A DNA stretch of 64,000 nucleotides, from positions 100,008-164,007 of the forward strand of contig CAZAMB010000005.1 in NCBI GenBank assembly GCA_964486335.1. Reading direction: 5' to 3'. The notes under the pieces were generated by a model that saw only the letters and a list, made by a program, of their open reading frames with translations, searched no databases and was not told where the DNA came from. Below are positions 1-64,000 of the stretch, piece by piece. Made by a program: the position numbers and the translations under genes. Positions within the stretch are counted from its first letter, which is position 1; each line of letters starts with the position of its first letter. The stretch comes from an uncultured Phycisphaera sp. (GTDB lineage Bacteria > Planctomycetota > Phycisphaerae > UBA1845).

Positions 1-514
1 CCCGCAGATCAACCTCGTTGCGGTTCGCCTTCGCCCGATCGAACAGCCCCTTTGCCTTGCCATCGAACAGTATGCGGTATCCCAGCAATCCCTCCGGGGG
101 AAGCGACGCGAGTCTGCGCATGGCGAACCGCCGAGCGGATTCATAGAGACGTCCTCCGTCCCCGGCGCCGTCATGTCGCGGCACCAGCGTTCCCGCTCGG
201 TCATCGAGAACTCGTTGAAGCGAATCAATCGCCAGCTTCCAGTCGCGCCGGGCGATCGCGTCCTCCGCGCGACTCAGCAGATTGACGACCGGCGCCGAAG
301 TTTCGATCAGAATGGGTCCGTCGCCGCGCGCAAGTTCCGGCTCAAACCAGGTTCGAGCATCACCGCGAATGAGATCACCTGCCTCAACCTGGAGGACGGA
401 GGCTTCGCGCCGCTGGGCGACCGTCGAGGAATTCTGAATCGCGATGACGGCGACAATCGCCGACAAGAGCCTAACCAGCCGGAAAAAACTAAACTTTCTT
501 AAAGCGGCAATCAT
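1..514 (-). CDS. Hypothetical N-terminally anchored or secreted protein, 5' part only (gene runs off the left edge)
   Basis: Absent from the ORF track because there is no stop inside the window. Hand translation from the ATG at 514 (minus) gives MIAALRKFSFFRLVRLLSAIVAVIAIQNSS..., a hydrophobic anchor. It is followed by uninterrupted protein-like sequence (...LYESARRFAMRRLASLPPEGLLGYRILFDGKAKGLFDRAK...) down to position 1. Confidence 0.55.
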   Translation of the reverse strand, partial: MIAALRKFSFFRLVRLLSAIVAVIAIQNSSTVAQRREASVLQVEAGDLIRGDARTWFEPELARGDGPILIETSAPVVNLLSRAEDAIARRDWKLAIDSLQRVLDDRAGTLVPRHDGAGDGGRLYESARRFAMRRLASLPPEGLLGYRILFDGKAKGLFDRAKANRNEVDLR

Positions 515-850
515 CAGATGGAGATTCAACAACAGGCTCGAAACCCGGTCGACCACGATTCCCACGAACCGTCATCGCAAGGCGATTCGAACGACTCTTT
601 TACGCTCCAAACGGGTTATCGACCCGACCGAGCCGGGCAAAAACCCGACGGGCAGGCAGGAACTTTCGGCCCCGACTAGCCATCTTATCCGAACGGCCAC
701 GGCGACTCTACCAAACCGGATGGAATCCTGACGATTTGTTACCGGCGAGAGCCGAGGATCGAGCTTCGTAACAACAACGTAACGGACACTTGAATGGAAA
801 ACGCGCAGTCTGCGGAATGACTCTTGAATTGAAGAACTACGACTGCGATC

Positions 851-2275
851 TTACCGCCGACGCTTACGTTTGTCTTTCTTGTTGAGCACCCGTTTGCTCG
901 CGGTGGACCCCTTCTTGAAACTGGGCATGGCGCCGCCGGCCATCATTTTCGAGAACTGCGTGCCCATGCGAATGCGCTGAAGGAACGACTGCCCGCTCAT
1001 CATCTTCATCATCTGCCGCATCGGCTCGAACATCTTGACGAGTTGGCTGACTTCTTGCGGATCGGTACCCGAACCGCGTGCGATCCGCCGACGCCGTGAT
1101 GTGTCGATTATCTTGGGATTCTCGCGTTCTTTCGGCGTCATCGACTGAATCACCGCCTCGAATCTCACCATCTCGTCGTCGTCGATCTCCTCGTCGGGGA
1201 TCATCTCGGCCATGCCGGGGATTTTCTTGACAAGGTCCTTCATCGAACCCATCTGCCGCATCTTGCGAAGCTGGAACAGAAAGTCGTCGAGCGTGAACTT
1301 GCCCGTAGCCATCTTGGCTTCGAGCTTTTCGGCTTCGCCCTGGTCGTATTGCCGCTGAGCCTGCTCGACGAGTGTGAGAATGTCGCCCATGCCCAGAATG
1401 CGGCCCGCGACGCGGTCGGCATGGAACTCCTCGATCGCCTCCATCTTCTCGCCGACGCCGATGAACTTGATCGGTTTGCCGGTAACGCGTTTGACGGAGA
1501 GCGCCGCACCGCCGCGCGTGTCGCTGTCAAACTTGGTGAGAATCACGCCGTCGAGTTCGAGCCGCTCGTTGAACACTTTGGCCGTGTTCACCGCATCCTG
1601 ACCGGTCATCGCGTCGAGGACGAGGTAGACCTGCTGAGGACTGACGGCCTGCGCGACTTTTTGAAGCTCGCCCATCAGGTCTTCGTCGATGGCGAGACGT
1701 CCGGCCGTGTCGAGGATCACCACGTCGCGGTCAGTCTTTCGCGCTTCGGCGATTCCGTTACGGCACACCTTGACGGCGTTCTGGTGGCCGCGCTCGGTGT
1801 ACACCGGCACGCCGACCTGTCCGCCGATGACTTCGAGTTGGTCGATCGCCGCCGGGCGCTTGAGGTCGGCGGCCACGAGCAGCGGACGCTTCGCTCTCCC
1901 GAGCAGCATCTTGGCCATTTTTCCGCAGGTGGTGGTCTTGCCGGAGCCTTGCAGTCCGGCCATCAGCAATACCGTCGGACCGGGAGCGATGAAGGGAATC
2001 TTTGGATCGACCGGGCCCATGAGCCGGACGAGTTCGTCATGGACGATCTTGACCATGACCTCAGCGGGCTTGAGGGTCTTGATGACCTCGGCGCCGATCG
2101 CTTTCTGCTGGACTTCGTCGCAAAACTGCCGGGCGACTTCGAGATTGACGTCGGCTTCGAGCAGCGCGGTGCGAATCTCGCGCATCACCTCGGTGACGTT
2201 GGCTTCGGAGATCTTCCCCCGCCCGCGAAGTCCGCGAAACACGTCGTTGAGCTTGTTTGTCAGGACGTCAAACAT
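851..2275 (-). CDS. ffh: Signal recognition particle protein Ffh
   Basis: 474 aa. The N domain begins MFDVLTNKLNDVFRGLRGRGKISE. GTPase motifs GLQGSGKTTT and DTAGR are present. The methionine-rich M domain (MRQMGSMKDLVKKIPGM) and a basic C-terminal tail follow. Confidence 0.97.
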   Translation of the reverse strand: MFDVLTNKLNDVFRGLRGRGKISEANVTEVMREIRTALLEADVNLEVARQFCDEVQQKAIGAEVIKTLKPAEVMVKIVHDELVRLMGPVDPKIPFIAPGPTVLLMAGLQGSGKTTTCGKMAKMLLGRAKRPLLVAADLKRPAAIDQLEVIGGQVGVPVYTERGHQNAVKVCRNGIAEARKTDRDVVILDTAGRLAIDEDLMGELQKVAQAVSPQQVYLVLDAMTGQDAVNTAKVFNERLELDGVILTKFDSDTRGGAALSVKRVTGKPIKFIGVGEKMEAIEEFHADRVAGRILGMGDILTLVEQAQRQYDQGEAEKLEAKMATGKFTLDDFLFQLRKMRQMGSMKDLVKKIPGMAEMIPDEEIDDDEMVRFEAVIQSMTPKERENPKIIDTSRRRRIARGSGTDPQEVSQLVKMFEPMRQMMKMMSGQSFLQRIRMGTQFSKMMAGGAMPSFKKGSTASKRVLNKKDKRKRRR

Positions 2276-2329
2276 GGCGAGATGTTGTAGGTCGCGCCGA
2301 ACGCGGGGTCAAGCACGGTGACGCGGACG
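2223..2329. repeat. Direct repeat copy 1: first 53 nt of ffh plus ~55 nt upstream
   Basis: Hand alignment with 3106-3218. A 27-nt identical core (ccgcgaagtccgcgaaacacgtcgttg) is present. 49/53 positions are identical over the ffh coding start. The similarity is weaker, with indels, over the upstream part and ends at cgcggacg. Confidence 0.85.
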
Positions 2330-2411
2330 CAACGCTCACGAAATTGTCGTACAAGTTGATACGACGATCTCTGTTCCCTCGCATTCGCTCTGCTTGAGAG
2401 CAGTTGGCAAC

Positions 2412-2576
2412 CTACTTGGGAGATTTGCGCGGATGTTCCTGGCGGTTTCGAAGCTCGTCGGTCCTCTTGCGCCAGAACTCCAATTCCTGTTGCGGCGTCA
2501 TCCCGGCAATCTGGTTTCGCACATGCTCGGCTCCACGACGCTTCATTTCGACGCAATCAAATGTCTTTTTCTTCAT
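2412..2576 (-). CDS. Small charged ORF (54 aa) overlapping the PIN gene 3' end; candidate partner or antitoxin
   Basis: Below the 60-aa cut-off of the ORF track. Hand translation: MKKKTFDCVEMKRRGAEHVRNQIAGMTPQQELEFWRKRTDELRNRQEHPRKSPK, with TAG at 2412-2414. It overlaps the PIN ORF by 20 nt in another frame. Function is inferred from position only. Confidence 0.4.
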   Translation of the reverse strand: MKKKTFDCVEMKRRGAEHVRNQIAGMTPQQELEFWRKRTDELRNRQEHPRKSPK

Positions 2577-3030
2577 ACTCGATGACCTCGCGCGGCGAAT
2601 GAATCGCCAGAGCTGGAAGCCCCCGAAGCGAATTCACCGCATTATAGAGCGGAATCTTGCTGAAGTGAACAATGTGCTGAAAGTTCCAACTGACAATCGT
2701 TGGGCAACGCGAAACGGTCGCGAGTGCCACGTAGAGAGCATCATCGGCCGAGCGCCTGGTCAGAATTCCGGCGTCGAGGTACGCATCTCGCAGCGCAAGT
2801 GCTTCAGCCGTGGTCTCGACTACTCTGGCGAATGCGGCCATTTCCTCGAAAAGCCGCCGAACGTCCGGTGGCGCCGGCTCGATTTCCGCCTGCACCACGC
2901 CGGATGTGACAAGTTCAAACTTCCCGAGCCGAACCTGATCAAAGAAGAGGATGCTCGTCTCGGCGAATTCAGGATCGAATGGACCACCGAAAACCGACGT
3001 ATCCGCATAGATTCGAAGCGGCTCTTTCAA
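2557..3030 (-). CDS. PIN-domain protein (VapC-like toxin family)
   Basis: 157 aa. The N-terminus IYADTSVFGG carries the acidic residue typical of PIN strand 1. The C-terminal SWNFQHIV motif resembles PIN-like toxins I recognise. The start appears to be TTG at 3030, because an in-frame TGA lies at 3037-3039. Confidence 0.75.
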   Translation of the reverse strand: MKEPLRIYADTSVFGGPFDPEFAETSILFFDQVRLGKFELVTSGVVQAEIEPAPPDVRRLFEEMAAFARVVETTAEALALRDAYLDAGILTRRSADDALYVALATVSRCPTIVSWNFQHIVHFSKIPLYNAVNSLRGLPALAIHSPREVIEYEEKDI

Positions 3031-3158
3031 ATGGACTCATCCGGTTTTGAGGGTTCGTTTCTGACCTGCTCCCCCGGTGGGTTGGACCCTTGAGTCAATT
3101 CCCGTCCGCGAAGTCCGCGAAACACGTCGTTGTGTTTGTTTGTCAGGGCGTCGAACAT
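3027..3158 (-). pseudogene. Duplicated ffh 5' remnant forming a 43-codon leader ORF upstream of the PIN gene
   Basis: The ATG at 3158 gives MFDALTNKHNDVFRGLRGR (compare Ffh MFDVLTNKLNDVFRGLRGR). It then diverges to ELTQGSNPPGEQVRNEPSKPDESI and a stop. The stop TGA (3027-3029) overlaps the PIN TTG start (3028-3030) in the string ATTTGA. Confidence 0.6.
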
Positions 3159-3218
3159 TAAGGAATGTTGTACGGCCGCACCGAGCCAATGGTCAAGATG
3201 CTATAGGGGGCGCGGACG
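3106..3218. repeat. Direct repeat copy 2 of the ffh start and upstream region
   Basis: See 2223-2329. The offset is 883 nt and gap-free through the start codon. Confidence 0.85.
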
Positions 3219-3258
3219 AAAATCAGCAGGACACGGTCGCGGTGATTATTCCGGATGA

Positions 3259-4077
3259 TTAATGGTCCGGCGCTTTCAGTTTCGTGACCGCCGGTTCAAA
3301 GGGATTCCCACACTCGGAACACCGATGTTCGGGAAGTCCGAACAGGTCATATCCGCACTTGTTGCAGTGCCCCGGCGGGTAGATCGGGCGATAGCGGTTT
3401 CGAAAAAACACGACCACGGAAATCACGGCGAATGGTACAAGCAAAAAAGGGAACACGGAATAAGAAACGTAATAGAGGGCATCTCGCAGCGTAACGATTC
3501 CGCGAAAAAACGCCAAATGCCACCGCCATGAACTGAGGCACAATCCCAACAACGCAAATGCACTATTCCATGCGACCGATTTGATCGAACGAAGCGGCCA
3601 ACAAAGTATACCGAGTCCCAACGTATAAACTCCAAGAAAGAGACTCGTCAATAGGTACGTATGAATGTCGAGTAAGAGTTGTCCCGCCGCGCCGCTGACG
3701 ACGCGAAATCCGACACCATACAAGAACGCCGCGAGAAGGCGACGTCGCCACAGGAACATCAAGGCCGACCGGGTGAATCTCCCAAGACGCGCAAAGAGGC
3801 GCAGATAAACCGATTCGTCGAACATGCCGGGAAAGTGATTGGAGCGACTCTCGATCCCGCGTCGACGGGCTTCGGCTTGCAAAATGCCGAGTATTTCTTG
3901 CGAAAGATCAGACGGATCGGCCAACCCGCGCACCACGTCGTCGTCGGTTGCATTTCGCCATGCCTCGACGAGTTCGCTTTGACTTTGGTCGCCTATCAAA
4001 GTCTGACCCATTCGGCGTCGGCATCGGTACTTAACGAGGAAGTGCGGCACCGATTCTCTCTTCGTTTGGTACGCCAT
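3259..4077 (-). CDS. Hypothetical multi-pass membrane protein with C-terminal zinc-ribbon
   Basis: 272 aa. Several hydrophobic segments are present. The C-terminus CNKCGYDLFGLPEHRCSECGNPF is a CxxC...CxxC motif. No family recognised. Confidence 0.6.
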   Translation of the reverse strand: MAYQTKRESVPHFLVKYRCRRRMGQTLIGDQSQSELVEAWRNATDDDVVRGLADPSDLSQEILGILQAEARRRGIESRSNHFPGMFDESVYLRLFARLGRFTRSALMFLWRRRLLAAFLYGVGFRVVSGAAGQLLLDIHTYLLTSLFLGVYTLGLGILCWPLRSIKSVAWNSAFALLGLCLSSWRWHLAFFRGIVTLRDALYYVSYSVFPFLLVPFAVISVVVFFRNRYRPIYPPGHCNKCGYDLFGLPEHRCSECGNPFEPAVTKLKAPDH

Positions 4078-4180
4078 CGTTAATGAAAACGTCTATGGCC
4101 ATCTTGAGTTCTCGAAAGACCTGTTGTCGCCCTTGAAGGGAACATGGACAACGCTAGGCGCTACATGATATGATGAATAC

Positions 4181-4450
4181 GTGCGCTCAGCAAAGAAATC
4201 TTCGGACATGGAGTGGATGGTCCGTCTCAAGCTCGAAGCCCTTGATGAGGGCGGCTATCTGGCTACGAGTCCGGATATTCAGGGCCTGCTCGCGCAGGGA
4301 TCCACCATCGCCGAGACCATGGAAATCGCCCGTGACGTGGCTCGGAAGATTATCGAAAGCTGCCTCGCCCACGGCGATCCACTTCCCAAACCCAAGCGAC
4401 GCAAGACCCACTCCCTGCAAGCCGTGGTTCCCGTCACGGTGGTCGCATGA
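4181..4450 (+). CDS. hicB: HicB-family antitoxin
   Basis: 89 aa. The segment YLATSPDIQGLLAQGSTIAETMEIARDVARKIIE matches the HicB/UPF0150 N-terminal fold pattern. It overlaps hicA by 4 nt. The true start may be an internal Met (MEWMVRL). Confidence 0.75.
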   Translation: MRSAKKSSDMEWMVRLKLEALDEGGYLATSPDIQGLLAQGSTIAETMEIARDVARKIIESCLAHGDPLPKPKRRKTHSLQAVVPVTVVA

Positions 4451-4653
4451 CCTATCGCGAACTGGTTCGCAAGCTTCGTGCGGCCGGTTTCCAATTTGAC
4501 CGTTCCGCCGCCGGCAGCCACGAAATCTGGTATCACCCCGTAAAGCGACTTCGCACAACGGTTCCCAACCATCCTGGTGATCTTCCAACGGGTACGCTTC
4601 GCGCCATCATTCGACAGACCGGGCTGACGAAGAGAGAGTTTGAATCGTTGTGA
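4447..4653 (+). CDS. hicA: HicA-family mRNA interferase toxin
   Basis: 68 aa. MTYRELVRKLRAAGFQFDRSAAGSHEIWYHP...VPNHPGDLPTGTLRAIIRQTGL is a typical HicA sequence (dsRBD-like, with the GSH motif). Confidence 0.85.
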   Translation: MTYRELVRKLRAAGFQFDRSAAGSHEIWYHPVKRLRTTVPNHPGDLPTGTLRAIIRQTGLTKREFESL

Positions 4654-4843
4654 TCCTGGTCAAGCGATTGCCGTCAACGCTTACAGCATCTCTCGCAACT
4701 TGCGTTTCGCCAAACCTCGACGAACTTGTCGTGCATTTGTTCGACCATCAATGCCTGACCCAAGCGGCGTCATCATCAGCGCCTGTCGTCCATGGGGCAC
4801 GCCCGGCCAGAGTTGAAATGGCCGACCACGCGCGGAGAAGATT

Positions 4844-5923
4844 CTATTCACAGCGACCGGCTGCGGCGATTCGCTCTTTAAGATCGGCGACTTCGCGTTC
4901 CAGATCCTTGATTCGCTTGATCCACTCCGGCAGCCGAGGAAACACGGCCATGGCCCGCTTGGCTTCGTCGATCGGCATGGCCGGCGATCCGAAAACCTTG
5001 GCACCCGGTTCAATGTTCCCCGAGATGCCCGACTGCGCCGCGACCGTGGCGTCATCACCGATCGACAAGTGGCCGGCAACGCCGACCTGGCCCGCGAGCG
5101 TGACGTGTCGTCCGACGGTCACCGATCCCGCCACGCCGATCAATCCCACGAAAAGGCAATCCGGGCCGACCTTGCTCCCGTGGCCGATGACGATCACGTT
5201 GCCGAACTTGGTTCCGGCGCCGATTTCCGTTTTGCCGAGCGTCGCGCGGTCGATTGTGCAATTCGCACCGATTTCGACATCCTCGCCAATGACCGCGCGG
5301 CCGACCTGCGGAATCTTGACCCACTTCTGTCCATGAGGTGCGTACCCGAGGCCGTCTTCGCCGATAACCGAACCCGCGTGAATGGTCACGCGATGACTGA
5401 TAAGCGATCCGTCGTATACGACGACATTGGGAAACAGCGTGCATCGATGGCCGATGCTCGCGCCTTCGCCGATGTAACATCCCGGGTAGATCGTGCAATC
5501 ATCGCCGATGGACACTCCGGCCTCGATGGTCACGCCGGCGGCAATGTTCGCGTTCTTCCCAACGGTAGCGGTCGGGTCGATGGTCGCTCCCTCGGAGATT
5601 CCCCATCGGGGATGCCGCCGATGGCCGTGCAACGTGATGATGGCAACGGTAATCGCGCCGTAAGGGTCAGCGCACCTTAGCACGGGCAATCCGGGTGGAA
5701 CTTCAACTTTCTCACCCACCACCACCGCCGACGCCTTGGTTACGCCCAGCCGATCGAGGTACTTCGGATTGGCAAGGAAGCTGATTTCGCCTTCACGGGC
5801 ATCGTCGAGCGTGTTGACCGCCGTGATTGTTGTATCCGAACCATCCAACCTGGCGGAAAAACCATTTGCAATGAGCACGTGGCAGAGTTCAGATAATTGC
5901 ATCAGGTTCCCTAGTTGGCCCAA
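4844..5923 (-). CDS. lpxD: UDP-3-O-acylglucosamine N-acyltransferase
   Basis: 359 aa. An N-terminal LpxD-type domain is followed by a long run of hexapeptide repeats (left-handed beta-helix) and a C-terminal helix. Confidence 0.9.
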   Translation of the reverse strand: MGQLGNLMQLSELCHVLIANGFSARLDGSDTTITAVNTLDDAREGEISFLANPKYLDRLGVTKASAVVVGEKVEVPPGLPVLRCADPYGAITVAIITLHGHRRHPRWGISEGATIDPTATVGKNANIAAGVTIEAGVSIGDDCTIYPGCYIGEGASIGHRCTLFPNVVVYDGSLISHRVTIHAGSVIGEDGLGYAPHGQKWVKIPQVGRAVIGEDVEIGANCTIDRATLGKTEIGAGTKFGNVIVIGHGSKVGPDCLFVGLIGVAGSVTVGRHVTLAGQVGVAGHLSIGDDATVAAQSGISGNIEPGAKVFGSPAMPIDEAKRAMAVFPRLPEWIKRIKDLEREVADLKERIAAAGRCE

Positions 5924-6270
5924 ACTTCGCGTTTTATAGGTCGCAAGTCATGCGATCGGCTAATTGTACGGAGTTCGCGCAAATACTGTCAATCTCCAGA
6001 GGAATGGTCATGCGTCCGGAAATGGCGAGCCTGGACATCAGCTGGAAGTCACCGCCCGGCGAAGTTCAGGCAAACAGTGGTAAGACCGTTCCTCACATCC
6101 TATGATGGTTCGTTTGCCGCGAGCCGGGAGAGGTTCGCCGTTTCGGATCAGGGCGTCACAGTCATCGGTTTTGTTCAGTGTGTTCAATTCGACAGGTTAC
6201 GAGTGACGGTTGGGCGTCTGAATCGCTCTTTGTGGGGCGCGGCCCAACGTTTGTCTGAAGGTACATTCGC

Positions 6271-7821
6271 GTGATTTTGTTTTGGATGACTTCGATCGCT
6301 TTCGTTGTTTCCACCTTGGCGCTCGCGCTCTACGGGCTGCACCTTTATGCGCTGCTATACCTTTTTCGACGGCGCGCATCCCAGAAGAACAATGAACAGC
6401 AACGGACGATAGAGACTTACGAAAAAGATCGAAAGCCCGACGATTGGCCGGTCGTCACCACGCAGATTCCGATCTACAACGAAAAAGATGTCATTCATCG
6501 CGTATTGACGGCGGTTGCCGGCATGGACTATCCGCCGGGAAGGCACGAGATTCAGGTACTCGATGACAGCGACGACGACACGAAGTTCATCGTCGACGAT
6601 CTTGTCGCGAGCCTTCGAGCACGCGGCGCGGATATCAAGGTGATTCGCCGCCCAACCCGAATGGCGTACAAGGCCGGAGCGCTCGCGCACGGACTAACGA
6701 CCGCGCGGGGAACGTATGTCGCCGTGTTCGACGCTGATTTTGTTCCGCCCAAGGGATTCCTTCGCACGGCCATTCCGCTGATCGATTCGACGCCGAACCT
6801 TGCCTGCATACAGGGTCGGTGGGCGCACCTCAACCGAGATGAATCCTGGCTGACCGAATCCCAGGCGCTGGGCATTGACGGCCATTTCGCGATTGAGCAG
6901 GGCGCCCGCGCGTGGAACGGACTCATGATGAATTTCAACGGAACCGCCGGCGTATGGCGGAAAGCCGCCATTGACGACCCCAGCGTAGGGGGCTGGAGCG
7001 GGGACACGCTGACGGAGGACCTAGATCTCTCGTATCGCGCTCAGCTGGCCGGCTGGAAACTGGACTATTGCCTGAATCTCCCCTGCCCGGCCGAACTGCC
7101 CAACTCGGTCGGCGCGCTCAAAAGCCAACAGCGCCGCTGGGCGACAGGGTCCATCCAGGTGGCGATCAAGCTGCTGCCGAGAATCTGGCGCGCGCCCGTT
7201 TCGATGGCCGAGAAACTCGAGGCCACGCTGCATCTGACGCATTATTCGGTCGCCGTCTGGATGCTGATCCTGGCGCTGGTCGCGCGCCCGATGCTGCTGG
7301 CGATCGTCGACGCCCGATTGTTCACGCAATGGGCGTGGTTTGCCTGGGGCGCCATTTATTTCTCGGCGTTGGCGCCGTCTCTCGTTTATGTCTACGCCCG
7401 ATACAGTCTCGAAGGCCGATGGTCTGGCATCCGGACCATTCCGGGCATGATGATTCTGGGATGCGGATTCTGTGTCAACAACACGCTGGCGGTCCTTCGC
7501 GGATTGACCTTGCAGGGCGGGGAGTTCGTGCGAACGCCAAAGTCCGGTAGCGTCGGAACAACAGTAAAGCGATCCAGCTATTCAACAATGCAATCCAACA
7601 TGTGGCTCATCGAAATCGGTTTGGGGCTTTATTCGTTCGCTTCCTTTGTAATCTATCTCACGGCGGAATTACGAGCGTTCAGCGTATTCCTTTTGCTCTA
7701 CGCGATCGGACTCACTCTGACCGGATGGCTTTCTCGCCCCGAACGATTCGGAAAGGTCCTTTTGCAAACCGATATCGTCGGAAGTGCGGCGTCCATGCAA
7801 CCCGCCGTCGTGGAGCCATGA
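6271..7821 (+). CDS. Family 2 glycosyltransferase, processive (cellulose-synthase-like) type, membrane-embedded
   Basis: 516 aa. Motifs present: DDSDD, FDADF, TEDLDLS and QQRRWATGS (the D,D,D,QxxRW signature). Transmembrane segments flank the catalytic domain. Confidence 0.85.
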   Translation: MILFWMTSIAFVVSTLALALYGLHLYALLYLFRRRASQKNNEQQRTIETYEKDRKPDDWPVVTTQIPIYNEKDVIHRVLTAVAGMDYPPGRHEIQVLDDSDDDTKFIVDDLVASLRARGADIKVIRRPTRMAYKAGALAHGLTTARGTYVAVFDADFVPPKGFLRTAIPLIDSTPNLACIQGRWAHLNRDESWLTESQALGIDGHFAIEQGARAWNGLMMNFNGTAGVWRKAAIDDPSVGGWSGDTLTEDLDLSYRAQLAGWKLDYCLNLPCPAELPNSVGALKSQQRRWATGSIQVAIKLLPRIWRAPVSMAEKLEATLHLTHYSVAVWMLILALVARPMLLAIVDARLFTQWAWFAWGAIYFSALAPSLVYVYARYSLEGRWSGIRTIPGMMILGCGFCVNNTLAVLRGLTLQGGEFVRTPKSGSVGTTVKRSSYSTMQSNMWLIEIGLGLYSFASFVIYLTAELRAFSVFLLLYAIGLTLTGWLSRPERFGKVLLQTDIVGSAASMQPAVVEP

Positions 7822-7854
7822 TCGGCAGATCGTCGATTCAGTTCGGAAATATCG

Positions 7855-8964
7855 TTAGTCTTTTTCGGAAGCCTGGATTGGTACGGGGAAGTTCTTTCGC
7901 AACAATCCGGACGGCGCCTGTCCGACCGTAACATAGCCGTCTCTTTCGATCTTCCCCAGAATCGCGTTGAGACTGGCCATGGCGTCGCTGAATCGCTGGA
8001 GAGAAAGGACGGCGGCTTCGTAAAGGCGGGGATCGCGGACAAGAAGTCCCGCCGTTCCCTTTCCTTCTTCCACCTGTCGAAGCGTGCTCGCGAGGCTCCG
8101 GGTTCCATTGTCAAGATTGTCGAGCACCTGGTTGAGCTTTCCAAAGGAACGGTCGAGGTTGGCTTCCGTCGTGTCAATCCCTGTGTTGAGATTGTCGGAA
8201 AGCCTCTGGGTCTGCGATCTCCACAGTTCCATCGTTTCCTTCAATGTTTCCGCGGACGCCTTCAGGTCATGCACGACGCCCTTCACGTCGCCTTGCACAT
8301 TCACATCACCGAGCACGACATTGAGATTGGCTACAAGCTGGTCGATTCGCTCGACGACGGTCGAAAGGTTCGGCGTTGTGGTCGCCCCGGGTTGTTCCAC
8401 CTCGGCAACCGTCCGCCGTTCAAGCAGGCGATTCATGTTGCGAGCCACCGGCGTCGCCTCGCCCGCGAGGTCTCCGATGTTGTTGATCATTCGCTGGACG
8501 GAATCCACCATATCGCGCGTGATGAACTCTCCGATCATGCTGCGCATTTCGCCGTGGATCTGCGCATCTTCCTTGGGAAGCAGCTTTCGATCGCCGCCCG
8601 GTTCAACGAAGATCTCCACCCGACCGACACCGAAGCCGAGCGTCGCGCCGTACAAGCGGGCGACCGCGCCCTGCGGAATCGAATACTGCGACTTGATCCC
8701 GGCCACCACGACGACGCCGAGATCAGGCCGCTCCGGATCGCCGAATTGAAGATCCTTGACGCGTCCGATTTCAACCCCGTTGAGCTGGATTGGCGTGCCT
8801 TGCGAGATGCCCCGCAATTCGCGCGCGCCGGTGATTTCCAGTCGCCACTCGTTGCCGCCCAGCCACTCCGGCGTTTCACCGAACCACGCCATCAATGTCG
8901 CCAGCACGATGAGCGACGCCGCCACGAATGTCCCCACGGCCATGTTGCGCTTGGTTTCAGTCAT
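7855..8964 (-). CDS. mlaD: MCE/MlaD-family protein
   Basis: 369 aa. An N-terminal transmembrane segment is followed by an MCE domain (GISQGTPIQLNGVEIGRVKDL). It is last in the operon with the ABC ATPase and permease. Confidence 0.85.
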   Translation of the reverse strand: MTETKRNMAVGTFVAASLIVLATLMAWFGETPEWLGGNEWRLEITGARELRGISQGTPIQLNGVEIGRVKDLQFGDPERPDLGVVVVAGIKSQYSIPQGAVARLYGATLGFGVGRVEIFVEPGGDRKLLPKEDAQIHGEMRSMIGEFITRDMVDSVQRMINNIGDLAGEATPVARNMNRLLERRTVAEVEQPGATTTPNLSTVVERIDQLVANLNVVLGDVNVQGDVKGVVHDLKASAETLKETMELWRSQTQRLSDNLNTGIDTTEANLDRSFGKLNQVLDNLDNGTRSLASTLRQVEEGKGTAGLLVRDPRLYEAAVLSLQRFSDAMASLNAILGKIERDGYVTVGQAPSGLLRKNFPVPIQASEKD

Positions 8965-9782
8965 TTCGATTCCTCGGCCTGCAAGGTCCTGAGAACCTCG
9001 GGCGAACAGCGACCCTCCACGAACCGGCGTACGCGCGCATCCTCGCTTCGATCGATGGCATCGGGCGATCCGTCAAAAATGAACCTTCCGCGAAAGAGCA
9101 TCACGATTCGGTCAGCGACCTTGCGAGCGCTGGCCATGTCGTGCGTCACGACCACACTCGTGACCGACAGCTCCCGCTTCAACTTGATGATCAATTCGTT
9201 GATCTCATCCGATCGCGGCGGATCAAGCCCTGTCGTCGGCTCGTCATACAAGATGACCTCCGGTTGCAGCGCGATGGCCCGAGCGAGCGCCACGCGCTTT
9301 TTCTGCCCGCCCGACAACTGTGCCGGCCACTTCGATTGAAGACCGTCCAGGCCCACCATGGCGAGCCGCTCCTTCACGATGCGATCAACCTCCGAACGCC
9401 TCTTGCGCGTATGTTCGAGCACCGGAAAGGCGACGTTTTGTCCCACCGTCATCGAATCGAACAACGCGCTGAGCTGAAAAAGATACCCGAATCGCGGTCG
9501 CAACTCAGCGAGTTTTCTTTCCGAGAGCTGATCGATCCGATCCTCGTGAAAATAGACCTCGCCACGATCAGGAGTCAACAACCGAACAATGTGGTTGAGA
9601 AGGACGCTCTTGCCCGATCCTGATTCGCCGATGATGACCGTCGTTTGTCCCGGCGTAAGGGCCAGATCGACACCCTCCAGAACCACCAGATCTCCAAACC
9701 GTTTGTGAACGCCGACCAATCGCACGATCGGGGCCGCGTGGCTGGAAGAAGGCGCGGAACTTGTGCAGATTCGGTCGATCAT
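8961..9782 (-). CDS. mlaF: ABC transporter ATP-binding protein (MlaF-like)
   Basis: 273 aa. Walker A GESGSGKS, signature LSGGQKKR and Walker B ILYDEPT are present. It has 4-nt overlaps with both neighbours. Confidence 0.9.
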   Translation of the reverse strand: MIDRICTSSAPSSSHAAPIVRLVGVHKRFGDLVVLEGVDLALTPGQTTVIIGESGSGKSVLLNHIVRLLTPDRGEVYFHEDRIDQLSERKLAELRPRFGYLFQLSALFDSMTVGQNVAFPVLEHTRKRRSEVDRIVKERLAMVGLDGLQSKWPAQLSGGQKKRVALARAIALQPEVILYDEPTTGLDPPRSDEINELIIKLKRELSVTSVVVTHDMASARKVADRIVMLFRGRFIFDGSPDAIDRSEDARVRRFVEGRCSPEVLRTLQAEESK

Positions 9783-10621
9783 CGAACGAGCGATTTGAAT
9801 CCGTAGACTCCCCGATACAACCCCGAAAGGAAGTAACCGACAAAAAAATCGGCGACAAGGATCGTGATGAAACTGACCACGAACGACTCCGTGCAGGCTC
9901 GTCCCACGCCTTCAGCGCCGGTCCGGCAATGAAATCCCTTGTAGCACGCGATCAGTCCGATGGCCCCCCCGAAAATGAAGCTCTTGGTGAATCCCACCAT
10001 CAAGTCCCATTTCTCGATTGCATTTTCGATGTAATACCAATAAGGCGAGGCCGGGATATTCTTGAGGTACACGGCGATGAACCAGCCCGCCAATGACCCG
10101 CATAGGTCGCAAAACACCGTCAGCAGCGGCGTCAACAGCAGGCACGCAAGGAATCGGGGAACCACCAGATAACGTACCGGATCGGCCCCCATCACCGTAA
10201 GCGCGTTGATCTGGTCGGTGACCCGCATGGTTCCCAATTCGGCCGTCAGCGCGCCGCCCACACGCCCCGCGACCATGACCCCGGCCAAAACCGGACCGAG
10301 CTCCTGAACGAGAGACAGCGTGACCAAGACCCCCATGCGCTGCTCGAACCCGGCTGCTTTTAATTGATCGTAACTTTGAATGGCTAGAACCAGGCCGACG
10401 AATGTACCCGTGACGGCAATGACCGGGACGGTCCGATTCCCGACCTCGTAGAAAAGTGGCATGGTTCTCGTCCAGGTGCGGAGTTGGATCACGCCCGGAA
10501 GAAGCCAGCGAATCATCTGCCAGGTGAACAGGCCGAACCGACCCAAAGCGGATAGCGTGCCGATCGTCCTGGAACCGACGAGGTCAAGCATCTGAGGGAT
10601 CCGTTTGCGATCAAGAATCAC
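9779..10621 (-). CDS. mlaE: ABC transporter permease (MlaE-like)
   Basis: 280 aa polytopic membrane protein of MlaE/Ttg2B style (LVQELGPVLAGVMVAGRVGGALTAELGTMRVTDQI). Confidence 0.88.
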   Translation of the reverse strand: MILDRKRIPQMLDLVGSRTIGTLSALGRFGLFTWQMIRWLLPGVIQLRTWTRTMPLFYEVGNRTVPVIAVTGTFVGLVLAIQSYDQLKAAGFEQRMGVLVTLSLVQELGPVLAGVMVAGRVGGALTAELGTMRVTDQINALTVMGADPVRYLVVPRFLACLLLTPLLTVFCDLCGSLAGWFIAVYLKNIPASPYWYYIENAIEKWDLMVGFTKSFIFGGAIGLIACYKGFHCRTGAEGVGRACTESFVVSFITILVADFFVGYFLSGLYRGVYGFKSLVR

Positions 10622-10788
10622 GGACTCGCGCCCGGTGCATCGAGTTCCCGCAATGAACCGAACCTGCCGACCGGCGAATCGGCGCGTATGTACAGGTGTT
10701 TATTGCGACTGTCAATTCGCCGATTCGGATCATTGGCCGCCGCAACCGCGCATTGTCGATGGATTCGCCAACGCTACGATAAGGCACC

Positions 10789-11562
10789 ATGATTTCAAGC
10801 GCCTCACGCCCAGTTTCCATCATTGTCCCCGCCTATCGTGAAGCGCCAAATATCCCGATCCTCGTGGAGCGAACGTTCGCGACCATGAACGCGGCGGGTC
10901 TTGATTCCGAAATGATCATCGTCGATGACGATTCACGCGACGGAACAGCAGAGGTGGTCCAGAGCCTTGCCCGACATCACCCCGTCCGTCTCCTCGTGAG
11001 GACGGACGAACGAGGGTTGTCGAGCGCGGTACTCGCCGGGTTTCAAATGGCGAAGTTTGAGCGATTCGTTGTACTCGACGCCGATCTTCAGCACCCACCC
11101 GAGGCCATCCCCGAACTGGTTCGCAAGCTTGACGATCCGAATTGTGATTTTGTTGTTGCATCCCGATACGTCGCCGCAGGCAAAGTTGCCGACACCTGGC
11201 CCGTCCATCGCCGACTGGCGAGCAAACTCGCTACACTATTGGCTAGGCCCCTGACGTCGGTCAGCGATCCTATGTCGGGGTTCTTTGCGTTGCGGCGTTC
11301 GACTTGGGACGCCGCCGATCGGTTGAACCCCATCGGCTACAAGATCGCTCTGGAGCTTTTCGTGAAGTGTCGTTGCCGCCATCCCTCGGAGGTGCCCATT
11401 CAATTTGCTACGCGCGTCGCGGGAACGAGCAAGGCCGGATTCGCGGAGGGGATGCGATATTTGAGACATTTGGTAAGCCTCTATTGGTTTCGGAGGCGTC
11501 GGCTGGTTGTTGCTGCGGCGGCGATCATTGCGACTTGCGTTATTGGGCTCGTATTCCGCTAA
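10789..11562 (+). CDS. Polyprenol-phosphate mannosyl/glycosyl transferase (GT2, Dpm1-like)
   Basis: 257 aa. Motifs: SIIVPAYREAPNI...IIVDDDSRDGT...VLDADLQHPP...GFFALRR. A C-terminal transmembrane segment is present. Confidence 0.85.
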   Translation: MISSASRPVSIIVPAYREAPNIPILVERTFATMNAAGLDSEMIIVDDDSRDGTAEVVQSLARHHPVRLLVRTDERGLSSAVLAGFQMAKFERFVVLDADLQHPPEAIPELVRKLDDPNCDFVVASRYVAAGKVADTWPVHRRLASKLATLLARPLTSVSDPMSGFFALRRSTWDAADRLNPIGYKIALELFVKCRCRHPSEVPIQFATRVAGTSKAGFAEGMRYLRHLVSLYWFRRRRLVVAAAAIIATCVIGLVFR

Positions 11563-11620
11563 TCGGCATTCGGCGATGAAATGGACTGTGGAATACGACC
11601 GGGCAGTCGCGTAAACTCTG

Positions 11621-12511
11621 GTGACGGAAGGCGACGTTGGATTCGCGACGTTGAAATTCGGAGAAGGAATGGAAGTCCGGCTGGCGACATCCCGTGGGTT
11701 CTGCTTCGGCGTGGAAGACGCCATTGAGTTGGCCGAGGCCGCCGTTGCCGATCATGGCGCCGGACGCGTCGTGGCCCTTGGTCCGGTGATCCACAATAAG
11801 CAAGTGGTCGGTCGGTTGGAGCAGGCCGGTTTGGACCAATCAGGCGACCTCGAAACCATTGACTCGACCAAGGTCGTCCTGGTTCGCTCACACGGAGCGA
11901 CTCCCGAAACAATGCAGCGGATTCAAAACCGCGGGCTGACCGTCGTCGACGCCACATGCGTTCTCGTCAAGCGGGCGCAGAGCGTCGTCAAGCAACTGTA
12001 CGACGAGGGGTACCATGTCGTCATGATCGGTGACCCGAACCACCCCGAGGTGAAGGGGGTCATCGGCTACGCACCCGTTGTGACGGTGATTGATGATGAC
12101 TCCAATCTGGAAGAATCGCTGCCGTTCAAGGAACGGCTCGGCATCGTGGCGCAGACGACCCATTCTCCGGAGCATGTCGCCAAGGTGATCGCCAAGATTC
12201 TTGTGCGGCCCTACCGCGAAGTCAAAATCGTCAACACGCTATGCCTTGAGGTCACGCGCAGGCAGGAGGCTGCGATCGCCCTTTGCGGCGAAGTGGACGT
12301 CATGTTTGTTCTTGGCGGATTCCACTCCGCCAACACCAGGGAAATGGCCAGGCTCTGCCGCGAGGCCGGGACCGAAACCTATCACATTGAAACCTGGGAA
12401 CAATTCACCCCCGACATGGTGAACGGCAAGCGCGTCGCCGGTGTGACGGCCGGCGCTTCCACGCCGGAGTGGGTCATCGCCGAGTTTGCCCGAAACCTCG
12501 AAAGCATTTGA
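11621..12511 (+). CDS. ispH: 4-hydroxy-3-methylbut-2-enyl diphosphate reductase
   Basis: 296 aa. Motifs: RGFCFGVEDAI, GPVIHN, DATCVLV, AQTT, NTLC and SANT, typical of IspH/LytB. Confidence 0.92.
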   Translation: MTEGDVGFATLKFGEGMEVRLATSRGFCFGVEDAIELAEAAVADHGAGRVVALGPVIHNKQVVGRLEQAGLDQSGDLETIDSTKVVLVRSHGATPETMQRIQNRGLTVVDATCVLVKRAQSVVKQLYDEGYHVVMIGDPNHPEVKGVIGYAPVVTVIDDDSNLEESLPFKERLGIVAQTTHSPEHVAKVIAKILVRPYREVKIVNTLCLEVTRRQEAAIALCGEVDVMFVLGGFHSANTREMARLCREAGTETYHIETWEQFTPDMVNGKRVAGVTAGASTPEWVIAEFARNLESI

Positions 12512-12805
12512 TCGCATCGGTAAAGTATGTCGGCAAATAGAGCCGCGGAGCCTGCCCTTTAGGCGAAGCGTCAAGGGTAAGGGAGCGGTGTCTTGCCTTG
12601 AAACTACGCCAATTCCGCTGCTTGATGAGTGCGACTCGGCGCAAAGCTCCTCGATGCCCATAGGGTTCTTTCAATGGACTTGAACCGATTCCGCTTCCTC
12701 GCCGTGTCGCTCTAATTCAAGCCCCTGCGCGCTCGACAGATTCAAGCTTCGGCCTATCCTTGTGATGGTGTCCGTTCAATATCGAACCAGGAGAGAGGGT
12801 GAACC

Positions 12806-13045
12806 ATGGCTGATCCGAAACACGGTGCTCGTCCGATGGTAGTCGAGGAAACGGTGGGCAAAAAGGCATACTGCCAATGCGGATGGTCGGAAAGACTCCC
12901 CTATTGCGACGGTGCCCATAGCCGCATGGGCACGGGACTCAGCCCCATCGTCGTGGAAGTAGCGGCACCGGGTCGAAAATCCGTCTGTCAGTGTCATCAA
13001 AGCAAAAACAAACCGTGGTGCGACGGGAGCCATTCGCGCCTGTGA
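12806..13045 (+). CDS. CDGSH iron-sulfur domain protein
   Basis: 79 aa with two CDGSH-type motifs: CQCGWSERLPYCDGAHS and CQCHQSKNKPWCDGSHS. Confidence 0.88.
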   Translation: MADPKHGARPMVVEETVGKKAYCQCGWSERLPYCDGAHSRMGTGLSPIVVEVAAPGRKSVCQCHQSKNKPWCDGSHSRL

Positions 13046-13217
13046 TCCGTCAGGATGCCAAAAAATGGCCCGATGATGGGGCCTCGGCGAGGTAACGCGA
13101 AATCCATGCGCGTTCAGCAAAGAGCCTATCTCAAGTACAAGGCGAGCTGCGAACTTCAGTTCGCGCGGACTTCCAAAGGGCGATGATGCACTAGGCTCTA
13201 AAGACAAGCGGCGGCTG

Positions 13218-14687
13218 ATGATCATTTCAACTCTTTGGTGGTTGTGCTTTTGGACGGCGACGGGACTCTGCGTCGGGAGTTTTCTCAACGCCGTGATCTA
13301 CCGCATTCCTCGCGGAAAGTCGTTGCGCGCGCCGCTTTGGTCCGCTTGTCCGTTCTGCCGGTATCGCATCGCATGGTACGACAATATTCCCATTGTCAGC
13401 TTTCTGTTGCTGGGCGGTCGTTGCCGGAAATGCAACGTTCCGATTCCGACGCGATACCTGGTGATCGAGGCGGTAACTGCCGTTGTCGTCCTCATGCTGG
13501 TGGATGCCTTTCTGATCGGCCAGGTTCGCGACGGACTGAGTCGCAGCGAGTTCGGATTGACCGACCGCCTTTCATTCGACTGGCCGATTCTCGTGGCTCA
13601 TATCGTGCTCTTTGCCTGTTTGTTCGCCATGTCCGCGATCGACCTCGAGCATTACTGGGTTGATATTCGCTTCACTAACCTCGTCGTCGTCGCCGGGTTC
13701 GCGTTTCACGTGCTTTGGACGCCGCCGCACAGTCGGACATGGCTTCGGCCTTCCGACACACTTGCTGTCATGTCGTTGTGTGCACTGACCGGACTCGCCC
13801 TAGTCTGGATCGTCCTGTGCTGTCGTCCGCAAGTAGACCCCGAGGATTTCGGTGAACCCGTTGAACACGCCGATCCTTCGCCGCCCGCCGACGACCGCGC
13901 ACCCGGTTTGCCGCCTCCCTCGCTGTCGGCGCCGTCGCGCACCGGAGGATGGATCGCGTTGTTCGTTTTGGCCGCGCTCGTCGTCGTGATGTTCCTCGCG
14001 GAATCCCATGTAGCCCCGCTTCGGCATACGGGACGCGCACTGGCCCCGCTGGGTTTCCTGTTCGTATTGATTCTCTCACAGAGCATTTTGTCGCGCGATT
14101 CCGATCACGCCATCATGGAAGCGATCGACGAGGAAAGCGGAACGGCCCGTCGAATGGTCGCAGAGGAACTGCTGTTGATCGCTCCAGCCATTGTGCTCGC
14201 CCTCGTCGGATGGTGGATCATGTCCGGCGGCGAGTACGTCGCCCGCATCTCCGAGTCCCTGCACGCCTCAATGCAAATCGATGCTCTGGCGCTCTTTCGT
14301 CGATGGGCTCCGTTGGAGGGATTCTGCACGGCCGCTACCGGATACGTTGTGGCCGGTGCGCTGGGCTGGGCGGTGCGCATCGCATTCACGTTGTTGTTCG
14401 GCAAGGAAGCTTTCGGAACCGGAGATATTCATTTGATGGCCGCCGCGGGATGCGTCGCCGGCTGGCAAGTCGTCCTCCTCGGCTTTTTCCTGACGTGCGG
14501 GCTGGCCCTTGCCGGTTGGGTCATCGCTCTTCCGTTCAAACGAACGCGAGCACTACCCCTGGGGCCTTGGCTCTCTTTTTCGTTCTTGATCGTGACGATA
14601 TTCTATCAGCAAATCATGCAATGGCCGATGCTTGCGCGCGGACTCGAAACGGCAGGGTGGCTCCTTGGCTACCGAACTTCGTCTTAA
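13218..14687 (+). CDS. pilD: Prepilin peptidase (A24 family) with a long internal insertion
   Basis: 489 aa. The N-terminus has CPFCRYRI...CRKCNVPI (a zinc-binding module). The putative catalytic Asp residues lie in SAIDLEHYWV (D142) and GTGDIHLMAAAG (D403). Confidence 0.82.
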   Translation: MIISTLWWLCFWTATGLCVGSFLNAVIYRIPRGKSLRAPLWSACPFCRYRIAWYDNIPIVSFLLLGGRCRKCNVPIPTRYLVIEAVTAVVVLMLVDAFLIGQVRDGLSRSEFGLTDRLSFDWPILVAHIVLFACLFAMSAIDLEHYWVDIRFTNLVVVAGFAFHVLWTPPHSRTWLRPSDTLAVMSLCALTGLALVWIVLCCRPQVDPEDFGEPVEHADPSPPADDRAPGLPPPSLSAPSRTGGWIALFVLAALVVVMFLAESHVAPLRHTGRALAPLGFLFVLILSQSILSRDSDHAIMEAIDEESGTARRMVAEELLLIAPAIVLALVGWWIMSGGEYVARISESLHASMQIDALALFRRWAPLEGFCTAATGYVVAGALGWAVRIAFTLLFGKEAFGTGDIHLMAAAGCVAGWQVVLLGFFLTCGLALAGWVIALPFKRTRALPLGPWLSFSFLIVTIFYQQIMQWPMLARGLETAGWLLGYRTSS

Positions 14688-14716
14688 CCGCGCGCACATG
14701 GAGGAATTCGCTTGCC

Positions 14717-15076
14717 ATGAAACGCTGGGCAGTTTATCTTCGCGGCATTCTCGTCCTGCTCGTCGCGGGCGCGATCGGCCTTGTCCTGTTTCAGAACCGC
14801 TCTTACAAGGTCAACTTGTGGTTCTTTGGATTGACCGACGCGAGCAAGCAGGTAAACGTCGTTTGGGTGATGGTCTGGACGGCTGGTTTCACCCGCGCCG
14901 CTTGGTGGCTTTTTTCATTCGGACGGGGATTGATCCGCGACGTTCGTGAGCTTCGGCGAAATAACGCTTTGGTCGCGACGGAGCAGGCGTATGCGAAACG
15001 CGCTGCCGAGTTGGACGAGCGTGAACGGCTGATTGAGGAAAGAAAACGCCGGTCAGAAACGACGAATGACGAGTGA
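14717..15076 (+). CDS. Small membrane protein (LapA/DUF1049-like) with charged C-terminal helix
   Basis: These are the last 119 codons of ORF 13949..15076. MKRWAVYLRGILVLLVAGAIGLVLF is one transmembrane segment, followed by a second, then a coiled charged tail. The upstream part of the long ORF overlaps pilD in another frame and is discounted. Confidence 0.5.
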   Translation: MKRWAVYLRGILVLLVAGAIGLVLFQNRSYKVNLWFFGLTDASKQVNVVWVMVWTAGFTRAAWWLFSFGRGLIRDVRELRRNNALVATEQAYAKRAAELDERERLIEERKRRSETTNDE

Positions 15077-15126
15077 GGGGATTGGAAGGAACGATTTCGC
15101 GAAAGCGGGAAGCAAGGAGAACGCAA

Positions 15127-15798
15127 ATGAACGGTCGGGTGACGTTTCGGGTGGCGATGTTGTTGGGCGGCTTGGTTTTTGCCGGAGGGTGCGCCAACCC
15201 GAAGAACATGGCGGACCTCGAAGCGCAGAATCAAAACCTGCGCAATCAGTTGAACCGCGCCGGCAGCGATCTCGCCTCTGCCATGAAGGAACGGGATCTC
15301 ATCAACGATCGGTTAAAAGCCGCCTTGCGCGACGCCGACGCCCTGAAGGCCGAGCTTGCCGGTCGTCCCGTGATCGAACCGACTCCGCCCGGCTGGACGG
15401 CGGTTCCCGGCGGGGGCATGATCGCCATTGAGGAAAATATTCTTTTCGCTCCCGGCAAGGCGGTGCTGCGCGATGACGCACGCCGAACGCTCGACTCGAT
15501 CGTCAGCACCTTGGGCGGCGAATACGGCGACAAGGACATCATGGTCTTCGGCCACACCGATGACCGACCGATCAAGAAAAGCGGATGGCAAGACAACTGG
15601 CAGCTCAGCACCGAGCGAGGCCTCGCGGTTGTTCGATACCTCAAGGAACACGGCATAGCGCCGGAACGGCTGGTCGCGGCCGGCTGTGGTGAGTTTCGAC
15701 CCCGCACGCCGAATACTTCCGAACCGAACCGACTGTCAAATCGCCGCGTGGAAATCTTCGCCATCGACGCCCAGCCGGGAACGGGACGCGGTCGATAG
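15127..15798 (+). CDS. OmpA/MotB-domain lipoprotein
   Basis: The internal Met at 15127 gives MNGRVTFRVAMLLGGLVFAGGC, a lipobox-like signal. A coiled-coil segment follows. The C-terminal OmpA-like domain is FGHTDDRPI...LSTERGLAVVRYL...NRRVEI. Confidence 0.85.
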   Translation: MNGRVTFRVAMLLGGLVFAGGCANPKNMADLEAQNQNLRNQLNRAGSDLASAMKERDLINDRLKAALRDADALKAELAGRPVIEPTPPGWTAVPGGGMIAIEENILFAPGKAVLRDDARRTLDSIVSTLGGEYGDKDIMVFGHTDDRPIKKSGWQDNWQLSTERGLAVVRYLKEHGIAPERLVAAGCGEFRPRTPNTSEPNRLSNRRVEIFAIDAQPGTGRGR

Positions 15799-15855
15799 CC
15801 TCGACTCTATACGTTGTGGATTGAAGTTGCTCAGCGTTGGATTGGGTGGATGGCC

Positions 15856-16101
15856 TCAGGCGGAATCGCCATCGGTCCGCACTTCGAAAGGAACAACTTC
15901 GACACCGCCGTCAGTCCGCGCTTGTATCTGTTGAATTCGGTGTTCGGCTTTGGCGAGGAAGTCGCGGCACTGCTTGACCAGCGCCATTCCCTCTGCATAC
16001 CTCTCTATGGATTCTTCCAGTCCGATCTGACCACGCTCGATCTGGTCGGCAATCGTTTCTAGCTGTTTAAGCGCTTCTTCAAATGTCGGTTTCTTCGCCA
16101 T
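15856..16101 (-). CDS. xseB: Exodeoxyribonuclease VII small subunit
   Basis: 81 aa. FEEALKQLETIADQIERGQIGLEESIERYAEGMALVKQC is the typical XseB sequence. Confidence 0.9.
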   Translation of the reverse strand: MAKKPTFEEALKQLETIADQIERGQIGLEESIERYAEGMALVKQCRDFLAKAEHRIQQIQARTDGGVEVVPFEVRTDGDSA

Positions 16102-16246
16102 CGTTGATCACGCCTATATTGTCCTTGAAGCACCATCGCCGCAAGCCCCAATCTCGATTCGCGGTTCGCATCAGTCGCTTTCTCACGGGCCGGGTTGTTT
16201 GCAATTGCCGGCAGTCGTAGACTGGTCGGTTCGGAGAGCCACTTTC

Positions 16247-16828
16247 ATGGCCGAATGCAACGCAAACCTGTGGGCCCCCTGGCGAATGGAATACATTCGT
16301 TCGCTGGGCGAAGAAGTCGCCCAGAGTGGTTGTTTTCTTTGCTCCTATTGGGATAAACCAAACGAAGATCAGAAGAATCATGTCATCTGGCGAACGCCGG
16401 CGGCCTTCGTCGTCATGAATCGCTTCCCCTACACAAACGGACACCTTCTGGCCTGCATTGCTGTTCATAAGGCAGATCTGTCCGATCTGACCGACGGCGA
16501 ACTCACGGAGATGACAAGGATGACGCGGGACGCCGTTTCCGTTCTCTGCGACACGATCAAGCCTCAGGGATTCAACATCGGGTACAATCTCGGGCGCTGC
16601 GCCGGCGCGGGATTGCCCGGTCACCTGCACTCCCACATTGTCCCTCGGTGGTCGGGCGACACGAACTTCATGGCCGTGGTGGGCGGGACACGCGTGATCC
16701 CGGATTCACTGGATGCCCTTTATCGTGAATTGCGTTCCGCCGCCCAACGCAAGGGGCTTATCCATCCCGCCTCCAATTTCGCTCCACTGCCGGTATCGGA
16801 TTCGAATCGTGCACAAGATGCGGGATGA
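16247..16828 (+). CDS. HIT-family nucleotide hydrolase or transferase
   Basis: Motifs: NLWAPWRMEYI, FVVMNRFPYTNGHLL and the histidine triad GHLHSHIVPRW. The start is taken at the internal Met (16247). Confidence 0.85.
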   Translation: MAECNANLWAPWRMEYIRSLGEEVAQSGCFLCSYWDKPNEDQKNHVIWRTPAAFVVMNRFPYTNGHLLACIAVHKADLSDLTDGELTEMTRMTRDAVSVLCDTIKPQGFNIGYNLGRCAGAGLPGHLHSHIVPRWSGDTNFMAVVGGTRVIPDSLDALYRELRSAAQRKGLIHPASNFAPLPVSDSNRAQDAG

Positions 16829-16835
16829 ATGTCGG

Positions 16836-17957
16836 ATGAACTTTACCGGCTCCTTTCACGCAACCGACCGGCGTCATTCAGAACAGCCTGATCCGTATCG
16901 CGGACCCTTCGAACTCGATCGTCATCGCATCGTGGAATGCACGGCTTTTCGTAGACTCGATCAGAAGACCCAGGTCTTTGCCACCACGTTCCATGACCAC
17001 TTCCGCACGCGCCTGACCCACACGCTGGAAGTTGCCCAGATCGCAAGGTGTCTCGCCGCCAACCTCCATGCGAATGAACCGCTCTGCGAGGCCATCGCCC
17101 TTGCACACGATCTTGGGCATCCTCCGTTCGGCCATGCCGGAGAGGCGGCGCTCAACGAAGTCATGTCAAACCATGGCGGATTCAATCACAACGCCCATTC
17201 GCTTCGGGTTGTTGAGTATCTCGAGCATCCCTTTCCCGGCTTTCGAGGCCTGAACTTGACTTGGGCGACACTAGAAGGACTTCAAGCCCACGCCACCCGA
17301 TACGATCAGCCGAGCACCGATTCGACGACCTCCTCACTCTCCGCGCCGACCGAATTGGGTTTCGGTGCAGCCGGCCCGAATCGATCCCATCCCAAGGACG
17401 GCGTGTCGCTGGAGGCGCGGATCACGTCACTGGCCGATCGCCTTGCCTACAATCTCCACGACATGGAGGACGCGATCGGCGCGGGCCTATTGAAGCAGAA
17501 TGATCTGGAAAACCTTCCGATCTGGATGGATGCATTTGCGAAGGCGAACCGTGACAACCAGGTCAAAAGTATCTTCGCAGTCCGCCGCTCCGTATTGGAT
17601 GCGATGCTTGACGCCGTTTTGGCGGATGCAATCGCTGTTCCGAAACCGTTCACTGGTTTGTCACCTGAATGCGACGCGGAATTGACTGAACTCGAGGTTC
17701 TCTTGCGAGAACGCGTATACGGCAGTCCCGATGTCGCCCGCGCTGACACGGAGGCTCAGTCCTTGATTCAAAGTCTCTTTGCCGTTTACACGCAGGACCC
17801 GCTTCGGCTTCCTGATCGCTTCCAACGACGAATCGCCCAGCAAGGCCGACATCGAGTGGTCTGCGATTACATCGCCGGCATGACCGACCGTTTTTGCAAA
17901 GCCGAGGCAATAAGGATGTGCGTGACGCCGCGCACTCCAGACCGCTGCCCGGAATGA
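16836..17957 (+). CDS. dGTPase-like HD-domain triphosphohydrolase
   Basis: Motifs: FRTRLTHTLEVAQIAR...LAHDLGHPPFGH...GFNHNAHSLRVV. The C-terminus DYIAGMTDRF is typical of the Dgt family. The start is ambiguous between 16818 and 16836. Confidence 0.85.
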   Translation: MNFTGSFHATDRRHSEQPDPYRGPFELDRHRIVECTAFRRLDQKTQVFATTFHDHFRTRLTHTLEVAQIARCLAANLHANEPLCEAIALAHDLGHPPFGHAGEAALNEVMSNHGGFNHNAHSLRVVEYLEHPFPGFRGLNLTWATLEGLQAHATRYDQPSTDSTTSSLSAPTELGFGAAGPNRSHPKDGVSLEARITSLADRLAYNLHDMEDAIGAGLLKQNDLENLPIWMDAFAKANRDNQVKSIFAVRRSVLDAMLDAVLADAIAVPKPFTGLSPECDAELTELEVLLRERVYGSPDVARADTEAQSLIQSLFAVYTQDPLRLPDRFQRRIAQQGRHRVVCDYIAGMTDRFCKAEAIRMCVTPRTPDRCPE

Positions 17958-18172
17958 CCGCACGTCGATCGCCCGTGCCCATTCCCGACCCTAAACGTCT
18001 CCTGATTAGTTGCGTCCGCACAATCAAGCCAGGATCGTCTCAGGGCTGGGTGTGGGCGATGCTCGGTTTCTGCCAAACAGCAATCATCGACGCCGAGTGG
18101 CTTTCGCAATGGTTTCCGGTATAGTTTACGCTCAGTGTTCGACGCTAACTCCCGTCGCGAGGACGCGAAATC

Positions 18173-18940
18173 GTGCAATTACTGATCCCGATCAAGAAGC
18201 GCCTGGCCGAGAACCTTCAGCGCACGCACGACCGAATCCACGAGGCTTGTCACCGCGCCAACCGCGACCCTGCGGAAATCACCCTCGTCGCCGTCACCAA
18301 GTACGCGGAACTTCAGCATATCAATGCTTTGTTGGAGTTGGGCGTCGTCGATATCGGTGAAAGCCGCGTTCAGGAGCTTTCCCGCCGAGCGGCGGCGATC
18401 CAGGAATCCGCCGCGGCACGATCGTCGGGCCTTCCACTGCCGCGCTGGCACATGATCGGCCACCTTCAACGAAACAAAATTCGGCCGCTGCTTCCTTGGG
18501 CCTCGTTGATCCATTCCGTGGACAGTCTGCGACTTGCCGAGGAGATCGATACCGAATCAGCCCGCCTAGACCGCGTGCAGCCGGTACTGTTGGAGGTCAA
18601 CGCGAGCGGCGAATCCACCAAACAGGGAATCGCCGTCGCCGCCGCGACGCATTTTGTCGAGCAATGCTCAACACTGAAGAATCTTGAACTTCGCGGACTC
18701 ATGGCCATGGCCCCGCTGACCGACGATGCGGGCGTTATCCGCGGGGCCTTTGAGCGAGTGAGAGAATTGTTTGAGGAGATCATCACCGAAAGGTGCTGCG
18801 GACCGCAATTCCGTGACCTCTCCATCGGAATGAGCAACGATTTTGAACACGCCATTGAGTTCGGCGCGACGATCGTTCGCATCGGCTCCGCCTTATTCGA
18901 TGGTATCGAGCTTGCAACCCAACCAACCGCCGCCGATTGA
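18173..18940 (+). CDS. yggS: YggS-family pyridoxal-phosphate homeostasis protein
   Basis: 255 aa. Motifs: LVAVTKY (PLP lysine), GESRVQE, HMIGHLQRNK, LSIGMSNDFE.AIE.GATIVRIGSALF. Confidence 0.9.
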   Translation: MQLLIPIKKRLAENLQRTHDRIHEACHRANRDPAEITLVAVTKYAELQHINALLELGVVDIGESRVQELSRRAAAIQESAAARSSGLPLPRWHMIGHLQRNKIRPLLPWASLIHSVDSLRLAEEIDTESARLDRVQPVLLEVNASGESTKQGIAVAAATHFVEQCSTLKNLELRGLMAMAPLTDDAGVIRGAFERVRELFEEIITERCCGPQFRDLSIGMSNDFEHAIEFGATIVRIGSALFDGIELATQPTAAD

Positions 18941-19521
18941 AGACTCAATTAAGTACGAACGCAGAGAGGATTAACCATGGCGTGCCCCTGGCTTCAGCCC
19001 GCGCGGAAAAGGTGTGCAGGACAACGCTCGGATTTCATGGATGACTCGCGTCGTGTTTCGTCGAATCGTGCCGCGATAATCTCTTCACGCTTCAGCACGG
19101 CACGTCACCCTGCAGCGCTTTGTTTCGACGTGCCGGACGAAGCAAGACATTCACAACCTCGGAGCCGCCAGGTCTGAACAGGGCTTTAAGATCATCGATG
19201 ACGGGCTCTGAAAAGAGGTTGGTTTGCAGACCGGCGACAAGGTGGTCGGTGCCGACGTTACCTGCTCATGACCATTCCTCCGTGATCCAGCCCGGAAGTG
19301 TGAGCCAGCGGGTGGATCAGTTTGACGGGGAAGGGTCACGCGAACACCAAGAATCTTCGGAAACCCAAAGCGCTTCCGCCAAACATATGTCAAAACACAG
19401 TCGGCGAAAGCAATCTACTGTGGATTCTTGCGAACCAACGCGGATTTGGTCCGCCGAAGCGGAGAATGTCGAAGCGGATGTAACTCTCGATGAGTGCCAT
19501 AGTTATGGCACCAAAAAAGAC

Positions 19522-19608
<87 letters not shown>

Positions 19609-19862
19609 TAACGAAAACCGATGTACGCCGGGCCGCCACCGCAACCCAGTTGCATCCGCCCAACGTCCGCTTCATGCGGGCTGGCGTTGTACCAGTCTCG
19701 GAGGCGAATCGCAAGGCATACGTTTTGTCCGAATTCTAATCCGAGAAAACGGCGACGGCGCGGTGACTTCACGCACAATCCTTGTGACATTCGCATGAGC
19801 AACCTATCATGCTCGCGGATGCAGGTCGACACGACTGATTAAGGCCTCGAGGGTCCGTTATC

Positions 19863-20642
19863 GTGCATCGTTACAAGCTCTTCTGTCTGATCGGTGGTGT
19901 TGCCGCGATGGCTCCAATGGCCTTGGGGCAGAGCGCCGCGCGCGACGACGAAGCCCAAATCGACCGCATTCTGACCGAGCTGCAGCGGCGAAGCGACGGC
20001 CTCCGCGATATCCGCTGCGATGTGACATTCGTGGACGACGATCGCGTCAACCTCGCCAAGAACATCAAACGCGGGAGCATCCGGCTGCTGATTGCTGATC
20101 CCAACCCGTTTTTCTACGTTCACTTCGATCGAACCGAACTGGACGGGGTCGCGGGTAAACAGGAATGGTATCTGTTTGACGGACGCTGGTTCCATCAGGC
20201 CATCGAGCGACTCGAACGAGTGACGAAACAGGAAATCGCCTCGACGGCTCAGAAGATCGACTTGTTCGATATGGAGACGGCTCCGTTTCCGCTGCCTTTC
20301 GGCCAAAAGAAAGAAAACATACTTAAGAACTTCGACGTTCGCATTCTTCCCCCGACCGGCGGCGACCCGCCGAACACGGATCACTTGATCTGCAATCCCA
20401 AGCCGGAAAGTCGTCTTGCCAGGAAGTACGACCAGCTCGAGCTTTTCGTCCATCGCGAGCTGCGTTTGCCGACGCGAATCGTCGTAACAAAGAACAACGG
20501 GATGGAAGTCAGCACGGCCGACTTTCCCGATCTGTCGGAATCATCCGTGAATACCGGGCTCAAGCTCGGCGACTTCGAAAGACCTTCTGCATGGAGCAAA
20601 TACAAGGAAGTGATCGAGGAACTCGTGCCGGCTGAGGATTAA
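19863..20642 (+). CDS. Hypothetical secreted protein (possibly LolA-like fold)
   Basis: 259 aa with signal peptide MHRYKLFCLIGGVAAMAPMALGQ. There is no motif I can assign. The LolA-like suggestion is a weak impression only. Confidence 0.55.
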   Translation: MHRYKLFCLIGGVAAMAPMALGQSAARDDEAQIDRILTELQRRSDGLRDIRCDVTFVDDDRVNLAKNIKRGSIRLLIADPNPFFYVHFDRTELDGVAGKQEWYLFDGRWFHQAIERLERVTKQEIASTAQKIDLFDMETAPFPLPFGQKKENILKNFDVRILPPTGGDPPNTDHLICNPKPESRLARKYDQLELFVHRELRLPTRIVVTKNNGMEVSTADFPDLSESSVNTGLKLGDFERPSAWSKYKEVIEELVPAED

Positions 20643-20732
20643 TGCACTTACTTGCACTCCGGCAGGGACTTGCCCGCTCCATCATTTGGGCAACTGCGTT
20701 TAGAGTTTCAACGACAGCGGAAAGGATCAACC

Positions 20733-21755
20733 GTGAGAAAACCGGCGGTTCTCGTGACCGGTGCCAGCGGCGAGGTCGGCTTCGGACTCATCGAACGATT
20801 CGATCGCTCGCTTGACTTGCAGATCGTCTCGCTCGACTTGAAAGAACCGCCGCCGCCGATCCGCGCGTTTTGTTCCGCCTCCATCGTCGGCGACATTCTC
20901 GACGAGAATCTTCTGCAGCGACTCGTTACCGAATACGAAATCCACGCGATCTATCATCTGGCCGCACTGCTGAGCACGCGCGCCGAATACACTCCCGAAA
21001 CCGCCCATCGCGTCAACGTCGAGGGCACGCTCAATCTTTTGCGTTTCGCCCATGAGCAGGCCCGTTGGCACGGTAACCCGGTTAAGTTCATCTTTCCCAG
21101 TTCCATCGCCGTTTACGGACTCCCCTCGGTCGAAGCGAAAAATCGGGCCGGTCGCGTCAAGGAAACGGACTGGGTCTTCCCGACGACGATGTACGGTTGC
21201 AACAAGGCCTATTGTGAACACCTCGGTCGATATTATTCGCTTTACTATCGCCAGCTTGCCGCGGAGGCCGTCCCCAGCGGCGTTGACTTTCGATCGGTCC
21301 GCTTCCCGGGGCTCATCAGTGCGGTCACCATGCCCACGGGCGGAACAAGCGATTACGCCGTGGAGATGATCCATGCCGCCGCCCAGAAAAAGCCGTACTC
21401 TTGCTTCGTCGAACCGGAAGCGAAGATCCCTTTCATGGTCATGCCCGATGCGATCAAAGCGTTGATCCAACTGGCGCAAGCACCGGCCGATCGACTCTCA
21501 CAGCGCGTTTACAACGTCGCGTCCTTCGCCCTCACGGCGGCCGAATTGCGTGCCCGCGTGCTGCGCGACTTCCCTGGTGCGCGGATCACATTCGAGCCAG
21601 ACGCCCAGCGGGCCCGAATTGTGCAGACTTGGCCGGAAGACGTGGACGACTCGCCGGCGCGTCGCGACTGGAATTGGTCGCCCGACTTCGATCATATGCG
21701 AGCTTTCGACAACTATCTGATCCCGGAGATTAAGAGACACTATCAATCGTTGTGA
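20733..21755 (+). CDS. NAD-dependent epimerase/dehydratase (L-threonine dehydrogenase-like extended SDR)
   Basis: Motifs: VLVTGASGEVGFGL (Rossmann) and YGCNKAYCEHLGRYY (YxxxK). The likely start is GTG at 20733, preceded by aaagga. The ORF track begins at 20652. Confidence 0.82.
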   Translation: MRKPAVLVTGASGEVGFGLIERFDRSLDLQIVSLDLKEPPPPIRAFCSASIVGDILDENLLQRLVTEYEIHAIYHLAALLSTRAEYTPETAHRVNVEGTLNLLRFAHEQARWHGNPVKFIFPSSIAVYGLPSVEAKNRAGRVKETDWVFPTTMYGCNKAYCEHLGRYYSLYYRQLAAEAVPSGVDFRSVRFPGLISAVTMPTGGTSDYAVEMIHAAAQKKPYSCFVEPEAKIPFMVMPDAIKALIQLAQAPADRLSQRVYNVASFALTAAELRARVLRDFPGARITFEPDAQRARIVQTWPEDVDDSPARRDWNWSPDFDHMRAFDNYLIPEIKRHYQSL

Positions 21756-21781
21756 CGTTGCACGGATTGATGATCGTCCAA

Positions 21782-22978
21782 TCAGACTCGGCGAAATGGT
21801 CCGACGTCGGCTTGGCTCACGCAGACTTCGACATTCGGCAGGAATACCGCTAAACGTTTTGCCAGCGAACCCAGCGCCGGACGCTCGCTCGCCCAATGCC
21901 CGAGCACGATCGCAGAGGCGTCGGCCCGACGAATCGCCAGCGCATCGTGGTGCCGCATTTCGCCGGTCACGACGACGTCGCCAACGCGAAGTCCCGCGCG
22001 AAACGGCAGACTTCCCGAAGCCCCGGCCACGGCAATAACCCGCGAAATCCGATGGTTGGCGTCTCCGACAATTTGAACAGTATCCGCCTTCGTTGAAGCG
22101 TGGAGTTTTCTTGCAAGCGACGCCAGCGTCACGGGGTTGACGAGTGATCCGATGCGCCCGATGCCCCGAACCGGCGGAGCCTTGAGCGGATACACGTCAA
22201 ACGCCGGCTCCTCATAAGGGTGCGCGGCACGCATCGCCGATACGACTTCTGGCAGGCGGCGAGACGGCACAACGACTTCAAGCCGAACTTCTTCAACGGT
22301 TTCGAGCCGCCCGCTCCTGCCCACGGCCGGATTGGTCCCCTTCGTGCCGAAAAACGTGCCCGTACCCTCCGAACGGAAACTGCAACTTTCGTAGTCGCCG
22401 ATGCGACCCGCCCCGGCTGCAAACATCGCGTCGGACACGTTCTCGAGGTGCATCAGCGGAACAAAAACCACAAGCTTGCACTCCGTCGGACCGGGCCGAT
22501 CGACATACTCTAGTGGTTCGGTTTTCGATACCCCGCAAAGCGACATCAATACGTCGTTCGTACCGCCTTCGGCGGCGTCCAGCGCCGTGTGCGTCGAGTA
22601 GATGGCGATCCCATTGTGAATGCATTCGAACACGAGCGACTCCATCCCGGCGCCCGGAGCGGAGAGCGACCCGATCGGTTTGAATATCGGCGGATGGTAG
22701 GCCAGCAGCAGTTCGACGCGCAGGCGGACGGCTTCTTCCAGCACGCGATGCGTCAAGTCAATCGCCACAAGCATTCGACGCACTCGTGCTGCTTGGTCCC
22801 CGGCGAGCAGGCCGACATTGTCCCATGATTGCGCCAGCGCCGTCGGGGCTATCACCTCCATGGCCGCGCGGACGTCCTCAACCGTGCACGCACCGCGACC
22901 TCGCGCGGTTCGCCGCCGAGCGGCTCCGTTGTTTGCAGTCGATCCACTCGAAGGTTTCTTGCTCATGTTCCGCCGCAC
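21782..22978 (-). CDS. Nif3-like dinuclear metal center protein (GTP cyclohydrolase 1 type 2 homologue)
   Basis: 398 aa. Motifs: AQSWDNVGLLAGD, LLAYHPPIF, YSTHTALD, and C-terminal GHWASERP. Confidence 0.85.
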   Translation of the reverse strand: MRRNMSKKPSSGSTANNGAARRRTARGRGACTVEDVRAAMEVIAPTALAQSWDNVGLLAGDQAARVRRMLVAIDLTHRVLEEAVRLRVELLLAYHPPIFKPIGSLSAPGAGMESLVFECIHNGIAIYSTHTALDAAEGGTNDVLMSLCGVSKTEPLEYVDRPGPTECKLVVFVPLMHLENVSDAMFAAGAGRIGDYESCSFRSEGTGTFFGTKGTNPAVGRSGRLETVEEVRLEVVVPSRRLPEVVSAMRAAHPYEEPAFDVYPLKAPPVRGIGRIGSLVNPVTLASLARKLHASTKADTVQIVGDANHRISRVIAVAGASGSLPFRAGLRVGDVVVTGEMRHHDALAIRRADASAIVLGHWASERPALGSLAKRLAVFLPNVEVCVSQADVGPFRRV

Positions 22979-23829
22979 TCCGATTGGATCAGTTTCTGAA
23001 ACTCGTCCCGCATTCTTTGAGTGACAGCACCCACGCGACCGTCAGCGATATCATGTTTTTCGACACGGATCACCGGCACGATGCCCATGATGACATTGGT
23101 CACGAAGACTTCATGGGCATCCAGCAGATCGTCAATGGTCAACGGCGTCTCTTCGACGGAATATCCGCACCGCGGTGCAATCTCCAGCACGGCCTCCCGC
23201 GCGATGCCCGGTAGAACCGGCGTATCCAGCGGCGGCGTGCGAATCACTTGGTTGTGAACGACAAACGCGTTGCTGATCGAACCCTCGGCCAGTTGTCGAC
23301 CCGTTGTAAACCACAGCGACTCAAAACACTTCGCCTGTCTTGCCTCGCGCAGTCCGAGCAGTCTCGGCAAATACGCCGTCGACTTGTGACCCGCGAGCGG
23401 ATCAGTCGGCGACAGTTGAAACGAACAGACGACGACGCCCACGCCTTGTTCATATTGCCGGTCAGGACGTTCGACCATCGGCGCCGCCGAAACACATACC
23501 GTCAACCGCGGTGCGTCCGCGTTCGCGTCGTCGCGCATCGATCCCGCAGACACGGTCAGGCGAACCCTGCCCGTCAGGAGCGAGTTCCGCTTCAGCAATT
23601 GCTCAAGATCATCCGCACTGGGGAGCGACGCTGACTCCATCGGAGCGATCAGCTTCGCGGCGGACCTCTGCAAGCGATCGACGTGCCGATCAAGCCGGAA
23701 TACTCTCCCATTCACGGCCCGCATTGTCTCAAACAGCCCCGCTCCATGCAGAAACGCGCCGTCAAAAACGCTGATTCGGGCTTCGGAATCACTGACAAAC
23801 GAGCCATTGAGATAGACCACCGACGTCAT
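22963..23829 (-). CDS. pabC: Class IV aminotransferase / aminodeoxychorismate lyase
   Basis: 288 aa fold-type IV PLP enzyme (FLHGAGLFETMRA, GHKSTAYL, ITPPL..GVLPGIAR). It overlaps pabB by 4 nt, which supports the PabC assignment. Confidence 0.75.
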   Translation of the reverse strand: MTSVVYLNGSFVSDSEARISVFDGAFLHGAGLFETMRAVNGRVFRLDRHVDRLQRSAAKLIAPMESASLPSADDLEQLLKRNSLLTGRVRLTVSAGSMRDDANADAPRLTVCVSAAPMVERPDRQYEQGVGVVVCSFQLSPTDPLAGHKSTAYLPRLLGLREARQAKCFESLWFTTGRQLAEGSISNAFVVHNQVIRTPPLDTPVLPGIAREAVLEIAPRCGYSVEETPLTIDDLLDAHEVFVTNVIMGIVPVIRVEKHDIADGRVGAVTQRMRDEFQKLIQSECGGT

Positions 23830-25268
23830 GCCACGACAACTCCCGTGCGGCTTCGGCGGGCGACACGGACGGGCTCACCGACGCCCAAGGCCGCGAGCAT
23901 CCCTTCGGACTTGGCGCGAATCTCGTCCAGTTCGACGCTCGGATCGCTCTCGGCCACGATCGCGCCGCCGGCGTACGCGTGAACGAGATTGCCTCGCTGC
24001 AGCATCGTTCGAATGGCGATATTGAACGAGCATCGTCCGTCAAGACCGATCCACCCGATAGATCCGCAGTAGAGCTCACGGGGGGTCGGTTCAAGCTCGC
24101 GAATGATCTGCATTGCCCGCAACTTCGGCGCGCCTGTGATGGACCCGCCCGGAAACGACGCCTCCAGCAGGTCCACCCAACTGCAATTCTGTCGGAGCCG
24201 ACCTTCAACCGTCGCTACGCGGTGAAATACCGTCGGGTGTTCCTCGATTTCACCCGCCTCGGTCACGCGAACCGATCCGAATTCGCACACGCGGCCCAGG
24301 TCGTTGCGGAGTAGATCGACAATCATCGTCAATTCCGCGCGGTCTTTTTCACTTTCTTGCAGTTCAATTCGACGCGCAGCGTCCTTGGTCGGGTCTTCAG
24401 TCCGCGGTCGTGTTCCCTTGATCGGGCGCGTCACCACGATGCCGTCGTCAACGTCGAGAAAAAGTTCCGGCGATGAACACAATACCGCCGAATCGTCCCA
24501 ACGAAGAAACGCCGCATGCGAAGACGGATTGGTTTGTCGAAGGCGTCGGTACACGTTGAGCGGATCCGCGTTCGTTTGAAAGGAGAATCGCCGCGAAAGA
24601 TTGACCTGATACACGTCGCCCGCCTCGATGTACTCGATGGCCCGGCGCACTTTGCGCCGATACGCATCCGGCGGAAAATTGGAGACGGGGAGGCTACTCC
24701 GCAAAAGTGTAAGCTGAGGCGGCGTCAATCCAGCCGCCGCGCGAAGTCGTTTTCGGAGGAGGTCGAGACGGTGGTCCGCGCTGGGACGCCCGTCCGGCCC
24801 ACCCATGGCCCACTCCACCGCACACACAAACCATTGGCCTAGCAAATGATCGAAGACCAGCAAATGGTCGTACAGCCCGAATCGCAACAGCGGGACAGTC
24901 TCCGAATCGGATGGTCGAGGCAAGACCCGCTTGCCCACCAAACCGGCTTCATAGGAAAGATATCCAATCCATCCGCCCACGAAGGGGATCACATCGGGTT
25001 TCCACTGCGTGCCTTCCGGACATTTCGTACAAGCGGCCAGCTTCCGCAAAAACACTATTGGCGACAAGGCGCTTGCGTTTGTAACCGTCATTGTTTCCAC
25101 CGGGTCGCACGCGTAGATCGAAAACCGACCCGCGCGCCATGTCGGTTGAAGCGTTTCGAGCAGGGCGGGTTCCCGCCCCTGAGCGGTCATGACGGCCACC
25201 GCTTCCGAATCGGGTGAATCCGCAGACGGTTCAACAATGAAACGGGACACTCCATATGGCGAGTCCAT
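23826..25268 (-). CDS. pabB: Aminodeoxychorismate / anthranilate synthase component I family
   Basis: 480 aa chorismate-binding domain (GDVYQVNLSRRF, FPGGSITGAPKLRAMQII.ELE, RELYCGSIGWI, YAGGAIVAESDP). Confidence 0.85.
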   Translation of the reverse strand: MDSPYGVSRFIVEPSADSPDSEAVAVMTAQGREPALLETLQPTWRAGRFSIYACDPVETMTVTNASALSPIVFLRKLAACTKCPEGTQWKPDVIPFVGGWIGYLSYEAGLVGKRVLPRPSDSETVPLLRFGLYDHLLVFDHLLGQWFVCAVEWAMGGPDGRPSADHRLDLLRKRLRAAAGLTPPQLTLLRSSLPVSNFPPDAYRRKVRRAIEYIEAGDVYQVNLSRRFSFQTNADPLNVYRRLRQTNPSSHAAFLRWDDSAVLCSSPELFLDVDDGIVVTRPIKGTRPRTEDPTKDAARRIELQESEKDRAELTMIVDLLRNDLGRVCEFGSVRVTEAGEIEEHPTVFHRVATVEGRLRQNCSWVDLLEASFPGGSITGAPKLRAMQIIRELEPTPRELYCGSIGWIGLDGRCSFNIAIRTMLQRGNLVHAYAGGAIVAESDPSVELDEIRAKSEGMLAALGVGEPVRVARRSRTGVVVA

Positions 25269-25390
25269 GATCGCCGAAGTATACTCCGAGACCGTTTTTG
25301 CAACGAGATTGCCTACGTTGACACGCCCGCTGTTGCGGAGTAACCTCTACTTTCAACTGGCGCGGATAAAAAGAAGTTTTTCACAGCAGG

Positions 25391-26707
25391 ATGAGGGTGA
25401 CTCTCATGCGAACTCGGCATCATCGATTTGCATCGGCGATCGCCGCGGCAGGTTGTCTCGCGGCGGGGGTTCTTTTCGGACGGCAAGCGACGAAGGCGCT
25501 GGCGCAAACGGAATCGCGGACAATCATCGGTGAAGGCGAAATCAACGCCAACGACGTGTATGTTCGAAGCGGCGATAGCCTGAATCACTATACGATCTGC
25601 AAGCTTCGCGCAGGCGATCGTGTCACCGTCGTCGGAGAACGCGGTGAATGGTACGAGATTCTTCCTCCCGATGGGTCGTTTTCGCTTGTCTCCGGTGACT
25701 ATGTGGACACGGCCGACAATCAAAAGGGCCTGATCAACGGCAACAACGTTCGCGTCCGTGCCGGGTCTCTTCTCAACGAGAACAAGTACACCGTCCAGAC
25801 CCTTTTGTCGAAGGGTGCCGAAGTATCGATTCTGGGCCGAAACCCTGACGGCTTTCTGCGAATCAAGCCGCCGCAGGGCGCGACGGTCTGGATTAATCGC
25901 TCGTTCGTTCAACTTGCCGCAGACGGGCGACCGTCATCGACGATCAGCGAAACGACAGCGACACCGCTTACCGGCTCAGATTCCCCGGCAAAGCCTGACG
26001 AACCAGTTGACGCTCCTTCCCCGGATGCGATTCCTCAACCCGGCGGAGCAGCTCCCCTCGCCGCGCCTCCTACGATTGCCGCGTCGAAACCTCGAACGGC
26101 CACTTCGGGTGATTCCGACCGTTTGCGCGCGCGACTCGATGAACTCGATCGGATCGTCAAGGAGCAGCTCGCCAAACCGTTCGCTGAACGCCAGTTCGAT
26201 GCGGCATTGACCGGTTTTCGTGAAGTCGCGGCCAGCGGTGACGAGTACATCGGCCAATACGCTGAACGTCGGATTGCCGAAATTGAGACTGCTGTTGAAG
26301 CCGCGGATTCATTTCGTCAGTTCAAACGACTCGACGAGATCGCCGATGCCAAACGACGGGAGTATCGCTCGGCGCGAGCTGCAATTCCCGAAACCGTTCC
26401 GACCCTGCCTACGGGAATCGAGATCAAAGGCGAGCTTCGAGCCAGCGTGTTGTTTCCGCCCGAGTCGGCCAATCCGCGCTATCGCCTGGTCGATCCCAGC
26501 GTTGCCGGAGGTCGGACCATCGGGTATGTGGAAATCCCCGCCGATTCGCCTATCAAAGTAAACGATTTTCTGGGACGTTACGTCGGGGTACGCGCACTTG
26601 AACGGCGCGTACAAAGCGGCGGTGTCGATCCGGTTCCGTTGTTCATTGCCAGCGAGTTGATTCCGCTTGAATCGCCGTTGTCGCCTGCGCCAACCGGCGG
26701 TAATTGA
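25391..26707 (+). CDS. Secreted SH3b-domain protein
   Basis: 438 aa. A signal peptide is followed by two bacterial SH3-like segments (VYVRSGDSLNHYTICKLRAGDRVTVVGERGEWYEI; VRVRAGSLLNENKYTVQTLLSKGAEVSILG), a low-complexity linker and a helical C-terminal part. Confidence 0.7.
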   Translation: MRVTLMRTRHHRFASAIAAAGCLAAGVLFGRQATKALAQTESRTIIGEGEINANDVYVRSGDSLNHYTICKLRAGDRVTVVGERGEWYEILPPDGSFSLVSGDYVDTADNQKGLINGNNVRVRAGSLLNENKYTVQTLLSKGAEVSILGRNPDGFLRIKPPQGATVWINRSFVQLAADGRPSSTISETTATPLTGSDSPAKPDEPVDAPSPDAIPQPGGAAPLAAPPTIAASKPRTATSGDSDRLRARLDELDRIVKEQLAKPFAERQFDAALTGFREVAASGDEYIGQYAERRIAEIETAVEAADSFRQFKRLDEIADAKRREYRSARAAIPETVPTLPTGIEIKGELRASVLFPPESANPRYRLVDPSVAGGRTIGYVEIPADSPIKVNDFLGRYVGVRALERRVQSGGVDPVPLFIASELIPLESPLSPAPTGGN

Positions 26708-26777
26708 AACTCGATGGCACGAAGCCGAAAGACAAGCTTGAGAAACCTGCGGTTGCCCTGAGGAGGAAATTGAAACG

Positions 26778-26954
26778 ATGAAAAGAACGTTGACGCTGCG
26801 AAGGCAACTCACTGCCGTCGTCGGTGCTGGAATGCTGTTTCAGACCGGTGGCTGCATGATCGACACGAATGCTTTGTTCGCTCAGTTAGCAACGTCCGTG
26901 ATCCAGAACGTTCTGGCAACATTTATTTTTGGCGCGTTCAACTTGGTACCTTGA
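26778..26954 (+). CDS. Small (58 aa) putative exported peptide
   Basis: Below the ORF-track cut-off. aggagg lies 8 nt upstream of the ATG at 26778. Translation: MKRTLTLRRQLTAVVGAGMLFQTGGCMIDTNALFAQLATSVIQNVLATFIFGAFNLVP. It has a basic N-terminus, a hydrophobic core and a Gly-Gly-Cys. Confidence 0.4.
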   Translation: MKRTLTLRRQLTAVVGAGMLFQTGGCMIDTNALFAQLATSVIQNVLATFIFGAFNLVP

Positions 26955-27204
26955 TCGACGGATTGTGAGCCGTCTACGCCGATGACGTTTGGCTGGGACA
27001 ATAGAGAAGTCCCTTCAGCCGTGTTCATCCTTGGCAAGCTATGGCTGAGCGCCTGCGGACGACTCCGAAGGAGATCGGGTTGTTGGCGCTTTAAGGGAAC
27101 TGCGGGCGTTTTTGAAGTGACTGACTGACCAATGAGTGCTCACGTCTTTGGGGCGGCGTGCTAAGTAAGACCATTTCCGACGTTTTCTCTTGCTACAGGC
27201 GGCT

Positions 27205-28482
27205 CTATCCCGTGCCTAGCGAAAGGGGTTTTTGGCAGTTGGGACAGATAATGGATTGCATACGTGACCAGCGCTGGGCGAGTGCATTCTCGCGGCGCGT
27301 AATCTCGTCGATCCGCTTCTGCAATTCGACTTCGCGTTCAGCGGCTTCGCGTTTAGCAACGGCAAGCGCATCTGCTTCGGTCTGAATTCGCGCGCCATGC
27401 TCGAACAACTCGCGCTCACGCTGGGCGAGCTTGTCGTTGAACTGAGTGATATCATGGAGTTGACCTCGTAGCGCGGCGTCGCGGGCGTCGAGTTCCGCCT
27501 CGCGTGTTTTCAGTCCGGATTGTTGTTCGTCAATGTGTCCCGCGTCTCGCTGCAACTGGGCGCGCCACTGGTTCAATCGCTGCCACGCATCGGCGATATT
27601 GGTGTTGATCGGGTCCAGTTTCGGTCCAGCATTCGGTTCGACCACACTCTCTTCGTCGTTCGTCGGTTCGTTCACCGCGGGTTTAGCGCCAACTGACGTG
27701 GATGGTGTCGATTGTGCGCGGGACTGCGTGGTCGCACCGCCGCAGGGGGTCGGTCTGGATTCGTTCATCTGCACGGCCAGCCCAAACGGACCGACCGTCA
27801 GGCGGTCGCCATTGGAGAGTGGATGCATTTCGCATCGCCGGCCGTTAACCCACACGCCGGAGCGACTTCCAAGATCATACAGGGCCGACCCGTCGCCGAA
27901 GCGAAATATGACGGCATGACGCATGGAAATGTCCGTGTGGTCGAGTCGAACGCCGGCCTTTTCGTGTCGTCCGATGAGGGCGGCGGCGGATTCAATTTTC
28001 CAGCTTCGCTCCGCATGAATGAGCGACAGAGTAATGGGCTGGGGAAGGCTCGTGGGCTCGATGAACTCCATTCCGCAGCCGGAATCGTCAGTCTCGCCGG
28101 CGGGGACGCGGATGGCGACCTGAATCATGCTGTCGCCGATGGAAATCACGTCGCCATCGTTGAGCGCGACGAGTTCGATTTTCTCTTTGTTGCGGCAGGT
28201 TCCATTGGTTGTGTGCAAGTCAAAGAGCAGGACGTCCTTGCCCGTGTTCACGATCGCACAATGAGCGACGCTGATGTCTCGATCGTGAAGTACGATGTGG
28301 GCCGGTCGCTTCGAACCAACCAATGTGACTGGACGACGTAGATTCCATGTTTTTTGACCGGCCGATCCGAACCCCGCCGTAATGCGCACTTGCGGCGCCG
28401 AGGGCGGCAATTCGATGGTCGGCTCCGCGAGTACGTTGGCGGCCTGGCTCATGGTCTGTTTCCCCTGCGTGGTCTCGGGCAT
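27205..28482 (-). CDS. Double-FHA-domain protein with coiled coil and C-terminal zinc-ribbon
   Basis: Two FHA-like modules are present (VGSKRPAHIVLHDRDISVAHCAIVNTGKDVLLFDLHTTNGTCRN; IGRHEKAGVRLDHTDISMRHAVIFRFGDGSALYDLGSRSGVWVNG). A long coiled coil follows, ending in CPNCQKPL. The start is taken at 28482 or 28452. The 5' part of ORF 27205..29232 is discounted because it is antisense to surE. Confidence 0.82.
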   Translation of the reverse strand: MPETTQGKQTMSQAANVLAEPTIELPPSAPQVRITAGFGSAGQKTWNLRRPVTLVGSKRPAHIVLHDRDISVAHCAIVNTGKDVLLFDLHTTNGTCRNKEKIELVALNDGDVISIGDSMIQVAIRVPAGETDDSGCGMEFIEPTSLPQPITLSLIHAERSWKIESAAALIGRHEKAGVRLDHTDISMRHAVIFRFGDGSALYDLGSRSGVWVNGRRCEMHPLSNGDRLTVGPFGLAVQMNESRPTPCGGATTQSRAQSTPSTSVGAKPAVNEPTNDEESVVEPNAGPKLDPINTNIADAWQRLNQWRAQLQRDAGHIDEQQSGLKTREAELDARDAALRGQLHDITQFNDKLAQRERELFEHGARIQTEADALAVAKREAAEREVELQKRIDEITRRENALAQRWSRMQSIICPNCQKPLSLGTG

Positions 28483-28659
28483 CGACGCCGACGTGAGCCG
28501 AATCTCGACGGAGGCGACAGACTGCGGCACGGGCCCTGTGGTCCGGTCGACCGCACGACCTGCGCAATCTGGAGTGCCGAATCCAAATAGTAAGGTACAA
28601 TTGGCAAGAGCGGCGCGGCAAATGTCGCCGAGAACGACGTCCGGAAACGTAGGGCAGGC

Positions 28660-29400
28660 ATGAAAAACGGATTGAATATCGTCCTGACAAACGATGACGG
28701 TTACGACGCGCTGGGGCTTTTGACGGCCTATAACGCGCTGGCGGAATTGGGGACCGTTCACGTTGTGGCGCCGCGGGCGGAGCGATCGGCGTGCAGCCAT
28801 ACGATCACGTTGCGGAACCCGATCACCGTAGAGCGTCGAACGCACGAACGATTCGGAGTGAGTTTCGCAGTGGACGGCACGCCGGCGGATTGCATTCGGC
28901 TGGCCGTTGCGGGGCTTGTTGAACCACCCATCGACATGGTGGCGTCGGGCATCAACCACGGAGCCAACGCAGGCGTGGACGTGTTTTATTCCGGAACGGT
29001 GGCGGGCGCTCGAGAGGGAGCGATTCTGGGCATTCCATCGATTGCGCTGTCTCAGGCGCTTCGGCAGGATGTCGCCGTTGATTGGAGCGCAGCCGGAACT
29101 GCGACGGGTATCGTGGTCCGAAGACTGGCGACCGAAACGCTGGAGGGGCCGGGGTTTTGGAGCGTTAATTTTCCGTCGCCGATCCCGACAAGCCCCGGTG
29201 ACCACATTCAGCGCGTTCCGCTGGCAATCCATCCGATGCCGATGCGATTCAACCGATCAGAGCGAGAGAACGGACGGGTGCTTCAATTCGATTACGGGGC
29301 ATCGTACTGGCTTCGCGACGTGACGGGTCCAAGCGACTATAGCGTCATTCGGGACGGCGGCATTGCGGTGACGGCCGTGCCGCTATACGGGCGCTTTTGA
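28660..29400 (+). CDS. surE: 5'/3'-nucleotidase SurE
   Basis: 246 aa. NIVLTNDDGYDALGL...VVAPRAERSACSHTITL...SGINHGANAG..VFYSGTVAGAREG. Confidence 0.92.
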   Translation: MKNGLNIVLTNDDGYDALGLLTAYNALAELGTVHVVAPRAERSACSHTITLRNPITVERRTHERFGVSFAVDGTPADCIRLAVAGLVEPPIDMVASGINHGANAGVDVFYSGTVAGAREGAILGIPSIALSQALRQDVAVDWSAAGTATGIVVRRLATETLEGPGFWSVNFPSPIPTSPGDHIQRVPLAIHPMPMRFNRSERENGRVLQFDYGASYWLRDVTGPSDYSVIRDGGIAVTAVPLYGRF

Positions 29401-29424
29401 CGGATGCTGGCTTGCTTGGCGAAA

Positions 29425-29976
29425 TCAAACGGATTCGTTCTTGCGAACACCGAATGCGAATCGCAGCCGCGGCGGTCGGAGCCAGCCTGCCTGGGACGCC
29501 CCGGAAAGAAACAGGAATCCAACGCCGATGCCGATCAAGGACAATGGTGTGGTCCAAAGTGACGTCGGGTCATCGAACAACCAGCAACTGGGGTTCGCGG
29601 GGTCATAAAGAACCGTGGCAACGCGGTCCTCGGCAACGTTCTTCCAACGAACGAAACCCTTGCTGCGGTAGTTATGCCTTGAGAAGCGGCTTTGATGAAC
29701 GATCCTGCGGTGGCCGGCGGTGAAAATGACGGTTCGGTAGGCTCGACGACAGAATCGAACTTTTTGATGCCAAGGCTCGATGACTTCGTCGGAAGATCGG
29801 AGAATGTGGTCCATATAGGTAATTATGGCTTCGGTCCGGTATCCGAAACCACACAGTCTTGACGTGAGATACAGCCGGTACACTCCATAGGAAGCGACAA
29901 CCGCAGCCAGGACCAGATAGTAGCGTTGCAGCGGACCTGTGAGAGTCAGGTCCAGTTTCCTGCGTTTGGCTTTCAT
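29425..29976 (-). CDS. Hypothetical membrane protein (DUF3592-like architecture)
   Basis: 183 aa. An N-terminal transmembrane segment is followed by a beta-rich middle part and a C-terminal transmembrane segment. The family assignment is tentative. Confidence 0.5.
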   Translation of the reverse strand: MKAKRRKLDLTLTGPLQRYYLVLAAVVASYGVYRLYLTSRLCGFGYRTEAIITYMDHILRSSDEVIEPWHQKVRFCRRAYRTVIFTAGHRRIVHQSRFSRHNYRSKGFVRWKNVAEDRVATVLYDPANPSCWLFDDPTSLWTTPLSLIGIGVGFLFLSGASQAGWLRPPRLRFAFGVRKNESV

Positions 29977-30143
29977 GAAGTAATCCTACGATTCCTGCAC
30001 TGATCAGCGTGCGGATTCGACACCGTTCTTCTCGGACGCGGCGCTTGGCGTGCATCGATCCTCTGCTCAGGATCGACGTGAACCGTGCGGAGTGGTAGGT
30101 TTCCGGGAAGCGCTCGACGACGAAAAAGCATTAAGGAGGAACC

Positions 30144-31274
30144 ATGGCAGCGAGAACGGGAACCGGGAAGTCAACGACCAAGCGAAACGGAGCAGCCGAC
30201 GTTCGACTCGAAGCAATGGCAAGGGCCGTCGCGGACATGGCGTTTCGCAAGAAGGACCCTGAATTGTTCATTCCGGCTCGCTTGCTGAGCAATGTCGCGT
30301 TCAACGAAAAGACGCGGCACATCGAGATGGGCGACAACAAGCAGTCGCGGAGCTTCTTCAACTACGGTCAGGCGAAGCGGTTCATGCAGACGATGCTGGT
30401 GGCGAGCAAGTGCAAGGAACTGATCGAGCGCGGGAAGACGGCCAGCATTCGTCAGATCTACTACCTGTCGAAGCACACGATCAAAGGGACGAACGAGAAG
30501 ACTTTTGACGATCAGGCGGAGTCGGACCCGATCATCGAAGATGTCGAGGTCGCGATCGACACACTCCGCGAGGAATTGCACGTCTTCGCGAGCAATCGCG
30601 GCAATCTTGTCGGGCCGGTGACGCTGGTCGATGCGGGGAACACGCTGGACTGCACGGCGATGGGATCGGCGGGTTACGCGGTGCCGAGCATCTGCGAGCC
30701 GGACGTGATCCAGTTCAAGAAGTGCAATGCGAAGTTCATCCTGCACGTCGAAAAGGACACGGTGTGGCGGCGGTTCCATGAGGATCGGTTCTGGGACAAG
30801 CACCAATGCATCGTTTCGCACGGCGGCGGACAGCCCGCGCGCGGCATGCGCCGGCTGCTACGGCGGATGCACGAGGAACTCAAGTTACCGGTATTCGTGC
30901 TGCTCGATAACGATCCTTGGGGGTACTACATTTACTCGGTCATCAAGCACGGCTCGATCAATCTGGCGTATGAGTCGAGGCGGATGGCGATCCCGGACGC
31001 GAAGTTCATCGGCGTTTCGAGCTTTGACTACGACCGCTGCGAGATGAACGACGACGTGAAGATCGAGCTCGACGCGACGGACATCAAGCGTGCCAAACAG
31101 ATCGCGGCCTATCCGTGGTTCGAGAAGAAGCGGGAGTGGCAGCGGGAGTTCAAGAAGATGCTGGCCAACGGGTTCAAGATGGAGGTTGAAGCGATGATCT
31201 CCAAAGATCTTGAATACCTGACGGGCGAGTACGTGCCGATGAAGCTGAAGGACAAGAAGCAGTGGCTGGATTAG
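30144..31274 (+). CDS. top6A: Type IIB topoisomerase subunit A (Top6A/Spo11-like)
   Basis: 376 aa. The CAP/winged-helix region has SIRQIYYLSKH (catalytic Tyr context). The Toprim Glu lies in FILHVEKDTVWRRF and the acidic DxD in PVFVLLDNDPWGYYIYSVIKHGSINLAYES. GGGQPARGMRRLLRRMHEEL matches the conserved Top6A segment. Confidence 0.85.
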   Translation: MAARTGTGKSTTKRNGAADVRLEAMARAVADMAFRKKDPELFIPARLLSNVAFNEKTRHIEMGDNKQSRSFFNYGQAKRFMQTMLVASKCKELIERGKTASIRQIYYLSKHTIKGTNEKTFDDQAESDPIIEDVEVAIDTLREELHVFASNRGNLVGPVTLVDAGNTLDCTAMGSAGYAVPSICEPDVIQFKKCNAKFILHVEKDTVWRRFHEDRFWDKHQCIVSHGGGQPARGMRRLLRRMHEELKLPVFVLLDNDPWGYYIYSVIKHGSINLAYESRRMAIPDAKFIGVSSFDYDRCEMNDDVKIELDATDIKRAKQIAAYPWFEKKREWQREFKKMLANGFKMEVEAMISKDLEYLTGEYVPMKLKDKKQWLD

Positions 31275-31321
31275 CGCACTGAAAACTTTCCATCGCTCAG
31301 AATATGCGCGCCTTTTCGCAT

Positions 31322-32680
31322 TCAGCTTTCGCGCGATGGTCTCGTTGGCGAACTTGTTTCGGAGTGCGCTGTCCCTTCTCCAATCATTTTTTCCGCGATT
31401 CCGCGAGTAAGCTTGCGAAGGTCGATCCCGAGAACGGACTCGATCGTCGCCAGCGATTCGGAGAGCATTCTGGCCCGACTCAGCGCGGCCCCGGCAATCG
31501 CCCGGCCATCGCCTCCGTCGATGACGGTTACGTCACCCAGCTCCACCGTGGACACCGTCTTGCAGAGTTCGCCGACGACGCCCGGCAGCATTTCGGCAAG
31601 AAGGACGGTTAGTGCTTCCGGGTGTTCGTGAATGGCTGCGCCGATGCACTCAATCGCCGCGGCGCGGGCCTTGCCTTCTTCGAGGATCATCGCGGCCGCG
31701 CCTTCGGCCTTCGCCTTGGCCGTATCACGATCGGCGTTGGCTTGTTTAACCTGCGTGGCAATGAGTCGAGCCTCCTCCGCCTGCGCGGCGGCTTCCTGCG
31801 CTTGGGCTTCCTTCATGGCGGCTTCGCGAGCCAGTTCGGCCTGTCGCATGCGAAGGGCGTTGTTGGCTTCGGCGATGGACTTTTCGGCGCTGAGCCGCGC
31901 CGCTTCGGCCGTTTGATGTCCTTTGGCTTCAGCGGATCGCGCCTCGGCATCGCGCTCCGCGCGAGCCCTGCGCGCCTGAGCGTCGGCCTCGGCTTCCTTA
32001 ATGTCCGCTTCTGATTTGCGGGCTGCCTCAAACTGGCGCGCATTGGCACGAACTTCGGCGGACGCTTTTCGAGCAATGGACTCAAGGTATTGCTCATCGT
32101 CATGCACATTCTGAATATTCACGCTATCGATCACCATGCCGAGCTTACGGAAATCGTCGTTGACTTCGTTCATGACGGTGGCGACGAACTTGTCTCGGTC
32201 TTCGACAATTTCCTCGGGCGTCATCTTGCCGATCACCGCGCGAAGGCCTCCTTCGAGCGTTTCACGTGAAACACGCTCCAGCTCCACCTGGGGCTGACCA
32301 AGAAATCGCTCGATCGCGCTGCAGCGAATTTCCGGATCAGAGGAGACCTTGACATTGGCGACGCCGGTTACCGTGATCGGAATCATCTTGCCGCCGCCGG
32401 ATTGGGCCTTGACTTCTAGGCCGACCTGCATGTTGCGCAGGCTGAGCATCGCTACCTTCTCGATGATTGGTACGACGACGGTGCGTCCGCCGATCAACGT
32501 GCGGTAGCCGACGTTGTTCGACGCGCGTCGCCCACTGATGACCAGCAATTCACTGGGATTCCCGACGACTGTGAATTTGGCCACAAGCGTCAACAAGGCA
32601 ATGATCAAGAGAAGCACGCCCATCCCGATCAAGATGCCGGTTGCGGCGTCGCTTGTCTGTGCGAGAATCGTGGTGCTCAT
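31322..32680 (-). CDS. Flotillin / SPFH (band 7) family protein
   Basis: 452 aa. An N-terminal transmembrane segment is followed by an SPFH domain, a long Ala/Glu-rich coiled coil (EA repeats) and a flotillin-type C-terminus. Confidence 0.9.
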   Translation of the reverse strand: MSTTILAQTSDAATGILIGMGVLLLIIALLTLVAKFTVVGNPSELLVISGRRASNNVGYRTLIGGRTVVVPIIEKVAMLSLRNMQVGLEVKAQSGGGKMIPITVTGVANVKVSSDPEIRCSAIERFLGQPQVELERVSRETLEGGLRAVIGKMTPEEIVEDRDKFVATVMNEVNDDFRKLGMVIDSVNIQNVHDDEQYLESIARKASAEVRANARQFEAARKSEADIKEAEADAQARRARAERDAEARSAEAKGHQTAEAARLSAEKSIAEANNALRMRQAELAREAAMKEAQAQEAAAQAEEARLIATQVKQANADRDTAKAKAEGAAAMILEEGKARAAAIECIGAAIHEHPEALTVLLAEMLPGVVGELCKTVSTVELGDVTVIDGGDGRAIAGAALSRARMLSESLATIESVLGIDLRKLTRGIAEKMIGEGTAHSETSSPTRPSRES

Positions 32681-33345
32681 GGACGTCCTCCCGTTGCCGG
32701 TTCCGTAATGAACTCGTGCTCTTTTGTGGAAACAACTTCCGCCAGTCCCGCGGCGTACCCTGCGATCACCACCTTCTCGCCAGCTGGGAACCGCTCGTCG
32801 CCACGCCGGGCTTTGGCGGCAACATAGCGCTCACCGGGCCCGACCTTCACGGCAACTTCCCCACGACGACCCGGTTCTATAGTCATCGTGACACGGGCCG
32901 GTTGATTGACGAAATCACCGGAATGAGACTCGCTTCCAACGCCCGAACGCTTCAACCATCTCAGAAGCTGATGTACCGCTTGGCCCGCGATCAGCCCAGA
33001 AACTGCCGCGATCCAGATCACACGATTGGCCCTGCCGCGACCGACAAATGTCATTGTCGTTCCGACGAGTCCAAACACCGCCATGAAATAAACGACAAGC
33101 TGCATGGAGAACCAGTTGGTCAACGACAGCGGCGAGGAACTTTTCAATGGGGCAACGTCGTGGTGCGGGCCGTGATGCGACAGATCATGATTGAAATCTC
33201 CGGCGGACACATCGCCGGAAAAGTCCGTCGAAGTCGCCCCGTCCACATCGACCTCCCCGGTCCCACTTCCGGAAAAGAGAGTCGAAACGAGCAGCAGCCC
33301 GCCGCCGACAATCAAGCAGATGATGTAGAGACTTGTCATGACCAC
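32677..33345 (-). CDS. NfeD/YqiJ-like membrane protein
   Basis: 222 aa. Transmembrane segments are followed by a C-terminal OB-like NfeD segment (GRRGEVAVKVGPGERYVAAKA...GEKVVIAGY). It overlaps the flotillin gene by 4 nt, the classic NfeD-SPFH pairing. Confidence 0.7.
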   Translation of the reverse strand: MVMTSLYIICLIVGGGLLLVSTLFSGSGTGEVDVDGATSTDFSGDVSAGDFNHDLSHHGPHHDVAPLKSSSPLSLTNWFSMQLVVYFMAVFGLVGTTMTFVGRGRANRVIWIAAVSGLIAGQAVHQLLRWLKRSGVGSESHSGDFVNQPARVTMTIEPGRRGEVAVKVGPGERYVAAKARRGDERFPAGEKVVIAGYAAGLAEVVSTKEHEFITEPATGGRP

Positions 33346-33582
33346 TCCTTCGTCGCGCCGAAGCGTAATGATCTGAAAGAGCTATGGCAGTGTTGCCATC
33401 GACTCTTCGTTCCGCCTGTTCACCTGCAAACGATGCCAATGGTCGCACTGCGTAGGTAAAGTGTACCAACTGTTGTGCAACCGGCTACTATATTTTCTTG
33501 AGCGAATTGGAATCGGGGTGGGGGTTTCCCGGAGCTTCGCGGAGGTTCAGGTCGCAGGCTTGGCGGGAAATGAGGTAGCCCG

Positions 33583-34200
33583 TCAACCGCGGAACATAGC
33601 CCCGCCGCAGTATAACACCACAATCAGCCCTGATAGGGCCAGCGAGGTTACCGCCCAGCTTCGCCGAGTTGGGCGACGAAGGCCCAGTGCGCCCAGCACG
33701 ATGGTCGCAAGACAGGTCCCCAGCGCCGCAGTGCTGAGCAGACTCGACGCGATCATCCAACCGGGGACAGCCCCGCCGCGAGATTTCATGAACTCCATCA
33801 TGGCTTGGGTGAAGCCCGCGCCCTCTCGCCGGGCTTTTTCAATCTGCTCGACCATGTCCTGCATTTCAAGGGCGTGCCCTCCCAGGATGATCGAGGCGAT
33901 TCCGAACAGCACGATCGTGACGATGGCCAGAACCAGCGAGGCTGTTGCCGCGCCGTTGCCGAGAGACGGCTGCGGCGCTGCGGCGAATTCAAGAGAATCG
34001 CCGGATTCGAACGGACGTGGATGCACATCAGTCCGACGAATGGCCGTTGCGGTGGGAATTCCTTCGAGTTCGCCCAGCGTGGATTCGCCAGGCGCTGTGA
34101 CGGTGCGCTGACAATAGGGGCAGCGGACGACCTGCATCGCCCAGTGGTCATCGACTTCGATGGGTTCCGTGCAGGCCGCGCATTGAAACCGAATCGCCAT
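33583..34200 (-). CDS. Hypothetical membrane protein with N-terminal zinc-ribbon
   Basis: 205 aa. FQCAACTEPI...VRCPYCQRTV is followed by several transmembrane segments. Confidence 0.6.
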   Translation of the reverse strand: MAIRFQCAACTEPIEVDDHWAMQVVRCPYCQRTVTAPGESTLGELEGIPTATAIRRTDVHPRPFESGDSLEFAAAPQPSLGNGAATASLVLAIVTIVLFGIASIILGGHALEMQDMVEQIEKARREGAGFTQAMMEFMKSRGGAVPGWMIASSLLSTAALGTCLATIVLGALGLRRPTRRSWAVTSLALSGLIVVLYCGGAMFRG

Positions 34201-34571
34201 GGATCGGATCGTATCTCGCGTCGCGCATCCTCGTCAATTGGTATTTGTTTCGCTCAATGTTGAAAAAAAACACAATTGAAGTCGTTCGGGCCTTTGCCGT
34301 GGGATGAGCAACTCCTGCGCTGGTTTATCAGTATTGATTCTGGGTTCTGCTATCATGAAACCAGGTGCTTTCCAATGTTGCGCAAAAGCCGCCGAACGGA
34401 AGCGCCGATTCCGCGCAATTCGGTCCTCGGCGAAGCGCTTACGCCATCGGGCGAGCCTTCAAGCATTTGATTCGCTAACGCCGATAGACCGTTCGCAAGG
34501 ATTGCAGGAATGAATGCCGCGCGGAGCGCTGAAATCATCGGTTGTTTCAAATTGATAACGGAGCGGCTTCC

Positions 34572-34784
34572 ATGATAACCAAGAGCGAAACCATCGCGGA
34601 GATTATGTTCCTCAATCCGACTGCCGGGGCGGCCTTTCTCTCCGAGTTCAACAACGACGACCTCGTTCGCTATCTCGGACGACTTCGTGATCTGGGCACA
34701 TCGGCACGCGGCTCGGACGCGCGACGCGCGAGCGAGCCGGCAAAGCCCTTATCACCGTTTGCGGTAACCCTGATCCCCGCCTAG
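34572..34784 (+). CDS. Hypothetical small protein
   Basis: ORF 34542..34784, with a likely start at Met 34572 (MITKSETIAEIMFLNPTAGAAFLSEFNNDDLVRYLGRLRDLG). No family recognised. Confidence 0.35.
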   Translation: MITKSETIAEIMFLNPTAGAAFLSEFNNDDLVRYLGRLRDLGTSARGSDARRASEPAKPLSPFAVTLIPA

Positions 34785-34798
34785 GTCTACAGACGCCT

Positions 34799-35077
34799 TC
34801 ACGATGACCTCTTTCGGGCTTCGTCGAGCCAGACTCGAAGATTCCTGGCCAGCAGTTCGGGCGTTCCGTCAGCCATGATTCGTTCGATCGCCTTTGGTTC
34901 CAGCTTGAGCGATTTCATGGCTGTTGCCGCGCGAGTCCACAGTCGCTTCCGCTTCGCTTCGGTATCGGCAAGGTACAATTCCGTCACGATCTCCTGCAAT
35001 CGCGCAAGCATGATCTCGTCGCGGTGATCGTAATAACGGCTGATGATCTTCTTCTGGTGCGGCGTAAACTCACCCAT
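34799..35077 (-). CDS. Hypothetical small helical protein
   Basis: These are the last 92 codons of ORF 34799..35218, starting at the ATG at 35077: MGEFTPHQKKIISRYYDHRDEIMLARLQEIVTELYLADTEAKRKRLW... The upstream part of the ORF looks non-coding. Confidence 0.5.
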   Translation of the reverse strand: MGEFTPHQKKIISRYYDHRDEIMLARLQEIVTELYLADTEAKRKRLWTRAATAMKSLKLEPKAIERIMADGTPELLARNLRVWLDEARKRSS

Positions 35078-35273
35078 GGCCGCGTGATATCGATACCGAC
35101 AACGGCCGTCAAGTCGCGCCCCAGAAAGCCACGCCCCAAAAGGGCGATTTCCGGTTCCGGCCGAACCGCCATTTCTCGCTTGACGACGGTTGATTGGCGT
35201 AGTTAAGATGCAGGTCAACAGTCAGGTCGAGCTGCGGGTCCGAGAGGGGTGTCGTATTTTCGGAGGACCGACC

Positions 35274-37277
35274 ATGTGCCGTGCAATTCAGACTGAATTC
35301 AACCGAACCGTTGCCATTACGTTGATGGCGTTCATGTGCTTGTGGGTAGGCGCTGAACAGGCCCTCGGCCAATCGGACCCAACGAACGCCCGCACGATCT
35401 ATCGCTTGAACTCGGTGAGCACTTTTCAGCAAGGGTGCTTTGACCCTTGCATGTGTCCGTTGCTTGAGCAGCGTCCCATGCGCGGGACATTCGCTCTTCG
35501 TCATGTCAGCACCCAGAACGGTTTCCAATCATTCGCGGTGGAAGACGTGAATTGGACGGTAGCCTACGACGATCCTGAGTTGCGCGTTACCGGGACGGGT
35601 AGTTACACGATCGGCACGCCGGGCGTCATCACCGTGTTGCACCATCGGCTCGAACTGGATCTGAAGGTGGGCAACAACGCCGTGGAGTATTTTGACAGTG
35701 GTTGGATCATCGGCCCAAACCTGCCGCACATCGGCATCACGATTTCAAAGAACAACATGTTCTGCTTTGATACCGTGTTCGTCATTTCGGCCGACCCGGT
35801 GCCTGCCGCAGAGTTTTCGCGGTATGCGCTTGTACAGGGCAGCACGTTTGAACGCGGCTGCTATGACCCTTGCGACTGTCTGCCACCGGGTTCGCCGCAG
35901 CCCGTGGTCGGGACGTTTCGACTCGTGCCGCTGTACGACAACAGCCTGTTCGCCGAGTTCGCGATGGTGGACATTCAATGGAATGTATTGAGCACGATTC
36001 CCACGGTACCGCCGAATCTTCCGATTGCCGGGACAGGCACTTACATGGTCGGCGGCGAATTTGCCGCTCAACAGCGAATGCGCGCCGACCTGCGCGTCGG
36101 AGGCGAGGAATCCCAGCATTTTGATAGCCGCATGGTGGTCGGCGGATCAGCGTTTCCCACACGAATCGACGCTACTATTTCCGTCAGCGGAATGGTCTGT
36201 TTTGACTCTGTCATACACGTCGTGGCCGAGCGACTAAACTCCGGGGTCGTGTGCGGTGGAATTGCCGGCATCGGATGCGCCAACGGAGAGTTCTGCAAAT
36301 ACGCCGTCGGCGAATGCTGTTGCGATTTCCAGGGCATTTGTCAGCCGATTCCCGAGGCCTGCATCACGGTTTGGGATCCCGTGTGCGGCTGCGACGGCCA
36401 GACCTACGGCAACGAGTGCGAGGCCGACCGCGCGGGAGTTGCGATCGACCACTTCGGCGAGTGTGCCGGACCGTGCGACACGGCGACCGGCAAAGGCTGC
36501 GTCAAGGTCATCATCGACATGGACCCAAGCACGCCGGGATTCCAGTCGAGCATCACCGTGCCTCCCGGCAGCCCTACGATCCGCGGCATCGGCGTTTACG
36601 TTTACGACCCGAATGGTCAGAATTCGATCTGGGATATCGGGTATCTGGGCGGTCTCGATCGTGGCATCGCATTCGGGCACACGCCGTCGAACACGAATCC
36701 GCAGGGCCGCGTCGCCGGGCTGATTGCCTATCCGGGTACGCCGGTGAACCCCGGCAATACACCGATGATGATCCAACCGGCCATGGACAAAGGCTTCGGC
36801 GGCGCTGAAGTCCAATATGTGGAATACGGCGCGACGCAATCGGCGATAATGGCCTCTGAGCCATTGCAGCCGATCTTCACGGTTGACGTCATCCTCCAAA
36901 ACGCAGGCATCGGCGACACGTTTGGTTTTCAGATCATGGATTTTGTTCGCGTCTGGTCGGGCGGCTCCGGTGGTGCGTTCTCGACTCAGGGGCCGATGAG
37001 CCTTGACACTGGCGGTGACGTCGTGCCGGACGGCACCGTAAGCATTTACGGCATCGATGCCGACGCGGCGATTCCCGTTCCTCCGGCGGCGTTTTACGTT
37101 GATTTCATGGACCGCGGATTGGGACAAGCGAGTTCAGGGCAGATCGGCGCTACGATCACTGTTGCGGCAGGCGTCGAACCAATTCCGGCAGTAACGACCT
37201 GGGGAGCGGTCGTCATGGTACTTCTTGTGCTTTCCGCGGGAACCGTGGTGCTTCAACGATCGCGGCAAAGTGCTTGA
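35274..37277 (+). CDS. Large secreted protein: tandem CxDPCxC domains, Kazal-like domain, IPTL-CTERM-type sorting signal
   Basis: Signal peptide from the Met at 35274. Two ~150-aa repeats are present (QQGCFDPCMCP... / ERGCYDPCDCLP...). The Kazal signature is DPVCGCDGQTYGNECEADRAG. The C-terminus is IPAVTTWGAVVMVLLVLSAGTVVLQRSRQ. Confidence 0.8.
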   Translation: MCRAIQTEFNRTVAITLMAFMCLWVGAEQALGQSDPTNARTIYRLNSVSTFQQGCFDPCMCPLLEQRPMRGTFALRHVSTQNGFQSFAVEDVNWTVAYDDPELRVTGTGSYTIGTPGVITVLHHRLELDLKVGNNAVEYFDSGWIIGPNLPHIGITISKNNMFCFDTVFVISADPVPAAEFSRYALVQGSTFERGCYDPCDCLPPGSPQPVVGTFRLVPLYDNSLFAEFAMVDIQWNVLSTIPTVPPNLPIAGTGTYMVGGEFAAQQRMRADLRVGGEESQHFDSRMVVGGSAFPTRIDATISVSGMVCFDSVIHVVAERLNSGVVCGGIAGIGCANGEFCKYAVGECCCDFQGICQPIPEACITVWDPVCGCDGQTYGNECEADRAGVAIDHFGECAGPCDTATGKGCVKVIIDMDPSTPGFQSSITVPPGSPTIRGIGVYVYDPNGQNSIWDIGYLGGLDRGIAFGHTPSNTNPQGRVAGLIAYPGTPVNPGNTPMMIQPAMDKGFGGAEVQYVEYGATQSAIMASEPLQPIFTVDVILQNAGIGDTFGFQIMDFVRVWSGGSGGAFSTQGPMSLDTGGDVVPDGTVSIYGIDADAAIPVPPAAFYVDFMDRGLGQASSGQIGATITVAAGVEPIPAVTTWGAVVMVLLVLSAGTVVLQRSRQSA

Positions 37278-37305
37278 ATACGATCGTCCGGTCTCGCCGG
37301 GTTGG

Positions 37306-38175
37306 TTACGATCCAAACAGAACGTACCGCTGGTTCGGCTGGGCAAACCCGGCGAACTCACGGCTCACAAAGTTAAACGAAGGATCATCCCATTCGTCCG
37401 AGTAGTGATAAAGGTATGTCCGCTTGCGCACCGCTTCAGGCAGCGTTCGCAAGTCCTTCAAGGATGCGTGGATGGGTTCGAGCGAATCTTCAAGCTGGAC
37501 ATCGTGGAAAATGATGCAAGCGCGGTCCATCCGTCCGCCGAACCCGGCTCGGTCGAACCGCGTGTCTCCTGAGTAGATGGCCAGAGAGCCGGTCGATGCG
37601 TCGCGCATCGACACGCCAAAACTGGGCCAATCGAACTGACGCTCCACGCGAATGTGATCGGTGGGGAATAGACCCAGCTCAAAACGCTCCATCATCGTCA
37701 ACGGACGTTCTTTGTCGTTGACGTCAAGCGGCTTCGGCGCAAAGTAATCTTCCAGTGAAGCCTGCCGGCCGTTGAGCGAACCGAGACCGCCCCGAAGCGA
37801 ATGCTCCCAAAGCGACCGAATCAGCTCAGCCGATCCGAACAACTCAGGGCGACGCGTTTCAGCGCAGCGAGCGAAGCGGATGATGGATGCCCATTCCTCG
37901 AGTCCGCCAATATGGTCGGCGTGCAAGTGGGTAATGATGACGCCGCGAAGTGCAGAATAACAGATGTTTCCGCCGCTACCGAGATAGGAAAACTCCGGCA
38001 TGTCCTTTAACCTATGCAGAGCGAGCGGCCCGGTTGCGCCGAAGTCGATGAGCAGGGCGTCGTCAGGTCGATCCTGCTTGTCGGGACCGGATGCCCATGC
38101 TTCAATCAGCGCGCTGGATTGCAGATTGCGTTTCGCGAAGGCGGAACCAACGCCGAGAAACGTGAGCGTAAGCAC
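37306..38175 (-). CDS. MBL-fold metallo-hydrolase
   Basis: 289 aa. LTFLGVGSAF is followed by the metal motif ITHLHADHIGG. Confidence 0.82.
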   Translation of the reverse strand: MLTLTFLGVGSAFAKRNLQSSALIEAWASGPDKQDRPDDALLIDFGATGPLALHRLKDMPEFSYLGSGGNICYSALRGVIITHLHADHIGGLEEWASIIRFARCAETRRPELFGSAELIRSLWEHSLRGGLGSLNGRQASLEDYFAPKPLDVNDKERPLTMMERFELGLFPTDHIRVERQFDWPSFGVSMRDASTGSLAIYSGDTRFDRAGFGGRMDRACIIFHDVQLEDSLEPIHASLKDLRTLPEAVRKRTYLYHYSDEWDDPSFNFVSREFAGFAQPNQRYVLFGS

Positions 38176-38270
38176 GGTGAATGTCCCTTTTCGTTACGCG
38201 GTCGCGCCGACGCCCGGAGTATACAGGGAATGCGACCACAGGGAAGTTGGCGCTCGCCCCAGGCATCGAC

Positions 38271-39071
38271 ATGCGATATGTACTGAAAGACAAAGTCGTT
38301 CTTATTACTGGTGCGTCTGAAGGCATCGGCCGGGCCTGCGCCGTCGAGTTCCATCAGGCCGGCAGTTGCGTCGTGGCGGCCGCCCGGTCGTTGGAGAAAC
38401 TCGAGGCGCTGGCCTGCGAACTGGGCGATCGGGTGACGGCTTTTCGGCTCGACGTTACCGACAAGGTACAGCGGCAGGCCGCGGTCGCAGCAACTCTTGA
38501 GAAACATGGACGCATTGACGTGCTCATCAACAACGCCGGATGGGCGAGCTTCGGCACCGTGCTCAAGACGCCGCAAGAACATCTTAACCGGATGATCGAC
38601 TTGAACTTCCTTGGTCCGATCGCGTTGATCCAGGCGGTATTGCCGCAGATGATCGGACGAGGCAGCGGGCAAATCATCAACATCTCCTCCGTCGTGGGCA
38701 CACAGGCGATTCCACGCATGACGGTTTACAGCGCCACCAAGTCGGCGTTGAACGCGCTCTCCACCGGACTTCGCATGGAATTGCGCGGCACGGGCGTGGA
38801 CGTGCTTTCCGTTTCGCCCAGCTCCACCAACACGGCTTTCTTTCGATCGGCTGCAACGGTGGACGCCCGTGCAACACGCATTGCCGAGACTCAATACACG
38901 CCCGAGCGCGTCGCCCGCGCGATCGTCCGCTCGTCGCGGCGCCGTCGCGCCGAAGTCACGCTATCCTTAGAGGGAAAGACCATTACCACGATTCGGCGAA
39001 TTTCGCATCGACTAGCCGATGGTATCATGTTTCACGTAGCCAAGCGTGCGATGCCGGAAACGCGAGAATGA
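38271..39071 (+). CDS. Short-chain dehydrogenase/reductase
   Basis: Motifs: [18 protein letters not shown] and YSATKSAL (YxxxK). The start is at the internal Met 38271. Confidence 0.88.
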
Positions 39072-39096
39072 TCTGATCCTCTTGAGGACGGCTGGT

Positions 39097-40200
39097 ATGT
39101 CGGAATCGCATGGTTCGCCCCGTCGTTTGAACGCGTTGGATCGATTTCTTACGCTCTGGATTTTCCTGGCCATGGGAGCGGGCGTACTCCTTGGATACGG
39201 AATTCCCGGCGTGGAGGCGTTCGTCCATCGATTTCAGGTCGGCACGACCAACATTCCCATCGCGCTCGGTTTGATCCTGATGATGTACCCACCGCTGGCG
39301 AAGGTGCGCTACGAGAAGCTTGGCGACGTCTTTCGCAACACGCGGATTCTCGGCCTGTCGCTGTTGCAGAACTGGGTGATCGGGCCGATTCTCATGTTCG
39401 TGCTCGCCGTCCTTTTTCTGGGTGACCACCCGCAATACATGACCGGACTCATCATGATCGGGCTTGCCCGGTGCATTGCGATGGTGATTGTCTGGAACGA
39501 ACTGGCGTGCGGCGACGCCGAATACGCGGCGGGGCTGGTCGCATTCAATGCGGTGTTTCAGGTGTTGTTCTATTCGATCTATGCATGGTTGTTCATCACC
39601 ATCCTCCCGCCGATGCTCGGATTGGCCGGCGCCGTCGTGGAGGTCACGATATCGCAGATCGCATGGAGCGTGTTCATCTACCTGGGCATCCCCTTTCTGG
39701 CCGGTTTGCTCACGCGAATCGCGCTGGTTCGCATGCGCGGGCAGACGTGGTATGAGCAGCAATTCATCCCGCGCATTTCGCCGATCACACTGATGTCGCT
39801 GTTGTTCACCATCATCGTGATGTTCTCGCTGAAGGGCGAGATGATCGTCCGGCTTCCCATGGACGTGGTTCGCATCGCCATTCCTCTTTGCATCTACTTC
39901 GTGGCCATGTTCTTCGTTTCATATGCCATGGGGCGAGCGATTGGGGCCGATGATGCGAGGACCACGACGATCGCCTTCACCGCTGCTAGCAACAACTTCG
40001 AACTGGCGATCGCGGTGGCCGTCGCGATATTCGGAATCAACTCCGGAGCGGCTTTCGCTGCGGTGATCGGTCCCTTGGTCGAGGTTCCGGTGATGATCGC
40101 CCTGGTGAATGTGTCGCTGCGTTTTCGTCGGCGGCACCTCGACCCCGACCAATCTGCTCGGGCGACAGCAACTGGCGGAACATCGGAAAAGACCATATGA
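39097..40200 (+). CDS. acr3: ACR3-family arsenite efflux permease
   Basis: [23 protein letters not shown]...[22 protein letters not shown]...[11 protein letters not shown] is typical of the ACR3/ArsB(Acr3) family. No arsR or arsC is adjacent. Confidence 0.88.
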
Positions 40201-40256
40201 TTCGTTCCGCGACGGCCAACGAACAAACACGCTGATTAAGGGTCGATTCAACCTGG

Positions 40257-41768
40257 ATGGAACGAAAGAGCGTTTACCTTGAGACAATGGGCTGCCAGAT
40301 GAACGTGCTCGACAGCGAGCTCGTCATGGGACAGCTTCGCGCATTGGGTTATTCGCCTACGAGCGCCATGACCGAAGCCGATGTCGTGCTGCTCAATACT
40401 TGTTCGGTGCGAGACCACGCCGAGCAGAAAGTTCTTTCCCGGCTTGGCGCGCTTAAGAAAACAAAATCTAGCCGACCCGACATGGTGGTGGGTGTGATCG
40501 GCTGCATGGCCGAGCGCGACCCCGACGGCATCTTCAGCAAAATGCCGCACGTGGATTTGGTTTGCGGGCCGGGTGAACTGAACAAGGTGCCGGCTCTGAT
40601 CGAGGACGTTCGGGCGACGCGATCGCGCGCAATTGCCCTTGCCCAATCGCTTTCACGTAAGAGCACGCCGCTGGATCGCGGTTTGGAGTACGATTCCGTC
40701 GAAGCGCTCGATCTCTCGCGCGACCCCGCGCCCGGTGAATCCGTGCTCCAGTCTTACGTTCGCGTGCAGAGGGGCTGCGACAAGTTTTGCACGTTTTGCG
40801 TCGTTCCGTTCACTCGCGGACCGGAACGGAGTCGGCCGCCGTCGCAGATCGTCGATGAGGCTCGAATGCTCGCTGATCGCGGCGCTAAGGAGATCACGCT
40901 TCTTGGACAGACGGTCAACAGCTATGTGCAATCGGAAGACGGAAAAGAGGTTCGATTTGCGGATCTGCTCGAGCGCGTCAGTGCGGTTCCCGGTGTCGAA
41001 CGAGTTCGTTTTGTCACGAGCTACCCCGGCGATTTTACTGATGACATTTTGCAGGCCATGCGCGATTTGCCCCAAGTGTGCGAATACTTACACCTTCCGG
41101 TGCAGAGCGGAAGCGACACCGTCTTGCAGCGCATGCGTCGCCAGTACAGCGTTTCGCAATACACTGAACTGATCGACCGCGCCCGACAGTATGTCCCAGA
41201 CATCGCCATCGCAAGCGACTTTATCGTCGGATTCTCGGGTGAGACTCAAGAGGATCACGAAGCCACGAAGCGACTAATCGAGCGATGTATGTTCAAGAAC
41301 ATCTTCGTCTTCAAGTACTCGACGAGGCCCGGAACGGTGGCGGACAAGCGCATGGACGATGACGTTTCGGAATCCGTCAAGCGTGGACGCAACGTTGAAT
41401 TGCTGCGTCTGCAAGAGGGCATTTCGATGGAAGCCAATCAGCGAATGATCGGGCGCGAAGTCGAAGTGCTCGTGGAAGGTTTCAGTAAGGCCGCACTGAA
41501 GGCGCAGGAATCGGAGCAGGATCGCGGCCAGGAAGTCGGGTGGCGGCGCGGCGACCAATTGGTTGGCCGAACGCGACAAGATCAGATTGTTGTCTTTTCA
41601 GGTGATCGACGTTTGATCGGCAATTTCATTTCGGTCCGCGTCGTTGCGGCAACCGCGCTGACGTTGCACGCCGAATTCAAGAGGGGTGACAACGGCCGTG
41701 TGACGAGCGACCCTCTCGCGGATCGGCTTCCGGTCGCTACCCTCCCGATTGTTTGTGGTTCCGGTTGA
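40257..41768 (+). CDS. miaB: tRNA-i6A37 methylthiotransferase MiaB
   Basis: 503 aa. An N-terminal UPF0004 Cys triad is followed by the radical-SAM motif CDKFCTFC and a TRAM domain. Confidence 0.92.
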   Translation: MERKSVYLETMGCQMNVLDSELVMGQLRALGYSPTSAMTEADVVLLNTCSVRDHAEQKVLSRLGALKKTKSSRPDMVVGVIGCMAERDPDGIFSKMPHVDLVCGPGELNKVPALIEDVRATRSRAIALAQSLSRKSTPLDRGLEYDSVEALDLSRDPAPGESVLQSYVRVQRGCDKFCTFCVVPFTRGPERSRPPSQIVDEARMLADRGAKEITLLGQTVNSYVQSEDGKEVRFADLLERVSAVPGVERVRFVTSYPGDFTDDILQAMRDLPQVCEYLHLPVQSGSDTVLQRMRRQYSVSQYTELIDRARQYVPDIAIASDFIVGFSGETQEDHEATKRLIERCMFKNIFVFKYSTRPGTVADKRMDDDVSESVKRGRNVELLRLQEGISMEANQRMIGREVEVLVEGFSKAALKAQESEQDRGQEVGWRRGDQLVGRTRQDQIVVFSGDRRLIGNFISVRVVAATALTLHAEFKRGDNGRVTSDPLADRLPVATLPIVCGSG

Positions 41769-41785
41769 CGCCTTGCGAAAACTGC

Positions 41786-42169
41786 ATGGCCCAGCTATAC
41801 TTCCCAGTCATGACTTCGAGCCATTCCACGGTTGCACCGCCGCGAACGCTGCCGGCTCCCGAGACGCTGGAGGACACGCGCGCTCACCATCAGCTTCTGC
41901 CGATGTATCATGTTGTCCTGCTTGATGACAATGACCATACGTATGACTACGTGATTTCCATGCTTCGAAAGCTCTTTGGCATGACGACCGAACAGGCCTT
42001 CGTTCACGCCAACGAAGTGGACACGCAAAAACGAGTGATCCTCGATACGACCACGCTCGAAAGGGCTGAGTTAAAGCGGGATCAGATTCACACGTTTGGG
42101 CGCGATTGGCGCATTCCTCGTTGTGCCGGCAGCATGTCCGCGGTCATTGAGCCGGCCGGCGACCGATAA
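41786..42169 (+). CDS. clpS: ATP-dependent Clp protease adaptor ClpS
   Basis: YHVVLLDDNDHTYDYVISMLRKLFGMTTEQAFVHANEVDTQKRVIL is the typical ClpS core. The start is ambiguous between 41786 and 41810. Confidence 0.88.
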   Translation: MAQLYFPVMTSSHSTVAPPRTLPAPETLEDTRAHHQLLPMYHVVLLDDNDHTYDYVISMLRKLFGMTTEQAFVHANEVDTQKRVILDTTTLERAELKRDQIHTFGRDWRIPRCAGSMSAVIEPAGDR

Positions 42170-42309
42170 GCCCACAGAGATAGACACTTTTCTCAAGCCC
42201 ACTGAATTCGCGGGCCTGCGGTGCTTCGCTTGCGAATCGGCAGAATGTGTTTTTTTCGAGTCGTTGACAGCCCGAAACGACCCGGCTAACGTTTGGAAGC
42301 GATGTCTTT

Positions 42310-42381
42310 GCGGGTGTAGCTCAGTGGTAGAGCGTCACGTTGCCAACGTGAATGTCGAGGGTTCGAGCCCCTTCACCCGCT
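42310..42381 (+). tRNA. tRNA-Gly (anticodon GCC)
   Basis: GCGGGTG-TA-GCTC-AGTGGTA-GAGC-G-TCACG-TTGCCAA-CGTGA-ATGTC-GAGGG-TTCGAGC-CCCTT-CACCCGC-T. The cloverleaf was folded by hand. The T-stem has one G-T pair. Confidence 0.92.
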
Positions 42382-42489
42382 GTTCCTGACGCGCCGTACC
42401 ACGAAGCGACACAGGCGTGCAACCTTTGACTCCAACGCTAGTTACAGCGACCGATTCTCGGCTTTCCTAGATTCTCATTGCCTGGTCGC
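42336..42489 (+). repeat. Island direct repeat, left copy (tRNA-Gly anticodon arm to 3' end plus 108 nt downstream)
   Basis: Gap-free hand alignment with 53567-53720. The tRNA part is 41/46 identical and the downstream part is about 79/108 identical. Confidence 0.85.
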
Positions 42490-42557
42490 TTTTGCCAGAA
42501 AGTGACCGGAATGGACCGCAGTGGACGCCCATTCGTGCAAGGTCTAGTGCGAATTGA
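42396..42557 (+). pseudogene. Decayed copy of the 5' part of the island HTH gene
   Basis: In the frame equivalent to 53627, the translation is VPRSDTGVQPLTPTLVTATDSRLS*ILIAWSLLPESDRNG... The intact copy reads MPASDIAVQLLTPARVTTTDSCLSQVYISWSRFELSKRAG... An in-frame TAG lies at 42468-42470. Confidence 0.45.
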
Positions 42558-42653
42558 ACTCGATGAAAATGCTACGAGGGTTGTGAATTGGCGGGCTTCG
42601 ATTGGTGGTGGGTCGACGCTCGGAGATTCGTCGACCAGTGCGCTCAAAGTAGA

Positions 42654-43166
42654 ATGGAAATGGTCATGGGAATTCGCAACGTCATGGCAGCATTTGAGGC
42701 AATCGATCGTTGCGTCACGAGATGGATGGCTCGTTATGGGCAGCTGCTCCTTCGATTAAGCTTGGCCTTTGTTTTCCTCTGGTTTGGCGCCTTGAAATTC
42801 TTTCCCGAAATGAGCCCCGCCCAGGAACTCGCCACGCGTACCATTGGTTATTTGACCGGCGGTTGGGTCGGCCCAGGTCTGTCCGTTCCTGCACTCGCGG
42901 CGTGGGAGTGCCTGATTGGGCTTGGACTCCTCATCGGAAAGGGACTGCGCGCCGTCCTGTTCCTTCTATACTTGCAGATGATGGGTACGTTGACGCCCGT
43001 GGTCCTCTTTCCCGAAGTAGTGTTTTCCCGCATTCCTTTCGTTCCGACCTTGGAAGGACAGTACATCATTAAGAACCTCGTATTGATCAGTGCAGGCATT
43101 GTGATCGGCGCGACTGTTCGCGGTGGCAAGCTGGTCGCCGAGCCGCACGCCGTTGTGGACGAATGA
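42654..43166 (+). CDS. Integral membrane protein (DoxX/DUF417-like)
   Basis: Four hydrophobic segments are present. LLLRLSLAFVFLWFGALKF is typical of DoxX/YkgB-like proteins. The start is chosen at Met 42654. The family is tentative. Confidence 0.6.
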   Translation: MEMVMGIRNVMAAFEAIDRCVTRWMARYGQLLLRLSLAFVFLWFGALKFFPEMSPAQELATRTIGYLTGGWVGPGLSVPALAAWECLIGLGLLIGKGLRAVLFLLYLQMMGTLTPVVLFPEVVFSRIPFVPTLEGQYIIKNLVLISAGIVIGATVRGGKLVAEPHAVVDE

Positions 43167-43168
43167 AC

Positions 43169-43627
43169 TTACAGAGTACGCCGGACGGTTTCACGCTCCC
43201 ATTCCAGGCATTCGGCAATCCATAAGGAAAGCTCGGCGGCCAGGTCCGCTCGCAGGAGGATGTACGAGCCCCGACCGTATTTTTCGTCGACTGGATGCAA
43301 CACGGCATGGGCGGCGGGTGTGGTCAATTCCAATTAGCCTACCGTCATCGACGCCCGTTCGCTCTTCAGCGGTCCGGTCAGTGCGAGCATTTGATAGATC
43401 AATTCCCATTCTCGTCTTGCGCGTTCGAGATGAGCAATCAGTTCTAGGTTATACGACTGTATATTGTGCGCTCGCTCCATGGCGGCATGCAAATCATTCA
43501 ACGTCAGAGCCGCTCGCTTCCACGTGGCCCGACTTTCGCGAGTTCGCCACTCCTCGCTTGAAAGCACGACTTCGCGTCTGTACTCCGCAAGAGGCCGCGA
43601 CTGGGCGACGAGCAAAAACCGTTTCAA
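43169..43627 (-). pseudogene. Hypothetical gene interrupted by an in-frame TAA
   Basis: The 97-aa ORF 43334..43627 ends ...ASMTVG-TAA. The same frame continues LELTTPAAHAVLHPVDEKYGRGSYILLRADLAAELSLWIAECLEWERETVRRTL to the TAA at 43169-43171. Confidence 0.45.
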
Positions 43628-44055
43628 TTCAGATTCAGTCGAGGCGCTTCGCGGGAGACACTGATCTTTGGTTCAGACGGGAGCGCAAAAAGTTGCCAAA
43701 TGCGTCCGGGGCGTTTGCTTGAGAATGAAGTATGAGACAGAATCCCGATACTCTTCAGCTTGAGGCACACTAATGCGACCCAGTTTTAATACAATTTGGC
43801 AAAACGGGCGCTTTACAGGATCTTTGACGCAACATCTCAAAAAGATTGCTCAATTGAGTAGATCGACTTTCAATTGCGAACGCTACTTGAAAGCGCTTCT
43901 TAATATTATCATACTATCAACTGATGCTCGTCTCATTAGAACGAAAGGACTCTCGGAGTTTTTGCGGCAGCGTGTTCCGCATTCGGGCCTCATATCAAAT
44001 TCGGCCTGAGCGGGGCTGACAAGGACGTTGAGCTGTCCTACCCAATCATGACGCT

Positions 44056-45465
44056 GTGCCATCGAAAAGTGTTTGGCTGAGGTTTTTCTGTGAAGGCCGT
44101 TGCCTTTCGAGGGCCGCGCTGGCGCGGTCGCTTGCGGACCAAGGCGTATCGGTCGTGGATCCTTTGTCAGAGCGCGAGTCCGGCCCCGGAATTGTCGTAT
44201 TCCAAATTGTTAATTCCGAGCTCTGTGAGCTGATGTCCAAAGTCTCATGTTGTGGTTCGGAACGAGTGCTCGCTTTGGCCGATACTCCATCTGTACTTAA
44301 AAAAGGAGACGTTTGGCGCCTTTTGCACGCCGGCGCGGCGGATGTATTTGATTGGGTGGAATCGGCCAATCCGGCACGGGAGATCGCGATCCGGTTGACA
44401 CGTTGGACCGAGGTCGACGAAATTGTCAAATCATCTCTGGTTCGGGAAAACCTGATTGGACATAGTCGAATTTGGAACGACCTCCTTCGACAAATCGTCG
44501 AAGTAGCGCGATTTTCCGAAGCCTCGATTCTGATAACAGGAGAGAGTGGAACCGGTAAGGAATTGATTGCCCGTTTGATCCATACACTCGATGCCCGGCC
44601 AGACAAAGGTGAACTCGTCGTGCTCGACTGCACAACGATTGTACCGGAACTCGCTGGAAGCGAATTCTTTGGTCACGAGCGTGGGGCCTTTACCGGAGCG
44701 ATTGTCGCACGTGATGGCGCCTTCGCGCTGGCGAACGGCGGCACGCTTTTCCTCGACGAAGTCGGAGACCTACCACGGACGTTGCAGGCGCAGTTGCTTC
44801 GCGTGATACAGGAACACACCTATAAACGTGTAGGAGGCAACCAATGGTGCCAGTCGCATTTTCGATTGTTGTGTGCCACGAACAAGGACTTGACGGTTGA
44901 GGTGAAGGAAGGGCGATTTCGCGCCGACTTGTACTACCGAATTGCAGATTGGACGATTCGATTGCCCCCACTTCGTGACCGTACCGAGGACATTCCCCTG
45001 TTGGCTCGACACTTCATCCAAGCCCATGGCCACCATCGGAGCGATTTCAATTCCGAAGTGACCGAGTATCTGTTGTCTCGGGACTACCCGGGAAACGTTC
45101 GCGATCTGAAACAAGTGGTGGCGCGAATGAGCCATCGACACGTTGGCCAGGGCGAAATCACCGTCGGAGCGATCCCGCCCACGGACCGGCCTCAGGCGGA
45201 GAGTCCGTTGGATAGATGGAGCGACAGAGTGTTCGAACTACCGGTTCGACACTCTCTGGCAGTTGGCGTGGGACTGAAGGAAATCGGCCGAATTGCCGAG
45301 GAGACCGCCGTTCAGATCGCTCTCGCGGAAGAAGGCGGAAATCTGCAGCGAGCCGCTCGACGATTGAAAGTGTCGGATCGCGCCTTGCAGCTCCGACAAG
45401 CCAACGGACGAGGACCCAAGGAAGCGCCCAGCGACCCCGTCATCGAGGGACGGACGCCTGCGTAG
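44056..45465 (+). CDS. Sigma-54-dependent transcriptional activator (bacterial enhancer-binding protein)
   Basis: 469 aa with a GTG start. The AAA+ core has GESGTGKE (Walker A), GGTLFLDEVG (Walker B) and an intact GAFTGA loop (ERGAFTGA). The C-terminal Fis-type HTH is GNLQRAARRLKVSDRALQLR. The N-terminal ~140 aa sensor domain is not assignable by eye. Confidence 0.9.
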   Translation: MPSKSVWLRFFCEGRCLSRAALARSLADQGVSVVDPLSERESGPGIVVFQIVNSELCELMSKVSCCGSERVLALADTPSVLKKGDVWRLLHAGAADVFDWVESANPAREIAIRLTRWTEVDEIVKSSLVRENLIGHSRIWNDLLRQIVEVARFSEASILITGESGTGKELIARLIHTLDARPDKGELVVLDCTTIVPELAGSEFFGHERGAFTGAIVARDGAFALANGGTLFLDEVGDLPRTLQAQLLRVIQEHTYKRVGGNQWCQSHFRLLCATNKDLTVEVKEGRFRADLYYRIADWTIRLPPLRDRTEDIPLLARHFIQAHGHHRSDFNSEVTEYLLSRDYPGNVRDLKQVVARMSHRHVGQGEITVGAIPPTDRPQAESPLDRWSDRVFELPVRHSLAVGVGLKEIGRIAEETAVQIALAEEGGNLQRAARRLKVSDRALQLRQANGRGPKEAPSDPVIEGRTPA

Positions 45466-46282
45466 CCGGCGAAGGTTGGAGCCATGGCTCATTTGGCTCG
45501 ACCATCGGTCTGGAGGGCTTGGCGCCAAAGTGAACGGAACCGACGGGGTTTCGCGAGACTTGGGAAATGAGCCTCAGGATATTCCCGCCGAGAACAAGTC
45601 GCGCGTACTGGGGCGACATGCCAAGCGCTCGAACCTTGGCCAACTCGACGCCAGGATGCAACCAAGGACCGTCGGAACCAAACAGAATTTTTCTTGCGCC
45701 GGCACGATGAAGCGCTTCTTCGAGCAGATCGAACCTTCTTACACCGGACGTATCGGTATGGACATTGGGGTAACGAGTCAGTATGTCCAGGAACGCTCGC
45801 TGGGCGCGCCAGTCGTCTGCGAAGCTGCCCAGATGCGGGATAATGAAATTGACGCCGGCGTATTCCGAAGCGATCAACTCTACCTGCGAGACCTCGCCCA
45901 TCACATCGTAGAGGATGGGCAATGACCAGCGTTTCGCGGCTGCGCAAACCTCTCTTGTGATGGAAGCGTTGTACCGATGGACCTTGATTCCGCGAAATCC
46001 ATGCACGTGCACCGCCTCGTCGATCATCGCCTGCATTCGACCCCGGTCGGCATGTGGGTGGACGAAGGCAAAGCCGATAAAACGACCATTGGATTGAGCG
46101 ACAATTCTCGCCACTTCGCGGTTGGCGGTTCGGTAGTCGGAATGAAACGCAGGGAAGAGTACAGTTCGGCGAATCCCGGCCGCGTCGGCCCGAGCAATGT
46201 ACTTCCCAAGCGGCGCAGCGGTGTCCCAGGGACCCGTCAATCCGTCTCCGCGACCGGCATGGCAATGGCAGTCAATGATCAT
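45440..46282 (-). CDS. Amidohydrolase_2-type (TIM-barrel metal-dependent) hydrolase
   Basis: 280 aa. MIIDCHCH starts the protein, with IPHLG and ILFGSDGPW further on. It is the last gene of the island operon. Its 3' end overlaps the EBP gene 3' end by 26 nt (convergent). Confidence 0.82.
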   Translation of the reverse strand: MIIDCHCHAGRGDGLTGPWDTAAPLGKYIARADAAGIRRTVLFPAFHSDYRTANREVARIVAQSNGRFIGFAFVHPHADRGRMQAMIDEAVHVHGFRGIKVHRYNASITREVCAAAKRWSLPILYDVMGEVSQVELIASEYAGVNFIIPHLGSFADDWRAQRAFLDILTRYPNVHTDTSGVRRFDLLEEALHRAGARKILFGSDGPWLHPGVELAKVRALGMSPQYARLVLGGNILRLISQVSRNPVGSVHFGAKPSRPMVEPNEPWLQPSPATQASVPR

Positions 46283-46442
46283 GGAATCAACCTGAAAATC
46301 GTGATGGACCGCCTGCGGTAGTTGAAGTTCATTGCCGATGCGTCATGGATTCGTCGCCTCTGGGACTTCAGTAACATCTCCGACAAGACCAATTGAATAC
46401 CGGGCCGTCTGTTCACAATTGCCGAAGCGATTTGATTTTAGT

Positions 46443-47447
46443 TTATAGAATCGCACCCGATCGAGATTTGAACCAGGGGGTCAACCGTCTGGCGCCGTCC
46501 AGATTCAGTTCGGTGTGAATGTGATTCGTATGCGGACTAGGGCCAGCATAGTTTCCGTCCTTTCGGCCACTCCGTGAACCATTCCATTTGATACGATTCC
46601 AAATAACGAACTGAATTCCGATGGCCGAAGCATTTTGTACAAGCCAGTTCGCTATCGGATCTCCGACGGCGGAGTTTGCTTGGTGATCTATTTCGCGAAT
46701 CATGATGTCGAGAGCGCGCCCCACCCCGTGAACGGAGGTTTCTGACGGAGTTGCTGAATTAAATCGACATGCATAACCACCGACGGAATCAACGCCTGGA
46801 AACGTCCTTCGTATATAGGTTCCCAGTTCGGCCGCGCCAGGTGTAAACGTGCCGCTGCAATTGCGTCCATTGGCCCACGGTGGAGGACTATCATAGCGAA
46901 CAAACTGTGCTTCGCCGGCAGCGCGAACGTCGGCGGGTAGCACCCATTTCTCGCTCGAAATCGACGGGCTCGGAGAATCCGGCATACTTCCCGTGAGTCG
47001 CTCCCAGGTCCGTCTGCCGACAATGCCGTCAACCGTCAAGCCGTTCGCTCGCTGAAATGTCAGTACCGCCGCTCTCGTAAGGGGACCGAAGGCCCCATCC
47101 TCAGAAAGGCGGCTTTGTCCGGGCGCGGCGTTAGTCGCAATCCAAGCATTAAGTCGTCTTTGCAATTCGATGACAGCCGCTCCGCGCGAACCGGTTCGCA
47201 GCGTTGGCCAAGTTGGTGACTCGTTGAGAATCTCGTCGAACGATAACTCGTCAAGACCAAGTTCATGACCAGGGGACTGCTCAATTTGAAGTACACCGGG
47301 CAAGATCTCATCCAGCTCGGTTGAAAATGGCGATTGATGATCCAGCGGCAGGATGATGTTGCGGCCATGTCGAAACCAGCGGCCGCCTCGTTTTGCACGC
47401 AGGCCACTTGTTTTTCTTACAGAAGATGATGCGCGCAGTCTGTTCAT
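46443..47447 (-). CDS. Peptidoglycan-binding-domain protein with C-terminal LAS-like metallopeptidase-type motifs
   Basis: Start at the ATG at 47447, which makes an ATGA overlap with the upstream stop. The PG_binding_1 repeat is GSRGAAVIELQRRLN...DGAFGPLTRAAVLTFQRANGLTVDGIVGRRTWERL. The C-terminal part has SVHGVGRALDI and HTNHIHTE. The catalytic assignment is inference. Confidence 0.75.
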   Translation of the reverse strand: MNRLRASSSVRKTSGLRAKRGGRWFRHGRNIILPLDHQSPFSTELDEILPGVLQIEQSPGHELGLDELSFDEILNESPTWPTLRTGSRGAAVIELQRRLNAWIATNAAPGQSRLSEDGAFGPLTRAAVLTFQRANGLTVDGIVGRRTWERLTGSMPDSPSPSISSEKWVLPADVRAAGEAQFVRYDSPPPWANGRNCSGTFTPGAAELGTYIRRTFPGVDSVGGYACRFNSATPSETSVHGVGRALDIMIREIDHQANSAVGDPIANWLVQNASAIGIQFVIWNRIKWNGSRSGRKDGNYAGPSPHTNHIHTELNLDGARRLTPWFKSRSGAIL

Positions 47448-48604
47448 GACCTGACTCCTTGGTTTAGGGACAAAGTGGAACCGTAAGATTCCCCGGCGGC
47501 TGAATTCTCGAGTTTCAATTGGCGTGCGCGCGCCAGCGCTTGGCACGCTGAACTGATGTCAATTGGGTTGTGATCGGCGTTGATCAGAAAGGCGATGTTT
47601 GCCCGTGCAGGTCTTTGAACCGAAAGCAGTACCGTTTGGACCCCCATACCCCTAAGCCGACCGGTCATTCTCCTTGCTTCGCCTGACGACCGAAACGACA
47701 ATATCTGCACAGGGAAGAGTCCCGGAGATGGCGTGAATCCTGCCGATCGTGTTCCGGCACGAAATCGTCGTACATTGGAGAGGAGCTGCGATCGTCGTGA
47801 GTTGCCGATGCGCTCGTTGGCCGTCAGCGCGTTCGTGGCAGCCCTGATGGACGCCTGGGAAGGCGGACTGCAATGAACTCGAGTCTCGCTGCGCGTTGCA
47901 AACTGCTCGACAATGTCACCGCGACTCGACAGAGCGGCCACCGGCGCTCCGAATCCCTTGGCCAGGGAACTGATCAAGACCAATTCCTTCGCGCGAACGC
48001 CCCACCACTGGGAGCTTCCGCCTCCGCCTAGCCCATACGGCATTGTTCGCGTCGGTCGCGCGCCAAGAACGCCAAGCGCTTGAGTGTCATCTACGACAAC
48101 AAGACCCTTCACGGCTCGCATCTGACGAAGATAGCTTGTAAGAGGTGCAACCCGTCCGCATCGCATACAGGAACCATCAACGACAACCACCGGACGTGAT
48201 GCAGGCCCGCCAGCATCCTGAAGTGATCGACGCAATGACGAAGGGCAATAGTGCCGAAACGTCTGGACAGACGCGCCGCGCGCCGCCGCCCGTTCCAGTC
48301 CCCAGCGTCCGATGGGATAAAGTCCGCTATCCATGAAAAACCGTGCCCCTTCGTCGGCGAGCATGCCGAGGAAGTCCCAAAACAAGTGTAACGTCGAAGT
48401 TCCAAGCAAAGCCGCTTCACAGCCTTGCAGGTCGGCCAACAATTGGGCGACCCGCTTCGCCTCAGCTGACTCATCAAGTGCCGCAGGTCGGCCGGTCGTC
48501 AACTGCTCCCACGATCCCAGCGCCGAACTCGGGTGCCGCATGCCCAGATACTGGGCCGAGGTAAAGTCAAGCACTGGATGATTTCCGTCAACGACCTCTG
48601 CCAC
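47444..48604 (-). CDS. PLP-dependent class I/II aminotransferase-fold enzyme, alpha-oxoamine-synthase-like
   Basis: 386 aa. LDFTSAQYLGM, VVDDTQALGVLG and SLAKGFGAPVA (putative PLP Lys) parallel the AONS/serine-palmitoyltransferase motifs. Confidence 0.7.
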   Translation of the reverse strand: MAEVVDGNHPVLDFTSAQYLGMRHPSSALGSWEQLTTGRPAALDESAEAKRVAQLLADLQGCEAALLGTSTLHLFWDFLGMLADEGARFFMDSGLYPIGRWGLERAAARGASVQTFRHYCPSSLRRSLQDAGGPASRPVVVVDGSCMRCGRVAPLTSYLRQMRAVKGLVVVDDTQALGVLGARPTRTMPYGLGGGGSSQWWGVRAKELVLISSLAKGFGAPVAALSSRGDIVEQFATRSETRVHCSPPSQASIRAATNALTANERIGNSRRSQLLSNVRRFRAGTRSAGFTPSPGLFPVQILSFRSSGEARRMTGRLRGMGVQTVLLSVQRPARANIAFLINADHNPIDISSACQALARARQLKLENSAAGESYGSTLSLNQGVRS

Positions 48605-50261
48605 CCGTCAATTGCGATTGCAGCCGTTGGCTTAATAGCACTGAAGGCATGGTCGCATTCACCATTCCACTCACCGGCTGAGCTGTCAGATCAACACCCG
48701 TAGCCGCGCGGTAAGCATGGAGGTAACCCTGAATTTCCGGCTTCCAATATCGAGCCCATGTTCGAGCGTGTTCCTGGTCTGTTAGGACATTCCAGTTTCC
48801 ATACCGGATCGAGAGCAGAATCCGTTCTCCGAGGACGCCCAAATCGCGAAAATGGGTGACCGTTACGTCGCTCCAACCCTGAACTCGTTTCATCGCGTCC
48901 ACGCGGCCCATCCACGGTTCCGCATAGGGCACCATGATCCGAGTGCCGAGGAATTCGCGCATTTCGGGTCGGGACAACAACCACTGCTGCATCATCATCT
49001 CGACTCGCGCTGTCCACGGCAGATCCCCGAATTGATTGTGCGCCCCTTGGGCAAGCAGCAAATGGACTTCCTTTAGCGCGTTGAGAAGAGGGAACCCGTC
49101 GGAAATCACGGTCGTGTCCGAGTCTTCCTGAAAAAACACGGAGCTGCGATACAAAAGATCGTGAAATGCTTCGAGAAACTTTGAACGGTTGTCGGCCGGA
49201 CGCATGGTCGAAACGGCCTTGCCCGCGAGCGCCAGTCCGTAGTGGTGGCTATACTCATAGGCTCGGCGAGGAACCGTGAGGCGATGGACTTCGTCCTGGA
49301 TGTACCCCCAAAGAAAGTTGTTGAGTGGCCTCAGCGGATCGATTTCCAACTCGGCCAATGGGTCGCGACCTGCGCCGCGCCGTTTGTTCTGGAATCGAAG
49401 GCTGATGGCGTTCAATGTTTGCGCCAACATCCCTTCTTCGTGCCAATACGACCAGATCAGTTCCAGCAGGCATGGACAAGAAGATTTCGCGCAGAGGATT
49501 TTCCCGTCACAGAAGGCCGAGGTAGCCGTCTGTTCTCGCCAATTCTCACCGAAGGCAGCGGTTAGAATCGTGTTCAAGTAATTGATATCCTTCGTTCGCA
49601 AGTAACTCGCCAGCTTGTCGCTAATGTCCTTCAGGGTGCCGCCCGGCAATGGGAAGTCATCCTCCAGACGTTTGACTTCAGATCCGGGGTCATCCTTTTC
49701 ACCCCATCCTTCGGTCTCGGCGCATGCGCATGGATCGCAATTACTCTTTTCACCTGCTTCTTGTTGTTTCTGAGCAGATGCGCCTTCGCGTGTTGTCGAT
49801 TCCGGATCGTCGGGTTTACGATAACAGGGATCAGGCTTTTTCTTTTCGGGGTCCAGAAACTCATCAGGATGCATTCCCTTTTGAAACGGCCCGCATGTGC
49901 AGCCGCAGCGGATGAGCAAAAACGTCTCCGTGGCCGTCTTCAAAAGGTCGTAGGCGTCCATGCCGTGGATGCAGGGTTCCTTGCTCAAACTTTCTCGCAG
50001 CCTTCGTTCCGGGCAGCAGTCGGGATCTTTGGTGTCTTTGTCGCAGAGCACTCGATCAATAAACTTCGCGTATTCCGAGAACGATGTCCGTTCCGAAGCA
50101 GTCCGAATCCACATCCATAACGGATACGTGTCGTCCCGTTTGAGCGGGGATCTCGAAAGCGAAAAGGTGCCGGACGCCGGCTTGGCAAAATCGCCAGAAA
50201 CACTTACCTTGACTCCCTTCGCCAGCTCTTTACCTTCAACAATAATCTTTCCTTCAGCCAT
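48588..50261 (-). CDS. Hypothetical 557-aa protein, Cys-rich N-terminal half, no recognisable family
   Basis: This long ORF is in operon context. About 15 Cys residues lie in clusters (DCCPE, CGCTCG, CDPCAC, CAKSSCPC), all in the N-terminal half. The C-terminal ~285 aa contain no Cys. Confidence 0.8.
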   Translation of the reverse strand: MAEGKIIVEGKELAKGVKVSVSGDFAKPASGTFSLSRSPLKRDDTYPLWMWIRTASERTSFSEYAKFIDRVLCDKDTKDPDCCPERRLRESLSKEPCIHGMDAYDLLKTATETFLLIRCGCTCGPFQKGMHPDEFLDPEKKKPDPCYRKPDDPESTTREGASAQKQQEAGEKSNCDPCACAETEGWGEKDDPGSEVKRLEDDFPLPGGTLKDISDKLASYLRTKDINYLNTILTAAFGENWREQTATSAFCDGKILCAKSSCPCLLELIWSYWHEEGMLAQTLNAISLRFQNKRRGAGRDPLAELEIDPLRPLNNFLWGYIQDEVHRLTVPRRAYEYSHHYGLALAGKAVSTMRPADNRSKFLEAFHDLLYRSSVFFQEDSDTTVISDGFPLLNALKEVHLLLAQGAHNQFGDLPWTARVEMMMQQWLLSRPEMREFLGTRIMVPYAEPWMGRVDAMKRVQGWSDVTVTHFRDLGVLGERILLSIRYGNWNVLTDQEHARTWARYWKPEIQGYLHAYRAATGVDLTAQPVSGMVNATMPSVLLSQRLQSQLTGGRGR

Positions 50262-50285
50262 GATTTTCTCCTTCGTTCGACGGGA

Positions 50286-51614
50286 CTATGAGGCCCGTGC
50301 GATTGTTTTCTGTGTTCGACCGACGAAAACCCTGCTCCGCGAACAACGGACACAAGCGCCAAACGTGCTTCGAAGCGCCCAATGACTGAGCAATCCACTC
50401 ACGAGGCGACTCTCTTCAACCGGATTGAGGACGCCGTACGCTTTTGCTTGTCCCAATACGGCGAACACAAGCGACTCCGGAGCGGCCCGCAACTGTTCTG
50501 GAAATCGTCGCCAGGTCTGAAAGAGTCTCATTAGGCGATGTGGTTGCCGCTCCTCGACACCGAGGACTTCCCCCAGAGACAATCCCCTGAGAGACTTCGG
50601 TCGATGATGTGTCAACAACGCCACAAAACCAGGAATGCTTGCCTGTAACGCGTTGAATAGCGCGAAACGTCTTGGGTCAAGCTGCGTTGGCGGATAAAAC
50701 GCGTCCCACATCCTCGCGAAATGTTCCCATTGCGGATGTGGATAGAGCGCTTGTCCGACCGCACAACTGAGCTTGACCCTGATCCACGGGCTTGGGTGCG
50801 GATCGTCAAGGTTGATTCGAAAAACGAATCCACGCGGCAGACTGACTACACTCATCAATCCCATGGTGGACGTGATGCCCAACTTCGCCACGGACCAGAA
50901 GTCGGCAACAACCTCGGAAATCCACCGCTCCCAGGCCAGCCACGCAAACGCTTCTGCGCTCCCTTTCTTCCGCATTCCCAGAAGAATTGGCCGGAAGGAC
51001 GGAACCAGTTTCAGCAGTTCCGCTGCCTGATGACCGACCTCGTGGACCAAAGACGATGCGATTCCGCTGCCTACCATTCTCTCCCGCGGCACGCGGATAA
51101 TGGCAACGGGATTGCGCCCGCCCGTGGGCATCCGCGTTCGCGCCCGCCGTATCGCCGCGCCGGGTCCGCGGTCCAGGTAACAAATCACCGGCGGTTCCGA
51201 GTAGTAGCCGCCACCAAGGTGCAATGCATCGGCGGCAAACGCATCCAGTCCGGATAGCCAGATTCCCGTTTCATGTTCGCTGCGTTGAGTGATTGCATCC
51301 GCAAACAGATCAAGATCCGAAAGGACGGCGTTGAACCGCAATCGGAGGAGTACGAATCGCCGCTGCGCTTCCTCGGCGGAGGACAACCGCCCATTCGAAC
51401 CCTCAAGCCACGCCAGAAATGCAACGACTTGTTCCCGCAAATTGCGTCGCCCTTGAAGCAAGTACCCGTCGATGGCTCTTTGCGCGGTTGAGGAAATCGC
51501 CGCGGCGGTTACCGAAGTGATTTGCAGCGCGAATGGCTTCACGATAGCCAGTCGTGTCAGCAGGGCACGGGCTTCCTGCGCAAGAAAACAAGTTGTGTTG
51601 GAACGCATGGACAC
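50286..51614 (-). CDS. Hypothetical 442-aa protein with HExxH motif (putative zinc metallopeptidase)
   Basis: The only motif recognised is SSLVHEVGHQAAELL. The rest is helical-looking sequence without a family I can name. Confidence 0.75.
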   Translation of the reverse strand: MSMRSNTTCFLAQEARALLTRLAIVKPFALQITSVTAAAISSTAQRAIDGYLLQGRRNLREQVVAFLAWLEGSNGRLSSAEEAQRRFVLLRLRFNAVLSDLDLFADAITQRSEHETGIWLSGLDAFAADALHLGGGYYSEPPVICYLDRGPGAAIRRARTRMPTGGRNPVAIIRVPRERMVGSGIASSLVHEVGHQAAELLKLVPSFRPILLGMRKKGSAEAFAWLAWERWISEVVADFWSVAKLGITSTMGLMSVVSLPRGFVFRINLDDPHPSPWIRVKLSCAVGQALYPHPQWEHFARMWDAFYPPTQLDPRRFALFNALQASIPGFVALLTHHRPKSLRGLSLGEVLGVEERQPHRLMRLFQTWRRFPEQLRAAPESLVFAVLGQAKAYGVLNPVEESRLVSGLLSHWALRSTFGACVRCSRSRVFVGRTQKTIARAS

Positions 51615-51620
51615 GACTTG

Positions 51621-52289
51621 TCAAACTCCCAACAGAATGATGCGCCGACCGCGGCGAATCCAGCGACCGCTCTGCCCCGCACTCGAAGTGCTCGCCAGCC
51701 CAGTGTTCATGAGGCCTGGCGCATGACGTTGAGCCGCGGCGGCCAGGGCCGACTTTGCGACGATTCGGGGATCAGTGGTATGTGGGGATGCGGCGGCGTG
51801 CTGAGCAGCGGCGCCGGCCAAGCGAACGAATCGTCGGGCGATTTCAAATTCCTGATCTTCGCCGCTGAGGCCCTCAAATTCCAAGCCAAACAGCTTGCCG
51901 GCCGCGGATCCGGCGGCACTTCCAAGCGCCGTTCCGACACCGGGGATCGGGATGAGTGACCCCAGGGCGCCTCCGGCAATCGGCAGAACCTTCTTGGCGA
52001 TGCCTTTGAGGATTCCGCCAAGCGGACGGAAAACGCGAGGAGCGATGCGCTTAATCCCCTTCCAGGCGCGCTTGAACAATTTGCCGAGGAATTCATCGAT
52101 TTCCTGGTCGCTCGACAATGTGAGCAGTTCGGAGGCGAAATCAACTTCTTCGTCCTGCGTAAATGGTCCCTCGCCGGTCCCGAAATCTCCAAATTCTTCG
52201 AAGACTTCAAAATCGCTCGTTTCACCGCCGAAACCATCGGTTTCCCCGGTGTCTTCGAAATACGTCTGAGTCTGGTCTATGTCGTGCAT
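51621..52289 (-). CDS. Hypothetical 222-aa protein: acidic N-terminus, cationic Gly-rich segment, C-terminal GRWIRRGRRIILLGV tail
   Basis: Residues 1-69 have no Lys or Arg and about 22 Asp/Glu. Residues 70-107 have 11 Lys/Arg and no acidic residues (KLFKRAWKGIKRIAPRVFRPLGGILKGIAKKVLPIAGG). A GxxxG-rich stretch follows. It is a paralogue of 52302..53126. Confidence 0.8.
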   Translation of the reverse strand: MHDIDQTQTYFEDTGETDGFGGETSDFEVFEEFGDFGTGEGPFTQDEEVDFASELLTLSSDQEIDEFLGKLFKRAWKGIKRIAPRVFRPLGGILKGIAKKVLPIAGGALGSLIPIPGVGTALGSAAGSAAGKLFGLEFEGLSGEDQEFEIARRFVRLAGAAAQHAAASPHTTDPRIVAKSALAAAAQRHAPGLMNTGLASTSSAGQSGRWIRRGRRIILLGV

Positions 52290-52301
52290 GTGTTTCTCCT
52301 C

Positions 52302-53126
52302 TTAAATGCCAAGTGCTACGATGGTGTGTCCCGTACGCATCCACCTGCCGTTACCGGGCCGATGAATGGCATAACTGATCCTTGATTCATCCTCGGTTTG
52401 GTCTTCCTCAGGTGCGACAGGAGGCTTGTTGCTTATGCCGAAACCTTGGTCGATCGAATCCTGAATGACGCTTCCACAATGTTGGGCACATGCCGCACAA
52501 TCGCACTCGATTGGCTCCACGGGTTCCGGCGCGACACCGGCGGCCGAACGTGCCCCACCATTGCTCGATGACGACGGAAAAGAAGATGGCATGGACGTTT
52601 GCGCAGGCCGTGTTCCGCTGTCGGTCGGAGGAAATTCCGGCCCATGGGATGGCTTTCCTGTGCGATGCCGCCATCTCCGTTTGCGTCGAAGCTGCTCGCG
52701 AAGAACGCGGAGTGCTGTTCTAATGGCAGGCAAAGCAGCATTTCTCGCGTGTTGTGTACGAGACAGCCGTCTCGCCAACCGACCTGCCAATCGTCCAAAC
52801 CGAACAGCTCGACGTGCTCTCTCAAGGTCCTCTTCATCCGTTTCGAACCCCTCAAGACTGCCATCAATGAACTCCCGAAATTGAGCGTTCAAAGACTCTG
52901 ACGGATCGCCCATGGGCGACGACGCGATGAAGGGTACCCGGCGAATGCCATCAATTGCGCTCTGTACTTGCGGCGTGATGAACTTGGCCAGACTATTCGT
53001 CGTTGAAGTGAGTGACTCCCCGCATTTGCCTAATGTCGCGAGCACAGCTCTGGCAATCTCGTTGCCACTGACCGCTCCTAGCAGGTCAATTGCCAGTTCT
53101 TCTTCGTTTTTTTGGCGATCGTACAT
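52302..53126 (-). CDS. Hypothetical 274-aa paralogue of 51621..52289 (tail NGRWMRTGHTIVALGI)
   Basis: It shares three segments with the downstream gene. Start region: EEELAIDLLGAVSGNE vs EVDFASELLTLSSDQE. Middle: EEDLERARRAVRFGRLAG vs DQEFEIARRFVRLAGAAA. C-terminal tail as in the call. The start is moved to Met 53126 because a sigma-54 promoter lies inside the 5' extension of ORF 52302..53291. Confidence 0.7.
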   Translation of the reverse strand: MYDRQKNEEELAIDLLGAVSGNEIARAVLATLGKCGESLTSTTNSLAKFITPQVQSAIDGIRRVPFIASSPMGDPSESLNAQFREFIDGSLEGFETDEEDLERARRAVRFGRLAGRLARRLSRTQHARNAALPAIRTALRVLREQLRRKRRWRHRTGKPSHGPEFPPTDSGTRPAQTSMPSSFPSSSSNGGARSAAGVAPEPVEPIECDCAACAQHCGSVIQDSIDQGFGISNKPPVAPEEDQTEDESRISYAIHRPGNGRWMRTGHTIVALGI

Positions 53127-53182
53127 AGCACAATTCAATTGGATTGGACTCGCGCATGGGTCCGAACTCAGCTGTGAAAGAA

Positions 53183-53198
53183 AGCAAGTTCCATGCCA
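53183..53198 (-). promoter_or_regulatory. Sigma-54 (-24/-12) promoter
   Basis: The minus strand reads TGGCATGGAACTTGCT, against the consensus TGGCAC-N5-TTGCW. The GG and GC dinucleotides are at canonical spacing. The motif lies 56 nt upstream of the ATG at 53126. An EBP with GAFTGA is encoded in the same island. Confidence 0.6.
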
Positions 53199-53227
53199 GA
53201 AAAACTGGGCCAATAATGGGCATTCTG

Positions 53228-53243
53228 GCGAAGTGTACTTCGC
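53228..53243. promoter_or_regulatory. Dyad GCGAA-N6-TTCGC (candidate enhancer/UAS 1)
   Basis: GCGAAGTGTACTTCGC has 7-bp perfect arms around a 2-nt centre. It lies about 30 nt upstream of the -24 element. Confidence 0.35.
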
Positions 53244-53268
53244 AACGACTGATGAACGGTGCAATTCA

Positions 53269-53284
53269 GCGAATCGCGCTTCGC
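53269..53284. promoter_or_regulatory. Dyad GCGAA-N6-TTCGC (candidate enhancer/UAS 2)
   Basis: GCGAATCGCGCTTCGC has the same 16-nt architecture. It is 41 bp (about four helical turns) from the first dyad. Confidence 0.35.
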
Positions 53285-53566
53285 CGATCATTCTGTTCGC
53301 TGTTGTCCAGTGAACGAAACAGGCCGAGGTGTTATGGGATTCCGTGGCCTGTGGTCAATGGTATTGGATAAGGCAACGAATCACTCGTTTCGAGGTGAAT
53401 CGGACGTTTAAAGTGACGAATCCTGACTTGATCCTACTCGATTGCTCCAATGCTGGGATGAATACTCATTTAACAGATCGCAAATGGCTCTTGGAAAGAA
53501 ACGTGGAAGGGGTTTCCGCATTCTCCGTAACTCTTTGGTTTTGCGCGGTTTAGAACTCGCTGCGTT

Positions 53567-53612
53567 CATGTTGCCTACGTAAATGTCGAGGGTTCGAGTT
53601 CCTTCACCCGCT
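53567..53612 (+). pseudogene. tRNA-Gly 3' fragment (anticodon arm to 3' end), non-functional
   Basis: 41/46 identical to 42336-42381. The anticodon-stem and loop changes are not compensatory. The region 5' of it cannot form acceptor or D arms. Confidence 0.75.
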
Positions 53613-53720
53613 TTGTTTGACGCGCCGTGCCAGCGAGTGACATCGCGGTCCAACTCTTGACCCCAGCGCGAGTTACGACGACCGATTCTTGCCTTTCCCA
53701 GGTTTACATTTCATGGTCGC
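53567..53720 (+). repeat. Island direct repeat, right copy
   Basis: See 42336-42489. The offset is 11231 nt with no gaps over 154 nt. Confidence 0.85.
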
Positions 53721-53863
53721 GTTTCGAGCTGTCTAAGCGGGCGGGCGTCCCGTACAGCGGAATCCACCGCTTTATCAGCTACGACCGCGACCTGACCCTG
53801 ACAACGGCGTCACGGCTGGCCGACGTGCTGGGGCTGGAATTGCGCCCTGCAAAAGGAAAGTAG
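53627..53863 (+). CDS. Small helix-turn-helix protein (Xre/excisionase-like position)
   Basis: 78 aa from the GTG at 53627. FELSKRAGVPYSGIHRFISYDRDLTLTTASRLADVLGLEL is a typical HTH. It ends 8 nt before the integrase start. Confidence 0.55.
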   Translation: MPASDIAVQLLTPARVTTTDSCLSQVYISWSRFELSKRAGVPYSGIHRFISYDRDLTLTTASRLADVLGLELRPAKGK

Positions 53864-53870
53864 GTGCATC

Positions 53871-55340
53871 ATGCCGAGAGTATTCCGGCAAAAATACACG
53901 CAACCGACGGCAGACGGAAAACGAAAAACGCGACAAAGCGCTAAGTGGTACGTCGAGTACCGCGACGCCCAAGGCATTCGGCGTCGGGTTCCGGGGTACA
54001 CCGACAAGGGCGCGACCCAACAGCTCGCGGCGGAGTTGGAACGAAACGCGGAGCGACAGCTCGCGGGTCTGGTCGATGCCTTTGCCGATCATCGAAAGCG
54101 CCCTTTGCGGGAACACCTGAATGATTGGCACGGCGCCTTGATCGCACGCGGCGCGTCGCGCGATTATGCCGACTTGGTCAAGAGCCGAGCGACCAAGGCG
54201 CTGACAGGTTGCGGATTCGTTTTCCTTGCCGACGTATCGGCATCCGACCTGCAAGCCTATCTGAGCAGGTTGCGAAGCGACGGACTGAGCATTCAAACGG
54301 TCAATTTCTACCTGCAAGCGGTCAAGCAGTTTTTCCGCTGGATGGTTGCTGACCGACGAATGCCCGACAACCCGGTCGCGTACCTGCGCGGGGGGAATGT
54401 CCGAACGGATCGTCGCCACGATCGACGCGCACTCGACACTGATGAACTGCGATCGCTACTCGACGCTACGAAGAATGGACCGGAACGGTTTGGCATGAAG
54501 CCTGATGCGCGGGCAATGCTTTATCAGCTTGCGGTTGAAACTGGTCTGCGGGCCACCGAACTGCGAACGCTGACTTGGGATTGTCTGGACTTGGAAGGCG
54601 ACCTGCCGACGGTGACGGTCAAGGCCGGTTATAGCAAACACCGGCGAACCGATACCCTTCCTTTAAAGCCGTCTACGACGCAAACGCTGGCCCGCTGGAG
54701 CAACGAACTCGGCAACGTGGACCCAACGGCACGCCTTTTCAACATGCCGCCCAAGGCCGCGAAAATGCTCCGAGCTGATCTGGCCGACGCTGGCTTACCG
54801 TATGCCGATGCTGATGGGCGCGTGGCCGATTTTCATTCCTTGCGGCACACTTACATTTCCAATCTGGCCCGTGGCGGTGTTCATCCAAAGATCGCCCAAC
54901 AGCTTGCCCGGCATTCGACCATTACGCTGACGATGGATCGCTATTCGCACACGGTTTTGGGCGAGCTATCAGACGCACTGTCGGCCCTGCCGGAGCTGGA
55001 CGCCACGCCATTCGAGCAAGAATCGGTGAGAGCGACCGGCACCTGCGGCAACCCCCAAAAATGCTTACCGATTTCCTTACCGAAATCCTTACCGAAACGC
55101 GGTGCGCGGCGAGAGTTGTCCCATTCATCGGCGTGCAATGATCCAACGCAAACCGCGAAATTCGACCGGCAAGAAAATCCTATGAATATAGGTATTTCCT
55201 GCGCTTCCACGCGTGACGACGCGGGTGTGTTCGTGGAACAATCCCGACTGCGCCCGGCGGGATTCGAACCTGCGACCCCCGGTTTAGGAAACCGGTGCTC
55301 TATCCAACTGAGCTACGAGCGCAACAATCGGCTAGTATAA
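53871..55340 (+). CDS. Tyrosine recombinase / phage-type integrase
   Basis: 489 aa. It has an N-terminal SAM-like domain. The catalytic region has LAVETGLRATEL (Arg), HSLRHTYISNL (HxxR) and HSTITLTMDRYSH (His/Tyr). The last ~30 codons read antisense through tRNA-Arg. Confidence 0.9.
   Translation: MPRVFRQKYTQPTADGKRKTRQSAKWYVEYRDAQGIRRRVPGYTDKGATQQLAAELERNAERQLAGLVDAFADHRKRPLREHLNDWHGALIARGASRDYADLVKSRATKALTGCGFVFLADVSASDLQAYLSRLRSDGLSIQTVNFYLQAVKQFFRWMVADRRMPDNPVAYLRGGNVRTDRRHDRRALDTDELRSLLDATKNGPERFGMKPDARAMLYQLAVETGLRATELRTLTWDCLDLEGDLPTVTVKAGYSKHRRTDTLPLKPSTTQTLARWSNELGNVDPTARLFNMPPKAAKMLRADLADAGLPYADADGRVADFHSLRHTYISNLARGGVHPKIAQQLARHSTITLTMDRYSHTVLGELSDALSALPELDATPFEQESVRATGTCGNPQKCLPISLPKSLPKRGARRELSHSSACNDPTQTAKFDRQENPMNIGISCASTRDDAGVFVEQSRLRPAGFEPATPGLGNRCSIQLSYERNNRLV
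55249..55322 (-). tRNA. tRNA-Arg (anticodon CCT)
   Basis: The minus strand reads GCGCTCG-TA-GCTC-AGTTGGATA-GAGC-A-CCGGT-TTCCTAA-ACCGG-GGGTC-GCAGG-TTCGAAT-CCCGC-CGGGCGC-A. There is one A-C mismatch in the T-stem and one G-T pair in the acceptor stem. Confidence 0.85.
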
Positions 55341-55588
55341 CGGTCCACTGGCCGAAAGCCCGTTACCTAGACCCCTTCCCATCGAGCCTCGTTTACAAAC
55401 GAGGGTTTACTAGTTATCGGACCTTATCGGCTGAAACCAGTCCGGTTTTCTCAATTGAGTCACTGGCGGAATCCGAAATGGTCGAATACGATCATGCCCC
55501 CTCCGTGATCGTGGTATTCGATCGCTTGAGGGTTATGTTGCGTGATGGCGTTGTTTTCCGGTGGCAGTTTGCGTAGATAGGAGCTTTC

Positions 55589-55786
55589 GTGATCAAAGTC
55601 CGACCCCGAGGGAATGAATCAGTCCAGCAATTGCTCAAGCGGTTTAAGCGCCTTTGTCAACGAGAAGGACTGATTCGCGACATGAAGCGGCACAGCTACT
55701 ACGAGAAACCCTCGGATCGAAAGAGACGTCAGTCCCGCAAAGTTGTGCGCAAGGTTGACGTGGTTGAAACTCCGCGGGCGCGCTGA
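55589..55786 (+). CDS. rpsU: 30S ribosomal protein S21
   Basis: 65 aa. IKVRPRGNESVQQLLKRFKRLCQREGLIRDMKRHSYYEKPSDRKRR. GTG start. Confidence 0.92.
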   Translation: MIKVRPRGNESVQQLLKRFKRLCQREGLIRDMKRHSYYEKPSDRKRRQSRKVVRKVDVVETPRAR

Positions 55787-55817
55787 TCGGCTAGCATGGA
55801 TTTGAGGAAGTTCTTCA

Positions 55818-55845
55818 GGCGGGGCATTTTGCTCCGCCTTTTTTA
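55818..55845 (+). terminator. Rho-independent terminator after rpsU
   Basis: GGCGGGGC-ATTTT-GCTCCGCC forms an 8-bp stem with one G-T pair and is followed by TTTTTTA. Confidence 0.7.
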
Positions 55846-55929
55846 TTGACGCGGCCGTCATCGCCCACCACCCGCTCACCGGGTCATCCGATAGTATCCG
55901 TGGAGCGCTGCGAACGAACGCGAAGGGGC

Positions 55930-56721
55930 ATGGACATGGACAAGAACAAACCGGTGGCCTTGGTGACCGGTGGTTCACGGGGAATCGGTCGTGCGATCTG
56001 CGTCGAGGTCGCCCGCGCAGGTTTCGACGTGGTCATCAACTTCAATGAGAATCTGGGCGCGGCCGAGGAGACTCGGGTGCTCGTCGAAAAGGCGGGCGGC
56101 ACTGGAGAAACCTGTCAAGCCGATATCACATCATCATCCGATCGGGATCTGCTCGTCGAATACGCGATGGAACGCTTCGGCCGCATCGATCTGCTCGTCA
56201 ACAATGCCGGCATCGCGCCCAAGGTCCGCAAGGACATACTCGAAACAGACGAACAGACTTTCGATCATATTCTCAACGGCAATCTCCGCTCTCCCTACTT
56301 CGTCACGCAGCGCGTCGCGAGGGAAATGATTCAACTCATTCAGTCGAAGCGCATCAGTCGCGCGTCGATCGTCAACATCTCTTCGCTTCGCTCCTACACG
56401 GCGGCCCGAAATTACGGAGAATACTGCGTCAGCAAGGCCGGAGTCGGTATGATCACCAAGCTTTTCGCCGTCCGTCTGGCCGAATACGGTATCGGTGTTT
56501 ACGAAGTCTGCCCCGGTATCATCGAAACCGACATGACTTCGTCGCAAGCCACGCGCGACTATTACAACCGCGAAATCGCCAAGGGCATGGCTCCGATCAA
56601 CCGGTGGGGCAGGCCCGAGGAAGTCGCCTTGGCCGTCGGCGCCGTCGCTCGAGGGTACTTTCCGTTTAGCACCGGCATGGTGCTTCATGTCGACGGCGGG
56701 TGGCACCTTCGACACCTGTGA
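55930..56721 (+). CDS. Short-chain dehydrogenase/reductase (3-oxoacyl-ACP reductase-like)
   Basis: Motifs: VALVTGGSRGIGRAI, NNAG and YCVSKAGV (YxxxK). Start at Met 55930. Confidence 0.88.
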   Translation: MDMDKNKPVALVTGGSRGIGRAICVEVARAGFDVVINFNENLGAAEETRVLVEKAGGTGETCQADITSSSDRDLLVEYAMERFGRIDLLVNNAGIAPKVRKDILETDEQTFDHILNGNLRSPYFVTQRVAREMIQLIQSKRISRASIVNISSLRSYTAARNYGEYCVSKAGVGMITKLFAVRLAEYGIGVYEVCPGIIETDMTSSQATRDYYNREIAKGMAPINRWGRPEEVALAVGAVARGYFPFSTGMVLHVDGGWHLRHL

Positions 56722-56931
56722 CCTGTGAATCCGCGCTGTGCTGGCAGGGACGGCGCTTCGGCTTCACTTATGGGTCCTACGATGCGTCGAGTAGCCGGCA
56801 CATTTACGGAAACCTAGAATGGATCAGCGGGAAGCCCATTTCGGAGGTCCGGTTGCGAACTTCCCGAGTGGTCCACGAGGGTTAGATTGGCGCGAATTCT
56901 AAGATTGATATCACCGCAGGGAGAGCGAGCG

Positions 56932-57906
56932 ATGCGACTGGGGACGATGGGTCTGATTGGTCTGTTCACGATCCTCGCGGGAAAAGCCGACGGCGGACTC
57001 ATCATCACGCTCGACGCGCGGGATTCCGCGGGGATGCCATTTGCGTCGCCCGCGACGGCGGGCACAACCGCGCGAGTAGGCATCCTGCTTTCAACCGATG
57101 GTGCGGATGATCCGCTTCCCGACCTGCGCGGCCTCCAGTTCGATTTCTCGGGCACAAGTTCGAGCATTTTGGTGAATTCGTTCGCATGGTCGGTCAATGA
57201 GGATGTCTATGCATTTCGCACGACGGCGCCGCCGAATGTTTCGGCGATTACGCTGCTCTTGGCGAGTTCATCAACGCTGCTGACGTTGACGGGAACCCCG
57301 GTGCAGGTCGCGTCGGTGGACATCACGGTGAATGGAACCGGCACACTTGATGTGCGTAACACGGCCGCGCCTGACACCAACACTTCGGCCTGGTTTCGCG
57401 CCGGATTCGCGACGTCGATGGAATTCTCACTGATTCACGGAAACCTCACGGGCGGCACGCTGGACATCGCGGTTCCCGGGACGGTTGATCCCGGTCCCGT
57501 TGGTGGTGGCGGAGGCGGCGGTTCGGGAGGCGGTGATCCGGCGACAACCGATTCCGACTCCGACGGCGTGGTCGACGCCGACGATGCGTTTCCCGACGAT
57601 CCAACCGAAACGATGGACACCGACAACAACGGCGTCGGCAACAATAACGATCCCGACGACGACGGCGACGGTGTGGACGACGCAGACGATGCGTTTCCGA
57701 TCGATCCTGCGGAAACGACCGACACCGACGGCGACGGCATCGGCGACAACGCCGATCCGGATACAGGCGGAGGCATCATCAACAATCCGCCCCCCAACTC
57801 GGCGCCGCGCATGTGCGGTTTCGGCATGGTCGGCCCGACCTTGCTTTTATTTGTCAGTCTCGCCGCGGTCCGATCGCAACGGTACCGGCCGAACAGACAC
57901 GGCTGA
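56932..57906 (+). CDS. Secreted protein with thrombospondin type-3-like Ca-binding repeats and C-terminal hydrophobic anchor
   Basis: A signal peptide is present. The repeats are DSDSDGVVDADDAFPDDPTETMDTDNNGVGNNNDPDDDGDGVDDADDAFPIDPAETTDTDGDGIGDNADPD. The tail is MCGFGMVGPTLLLFVSLAAVRSQRYR. Confidence 0.75.
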   Translation: MRLGTMGLIGLFTILAGKADGGLIITLDARDSAGMPFASPATAGTTARVGILLSTDGADDPLPDLRGLQFDFSGTSSSILVNSFAWSVNEDVYAFRTTAPPNVSAITLLLASSSTLLTLTGTPVQVASVDITVNGTGTLDVRNTAAPDTNTSAWFRAGFATSMEFSLIHGNLTGGTLDIAVPGTVDPGPVGGGGGGGSGGGDPATTDSDSDGVVDADDAFPDDPTETMDTDNNGVGNNNDPDDDGDGVDDADDAFPIDPAETTDTDGDGIGDNADPDTGGGIINNPPPNSAPRMCGFGMVGPTLLLFVSLAAVRSQRYRPNRHG

Positions 57907-57936
57907 TCTTTTTCAATCGTAATGAACAAACCGGCG

Positions 57937-60288
57937 CTATAGTCCGCCCTGCCGCACGCGGAAATGTGCCACAGATGACCAGGTGTTGGGCGATCCGCCG
58001 GCCAAAAAGCACCACGGACCAACCGCGGAACTGCTTCCGAACGCCGGTGCGCCAATGGCGAGACAATCGTTAGGGGCCGAAAACGGAACTTGAAACCGGA
58101 TTGAATGTCCGCCCGACTCCACGACCACCCCGGCGCCGTTGCCGCGTGCCTGCGGTCTCGGCGGATCATAGGAATAAAGAAACGGCAGGCCCGCCCCACC
58201 ATCGGACGGTGAACCGTCGACTTCAAGCGTTCCGGCGGCGACATAATCACAATAAACCGTCGCGGAACCGCAACCGACGTTTACCGTCACCGTGACGAAG
58301 TCTCCGGCCGTTACTTCCGCCGGAGAGACGCTTATGCTCCCGCAGCCCGACTGGTAGGGAGCTACATCGAGTTCGTCGCATACGGGGTCAAGCTGGGCGA
58401 TCACCTCCACCGGTTCTTCCAGTTCACCCACGAGTGTTCGACTCCCATTCGCGTCTTCCAAATAAACGCTCACCGTGATCGTGTCGCGATCGCCGGCGCG
58501 AGCATTGGGATCGGATGAATAGACGATGGTCGTCAAGTGGCTTTCGACTTCGTCGCCTTCGGTGATGCCGTCGCCGAGGTGGCCGTGATCACCCGACGTG
58601 GACCAAACGTATAGTAAGGTGCCGCTTGGCGGGGATGACAGCGTCGCCGTGAAGTTCCGCGTCTCGCCGACTTCGACGCGCGTCGATTCGGGCGTGACGT
58701 GGACCGTGCGCGGCGCGGCCACGATTTCCCAACTGTCAGCCCAGCTCGACGACTGATTGTCCTTAACCACCGCGCCCAGATCGAGCGCCGCCATAGCCAA
58801 TTGAATGGCTCTCAGGAAAGTCGCACTCCTTGCGACGGCGGCAGCATTGGATTGCAGCGTTGCCAATGTGGATTGCGTGCTCAACGCCGACGGCCAGAAC
58901 TTTTGCAGCTGAATGACGATGTTGGAGGTAAAGATCTCATCGTCGGCCATGTTCCTGATGGCGACCGTGACAAAGTCAGCCGCCTGTTTGTTGGTGCGCG
59001 GTACGGCCACGCCGATTTCGAGAAGCACCGGATTGAGCGTTTCGACAAAGGCGGCCAGCGCGCCCGCCGAGGCCGATTCCATCGCGCTCAGCGGACCGCC
59101 AATGGCAACGGTCTCAAGAATCGGAACAAAGAAATCGAGCAGCACGAGCTTCCATTGCAGCGAATCGGCCTCCGCGCTCCACGCCGGCACAAAATTGGCG
59201 AACTGAGGATCCGTTGTAATGCCCGGCGTGCCGACAAAGTCGAACGAAGAACCGATCACGATCGCCTTGTAATAGGTCTTCGCATTTCCGGTTTCGTGCG
59301 TGAGTTCGATTGGCGGCAGCGTAATCGGCGCCCAGGAAGCTGAGCCGCTGAGCACTGCGCTGATGGAACTGATCAGGCTCAGCCGATAGGTCGTCGGGAC
59401 CTCCATTTCGTCCACCCGCTCGGGAGGCGTGATGTCGCGACGTGTGCCCGCGTCGTTTTCGGTGGCCGTTCGATAGACATACAGCTTGCCGCGGCGGCGA
59501 AAGTTATTGATCGCCACGATGCCTTCGCCGTCGGGGTTGTGCGCGATCTGAACGCCGCTTTGTCGAGTGCTTCCGTCGGGCGTGATCAGCAAGAGTGGGC
59601 TTACACCCGTCGATTGCATGTGCGGTCCGAGTTTGAGTTGGGCTGAGTCGTCCGCCACGGTCGTGCTGTCGCGCGGCGGTTCGGGGAACTTCGTTGCTTC
59701 ATGCGCTGCGTCGAGAGCTGCCAGCACCGTCTCGTCGCCATCTTGAAGAGCCCCCGCGTCGGCGCCCAGCGCCGCCTCGATGGCGTCCGTCAGGTCCGCC
59801 ACTGCCTGTGTCTGATCAAGCAGGTCGAGCACGTTCGATAGCGAATCGGGAAAGATCGTCCAGCCCCCATTGGCGAAGTAAAGCAGCGCCAGCGCCGTTG
59901 TTCTTGAGTTAATGACGTTGGGCACCGCGTGATCGGGATTGGCAAACCCCATCAGGATCAACCGTCCGGTTCCATCCACGACCTGCACGAACGAGGGCGT
60001 ACGTAACCGGACACTCAGCGAAAATGCCCCATCCGCCGACGGCGTCGCCGTCGAATCCGATGACCGTACGCGCAGCGTCGTCGGATCGATGGTCATGCCA
60101 ACCGGCAGCGAGACCGTGCCAACCAGCATCTTCGGCTCGTCCAAGACGATCGAGGGAGGCCGCTCGATGGTCGGCTCGTCGCCACCGCCGTTGCCATTGC
60201 CGCCTCCGCCGCCCGGCGCTGCCGGGCAACCGGGAATCAACGCCAACATCATCAGCACCAACCACCCGCAGCGGCAAGACGCATTCAT
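57937..60288 (-). CDS. Large (783 aa) putative lipoprotein, no recognisable family
   Basis: The N-terminus MNASCRCGWLVLMMLALIPGC is lipobox-like and is followed by a Gly-rich linker. Long uninterrupted ORF. Confidence 0.75.
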   Translation of the reverse strand: MNASCRCGWLVLMMLALIPGCPAAPGGGGGNGNGGGDEPTIERPPSIVLDEPKMLVGTVSLPVGMTIDPTTLRVRSSDSTATPSADGAFSLSVRLRTPSFVQVVDGTGRLILMGFANPDHAVPNVINSRTTALALLYFANGGWTIFPDSLSNVLDLLDQTQAVADLTDAIEAALGADAGALQDGDETVLAALDAAHEATKFPEPPRDSTTVADDSAQLKLGPHMQSTGVSPLLLITPDGSTRQSGVQIAHNPDGEGIVAINNFRRRGKLYVYRTATENDAGTRRDITPPERVDEMEVPTTYRLSLISSISAVLSGSASWAPITLPPIELTHETGNAKTYYKAIVIGSSFDFVGTPGITTDPQFANFVPAWSAEADSLQWKLVLLDFFVPILETVAIGGPLSAMESASAGALAAFVETLNPVLLEIGVAVPRTNKQAADFVTVAIRNMADDEIFTSNIVIQLQKFWPSALSTQSTLATLQSNAAAVARSATFLRAIQLAMAALDLGAVVKDNQSSSWADSWEIVAAPRTVHVTPESTRVEVGETRNFTATLSSPPSGTLLYVWSTSGDHGHLGDGITEGDEVESHLTTIVYSSDPNARAGDRDTITVSVYLEDANGSRTLVGELEEPVEVIAQLDPVCDELDVAPYQSGCGSISVSPAEVTAGDFVTVTVNVGCGSATVYCDYVAAGTLEVDGSPSDGGAGLPFLYSYDPPRPQARGNGAGVVVESGGHSIRFQVPFSAPNDCLAIGAPAFGSSSAVGPWCFLAGGSPNTWSSVAHFRVRQGGL

Positions 60289-60519
60289 GCTCGGTCCTCA
60301 TCCTCGTTCTGTTCAAATGTCAGTAACAATACGCTTACACAGAAACTGGTTCCTTTGGTTCCCGCAGAAGTGGCAATTTCTTACTCGGAATGCCCCGATT
60401 TCGCAACGAACAGGAAAAAGCGTCGGCGCATCGTGCCATCCCCAACTCGGATGCCTTGGTCCGCAGCCAAAGTTCATTGGTTTTTTCACGATTCTGCCGC
60501 TTTGCGTTACCATGAAGGC

Positions 60520-61257
60520 ATGGACCGAACACGACAAATGCCGCCGGCCAACCACGACGACACCTGGCGGCTCTTTCGCATTATGGCCGAATTCGTTGAT
60601 GGGTTTGACACGATGGCCCGCGTTCCGCCCGCCGTTTCGGTGTTCGGTTCAGCCCGGACGCCCGCCGACGATCCTTATTATGCCCAGGCTGAGCAGCTGG
60701 GCGGAGAACTCGCGCGGAGCGGGTTTGCGGTGATGACGGGCGGCGGTCCGGGAATCATGGAAGCTGCCAACAAGGGTGCACAGGAGGCCGGTGGAGTAAG
60801 CATTGGACTGAATATCTTCCTGCCGAAGGAGCAGAAGGCCAACTCCTTCCAAACGGTTTCGCTCGATTTTCGTCACTTTTTCTGCCGCAAGGTGATGTTC
60901 GTCAAGTACGCCGTGGCCTTTGTCTGCTTTCCCGGCGGGTACGGAACGCTCGACGAGTTTTTTGAATCGATGACGCTGATCCAGACGGGTAAGACACAGC
61001 GATTCCCCGTGATCCTCATCGGATCGGAGTACTGGACGCCGCTGCTGAGTTGGATGCGATCAAGCCTGGTCGATCGACATTCCTACGTCGATCGGTCGGA
61101 TCTCGATCTGTGCGTCGTGACCGACGACGTGGCCGAGGCCGCCAAGATCATTGCAAGGTCTCATCAACGTCGGCCTGCGGAATCAGCAACACCGCGTCGT
61201 CCGGAGGAAACCACCACGCCGGAAGGAACATTTCAGGGCCGACAACCCTTGCGATGA
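60520..61257 (+). CDS. LOG-family (TIGR00730-type) nucleotide phosphoribohydrolase
   Basis: Motifs: VSVFGSAR, VMTGGGPGIMEAANKGA and PGGYGTLDEFFE. Start at the internal Met 60520. Confidence 0.88.
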   Translation: MDRTRQMPPANHDDTWRLFRIMAEFVDGFDTMARVPPAVSVFGSARTPADDPYYAQAEQLGGELARSGFAVMTGGGPGIMEAANKGAQEAGGVSIGLNIFLPKEQKANSFQTVSLDFRHFFCRKVMFVKYAVAFVCFPGGYGTLDEFFESMTLIQTGKTQRFPVILIGSEYWTPLLSWMRSSLVDRHSYVDRSDLDLCVVTDDVAEAAKIIARSHQRRPAESATPRRPEETTTPEGTFQGRQPLR

Positions 61258-61307
61258 ACAGGATACTGGTTTCCCGGCATTTCTCGTCAGATTTGGTCTT
61301 TCTATCG

Positions 61308-62228
61308 TCAATCGAAATTGCAGATCGTGCGTATGGTCGTCACGAAGTCGCGGCAGGCGGCGGCGACGCACGATTTCCAGTCGGCGGAGGAGCTACGGTA
61401 TTTCGGTTCGTTGTGTGCGAAAATGACGCTCCGCGAAGCCGCAACGACGGCACCGGTTCCGTCGGGCTTGAAGCATTTGGCGACTTCATCAGCTGTCCGG
61501 CCTTGGGCGCCGAATCCGGGCACAAGGAAGATGCAATTGGGCATGATATCTCGCAAGCGGACGGTGGAGGGCAAGTCACGCGGCGAGACGACAGCTCCGA
61601 TGCAACTGTAGCCGCTCAGGCCGACGAGTCCGTCGGCACCGGCCCACTCCTGGACCATTTGTGCCACGCTGTGACATACCATGGAGCCATCCGCGAGTGT
61701 CAGCCCTTGAACGCGGGACGCGGATTCATTGCTGGTCTGAACGAGCACGAACAGGCCGCGACCGGTCGCCTGCGCCGTCTCGACGAACGGACCGACGCCG
61801 TCCCAGCCAAAATAGGGATTCACCGTGACGGCATCAGCGACCGCGGGATCGTCCGCCGCACCTCCCAATGTCGCCTTGGCGTATTGGGCCGACGTGTGGC
61901 CGATGTCAGCGCGTTTGACGTCGCCGATGACAAGGAGCCCGGCGCAATGCGAAACGGCGATCAATTCGTGATAAGCGGTGATGCCGCCCGGTCCGTAGGG
62001 TTCAAAAAAGGCGATGTTGATTTTTATGGCAGGGACCAATGGCGCAACGGCCTCGATGACGCCTCGTCCGAACGCAGTGATTGCGTCGGTCGCGCTGTTG
62101 AGCGAGCGAAGCGATTCAGGCAGCCGCTCGACGAGCGGATCGAGTCCGACACAAACGGGAGCATGCTTGTCCCGAACAGCGTTCGCCAGCCTGTCGCCAA
62201 AACTCATCAGCATTCCATCCTTCCCCAT
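61308..62228 (-). CDS. pyrF: Orotidine 5'-phosphate decarboxylase (type 2)
   Basis: Motifs: VCVGLDP, KINIAFFE, GDVKRADIGHT and PGFGAQG. The start is ambiguous among three N-terminal Met codons. Confidence 0.88.
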   Translation of the reverse strand: MGKDGMLMSFGDRLANAVRDKHAPVCVGLDPLVERLPESLRSLNSATDAITAFGRGVIEAVAPLVPAIKINIAFFEPYGPGGITAYHELIAVSHCAGLLVIGDVKRADIGHTSAQYAKATLGGAADDPAVADAVTVNPYFGWDGVGPFVETAQATGRGLFVLVQTSNESASRVQGLTLADGSMVCHSVAQMVQEWAGADGLVGLSGYSCIGAVVSPRDLPSTVRLRDIMPNCIFLVPGFGAQGRTADEVAKCFKPDGTGAVVAASRSVIFAHNEPKYRSSSADWKSCVAAACRDFVTTIRTICNFD

Positions 62229-62421
62229 GCCGTGGGCTCCAAGAAGCCGCCGCCATTACTTTGCACAATGCCGCCGGCATGCGACCGTCGGATCGCGCCG
62301 GGAGGTCGCGTGACTAACCCGCGAAGCGCGCGGCTCGCAGCCTCATCTGGATCATAAGCCTGACGAGTTCCGCTCACAACGATGATCGGTAACTTGACAT
62401 GACCCAAGCCGACAACGAACA

Positions 62422-63558
62422 ATGATCACCATGAGTCCCCCTCGCGGTCGGAAGAACAAGGGAGAAAAGGTACGGGTTCCGTTTCGACGGAACCGGTCGC
62501 CGCGCCAGCGGAACAATGACTGGACCGACAAGGATCGCGAGGGCGATGCGAAGGAACTTGACGCGATTCGCGGCGAACGGGTCGTCCCCAAAGGCGATAT
62601 TTCGCGGCAAAGGACGATCATCGTCGGCGGTGATGCGCGGAGCGATTTGATTCGTGGGGTCGTGGTGGCGGTCCGAGGGCTTTATGCGGACGTGGATGAC
62701 GGATCGCGCGTCGTCGGCTGCACCGTTCGACGAATTCTTCGTACGCGGATCATTCATGAGCGAAACCCGGTCACCGTGGGAGACCGCGTTGGGTTTGTCG
62801 TGGACGGTCCGGGCTCTGGACAAACTCCGGAAGGCGTCATTGAGTCGATCGAGCCGAGGCGCGGCGTGCTTCAGCGCCTTGCAGGCCGGCGTGTGCAAAC
62901 AATCGTTGTCAACGTAGATCAGGCCATCATCGTCTCGTCCGCCGGACAGCCCGATCCCAAACCGCACCTGATCGATCGATACATGGTGTCGGCCCACGCG
63001 GGCGAAATCGCGCCGGTCATTTGCATGAACAAGATCGACCTCGACGTGGACGGGTTCGCGGTCGGATTGCTCGATCGATATGAGCGATTGGGCTACCGGA
63101 CAGTTCGGACCAGCGCCGCAACCGGCGAGGGGATCGAAGCGTTGCGCGAAATGCTCCGTGATCGCATAAGCGTGATCGCCGGGCAAAGCGGCGTCGGCAA
63201 GAGTTCTCTGCTCAACGCGCTCCAGCCGGGGCTGGAACTTCGAGTCGGCGCCGTGCATGCTCAAACGGAAAAGGGGAAGCACACAACGACGACGGCCTGC
63301 ATGCACCGCCTTGCCTTTGGCGGCTACGTCGTCGATACACCGGGCATTCGATCGTTTGATTTGTCGGTCATACCGGCTGGTGAGCTGGAAGCCTACTTCG
63401 CGGAATTCGTTCCGTTGGTTCCGAAGTGCAAATTCCCCGACTGCACGCACACGCACGAGACGGAATGCGCCGTCGTGTCAGCCGTAGAGTCGGGAGAGAT
63501 TCATCCCGACCGCTACGCGACGTACCTTGGCTTGTTCCAAGAAGCTTCGCGCCGTTGA
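62422..63558 (+). CDS. rsgA: Ribosome small-subunit-dependent GTPase A
   Basis: A basic N-terminal extension is followed by an OB domain. The circularly permuted GTPase has NKIDL and GQSGVGKSSLLNAL. The zinc knuckle is CKFPDCTHTHETECAV. Confidence 0.92.
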   Translation: MITMSPPRGRKNKGEKVRVPFRRNRSPRQRNNDWTDKDREGDAKELDAIRGERVVPKGDISRQRTIIVGGDARSDLIRGVVVAVRGLYADVDDGSRVVGCTVRRILRTRIIHERNPVTVGDRVGFVVDGPGSGQTPEGVIESIEPRRGVLQRLAGRRVQTIVVNVDQAIIVSSAGQPDPKPHLIDRYMVSAHAGEIAPVICMNKIDLDVDGFAVGLLDRYERLGYRTVRTSAATGEGIEALREMLRDRISVIAGQSGVGKSSLLNALQPGLELRVGAVHAQTEKGKHTTTTACMHRLAFGGYVVDTPGIRSFDLSVIPAGELEAYFAEFVPLVPKCKFPDCTHTHETECAVVSAVESGEIHPDRYATYLGLFQEASRR

Positions 63559-63611
63559 GCACGACCCGACCCCTTGACGGCGTGAGCCCCTGAAGCGTAT
63601 GCCGATGGGCG

Positions 63612-64000
63612 CTAAACGGCCAAGGCCTCTTGCGGCGAATTGCCCGCCGCGGCCGCTTCAACGGACTCACCCGCTAAACCTCCCGCCATGGCTTCATCGG
63701 CGCGACCTTTCAGCCATTCCAATCGCTGGGCTAAGGATTGTAACGCTTGTTGAGCCCCGCCATCATTGGATTCCAAGCCTGTTGTCACGTCGCTGATCGC
63801 AGCGCGGATCTGCGACAATTCTCGTTCTTTCTGAACACGAAGCGACTGAATAGCCTGATCCAGCGCTTCATACAAATCCTTGAACTCATCACGACGACGG
63901 AGCGGTCGCAGAGTGGGTAGTCGCCCGTCGGCGATCTGGAGAAGGTATCGCTTCATCACGAACAGCGGGCCGCAGATTCGATGGGTCATCAGAATTGACC
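63612..64000 (-). CDS. Hypothetical protein, 3' part (frame stays open to the right window edge)
   Basis: ORF 63612..63989, with no stop upstream of the listed Met before position 64000. The sequence is helical and coiled-coil-like (LYEALDQAIQSLRVQKERELSQIRAAISD). No family assigned. Confidence 0.4.
   Translation of the reverse strand, partial: SILMTHRICGPLFVMKRYLLQIADGRLPTLRPLRRRDEFKDLYEALDQAIQSLRVQKERELSQIRAAISDVTTGLESNDGGAQQALQSLAQRLEWLKGRADEAMAGGLAGESVEAAAAGNSPQEALAV

What the first reader, a model, noticed from the sequence alone, without database searches (positions are those of the whole stretch)
2223..3218. PIN toxin cassette flanked by a ~110-bp duplication of the ffh start region, creating an Ffh-derived leader ORF
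**Seen in sequence.**
- The first 53 nt of ffh plus about 55 nt upstream (2223-2329) recur at 3106-3218. There is a 27-nt identical core, and 49/53 positions are identical over the coding part.
- Between the copies lie the PIN gene and a 54-codon overlapping ORF.
- The upstream copy still starts with ATG and encodes MFDALTNKHNDVFRGLRGR, then runs out of frame-specific sequence. It stops at a TGA that overlaps the TTG start of the PIN gene (ATTTGA).

**Inference.**
- The cassette was inserted at, or recombined into, the ffh 5' end with duplication of the target.
- The PIN gene may now be expressed from a copy of the ffh promoter and translationally coupled to the Ffh-derived leader peptide. That would place a toxin directly upstream of an essential gene.
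Basis: partly seen in the sequence, partly recalled or inferred. Interest (0 to 1): 0.55.

Follow-up and report, generated by a model that had tools for sequence, protein, structure and literature searches.

The report
Toxin cassette nested in duplicated ffh start
A small toxin-antitoxin-like gene pair sits between two copies of the promoter and first 19 codons of the essential SRP gene ffh, and several related planctomycete genomes show comparable ffh-start duplications around toxin-antitoxin cassettes, most likely brought in by recombination with DNA from related strains.

Summary

**Layout.** Reading 5'->3': g272, promoter copy, ffh' (19 Ffh codons plus 24 others, 3158->3027), PIN gene (3030->2557, TTG start inside the leader's TGA), overlapping 54-codon ORF, second promoter, then ffh (2275->851).

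**Repeat.** It is 72 nt at 86% ungapped and about 97-115 nt with gaps. Its local score is 102, against 18 +/- 2 for shuffles.

**Relatives.**
- Phycisphaerae relatives with g272 next to ffh but no PIN carry a single copy. This is the empty site.
- L163-165 and L168 share the window's layout and the same +57 break.
- L007, L085/86 and L094 have ffh-start duplications of other lengths around HicAB or DUF433/DUF4258/DUF2283 cassettes.

**Origin.** Copy-versus-gene differences are 39 synonymous to 8 non-synonymous across six loci. The window alone gives 3:2. The copies therefore look like alleles from different lineages joined by recombination, not a transposase-made target duplication.

**Expression (inferred).**
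- Both window copies keep a clade-conserved TTGACC-N17/18-TACAAC promoter that ends 8 nt before the ATG, which suggests a leaderless mRNA.
- The leader's stop overlaps the PIN start in all three PIN lineages, and their length differences are in frame.
- So PIN is probably expressed from an ffh promoter by translational coupling.

**Verdict.** This is a new variant of known processes, of moderate interest.

The parts
851..2275 (-). ffh (SRP54-type GTPase, 474 aa), the functional gene; its first 57 nt belong to the downstream repeat copy
   Evidence: ORF list. Pfam SRP54_N, SRP54 and SRP_SPB at E = 1e-23 to 1e-72. 73-92% aa identity to Ffh of Phycisphaerae MAGs.
2284..2312 (-). Promoter-like element of the real ffh: TTGACC (2312-2307), 17-nt spacer, TACAAC (2289-2284), ending 8 nt before the ATG. 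This geometry suggests a leaderless mRNA.
   Evidence: Read from the sequence. The same motif and spacing occur in 26 of 43 related ffh loci, against 0.1% of random positions.
2218..2333 (-). Downstream repeat copy: about 58 nt upstream of ffh plus its first 57 nt
   Evidence: the repeat finder family D2, blastn, MAFFT alignment.
2313..2411 (-). Spacer between the sORF54 stop and the second promoter. It has no detectable homologue and only weak hairpins.
   Evidence: DNA folding z-scores of -0.5 and -1.2, so not attC-like. No blast match in any fetched locus. No terminator call.
2412..2576 (-). sORF54, a basic 54-aa protein whose gene overlaps the PIN gene by 20 nt; inferred antitoxin partner
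   Evidence: 71 homologues of 54-68 aa, none named and none with a Pfam domain. It follows a PIN homologue with the same 20-nt overlap in L095, L162, L163, L166, L167 and L168. It survives alone in L169, where PIN is deleted.
2557..3030 (-). PIN-domain (VapC-like) protein, 157 aa, TTG start
   Evidence: Pfam PIN at 19.4 bits, below the 23.6 cut-off, but 23 of 26 family members match PIN at E <= 0.01. AlphaFold model pLDDT 91. Foldseek best hits are FitB and VapC toxins. E49, D97 and N116 are invariant and D10 is nearly invariant.
3027..3158 (-). Leader ORF (43 codons): Ffh codons 1-19 (3158-3102) plus 24 unrelated codons (3101-3030). Its TGA stop (3029-3027) overlaps the PIN TTG start (3030-3028).
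   Evidence: ORF list and sequence. Equivalent leaders end in an ATGA overlap with PIN in L163 and L168.
3167..3196 (-). Promoter-like element of the upstream copy: TTGACC (3196-3191), 18-nt spacer, TACAAC (3172-3167), ending 8 nt before the leader ATG
   Evidence: Sequence. The string from the -10 box to the ATG (TACAACATTCCTTAATG) is identical to that of the closest relative, L082.
3101..3220 (-). Upstream repeat copy, sitting in the native position next to g272
   Evidence: The g272-promoter-ffh order is the state found in L088, L089 and L091.
3259..4011 (-). g272/g250, an uncharacterised membrane and zinc-ribbon-like protein; the conserved upstream neighbour that marks the ancestral g272-ffh junction
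   Evidence: Homologues at 48-52% aa lie directly upstream of ffh or ffh' in L088, L089 and L163-165. The start at 4011 is supported by L089 and by the Logan gene call.
3948..4025 (-). Second case, downstream copy: g272 start region (-14..+64)
   Evidence: the repeat finder family D1/D2. Score 56 against 17.7 +/- 2.4 in shuffles.
4181..4653 (+). hicB (4181-4450) and hicA (4447-4653) cassette, lying between the two g272-start copies
   Evidence: HicA_toxin Pfam hit in the Logan gene call. 70-85% aa identity to hicBA cassettes in L002, L003, L009, L087 and L089.
4700..4777 (-). Second case, upstream copy of the g272 start. It reads in frame as (L)GQALMVEQMHDKFVEVWRNA, against MGQTLIGDQSQSELVEAWRNA in g272.

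Best explanation
**What it is.** A two-gene toxin-antitoxin-like cassette is lodged between two copies of the ffh promoter and first 19 codons, in a Phycisphaerae (Planctomycetota) genome. The cassette is a VapC-like PIN nuclease followed by an overlapping 54-codon partner.

**Origin (inferred).**
- The ancestral order was g272, promoter, ffh.
- DNA from a related lineage that already carried PIN-sORF in front of its own ffh recombined into this site.
- One crossover was homologous, inside ffh. The other junction was illegitimate, at ffh position +57.
- The resident promoter and first 57 nt of ffh were therefore left stranded upstream. The incoming cassette, a second promoter and a second ffh start now precede the working gene.
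- Once made, such an allele is flanked on both sides by ffh sequence. It can then spread to other relatives by ordinary homologous recombination.
- That spread would explain why three lineages share the same +57 break while each keeps its own type of upstream promoter.

**How it works now (inferred).**
- The upstream promoter fires at or next to the ATG, giving a leaderless mRNA.
- Ribosomes translate the 43-codon Ffh-derived leader and terminate on the TGA that overlaps the PIN TTG start.
- They reinitiate on PIN, and then on the overlapping partner ORF.
- ffh is transcribed from its own copy of the promoter, and probably also by read-through.
- The cassette thereby borrows the expression signals of an essential housekeeping gene. 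It also sits where imprecise deletion would damage that gene.
For: **Structure and insertion (shown)**
- The repeat, leader, PIN and sORF are as described.
- The empty site g272-P-ffh occurs in L088, L089 and L091.
- L163 against L089 defines a 650-nt insertion plus duplication of -1..+59.
- The same architecture is seen in L163, L164, L165 and L168, which come from different samples and assemblers.

**Recurrence**
- L007: 267 nt at 96%, around hicA-hicB.
- L085/L086: 97-136 nt, around DUF433-DUF4258-DUF2283.
- L094: around hicA-hicB.

**Donor-like states** (a cassette next to ffh with no ffh' copy in the sequence available)
- L003, L087 and L090 carry hicA-hicB upstream of ffh; in L003 and L090 the cassette abuts the ATG.
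- L022 carries a DUF4258/DUF2283-like pair (identified by similarity to the Pfam-confirmed L085 pair) ending TAA-C-ATG.
- L095 carries PIN-sORF 34 nt from the ATG, but only about 100 nt upstream of its PIN is on the contig.
- L169 carries sORF-promoter-ffh with PIN deleted.

**Allelic origin of the copies**
- Copy-versus-gene differences are 39 synonymous : 8 non-synonymous, with pN/pS = 0.064.
- P = 5e-10 against neutral decay of the copy; P = 6e-6 using only three clearly independent events.
- In L168 the upstream promoter is 41/41 identical to L089's, whereas the downstream promoter is of a different, L021-like type.
- PIN identities are WIN-L163 68%, WIN-L095 68% and L163-L095 82%. These are incongruent with ffh nucleotide identities of 81%, 84% and 79%.

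**Expression model**
- The promoter motif is conserved in 26 of 43 ffh loci, against 0.1% of random positions.
- Both boxes are intact in both window copies, although the sequence between and around them has diverged by roughly 40%.
- The leader stop overlaps the PIN start in three lineages.
- The distance from leader ATG to PIN start is 128, 110 and 68 nt, all equal to 2 mod 3.
- L094's ffh' copy carries an in-frame 102-nt deletion and still stops 1 nt before the hicA ATG, as in L007.
- In the window, 3 of 8 strong promoter motifs that are followed by a long ORF have its start codon 6-8 nt after the -10 box.

**PIN identity**.
Against: - For the window itself the synonymous test is uninformative (3:2). 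Its two copies are also each other's closest relatives (52/57, against at most 48/57 for any orthologue). An in-place duplication in this lineage therefore cannot be excluded from the window alone.
- No donor with an intact PIN-sORF-promoter-ffh arrangement close to the window's was found.
- The signal that the first ~140 nt of the window's ffh are of foreign type is weak.
- The identical +57 break in three lineages could instead reflect a site preference.
- The spacers between +57 and PIN are not detectably homologous between lineages.
- No transcription or translation data exist. The -10 box TACAAC fails a strict consensus scan.
- A leaderless start is inferred from geometry only.
- The toxin and antitoxin roles are inferred from fold, gene order and the orphan-sORF pattern.
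Confidence: 0.6

Rival explanations
1. In-place insertion with a long target-site duplication. A transposition-like or template-switching event inserted the cassette at ffh +57 and copied about 115 nt of the target. The upstream copy has since decayed.
For: - Direct repeats flank the insert.
- The window's copies are closest to each other.
- hicBA cassettes are also flanked by 66-78-nt direct repeats of unrelated targets, in the window and in L009.
Against: - There are no terminal inverted repeats and no transposase in or next to the cassette.
- Duplication lengths range from 57 to 267 nt.
- Differences between copies are 39:8 synonymous, which neutral decay of a pseudo-copy cannot give.
- L168 carries two different promoter types.
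Confidence: 0.15
2. Site-specific recombination. The cassette is a decayed or trans-mobilised integrative element, or an integron cassette inserted at a secondary site. The repeats would then be attL/attR-like sites around a common core.
For: - Homologous PIN-sORF modules lie in an attC array (GCCTAAC...GTTAGGC) in L167, and between 51-nt repeats in L166.
- There is a 27-nt identical core.
- The same +57 boundary is seen in the window, L163 and L168.
Against: - No integrase lies within the ORFs of 1-6500.
- No attC-like fold or R''/R' boxes follow sORF54.
- Integron insertion does not duplicate the target (established knowledge).
- Other cassettes at ffh end at +97 and +267, so there is no shared crossover site.
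Confidence: 0.1
3. One ancient insertion, inherited vertically. The ffh'-PIN-sORF-ffh arrangement arose once in the ancestor of these clades and was lost precisely, by repeat-mediated deletion, in most descendants. Gene conversion has kept ffh' similar to ffh.
For: - The identical +57 junction and g272 synteny occur in clades with 80-88% ffh nucleotide identity.
- PIN-sORF-ffh is co-linear at about 79% nucleotide identity between L163 and L095.
Against: - The model requires many independent precise losses.
- The PIN and ffh identities are incongruent.
- The upstream copies carry lineage-typical promoters and synonymous states.
- Gene conversion does not produce a synonymous bias.
Confidence: 0.15
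4. Assembly artefact. Two strain variants of the ffh start were joined wrongly in a metagenome assembly.
For: The window comes from a metagenome-assembled genome, and the two copies share a 27-nt identical core.
Against: - The ffh'(+57)-spacer-PIN junction cannot be produced by k-mer jumping between genomes that lack it.
- The same structure appears in an independent Logan assembly (L001), and in ENA, JGI and Logan contigs from other samples.
Confidence: 0.02

Closest known systems
VapBC-type (PIN-domain) type II toxin-antitoxin modules
   Same: - The predicted PIN fold has best structural matches to FitB and VapC toxins.
- Acidic residues D10, E49 and D97 are conserved.
- The gene is tightly coupled to a small partner gene.
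- Family members are named VapC by NCBI.
   Different: - Gene order is reversed: toxin first, with the partner overlapping by 20 nt.
- The partner has no RHH, AbrB, PHD or MerR antitoxin domain and belongs to no named family.
- The window protein is below the Pfam cut-off.
- The fourth catalytic position is N116.
- No promoter of its own is visible.
Homology-facilitated illegitimate recombination and 'displacement' arrays at T6SS, Rhs and CDI loci (PMC5361080 and the work of de Vries & Wackernagel and Prudhomme et al. cited there)
   Same: - A conserved gene segment anchors incoming DNA and the other end joins illegitimately.
- Displaced resident fragments remain as orphans.
- The alleles in one genome derive from different strains rather than from duplication. 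That paper uses the same argument for its immunity-gene arrays.
   Different: - The arrangement is a mirror image. The anchor is the gene downstream (ffh), and the orphan is its promoter plus 5' end, not a 3' toxin tip.
- The orphan stays active as the promoter and leader for the new cassette.
- The cargo is toxin-antitoxin cassettes.
- The mechanism is not demonstrated here.
Partial gene duplications at attL/attR of integrative elements (tRNA, tmRNA and gene-end targets)
   Same: Direct repeats consist of a piece of a conserved gene. One copy completes the gene and the other is a stranded fragment.
   Different: There is no integrase, the cargo is only about 0.9 kb, the repeat lengths vary, and independent insertions share no common core.
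Integron gene cassettes / attC arrays
   Same: The same PIN-sORF module occurs as a cassette between attC sites in L167. Cassettes without a promoter depend on an external promoter.
   Different: The window has no attC and no IntI. Integron insertion makes no target duplication.
Translational coupling through upstream leader ORFs, and leaderless mRNAs
   Same: Stop-start overlaps (TTGA or ATGA) link the leader and the first cassette gene. The -10 box lies 8 nt from the ATG.
   Different: The leader is a fossil of an essential gene's N-terminus rather than a dedicated regulatory peptide. No attenuation-type structure was found.

Membership tests
PIN-domain / VapC toxin | PIN (Rossmann-like alpha/beta/alpha) fold | tested here: met
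   The AlphaFold2 model has pLDDT 91 and pTM 0.86. Foldseek against the PDB gives top hits FitB (2h1c), VapC1 (5k8j), PAE0151 and VapC2/15/20, with TM 0.55-0.69.
PIN-domain / VapC toxin | Match to Pfam PIN (PF01850) above the gathering score | tested here: inconclusive
   The window protein scores 19.4 bits against a cut-off of 23.6. 23 of 26 homologues match at E <= 0.01, best 8.6e-07.
PIN-domain / VapC toxin | Four conserved acidic active-site residues | tested here: inconclusive
   D10 is nearly invariant; E49 and D97 are invariant. The fourth position is an invariant N116 followed by H119, not an acidic residue.
Type II toxin-antitoxin system | Adjacent small partner gene conserved with the toxin | tested here: met
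   A 54-68-aa ORF overlaps the PIN gene by 20 nt in the window, L095, L162, L163, L166, L167 and L168. An orphan partner remains in L169 after PIN loss.
Type II toxin-antitoxin system | Toxicity of the toxin, neutralisation by the partner, and autoregulation | not testable with these tools
   These need expression assays.
Integron gene cassette | attC site (R''-L''...L'-R', folding as a hairpin) at the cassette's 3' end | tested here: not met
   The 91 nt after sORF54 fold no better than shuffles (z = -0.5 and -1.2). No GCCTAAC/GTTAGGC pair like that of L167 is present.
Site-specific integrative element (att duplication) | Integrase gene, and a common crossover core at independent insertions | tested here: not met
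   No recombinase ORF lies in 1-6500. The duplications end at +57, about +97 and +267 in different cassettes.
Transposable element with target-site duplication | Terminal inverted repeats or a transposase, and a fixed duplication length | tested here: not met
   No inverted repeats sit at the cassette ends, there is no transposase, and lengths range from 57 to 267 nt.
Homology-facilitated illegitimate recombination product | One junction homologous and one illegitimate; the donor carries the cargo next to the anchor; the two anchor copies derive from different lineages | tested here: inconclusive
   Donor-like arrangements exist (L003, L022, L095, L169). The synonymous bias is 39:8 and L168 has two promoter types. 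However, no direct donor-recipient pair was found for the window, whose own count is 3:2.
Leaderless mRNA | Transcription start at or within a few nt of the start codon, and no Shine-Dalgarno sequence | not testable with these tools
   Geometry only. The -10 box ends 6-10 nt before the ATG in 26 of 43 loci. No purine-rich motif is seen in the 8 nt between them.

The most novel reading that the evidence does not exclude
The stranded ffh 5' fragment may be more than debris. It could act as a portable homology arm that makes small toxin-antitoxin cassettes horizontally mobile without any recombinase of their own. A cassette bracketed by ffh' on one side and ffh on the other could be inserted by RecA into any relative that has the conserved ffh start, or looped out as a circle and re-inserted Campbell-style. 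On arrival it would be wired at once to an essential gene's leaderless promoter and start codon. The ffh start would then work as a recombinase-free, integron-like capture and expression platform in this Phycisphaerae clade.
Probability: 0.15. Interest if true: 0.75.

Novelty: new variant of a known kind. Interest (0 to 1): 0.58.

Why it matters
- **A route for cassette spread.** The locus shows a concrete, repeatable way for tiny toxin-antitoxin cassettes that have no recombinase to enter and persist in chromosomes. They ride on recombination at the conserved 5' end of an essential gene. The displaced promoter and first codons are then re-used as a leader.
- **Consequences for annotation.** Truncated 'Ffh-like' ORFs and duplicated promoters of this kind are easy to dismiss as assembly noise.
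- **Consequences for essential-gene regulation.** In L163 ffh has no promoter of its own and depends on transcription through a toxin operon.
- **A testable idea.** Position next to an essential gene may stabilise selfish cassettes. The clade offers several natural replicates with which to test this.

Tried and rejected
**Searches that found nothing**
- A metagenome scan with g272 found no relatives. Its homologues surfaced only through the Ffh and PIN routes.
- Exact-sequence look-ups of the window's PIN and Ffh returned only the same contig, L001. No same-species empty site is available.
- NCBIfam gave nothing for PIN, sORF54, g272, HicB or HicA.
- A profile search of PDB sequences gave no relative of the PIN family.
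- Rfam found nothing in 1-6500 at E <= 1.
- The PIN family has no phage match, and only three distant Leptospira plasmid matches.
- Literature searches found no description of toxin-antitoxin cassettes at ffh or of this kind of leader.

**Hypotheses tested and not supported**
- An attC site after sORF54: the folds are no better than shuffles.
- The strict sigma-70 scan does not call the ffh promoters, because TACAAC lacks the final T. The promoter call rests on comparative conservation instead.

**Analyses that were inconclusive**
- The spacers between ffh' +57 and PIN in the window, L168 and L095 are not significantly alike. They neither prove nor disprove a single ancestral junction.
- A mosaic analysis of the window's ffh gave only a marginal signal that the first ~140 nt are closer to clade C (L022) than the rest of the gene.
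- The flanks of the window's promoters have no match in any fetched locus.


Full report
**1. The observation**

Every element in the finding lies on the minus strand. Reading 5'->3' on that strand, the order is:
- g272, an uncharacterised 250-aa protein (4011->3259);
- a promoter-like element (3196->3167);
- an ATG at 3158 that opens a 43-codon ORF (3158->3027);
- a 157-aa PIN ORF (3030->2557, TTG start);
- a 54-codon ORF that overlaps the PIN 3' end by 20 nt (2576->2412);
- 99 nt of spacer;
- a second promoter-like element (2312->2284);
- ffh (2275->851; full SRP54_N, SRP54 and SRP_SPB matches).

The repeat has these properties:
- 2218-2289 and 3101-3172 are 86% identical over 72 nt without gaps.
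- blastn extends the match to 97 nt at 81%, E = 1e-18.
- A gapped alignment shows weaker similarity to about -58.
- The local alignment scores 102, against 18 +/- 2.2 for dinucleotide-preserving shuffles.
- A Logan assembly of run SRR14787580 has the same arrangement.

**2. The proteins**

The PIN protein:
- It scores just below the Pfam PIN cut-off (19.4 against 23.6 bits).
- It belongs to a family of more than 1,300 proteins, and 23 of 26 sampled members match PIN at E <= 0.01.
- Its AlphaFold model (pLDDT 91) is most similar to FitB and VapC toxins.
- E49 and D97 are invariant and D10 nearly so. The fourth catalytic position is an invariant Asn.

The 54-aa partner:
- It has 71 homologues, none named and none with a Pfam domain.
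- It follows a PIN homologue with the same 20-nt overlap wherever contexts could be read.
- In L169, whose Ffh is 93% identical to the window's over the 116 residues on that contig, PIN has been deleted down to about 30 nt while the small ORF remains. This is the usual decay pattern of a toxin-antitoxin pair.
- I therefore treat the pair as a reverse-order, VapC-like toxin-antitoxin module. The roles are inferred, not tested.

**3. Relatives**

Ffh-based scans of species-representative genomes and of metagenomes gave 43 loci from Phycisphaerae/Planctomycetota with 73-92% Ffh identity. Four results matter.

(a) The empty site exists.
- L088, L089 and L091 have a g272 homologue, one promoter and ffh, with no PIN and no second copy.

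(b) The window's architecture recurs.
- L163/L164/L165 are three contigs from three data sources. L168 carries the closest PIN, at 76% identity.
- Both sets have promoter, ffh' broken at +57, PIN and sORF; L163-165 also show the g272 homologue upstream, while L168's contig begins at the promoter.
- Against L089, L163 shows a 650-nt insertion with a duplication of exactly -1..+59.
- In L163 ffh has no promoter of its own and lies 12 nt after the sORF stop.

(c) Other cassettes sit in the same kind of structure.
- L007 has a 267-nt, 96% identical copy of the ffh start followed by hicA-hicB.
- L094 has the same copy with an in-frame 102-nt deletion.
- L085/L086 have a 97-136-nt copy followed by DUF433, DUF4258 and DUF2283 genes.

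(d) For each cassette type there are genomes where the cassette lies next to ffh with no ffh' copy in the sequence available.
- L003, L087 and L090 carry hicA-hicB; in L003 and L090 the cassette abuts the ATG.
- L022 carries a DUF4258/DUF2283-like pair (identified by similarity to the L085 pair) ending TAA-C-ATG.
- L095 carries PIN-sORF 34 nt from the ATG, though only about 100 nt upstream of its PIN is on the contig; L169 carries sORF-promoter-ffh.
- L003 differs from its 94% identical relative L021 only by 2 kb of toxin-antitoxin genes that replace the 155-nt promoter region.

The region in front of ffh is thus a hot spot for toxin-antitoxin cassettes in this clade, and stranded ffh starts are a recurrent by-product.

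**4. How the duplication arose**

A transposase-type target duplication is unlikely:
- There are no inverted repeats and no transposase or integrase.
- The lengths range from 57 to 267 nt.

The most informative result is the kind of difference between each stranded copy and its gene:
- Over six loci there are 39 synonymous and 8 non-synonymous differences, giving pN/pS = 0.064.
- If the copy had been decaying neutrally since an in-place duplication, about 61% of differences should be non-synonymous. P = 5e-10 against that model.
- Using only three clearly independent events (window, L085, L007), the count is 19:3 and P = 6e-6.

The copies therefore diverged while both were parts of working ffh genes, that is, in different lineages. 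Three further observations fit this:
- In L168 the upstream promoter is 41/41 identical to that of L089, while the downstream promoter is of a different type like L021's.
- The PIN identities do not follow the ffh identities.
- At 4 of the 5 sites where the window's two copies differ, the upstream copy carries the state seen in its clade relatives L082 or L083.

The simplest mechanism is recombination with DNA from a relative that already had the cassette in front of ffh. One crossover is homologous, inside ffh, and one junction is illegitimate, inside the resident ffh start. This is homology-facilitated illegitimate recombination, which has been proposed for orphan arrays at T6SS and Rhs loci (PMC5361080). 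A Campbell-type insertion of a circular fragment would give the same product.

Because the resulting allele has ffh sequence on both sides, ordinary double crossovers can then move it into further relatives. That would explain the shared +57 break together with the lineage-typical upstream promoters.

These steps are inferred. For the window alone the test is powerless (3:2), and its two copies are each other's nearest relatives (52/57).

**5. How it probably works**

The promoter:
- A TTGACN-N17/18-TANA[AG]N motif ends 6-10 nt before the ffh ATG in 26 of 43 loci, against 0.1% of random positions.
- L088, L089, L091 and the L163 and L168 upstream copies carry a TACTAA variant.
- No Shine-Dalgarno-like sequence fits in the 8 nt between the -10 box and the ATG. 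I therefore infer a leaderless or nearly leaderless ffh mRNA.
- In the window, 3 of 8 strong promoter motifs that are followed by a long ORF have its start codon 6-8 nt after the -10 box.
- Both window copies keep both boxes perfectly, although the sequence between and around them has diverged by roughly 40% and carries indels. This argues that both are in use.

The leader:
- Its ORF ends on the PIN start codon in all three PIN lineages: TTGA in the window, ATGA in L163 and L168.
- The distances from the leader ATG to the PIN start are 128, 110 and 68 nt, all equal to 2 mod 3. The length changes of 18 and 42 nt kept the frame.
- L094's 102-nt deletion is also in frame. Its ffh' stops 1 nt before the hicA ATG, as in L007.

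Together these points suggest selection for translating the fossil leader up to the first cassette gene, which is translational coupling. No terminator is called between sORF54 and the second promoter, so read-through into ffh is likely.

**6. Alternatives and limits**

- An integron-type origin was considered because PIN-sORF modules lie between canonical attC sites in L167. The window has no attC-like structure, and integron insertion does not duplicate targets.
- A single ancient insertion with many precise losses cannot be excluded, and may be part of the history.
- An assembly artefact is very unlikely, because the junction recurs in independent assemblies.
- No expression data exist.

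**7. Verdict**

- The added value is threefold. The structure is recurrent in the clade. The copies look allelic rather than duplicated in place. The stranded fragment appears to be kept as a working promoter and leader.
- I rate it as a new variant of known processes, with moderate interest (0.58).

Noticed in passing
window 3948-4025 and 4700-4777 (with hicBA at 4181-4653): A second case lies 1 kb away. A hicB-hicA cassette on the opposite strand sits between two copies (78 nt, 74%; score 56 against 17.7 +/- 2.4 in shuffles) of the start region of g272 (-14..+64). The upstream copy still reads in frame (LGQALMVEQMHDKFVEVWRNA).
   Followed up: partly
window 2284-2312 and 3167-3196; 26 of 43 related ffh loci: A clade-wide conserved promoter (TTGACC-N17/18-TA.AA.) ends 6-10 nt before the ffh ATG, which implies a leaderless ffh mRNA in these Phycisphaerae. 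hicB (GTG at 4181) also has a -10-like box ending 6 nt upstream (4145-4174).
   Followed up: partly
L167 (ENA ERZ25039459 contig_3011) 1788-7500: This is an array of toxin-antitoxin cassettes (three PIN-sORF pairs, RelB/YafQ, DUF4258) separated by canonical attC-like sites (GCCTAAC ... GTTAGGC). The same PIN-sORF module therefore also circulates as an integron or CALIN cassette.
   Followed up: partly
L166 (Logan SRR13378642) 22-72, 811-861, 1581-1632: A 51-nt repeat (88-97% identical), each copy ending in a stop codon, brackets a PIN-sORF cassette and a DUF433-DUF5615 cassette. A 48-nt fragment of the PIN 3' end is also duplicated at 862-909.
   Followed up: no
L009 1531-1596 and 2390-2455: A 66-nt direct repeat (92%) flanks a hicBA cassette. 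The repeat resembles the 3' end of another hicB gene (compare L007 5032-5119).
   Followed up: no
L169 (ENA ERZ1292630) 1684-2052: Here the PIN gene is deleted down to about 30 nt, while the small partner ORF (80% aa identity to the window's) is intact upstream of the ffh promoter. This is an orphan-antitoxin pattern. L089 similarly keeps hicB without hicA.
   Followed up: partly
L163 1400-1435: In this relative ffh has no promoter motif and starts 12 nt after the sORF stop. The essential gene appears to depend on transcription through the leader-PIN-sORF operon.
   Followed up: partly
L082 1-331: A 107-nt unit is repeated 3.1 times in tandem (95% matches) immediately upstream of the ffh promoter in the closest relative. 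L092 and L093 have a different ~133-nt repeat in the same place.
   Followed up: no
L085 7361-7864: An IS200-like Y1 transposase gene (Pfam Y1_Tnp, E = 1e-28) lies directly upstream of the ffh promoter. It falls in the segment that differs between the otherwise 97-99.8% identical L085 and L086.
   Followed up: no
window 57548-57757; window 42335-42493 and 53566-53724: There is a 105-nt tandem duplication (77-78% identity), and a 159-nt direct repeat (78%) whose copies lie 11 kb apart. Neither is related to the finding.
   Followed up: no

Follow-up and report, generated by a model that had tools for sequence, protein, structure and literature searches.

An intact topoisomerase VI A-subunit gene without a nearby B-subunit gene in a Phycisphaerae genome

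Topoisomerase VI (Topo VI) is an A2B2 enzyme. The 64-kb stretch of DNA analysed here, from an uncultured Phycisphaera sp. and referred to as the window, carries a full-length gene for the A subunit (top6A) and none for the B subunit (top6B), which raises the question of whether the encoded protein is one half of a Topo VI whose genes lie apart, or something else. The initial annotation of this DNA had named three possibilities: a B subunit encoded elsewhere, an orphan Spo11-like DNA-cleaving protein with another partner, and a horizontally acquired gene. Topo VI is known from 'some bacteria' (PMC8837201), and its presence there has been ascribed to an ancient lateral transfer from archaea, with three bacterial cases then known (PMC2647321).

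The gene (30144-31274, forward strand) is an intact, ordinary Topo VI A-subunit gene of the Phycisphaerae (Planctomycetota), and the window holds a single copy. The open reading frame is exactly as annotated, with an ATG start, 376 codons and a stop; a Shine-Dalgarno-like AAGGAGG (30133-30139, forward strand) lies 4 nt 5' of the start codon. A 167-bp intergenic region (29977-30143) separates top6A from the divergent gene of a 183-aa membrane protein on the reverse strand and presumably contains the promoter of top6A. A promoter and terminator scan found no consensus sites around the gene, sigma-70 included, an outcome that is uninformative for this phylum. Pfam recognizes three domains: TP6A_N, the 5Y-CAP winged-helix domain (residues 78-147, 3.5e-18; 30375-30584), Topo_VI_alpha (residues 153-194) and TOP6A-Spo11_Toprim (residues 198-368, 5.2e-58; 30735-31247). 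The protein scores 535.1 bits against the NCBIfam equivalog NF003333, passing its cutoff of 465, and the closest solved structure in a PDB search is Top6A of S. shibatae (2zbk_A, E=1.9e-76). The description of a 376-aa protein with the hallmarks of Top6A was therefore accurate.

The residues expected to act in catalysis are all in place. Tyr107 (codon 30462-30464) is the second tyrosine of IYYLS and pairs with M. jannaschii Tyr103 in the alignment to 1d3y; the surrounding SIRQIYYLSKH (residues 101-111) holds both Arg103 and Tyr107, which gives the R-x-x-[YF]-Y context. Within the Toprim domain, the Mg2+ ligands are Glu203 (30750-30752), which belongs to HVEKDTVWRRF (residues 201-211), and Asp255 and Asp257 (30906-30914). 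The two other motifs named in the initial annotation, a conserved segment and an acidic cluster, map to residues 227-253 and 252-264, respectively. Tyr107, Glu203, Asp255 and Asp257 are conserved at 99-100% among 121 homologues (Tyr107 at 100%), and the window's protein has all of them intact. The segment that binds the B subunit in other Top6A proteins corresponds to 30216-30374, as judged from the alignments to M. mazei 2q2e_A, which starts at residue 6, and to 2zbk_A, which starts at residue 32, and from identity to the closest relative (L071, see below). Residues 41-100 are conserved at 71-89% within the clade, and by these alignments the B-binding N terminus is present and conserved. Near the C terminus, a conserved box (approximately residues 341-359; 31164-31220), ANGFKMEVEAMISKDLEYL, aligns with KLEIEAMASKGLKFL of S. 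shibatae and is of the Topo VI type, being neither the xWELDAL box of Mini-A proteins nor the RVELNAM of Topo VIII.

The archaeal enzymes (2ZBK_A, 2Q2E_A and 1D3Y) share with the window protein the order of N-terminal B-binding segment, 5Y-CAP, all-beta linker and Toprim domain, as well as the catalytic Tyr, Glu and DxD residues, with full-length alignments at E=1.9e-76 to 1e-46. Every feature of a Top6A protein that can be judged from its sequence is present. What sets the window apart from archaeal Topo VI is that the host is a bacterium and that the A and B genes are unlinked, as they also are in most close relatives. In archaea, top6B and top6A are described as always standing in tandem (PMC7671362), and the frequent split described below is thus a difference in gene order, not in the enzyme.

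Homologues are abundant. Hundreds of proteins from Phycisphaerae and Planctomycetota are 80-93% identical to the window's Top6A, and among the best 120, at 79-92% identity, those with a name all come from Planctomycetota, Phycisphaerae or Phycisphaerales metagenome-assembled genomes (MAGs). Orthologues of 80-93% identity have the same length and domains and show no substantive difference; the window's Top6A is an additional member of a known enzyme family that is already represented in databases. For the exact protein, the only matches were short Logan contigs that keep the synteny of the window; SRR14787579 contains an identical contig of 10.6 kb (L001). A search of the GTDB species representatives with exact peptide patterns gave no 100% match. 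Both NCBIfam NF003333 and NCBI name these proteins 'DNA topoisomerase IV subunit A' when they are in fact Topo VI subunit A, and the misnomer has propagated to all MAG annotations that we saw (for example, MBI4717986.1 and UCE60505.1). We flag this as a systematic error in the databases. The searchable literature yielded no mention of Phycisphaerae together with topoisomerase VI, nor a discussion of a Topo VI that is conserved at 80-93% across a whole bacterial class beside gyrase.

No partner is encoded in the window. A tblastn search of the whole 64 kb with a clade-specific Top6B query (L007:7863-9806) gave a best E of 0.74, a profile hidden Markov model (HMM) trained on 120 Top6B sequences from Phycisphaerae gave a best E of 3.2 against the six translated frames, and none of the approximately 50 window ORFs scanned with Pfam contains an HATPase_c domain. 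The earlier statement that the window lacks a GHKL-ATPase gene is borne out, and the same tblastn and profile searches found no remnant of top6B. The immediate surroundings are unremarkable. Pfam confirms SurE (28660-29400, forward strand) and, as the reported flotillin, a Band_7/SPFH protein (31322-32680, reverse strand); the 183-aa small membrane protein (29425-29976, reverse strand) has a DUF3592 match below threshold only. The 222-aa protein encoded at 32677-33345 on the reverse strand has no Pfam match, which leaves its label NfeD unverified. Together with SurE and the SPFH protein, an FHA protein flanks top6A, and the window is otherwise housekeeping in character, with ffh, lpxD, mlaDEF, ispH, a prepilin peptidase gene, a pabB-like gene, miaB, clpS and rsgA. 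No viral or defence context was seen around top6A. A homologue of the 183-aa two-transmembrane protein, 46% identical, occupies the same position and orientation at L011 (9391-9906, reverse strand) and is missing at the other loci that carry top6A alone.

Could the protein cleave DNA on its own, in the manner of Spo11 or Mini-A or as a defence nuclease, either alone or with a partner outside the GHKL family? The 64 kb without a GHKL gene would fit such a role, and Mini-A proteins are known that have no B partner (PMC7671362). Mini-A and Topo VIII share with the window's Top6A the 5Y-CAP and Toprim domains and the same catalytic residues, and Mini-A, too, has no B gene nearby. However, Mini-A proteins are approximately 300 aa long, are without the N-terminal half of 5Y-CAP, carry the xWELDAL box and come from viruses or proviruses; in Topo VIII, which is plasmid-borne, B and A are fused into one protein; and both are missing the N-terminal B-binding segment (PMC7671362). 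The window's protein, by contrast, has 376 residues and aligns over its full length with Top6A structures, its FKMEVEAMISKDL aligns with KLEIEAMASKGL of S. shibatae in place of a WELDAL-type box, and its gene lies in a housekeeping region in which the sole integrase is 22 kb away. PADLOC, applied to top6A and to the unassigned ORFs of the 45-60 kb region, returned a single weak match, that of top6A to the Wadjet nuclease JetD (24 bits, E=4e-6). This match spans profile positions 227-407 only and is confined to the Toprim fold that JetD/MksG nucleases and Top6A have in common, and no jetABC or SMC-like genes were found among the Pfam-scanned ORFs near top6A. Further arguments against a stand-alone cleaver are the passing of the Top6A equivalog cutoff, the 84-93% identity to A subunits whose genes adjoin a top6B, and the lack of viral or defence context. 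Finally, the loci with a solo top6A that we compared have no recurrent neighbour, which speaks against another conserved partner being encoded next to the gene. The idea of an orphan Spo11-like protein is thus not supported, in view of several lines of evidence, among them the conserved B-binding N terminus and the unaccelerated rate of evolution reported below, and we regard a stand-alone cleaver as extremely improbable. Plant Topo VI (SPO11-3/TOP6B) and meiotic Spo11 provide a different parallel, as in both an A-type subunit is encoded apart from the B-type partner with which it still cooperates. Both are eukaryotic paralogues and have additional subunits (PMC2647321); the window's protein resembles archaeal Top6A far more.

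To determine how top6A and top6B are arranged in relatives, we scanned JGI metagenome loci, annotated them by tblastn and classified each by the position of B relative to A: adjacent (a gap of 88-118 nt), gapped (an insert of 0.8-2.2 kb) or unlinked (B absent from at least 4.1 kb upstream). Seventeen loci whose A subunit is at least 80% identical to that of the window were decidable, 20 further loci at this identity being left out, and they comprise 4 adjacent, 3 gapped and 10 unlinked cases. The split arrangement is therefore the commoner state in the window's clade. In more distant bacterial clades (A subunits 59-75% identical), the genes are mostly adjacent, with 27 adjacent, 2 gapped and 8 unlinked loci. 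The premise that the two genes are usually adjacent in bacteria thus fails in the clade that matters here, in which A is conserved and 10 of the 17 loci are, like the window, without a linked B. On long contigs with a Top6A of 61-63% identity (L083, L085, L086, L088, L091 and L095), top6B was absent from the 5-10 kb upstream, which indicates that unlinked Topo VI genes are not limited to the window's clade. Operons are commonly scattered in Planctomycetota, and in this phylum the lack of a partner within tens of kilobases is no evidence for an orphan subunit; in the window's clade, the split state is the majority.

Where, then, is the B gene in these bacteria? At the linked loci L007 and L008 (A subunit 84% identical), a 647-aa Top6B with HATPase_c and Topo-VIb_trans domains is encoded directly upstream of top6A and adjoins dnaA-dnaN-gyrB; the same linked, origin-proximal dnaA / top6B-top6A form is found in L060-L062 and L066. 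A solo top6B occupies the site beside gyrB-dnaN-dnaA, with no top6A downstream, in L012, L013, L016, L017, L019 and L031-L033. At L027 and L028, too, the origin site holds top6B, and the contigs end just past the gene. Within the gyrB-(dciA)-dnaN-dnaA cluster, top6B is divergent from dnaA in L007, L012, L013, L016, L017, L019 and L024/L025, and the same divergent placement is seen in L027/L028, L031-L033, L051, L053, L060-L062, L066 and L067. L019 additionally carries, at 14763-14987, a short second C-terminal fragment of Top6B (residues 556-637, 56% identity), 3 kb downstream of the full-length gene. The placement of the Phycisphaerae gene recalls the adjacency of gyrase and Topo VI genes reported for Haloarchaea and Methanosarcina (PMC2647321), and the presence of gyrB next to top6B in relatives indicates that these bacteria possess both gyrase and Topo VI. 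In contrast to the B gene, which is typically found within this origin cluster, the A gene is repeatedly separated, a pattern whose discussion we did not find in the searchable literature. The solo top6A loci (L009-L011, L021-L023 and L029/L030) each have a different context.

Relatives in which a single MAG or a single contig carries both a solo A and a solo B provide the most direct support for a partner elsewhere. In GCA_016208685.1, A (MBI4717986; 88% identical to that of the window) is encoded on JACQXM010000032.1 and B (MBI4718196) on JACQXM010000036.1. On JACQFE010000033.1, B (74587-76599) lies beside dnaA and A at approximately 95681-96805, so the genes are approximately 19 kb apart on one contig. 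Same-contig occurrence of A and B had been considered as a proxy for adjacency and was dropped in view of this distance. Thus, a Top6B encoded in the same genome is found in JACQXM01 and JACQFE01 and is absent from the 64 kb of the window. The accessions of P0029 and P0236 are 242 apart. Co-occurrence by sample linked A and B in one case only, metagenome Ga0137429 (A in L036, B in L032), and no such link was obtained for P0003, P0149 and P0172, which come from different samples. By a rough congruence of neighbour-joining trees only, the window's A subclade would pair with an origin-proximal B cluster (P0149, P0154 and P0172). A search of genome contigs with a fused query of P0154 Top6B and the window's Top6A, using six exact 8-residue patterns, retrieved 11 loci and no B for the solo-A MAGs. 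Since A and B are often unlinked in the clade and B usually lies beside dnaA, the partner gene of the window's top6A very probably lies at another place in the genome and is only apparently missing. Its most likely site, by analogy with the relatives, would be the origin of replication, next to gyrB-dnaN-dnaA. The first of the three possibilities is the one that the relatives favour, and we hold it very likely that the gene encodes a bona fide Topo VI A subunit belonging to a split pair with B elsewhere.

The closest relative found, L071, is 93% identical in amino-acid sequence over residues 9-282 and retains a linked pair in the order top6B, hicA, hicB, a 148-aa ORF and top6A, with hicAB (2149-3299) inserted between the two subunit genes. 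Similar selfish modules recur at the B-A junction, where L006 has a NotI/D12 restriction-modification pair (8182-9943), and beside solo top6A genes, namely an IS200 transposase in L021 (9262-9888), a HicB-like antitoxin in L009 (8204-8416), a PemK toxin in L010 (11248-11592) and a DDE transposase in L011. Their presence suggests that the junction is susceptible to insertion and rearrangement. L006 is CP070744.1, a 5.67-Mb 'complete' Phycisphaerales MAG that shares the FHA-SurE-...-top6A synteny with the window (L006 6550-11143). Between SurE and top6A, it has a flagellin-like gene, a top6B remnant, the D12 methylase and the NotI endonuclease. The remnant (7661-8131) is an in-frame C-terminal stretch of 156 codons, 85% identical to the C terminus of P0130, its nearest full-length relative. 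No close full-length B from CP070744.1 appeared among the best 120 matches to P0130, where an N-terminal fragment of approximately 490 aa would score under the cutoff. CP070744.1 may be a genome that has no B, or its truncated gene may stem from a recent disruption, an inversion or an assembly error. The case indicates that loss or disruption of B can occur in the window's clade.

It follows that top6B might have been lost recently in the window's lineage, too, leaving Top6A as an intact relic that is without function or decaying, as perhaps in CP070744.1. The shared synteny, the truncated top6B and the inserted restriction-modification pair of that genome would fit this course of events, as would the missing full-length B among its best 120 matches and the window's lack of both B and a remnant. 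The sequence of the window's gene speaks against decay. It differs from the still-linked L071 at approximately 15% of nucleotides, yet amino-acid changes are not in excess: in Tajima's relative-rate test of the window against L071 with six outgroups (for example, changes of 5 versus 6, 4 versus 4 and 1 versus 5), the window's branch carries no excess (all P>0.1). Between the two, 96% of residues 25-100, which correspond to the B-binding part of 5Y-CAP, are identical. Pairwise dN/dS is 0.04-0.14 among solo and linked A genes, at a dS of approximately 1-2 that is near saturation. Solo A genes are therefore under purifying selection, with no acceleration of rate. A dN/dS of approximately 0.1 or less among the clade's solo A genes, the intact catalytic residues, the strong ribosome-binding site and the presence of B elsewhere in solo-A MAGs make a recent loss unlikely. 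That top6B was lost altogether while Top6A was kept under selection is a very unlikely variant. If true, a bacterial Top6A could dispense with a GHKL partner, or use an unrecognised one, and would be an analogue of Spo11 in prokaryotes.

The changing surroundings of solo top6A, which differ in almost every relative and often include mobile or selfish genes, could alternatively reflect a recent horizontal transfer of the gene into this locus without its partner. The gene is also identical among strain variants (0/1131 nt different) whose flanks differ by approximately 1%. On the other hand, the GC content of 0.60 at the locus is close to the approximately 0.58 of the window, the closest homologues all belong to the same clade, and the FHA-SurE-top6A synteny is common to a distant relative. 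Moreover, selection would not hold a transferred A gene at a dN/dS of approximately 0.1 if its matching B were missing. As a recent event, horizontal acquisition finds no support in a gene that is 80-93% identical to those of its clade and sits in housekeeping surroundings of normal GC, and we judge it highly improbable.

Under the favoured reading, a split pair with B elsewhere, a role of the window's Top6A as part of a Topo VI is the best-supported assignment of function. Two A subunits would cleave one duplex through Tyr107 and Toprim-bound Mg2+, as in archaea, and two GHKL-ATPase B subunits would capture another duplex and pass it through the break. The enzyme would most likely decatenate replicated chromosomes alongside gyrase; a preferential decatenase activity of Topo VI has been described (PMC8837201). 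The ancestral arrangement in the clade may have been dnaA / top6B-top6A, with the B-A pair split time and again through inserted selfish modules and rearrangements, and the window would contain one of the separated top6A genes, equipped with its own ribosome-binding site. Although the enzyme belongs to a known type, Phycisphaerae offer a natural system for the study of bacterial Topo VI.

The window shows several features besides top6A. The segment 42310-55340 has a lowered GC content (0.54-0.57), is flanked by tRNA-Gly (42310-42381) and tRNA-Arg (55248-55323), and contains a tyrosine integrase gene (53871-55340) that abuts tRNA-Arg, as well as a run of reverse-strand ORFs (48588-53291) with no match in Pfam or PADLOC; it is probably an integrated element. 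A metallo-beta-lactamase-fold protein (37306-38175, reverse strand) matches the anti-Pycsar Apyc1 family at 92 bits against a cutoff of 50. The strain variants that share an identical top6A with the window are the Logan loci L002-L005. They differ from it at 11/1326 nt in the FHA gene, at 9/741 nt in surE and at 4/552 nt in the 183-aa gene, where every change is non-synonymous, and the downstream Band_7 gene is mostly deleted in them. The zero divergence of top6A among these variants may reflect a recombination tract or a sweep.

Follow-up and report, generated by a model that had tools for sequence, protein, structure and literature searches.

Between the convergent genes for tRNA-Gly(GCC) and tRNA-Arg(CCT), the 64-kb stretch of DNA analyzed here (the window) contains two copies of a tRNA-Gly-derived repeat, a gene cassette, and a tyrosine integrase gene. 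The locus raises the question of which integrative elements built this interval, which tRNA gene each of them used, and whether the island is still mobile. The interval is probably a fossil composite, assembled from three integrative elements at the two tRNA genes. Its features are listed in Table 1.

Table 1 Features of the interval between tRNA-Gly(GCC) and tRNA-Arg(CCT)
Feature	Position	Strand	Role or content	Evidence or remark
tRNA-Gly(GCC)	42310-42381	+	Integration target	ARAGORN; Rfam, 71.9 bits
Left att core copy	42335-42381	+	Final 46-47 nt of tRNA-Gly(GCC)	
X arm	42382-42560	+	Integrase-proximal arm of the putative newer element	Homologous to ~200-nt block after tRNA-Gly or its fragment in L093-L108
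X arm motifs	42439; 42535; 42547		TAGTTAC; arm-type GTGCAAGG; decayed second copy	
DoxX/DUF417-like membrane protein gene	42666-43166	+		Pfam DUF417, DoxX just below threshold; partial RclC match
Integrase pseudogene, int93 type	43178-43651	-	Recombinase of tRNA-Gly element family	tblastn
Sigma-54-dependent activator (bEBP)	44056-45465	+	Cargo	Pfam Sigma54_activat, E 1e-56
Cargo cassette overall	45440-53291	-	Cargo	Domain searches
Amidohydrolase	45440-46282	-	Cargo	
PG_binding protein	46443-47546	-	Cargo	
BioF/Kbl-like PLP enzyme	47444-48604	-	Cargo	
Unknown proteins	48588-50261, 50286-51614, 51621-52289	-	Cargo	
Doubtful ORF	52302-53291	-	Cargo	
Far arm	53490-53565	+	Distal end of the putative newer element	
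Far arm motifs	53503; 53525; 53547		GTGGAAGG; CCGTAACTC; GGTTTAGAAC	
Displaced tRNA-Gly 3′ fragment	53566-53612	+	Right att core copy	
X′ arm stump	53613-53724	+	Putative remnant of an older related tRNA-Gly element	GAGTTACG at 53670
HTH_3 ORF	53627-53863	+	Chimeric, 5′-truncated	First ~30 codons are X′ sequence
Tyrosine integrase, second family	53871-55340	+	Intact	Pfam Phage_integrase
tRNA-Arg(CCT)	55248-55323	-	Integration target of the HTH-integrase remnant	ARAGORN, Rfam

The repeat belongs to the attachment site of a family targeting tRNA-Gly

The internal repeat described in the initial annotation (42335-42493 and 53566-53724) is gap-free over 159 nt with 78% identity (BLASTN E value within the window, 1.3e-32). 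The earlier counts were exact, with 41/46 identical positions in the tRNA part and 79/108 (73%) thereafter; past position 154, identity falls to 17/46. No third copy was found by BLASTN in the 64-kb window. A metagenome scan with the motif of the sequence following the tRNA, termed X, gave 15 matches, all of them ~38 nt past tRNA-Gly(GCC) or its 47-nt 3′ fragment, which supports the earlier claim that duplication of an attachment site at tRNA-Gly produced the two copies. The repeat is part of a ~400-bp attachment site of a planctomycete element family that targets this tRNA gene.

The elements of the family carry a convergent integrase, here called int93 type, and their attP is laid out as far arm, tRNA-derived core, X arm, and then the integrase gene. 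Homologues of int93 (67-87% identical) adjoin X on the minus strand in L094, L098, L101, L104, L105, L106, and L107. The far arm comprises GTG[C/G]AAGG, CCGTAACTC, and GGTTTAGAAC. The X arm has a hairpin (GTTGTC/GACAAC), GAGTTACG, which is an inverted copy of CGTAACTC, and a pair of direct repeats, GTGCAAGGT; of the GTG[C/G]AAGG motif, the far arm contains one occurrence and the X arm two. Attachment sites of the lambda type consist of a core plus arm-type integrase sites. The family resembles them in having a core with conserved arms on both sides, a repeated short motif, and an inverted pair, whereas its arm motifs are putative integrase-binding sites, assigned from their conservation across 15 loci.

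In the window, homology of the left copy to L093 runs past the internal repeat to ~42560, and the right copy has no such extension. X′ comprises 112 nt, is cut before the arm-type repeats, and loses homology at 53724, whereas X arms elsewhere extend ~100 nt further. The far-arm motifs precede the tRNA-Gly fragment in identical order in L095, L097, L099, L103, L105, and L108. The displaced fragment is decayed, with 5 differences and one broken anticodon-stem pair, and the bases changed in it are invariant across all 15 related loci. X and X′ are 73% identical and are each other's closest relatives, identity to other X arms being 49-65% (54-65% for X′ alone). The earlier view that the two copies did not arise from one recent integration is supported.

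The left copy had also been read as a decayed HTH gene with an in-frame TAG at 42468. The stop codon is present. The reading of the 108 nt after the tRNA as a gene was rejected, since this segment is a non-coding X arm, which in 15/15 metagenome matches comes after tRNA-Gly or its fragment, and the substitutions between the copies are evenly spread over the codon positions (9/9/12).

Integrase remnant and cargo of the 11-kb tRNA-Gly island

The initial annotation found no integrase beside the left copy, which is incorrect. The int93-type pseudogene present there matches the integrase of L093 (12341-13531, minus strand) over residues 121-279 with 50% identity (tblastn, E 2e-34), contains one in-frame stop, and has a catalytic-arginine box changed from LTGLRKGEL to LTGPLKSER. 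It is of a different type from the right-hand integrase, to which it is 27% identical. Judged against the intact layout in L093, the DoxX-like gene stands where the X arm would have its final ~48 nt and the integrase its codons 280-396; the tRNA-Gly integrase is now a truncated pseudogene whose 3′ third is replaced by this gene.

As proposed earlier, the sigma-54 cassette lies in the tRNA-proximal island, which no longer has a working integrase. The sigma-54 activator adjoins the same cassette in L112 and in a contig of P0244. The cassette is syntenic in L112 with 50-66% amino acid identity and was found again in unrelated contexts; identity to the best homologue reaches 61% for a cargo protein, compared with 82% for MiaB. 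Because the cargo has nothing in common with that of other int93 elements (kinase-TPR and ECF sigma genes), the island interior may have been partly replaced after integration. The island deviates moderately from its flanks in composition, with a GC3 of 0.52-0.64 in the cargo cassette versus 0.66-0.75 in the flanks and a window-wide peak of tetranucleotide deviation at 41-47 kb (z 2.3-2.8). The AT-rich spacer noted earlier (~43500-44250) has a GC content of 0.49.

MiaB-ClpS-tRNA-Gly synteny is kept in the relatives L089, L093, L096, L106, and L109, among which the tRNA-Gly site is an insertion hot spot. The comparison with relatives proposed in the initial annotation revealed different inserts, namely, another integrase with prophage-like genes in L089, an int93 element with a kinase in L093, and an X stump of ~80 nt with an NHL-repeat gene after it in L109. 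Apart from the window, the organism is represented only by contigs L001 and L002; both are identical to the window, and no empty site, excised form, or strain polymorphism was seen. The first ~80 nt of X in L109, which stand beside tRNA-Gly without an integrase, also fit an old chromosomal flank.

The HTH-integrase pair at tRNA-Arg

An intact HTH gene and a tyrosine integrase gene had been reported after the right copy. Both ORFs are present and the integrase is intact, with every family-invariant residue (R227, K256, H322, R325, H348, Y358), whereas the HTH protein lacks its N-terminal ~21 residues. Homology to the HTH family begins only at nt 53717, a profile HMM built from 21 HTH proteins of the family aligns at positions 22-68 only, and tblastn matches cover residues 30-78 only. 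The homology between X and X′ ends at 53724, and the X′ stump is fused to the truncated HTH gene within ~8 nt.

The final 93 nt of the integrase ORF are antisense to tRNA-Arg(CCT). In 56 of 80 homologous loci the ORF of this family overlaps a convergent tRNA gene, which is tRNA-Arg(CCT) in 7/56 GTDB loci and tRNA-Gly in none. The two closest homologues, L083 and L084, overlap a convergent tRNA-Arg(CCT) and are flanked by tRNA-Arg(CCT) 3′ repeats, and at least 10 family loci, including these two, have a ~50-nt tRNA 3′-end repeat 5.5-9.7 kb upstream of int. No second tRNA-Arg fragment was found in the 64-kb window; there is thus no local repeat, and the assignment of the pair to tRNA-Arg rests on the behavior of its family.

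Proposed history and alternative explanations

Before the newer integration, tRNA-Gly would have been followed by an X arm belonging to a related element that had arrived earlier, with 112 nt of this arm surviving as X′. The newer element of ~11.2 kb would have entered by a tyrosine-recombinase crossover in the final ~47 nt of tRNA-Gly(GCC), rebuilding the tRNA gene at the left and displacing the old 3′ end to 53566-53612. A deletion, which may have been a single event, would have fused X′, at codon ~31, with the HTH gene of an unrelated third element, whose target was presumably tRNA-Arg(CCT) and whose own cargo and far repeat would have been lost. In the family of this third element, attP lies inside the 3′ end of int, and therefore the int ORF runs antisense through the target tRNA. 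Of the two related tandem elements proposed earlier, successive integration of at least two related elements at tRNA-Gly was upheld, and the description of the older one as att-HTH-int was not.

According to that description, an older element had its att site in the tRNA-Gly fragment at 53567 and survives as its core, the HTH-integrase pair, and the left copy is a decayed form of the same HTH gene. The tRNA fragment, the HTH gene, and int are indeed adjacent on one strand, no stop codon interrupts the ORF at 53627 within the repeat, and the left copy is translatable in frame with one stop. However, none of the convergent tRNA genes overlapped in 56 of 80 loci of the integrase family is tRNA-Gly, the ORF here runs through tRNA-Arg, HTH homology starts only at the end of the repeat, the copy differences show no codon-position bias, the repeat is the X arm that is linked elsewhere to int93-type integrases, and an int93 pseudogene lies inside the left island. 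This very improbable reading is already contradicted and was rejected; what is left of the older tRNA-Gly element is a tRNA fragment and a 112-nt arm. It is also highly improbable that the tRNA-Arg integrase accounts for all 13 kb as a single island, with incidental tRNA-Gly repeats. The intact integrase at the tRNA-Arg end agrees with a single island, as does the position of the family's cargo upstream of int, i.e., toward tRNA-Gly. Against it, a tRNA-Arg 3′ fragment is absent from the whole window, and no decayed one was found near 42.2-42.3 kb at word size 7. Family elements measure 5.5-9.7 kb and carry HTH_17/AAA_25 genes, none of which occur here, the truncation of the HTH gene coincides with the X′ joint, and arms of the tRNA-Gly family stand at both ends of the 11-kb interval.

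A single integration would make an older tRNA-Gly element unnecessary if X were the ancestral flank of tRNA-Gly in the clade and the element had brought a mimic of tRNA plus flank. This would account for L109, in which ordinary genes follow tRNA-Gly and ~80 nt of X without an integrase, and for X after an intact tRNA in five chromosomal contexts with ClpS upstream. We nevertheless regard it as unlikely, since in the order far arm, fragment, X, and int93 (L104, L105) the integrase would come to lie beyond the bounds of its element, X has GTG[C/G]AAGG and an inverted CGTAACTC/GAGTTACG pair in common with the far arm, as two arms of one attP would, int93 always adjoins X, and no X follows the tRNA in L089, whose insert is different. 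The strong conservation of X blocks across metagenomes could also mean that the repeat is not an att site but either belongs to a family of dispersed repeats or is a structured RNA gene with linkage to tRNA-Gly. This explanation is barely credible, as the window holds only two copies, tRNA-Gly or its fragment adjoins every one of the 15 external matches, Rfam matches are tRNAs only, and consensus folding is weak (-5.6 and -11.4 kcal/mol for the two strands over 190 columns).

Comparison with known systems

In the CIME/ICESt1 model of Streptococcus thermophilus, cis-mobilizable elements accrete at one att site. The composite proposed here is similar in that an att-flanked island without a working integrase is adjacent, at a single site, to what is left of a related element, but both its att copies and its arms are decayed, and a helper element is absent from the window.

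The Islander database (PMC4383910) maps tRNA-gene genomic islands and tandem arrays, with a size peak at 13.6 kb. The window island, which at 11 kb is near that peak, is built like these: an intact tDNA bounds it on one side and a displaced, directly oriented 3′ tDNA fragment on the other, a tyrosine integrase adjoins the tDNA, and one tDNA was used repeatedly. Unlike theirs, its integrase is a pseudogene. It also departs from the Islander rule by which every array member comes with an integrase and a fragment of its own, because the second "array" member is a 112-nt arm stump only (PMC4383910).

For IntP of phage Mx8, PMC6070905 describes an attP within the int coding sequence, citing Tojo 1996 and Magrini 1999. 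Going by this description, the right-hand integrase family is alike in that its int ORF spans the att core, here in a tRNA gene, and integration must therefore give int a new 3′ end. No close sequence relation to Mx8 was detectable: among the matches listed, the best phage integrases are 24-26% identical, and Mx8 is not among the best hits listed. The family also differs in having planctomycete hosts and small elements (5.5-9.7 kb) with HTH_17/AAA_25 genes instead of phage genes, and only HTH-int is left in the window.

As the displaced tRNA fragment lacks one anticodon-stem pair, excision would give a defective tRNA-Gly. Because of this and because its integrase is a truncated pseudogene, the tRNA-Gly island is presumably locked in place. 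It is an old island that is probably no longer mobile, a scar of an ordinary and well-understood kind in genomes.

The direct repeat and the displaced tRNA-Gly fragment

The repeat finder returned a single large direct pair in the window, 42335-42493 and 53566-53724, which aligned over 159 nt without gaps at 78% identity. Counted base by base, the copies agree at 41/46 positions in the tRNA part, at 79/108 (~73%) in the following 108 nt, and at 17/46 past position 154, and the first two counts exactly match those of the initial annotation. As these counts were reproduced and BLASTN of the repeat inside the window gave E = 1.3e-32, the repeat is real, with a similarity far in excess of chance. 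Of the five differences in the displaced tRNA-Gly fragment, at least three concern bases that are invariant in 15/15 related loci, and one substitution disrupts an anticodon-stem pair. The alteration of invariant bases indicates that the fragment decayed after its displacement; by its sequence, excision at present would give a defective tRNA-Gly. The repeat pair is a genuine att duplication and the mark of a fossil composite island, for which tRNA-Gly is a hot spot.

Features of the tRNA-Gly to tRNA-Arg interval and its flanks
Feature	Position	Strand	Remarks
MiaB	40257-41768		left flank
ClpS	41753-42169		left flank
tRNA-Gly(GCC)	42310-42381	+	ARAGORN, Rfam 71.9 bits; intact, one island end
X arm	42382-42560		after tRNA-Gly
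DoxX/DUF417-like ORF	42666-43166		interval
int93-type pseudogene	43178-43651	-	island
Sigma-54 activator	44056-45465		interval
Minus-strand gene run		-	interval; amidohydrolase, PG_binding protein, BioF/Kbl-like enzyme, several family-less proteins
Far arm	53490-53565		before displaced fragment
Displaced tRNA-Gly 3' fragment	53566-53612	+	41/46 identical, same orientation as tRNA-Gly
X' (112-nt arm stump)	53613-53724		after displaced fragment
HTH_3 ORF	53627-53863		right end of interval
Tyrosine integrase, 489 aa	53871-55340		right end of interval
tRNA-Arg(CCT)	55248-55323	-	ARAGORN, Rfam
S21 and SDR genes			after integrase ORF at right end

Related loci and the attachment-site arms

MiaB relatives (79-82% identical) keep the order MiaB-ClpS-tRNA-Gly. 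The inserts that follow tRNA-Gly differ: two loci (L089, L090) carry a 414-aa integrase on the plus strand and then prophage-like genes, in L093 an integrase of 396 aa in convergent orientation (int93, with 27% identity to the right-hand integrase of the window) lies 228 nt after the tRNA, and in L109 ~80 nt of X precede ordinary genes. The site is variable among these relatives. Neither an empty site nor strain polymorphism was found for this organism, whose only other contigs (Logan L001 and L002) are 100% identical to the window. L109 is a second independent arm stump, which fits deletions that removed elements but stopped at the tRNA; since the tRNA is a limit that deletions cannot cross, truncated arms build up at such sites.

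The 228 nt between tRNA-Gly and int93 in L093 are homologous to both repeat copies of the window and, past the internal repeat, to the left copy only, up to 42560. Scanning metagenomes with a motif from the X block yielded 15 loci, each with the motif ~38 nt downstream of tRNA-Gly(GCC) or of its 47-nt 3' fragment. In the alignment, fragment copies are preceded by a far arm with the order GTG[C/G]AAGG, GCGCCGTAACTCTT, and GGTTTAGAAC; all three motifs are present before the right copy of the window (at 53503, 53525, and 53547), where the far arm holds GTGGAAGG, CCGTAACTC, and GGTTTAGAAC as in six other loci. After the core, the X arm (~200 nt) comprises a GTTGTC/GACAAC hairpin, GAGTTACG, which is an inverted copy of CGTAACTC, and two GTGCAAGGT direct repeats. 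The left X copy of the window has kept one GTGCAAGGT at 42535, the second being decayed, and X' ends before these repeats. Homologues of int93 (67-87% identical, minus strand) adjoin X in seven loci, whether X follows a complete tRNA preceded by ClpS or a far arm plus fragment, and the window has the same layout of tRNA-Gly core, X arm, and convergent int93-type pseudogene. Because of this conserved structure and the linkage to int93, X and the far arm are best read as the two attP arms of an int93-type element family, and a junction of far arm, fragment, and X is the expected look of a tandem or successive integration or of an excised circle. No terminal overlaps indicative of a circular form were found among the metagenome contigs, and the right end of the L093 element was absent from the 9.4 kb covered.

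X and X' are 73% identical to each other and 49-65% identical to all other X arms. As mutual closest relatives, they indicate that the same host lineage was entered by two elements from a single lineage. An origin of X from an antisense int tail was considered and rejected, the minus-strand translations of X and X' being unlike integrase tails; X lies downstream of the int93 stop codon. The X arms of L097, L099, and L106, all from one metagenome (Ga0214473), are mosaic, the first half of L106 resembling L097 and the second half L099, a pattern which suggests that att copies of tandem or co-resident elements have recombined.

The left island and its cargo

The initial annotation held that the left copy has no integrase. 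A tblastn search with int93 revealed a pseudogene on the minus strand with 50% identity over residues 121-279 (E 2e-34), which contains one in-frame stop and a mutated catalytic-Arg box in which the catalytic Arg is lost; it is the only integrase trace inside the island. Compared with the intact L093 layout, the DoxX-like gene replaces int93 residues 280-396 together with the last ~48 nt of X, and an AT-rich stretch occupies the expected place of the int93 5' part and its upstream region. A 199-aa ORF at 43123-43722 (+) lies antisense to the pseudogene and is probably spurious. In having att sites on both sides and no functional integrase, the island is like cis-mobilisable elements (CIME), which are mobilised in trans.

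The composition of the island and the homologies of its cargo speak for a foreign origin of the interior. Tetranucleotide deviation peaks within the window at 41-47 kb (z 2.3-2.8) and is elevated at 47-53 kb, and GC3 of island genes is 0.52-0.64 versus 0.66-0.75 in flanking genes. For the 557-aa cargo protein, the top homologue reaches 61% identity, compared to 82% for MiaB, and homologues of this protein are spread across phyla. The island shows three features of Islander-type islands, namely, an intact tRNA end, a displaced fragment in the same orientation, and a polymorphic site and deviant composition. It does not form a tandem island array, as all that is left of the older member is 112 nt of X arm and the adjacent integrase is of another family and another tRNA.

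The cargo (44056-52289; L112:1211-9255) consists of a conserved sigma-54 activator and a cassette of six genes, and recurs in unrelated contexts. The cassette encodes three proteins without known function, a BioF/Kbl-like PLP enzyme, a PG_binding or OmpA protein, and an amidohydrolase. The whole set including the activator recurs in the contig L112 at 50-66% amino acid identity, beside Cas2 and an integrase fragment, and also in the contig of P0244. Nothing in the island cargo is found in the kinase-TPR/ECF-sigma cargo of other int93 elements, and the island interior may have been replaced later. PADLOC defence-system models gave generic bEBP matches only. Scanning the whole window for sigma-54 promoters gave 4 matches versus 4.3 expected by chance, which is not statistically meaningful; two -24/-12-like boxes, TGGCATGGAACTTGC and TGGCAACGAGATTGC (53184-53198 and 53053-53067, minus strand), precede the minus-strand cassette and fall inside a doubtful ORF (52302-53291) that has no gene call on the identical contig L001. 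Outside the interval, 57548-57757 holds a tandem pair of 105-nt units, 77% identical and with many Asp codons, within ORF 56887-57906, which has no Pfam match.

The right-hand integrase and its tRNA

The integrase ORF at the right end runs antisense across the whole of tRNA-Arg. It has thousands of homologues in planctomycete MAGs and represents a large family in Planctomycetota, with 580 matches among species-representative genomes. An alignment of 30 homologues showed that the catalytic Tyr358 is followed by a long tail (~130 aa), which has a conserved RATGT motif and ends in peptides such as RPAGFEPATPGLGNRCSIQLSYE, the translated antisense tRNA strand. All family-invariant catalytic residues are kept in the window integrase. 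Of 80 loci surveyed for their layout in species-representative genomes, 56 have an int ORF that overlaps a complete convergent tRNA, and in 51 the ORF reads through nearly the whole tRNA. The targets comprise at least 14 isoacceptors, with tRNA-Arg(CCT) in 7 loci and tRNA-Gly in none of the 80. At least 10 loci have a second, directly repeated copy of the tRNA 3' end (~50 nt) at a distance of 5.5-9.7 kb upstream of int. Among them are the two most similar homologues, L083 (70% identical) and L084 (67%), which are both located at tRNA-Arg(CCT). The repeat bounds small elements whose genes include HTH_17 and AAA_25, with a small HTH gene immediately ahead of int. Since the window contains neither a second tRNA-Arg fragment (word size 7) nor HTH_17/AAA_25 cargo genes, HTH-int is a remnant; tblastn likewise found no second integrase of this type in the window. 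Judged by these layouts, the right-hand integrase belongs to tRNA-Arg, not to tRNA-Gly.

In phage Mx8, attP lies inside int and integration supplies a new 3' end of the gene (PMC6070905; also PMC4383910). The window int ORF likewise spans the att core in its target tRNA, although the far tRNA repeat of the homologous loci is absent from the whole 64 kb. Phage integrases among the listed best hits are 24-26% identical and all stem from phages other than Mx8, and we found no description in the literature of an attP-in-int integrase family for Planctomycetota. In this family the antisense tRNA strand supplies the last ~30 int codons, and int usually terminates in the 5' half of the tRNA, which is chromosomal; each integration or excision would then swap the Int C terminus, a change predicted by the geometry. 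That this swap acts as a built-in recombination directionality or stability switch, generalising the single case of Mx8 IntP/IntX, is a tentative idea that we consider rather unlikely to hold. Two complete tRNA-Cys genes lie 9.7 kb apart in L054 (1635-1769 and 11366-11500), within a 110-nt repeat (90% identical) reaching into the int tail, and L035 has a similar 112-nt repeat at tRNA-Lys. Many MAG contigs (L003, L004, L012, L026, L027, L038, L051, and others) end at the integrase/tRNA border, suggesting that this junction is repeated or variable in populations and breaks assemblies.

A small HTH gene directly precedes int in at least 30 loci of this family, and its homology to the window HTH ORF covers residues ~30-78 only. 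In a profile of 21 family members, positions 22-68 align to the window, starting at nt 53717, and positions 1-21 have no counterpart in the window ORF; the homology between the repeat copies stops at 53724. Differences between the copies are spread evenly over codon positions (9/9/12), which, together with the start of the family homology, indicates that the first ~30 codons are repeat sequence. The ORF is therefore a chimera of repeat sequence fused to a 5'-truncated HTH gene, and the left copy cannot be taken for a decayed HTH gene, as had been proposed.

Alternative explanations and proposed history

The initial annotation described the older element as att-HTH-int at tRNA-Gly. This assignment is contradicted by the overlap of int with tRNA-Arg, by the truncation of the HTH gene at the repeat end, by the identification of X as an attP arm, and by the int93 remnant in the left island. 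A single large tRNA-Arg island spanning the interval would require a tRNA-Arg fragment, which the window lacks, and would ignore the tRNA-Gly arms at both ends. If X were the chromosomal flank of tRNA-Gly, a single integration would suffice, and the ~80 nt of X before ordinary genes in L109 could be read in this way, but int93 would then fall outside its own element, and the two arms have motifs in common; we assign this explanation a small probability. A dispersed repeat or an RNA gene is excluded: BLASTN found no third copy in the 64-kb window, external matches are all strictly linked to tRNA-Gly, Rfam at E<=1 over 42-56 kb gave no match besides the two tRNAs, and the consensus of 11 X arms folded weakly on both strands, so that no RNA gene is proposed. 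Successive integrations at tRNA-Gly, as initially postulated, are supported by the close relationship of X and X' and the presence of both fragment and arm stump; the idea was right and its parts were mis-assigned.

For these successive integrations we infer the following order of events. An older int93-type element would have occupied tRNA-Gly, and an unrelated attP-in-int element the convergent tRNA-Arg. A deletion from position 112 of the older X arm to codon ~31 of the HTH gene would then have joined the two. A related int93-type element with the sigma-54 cassette would have entered the rebuilt tRNA-Gly before or after this deletion, and its integrase would subsequently have decayed and been partly overwritten.

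These findings leave the current understanding of genomic islands unchanged. Re-annotation is due for the HTH ORF as a chimera, for the integrase at 53871, to be linked to tRNA-Arg rather than tRNA-Gly, and for the ORF antisense to the int93 pseudogene. The more unusual item, incidental to the island, is a large planctomycete integrase family with the att core inside the int ORF. For the island itself, a tRNA-Gly(GCC) hot spot is documented in a planctomycete clade, the window and its relatives give a fairly complete attP sequence definition (far arm, core, X arm), and a conserved sigma-54 cassette of unassigned function is shown to travel as island cargo.
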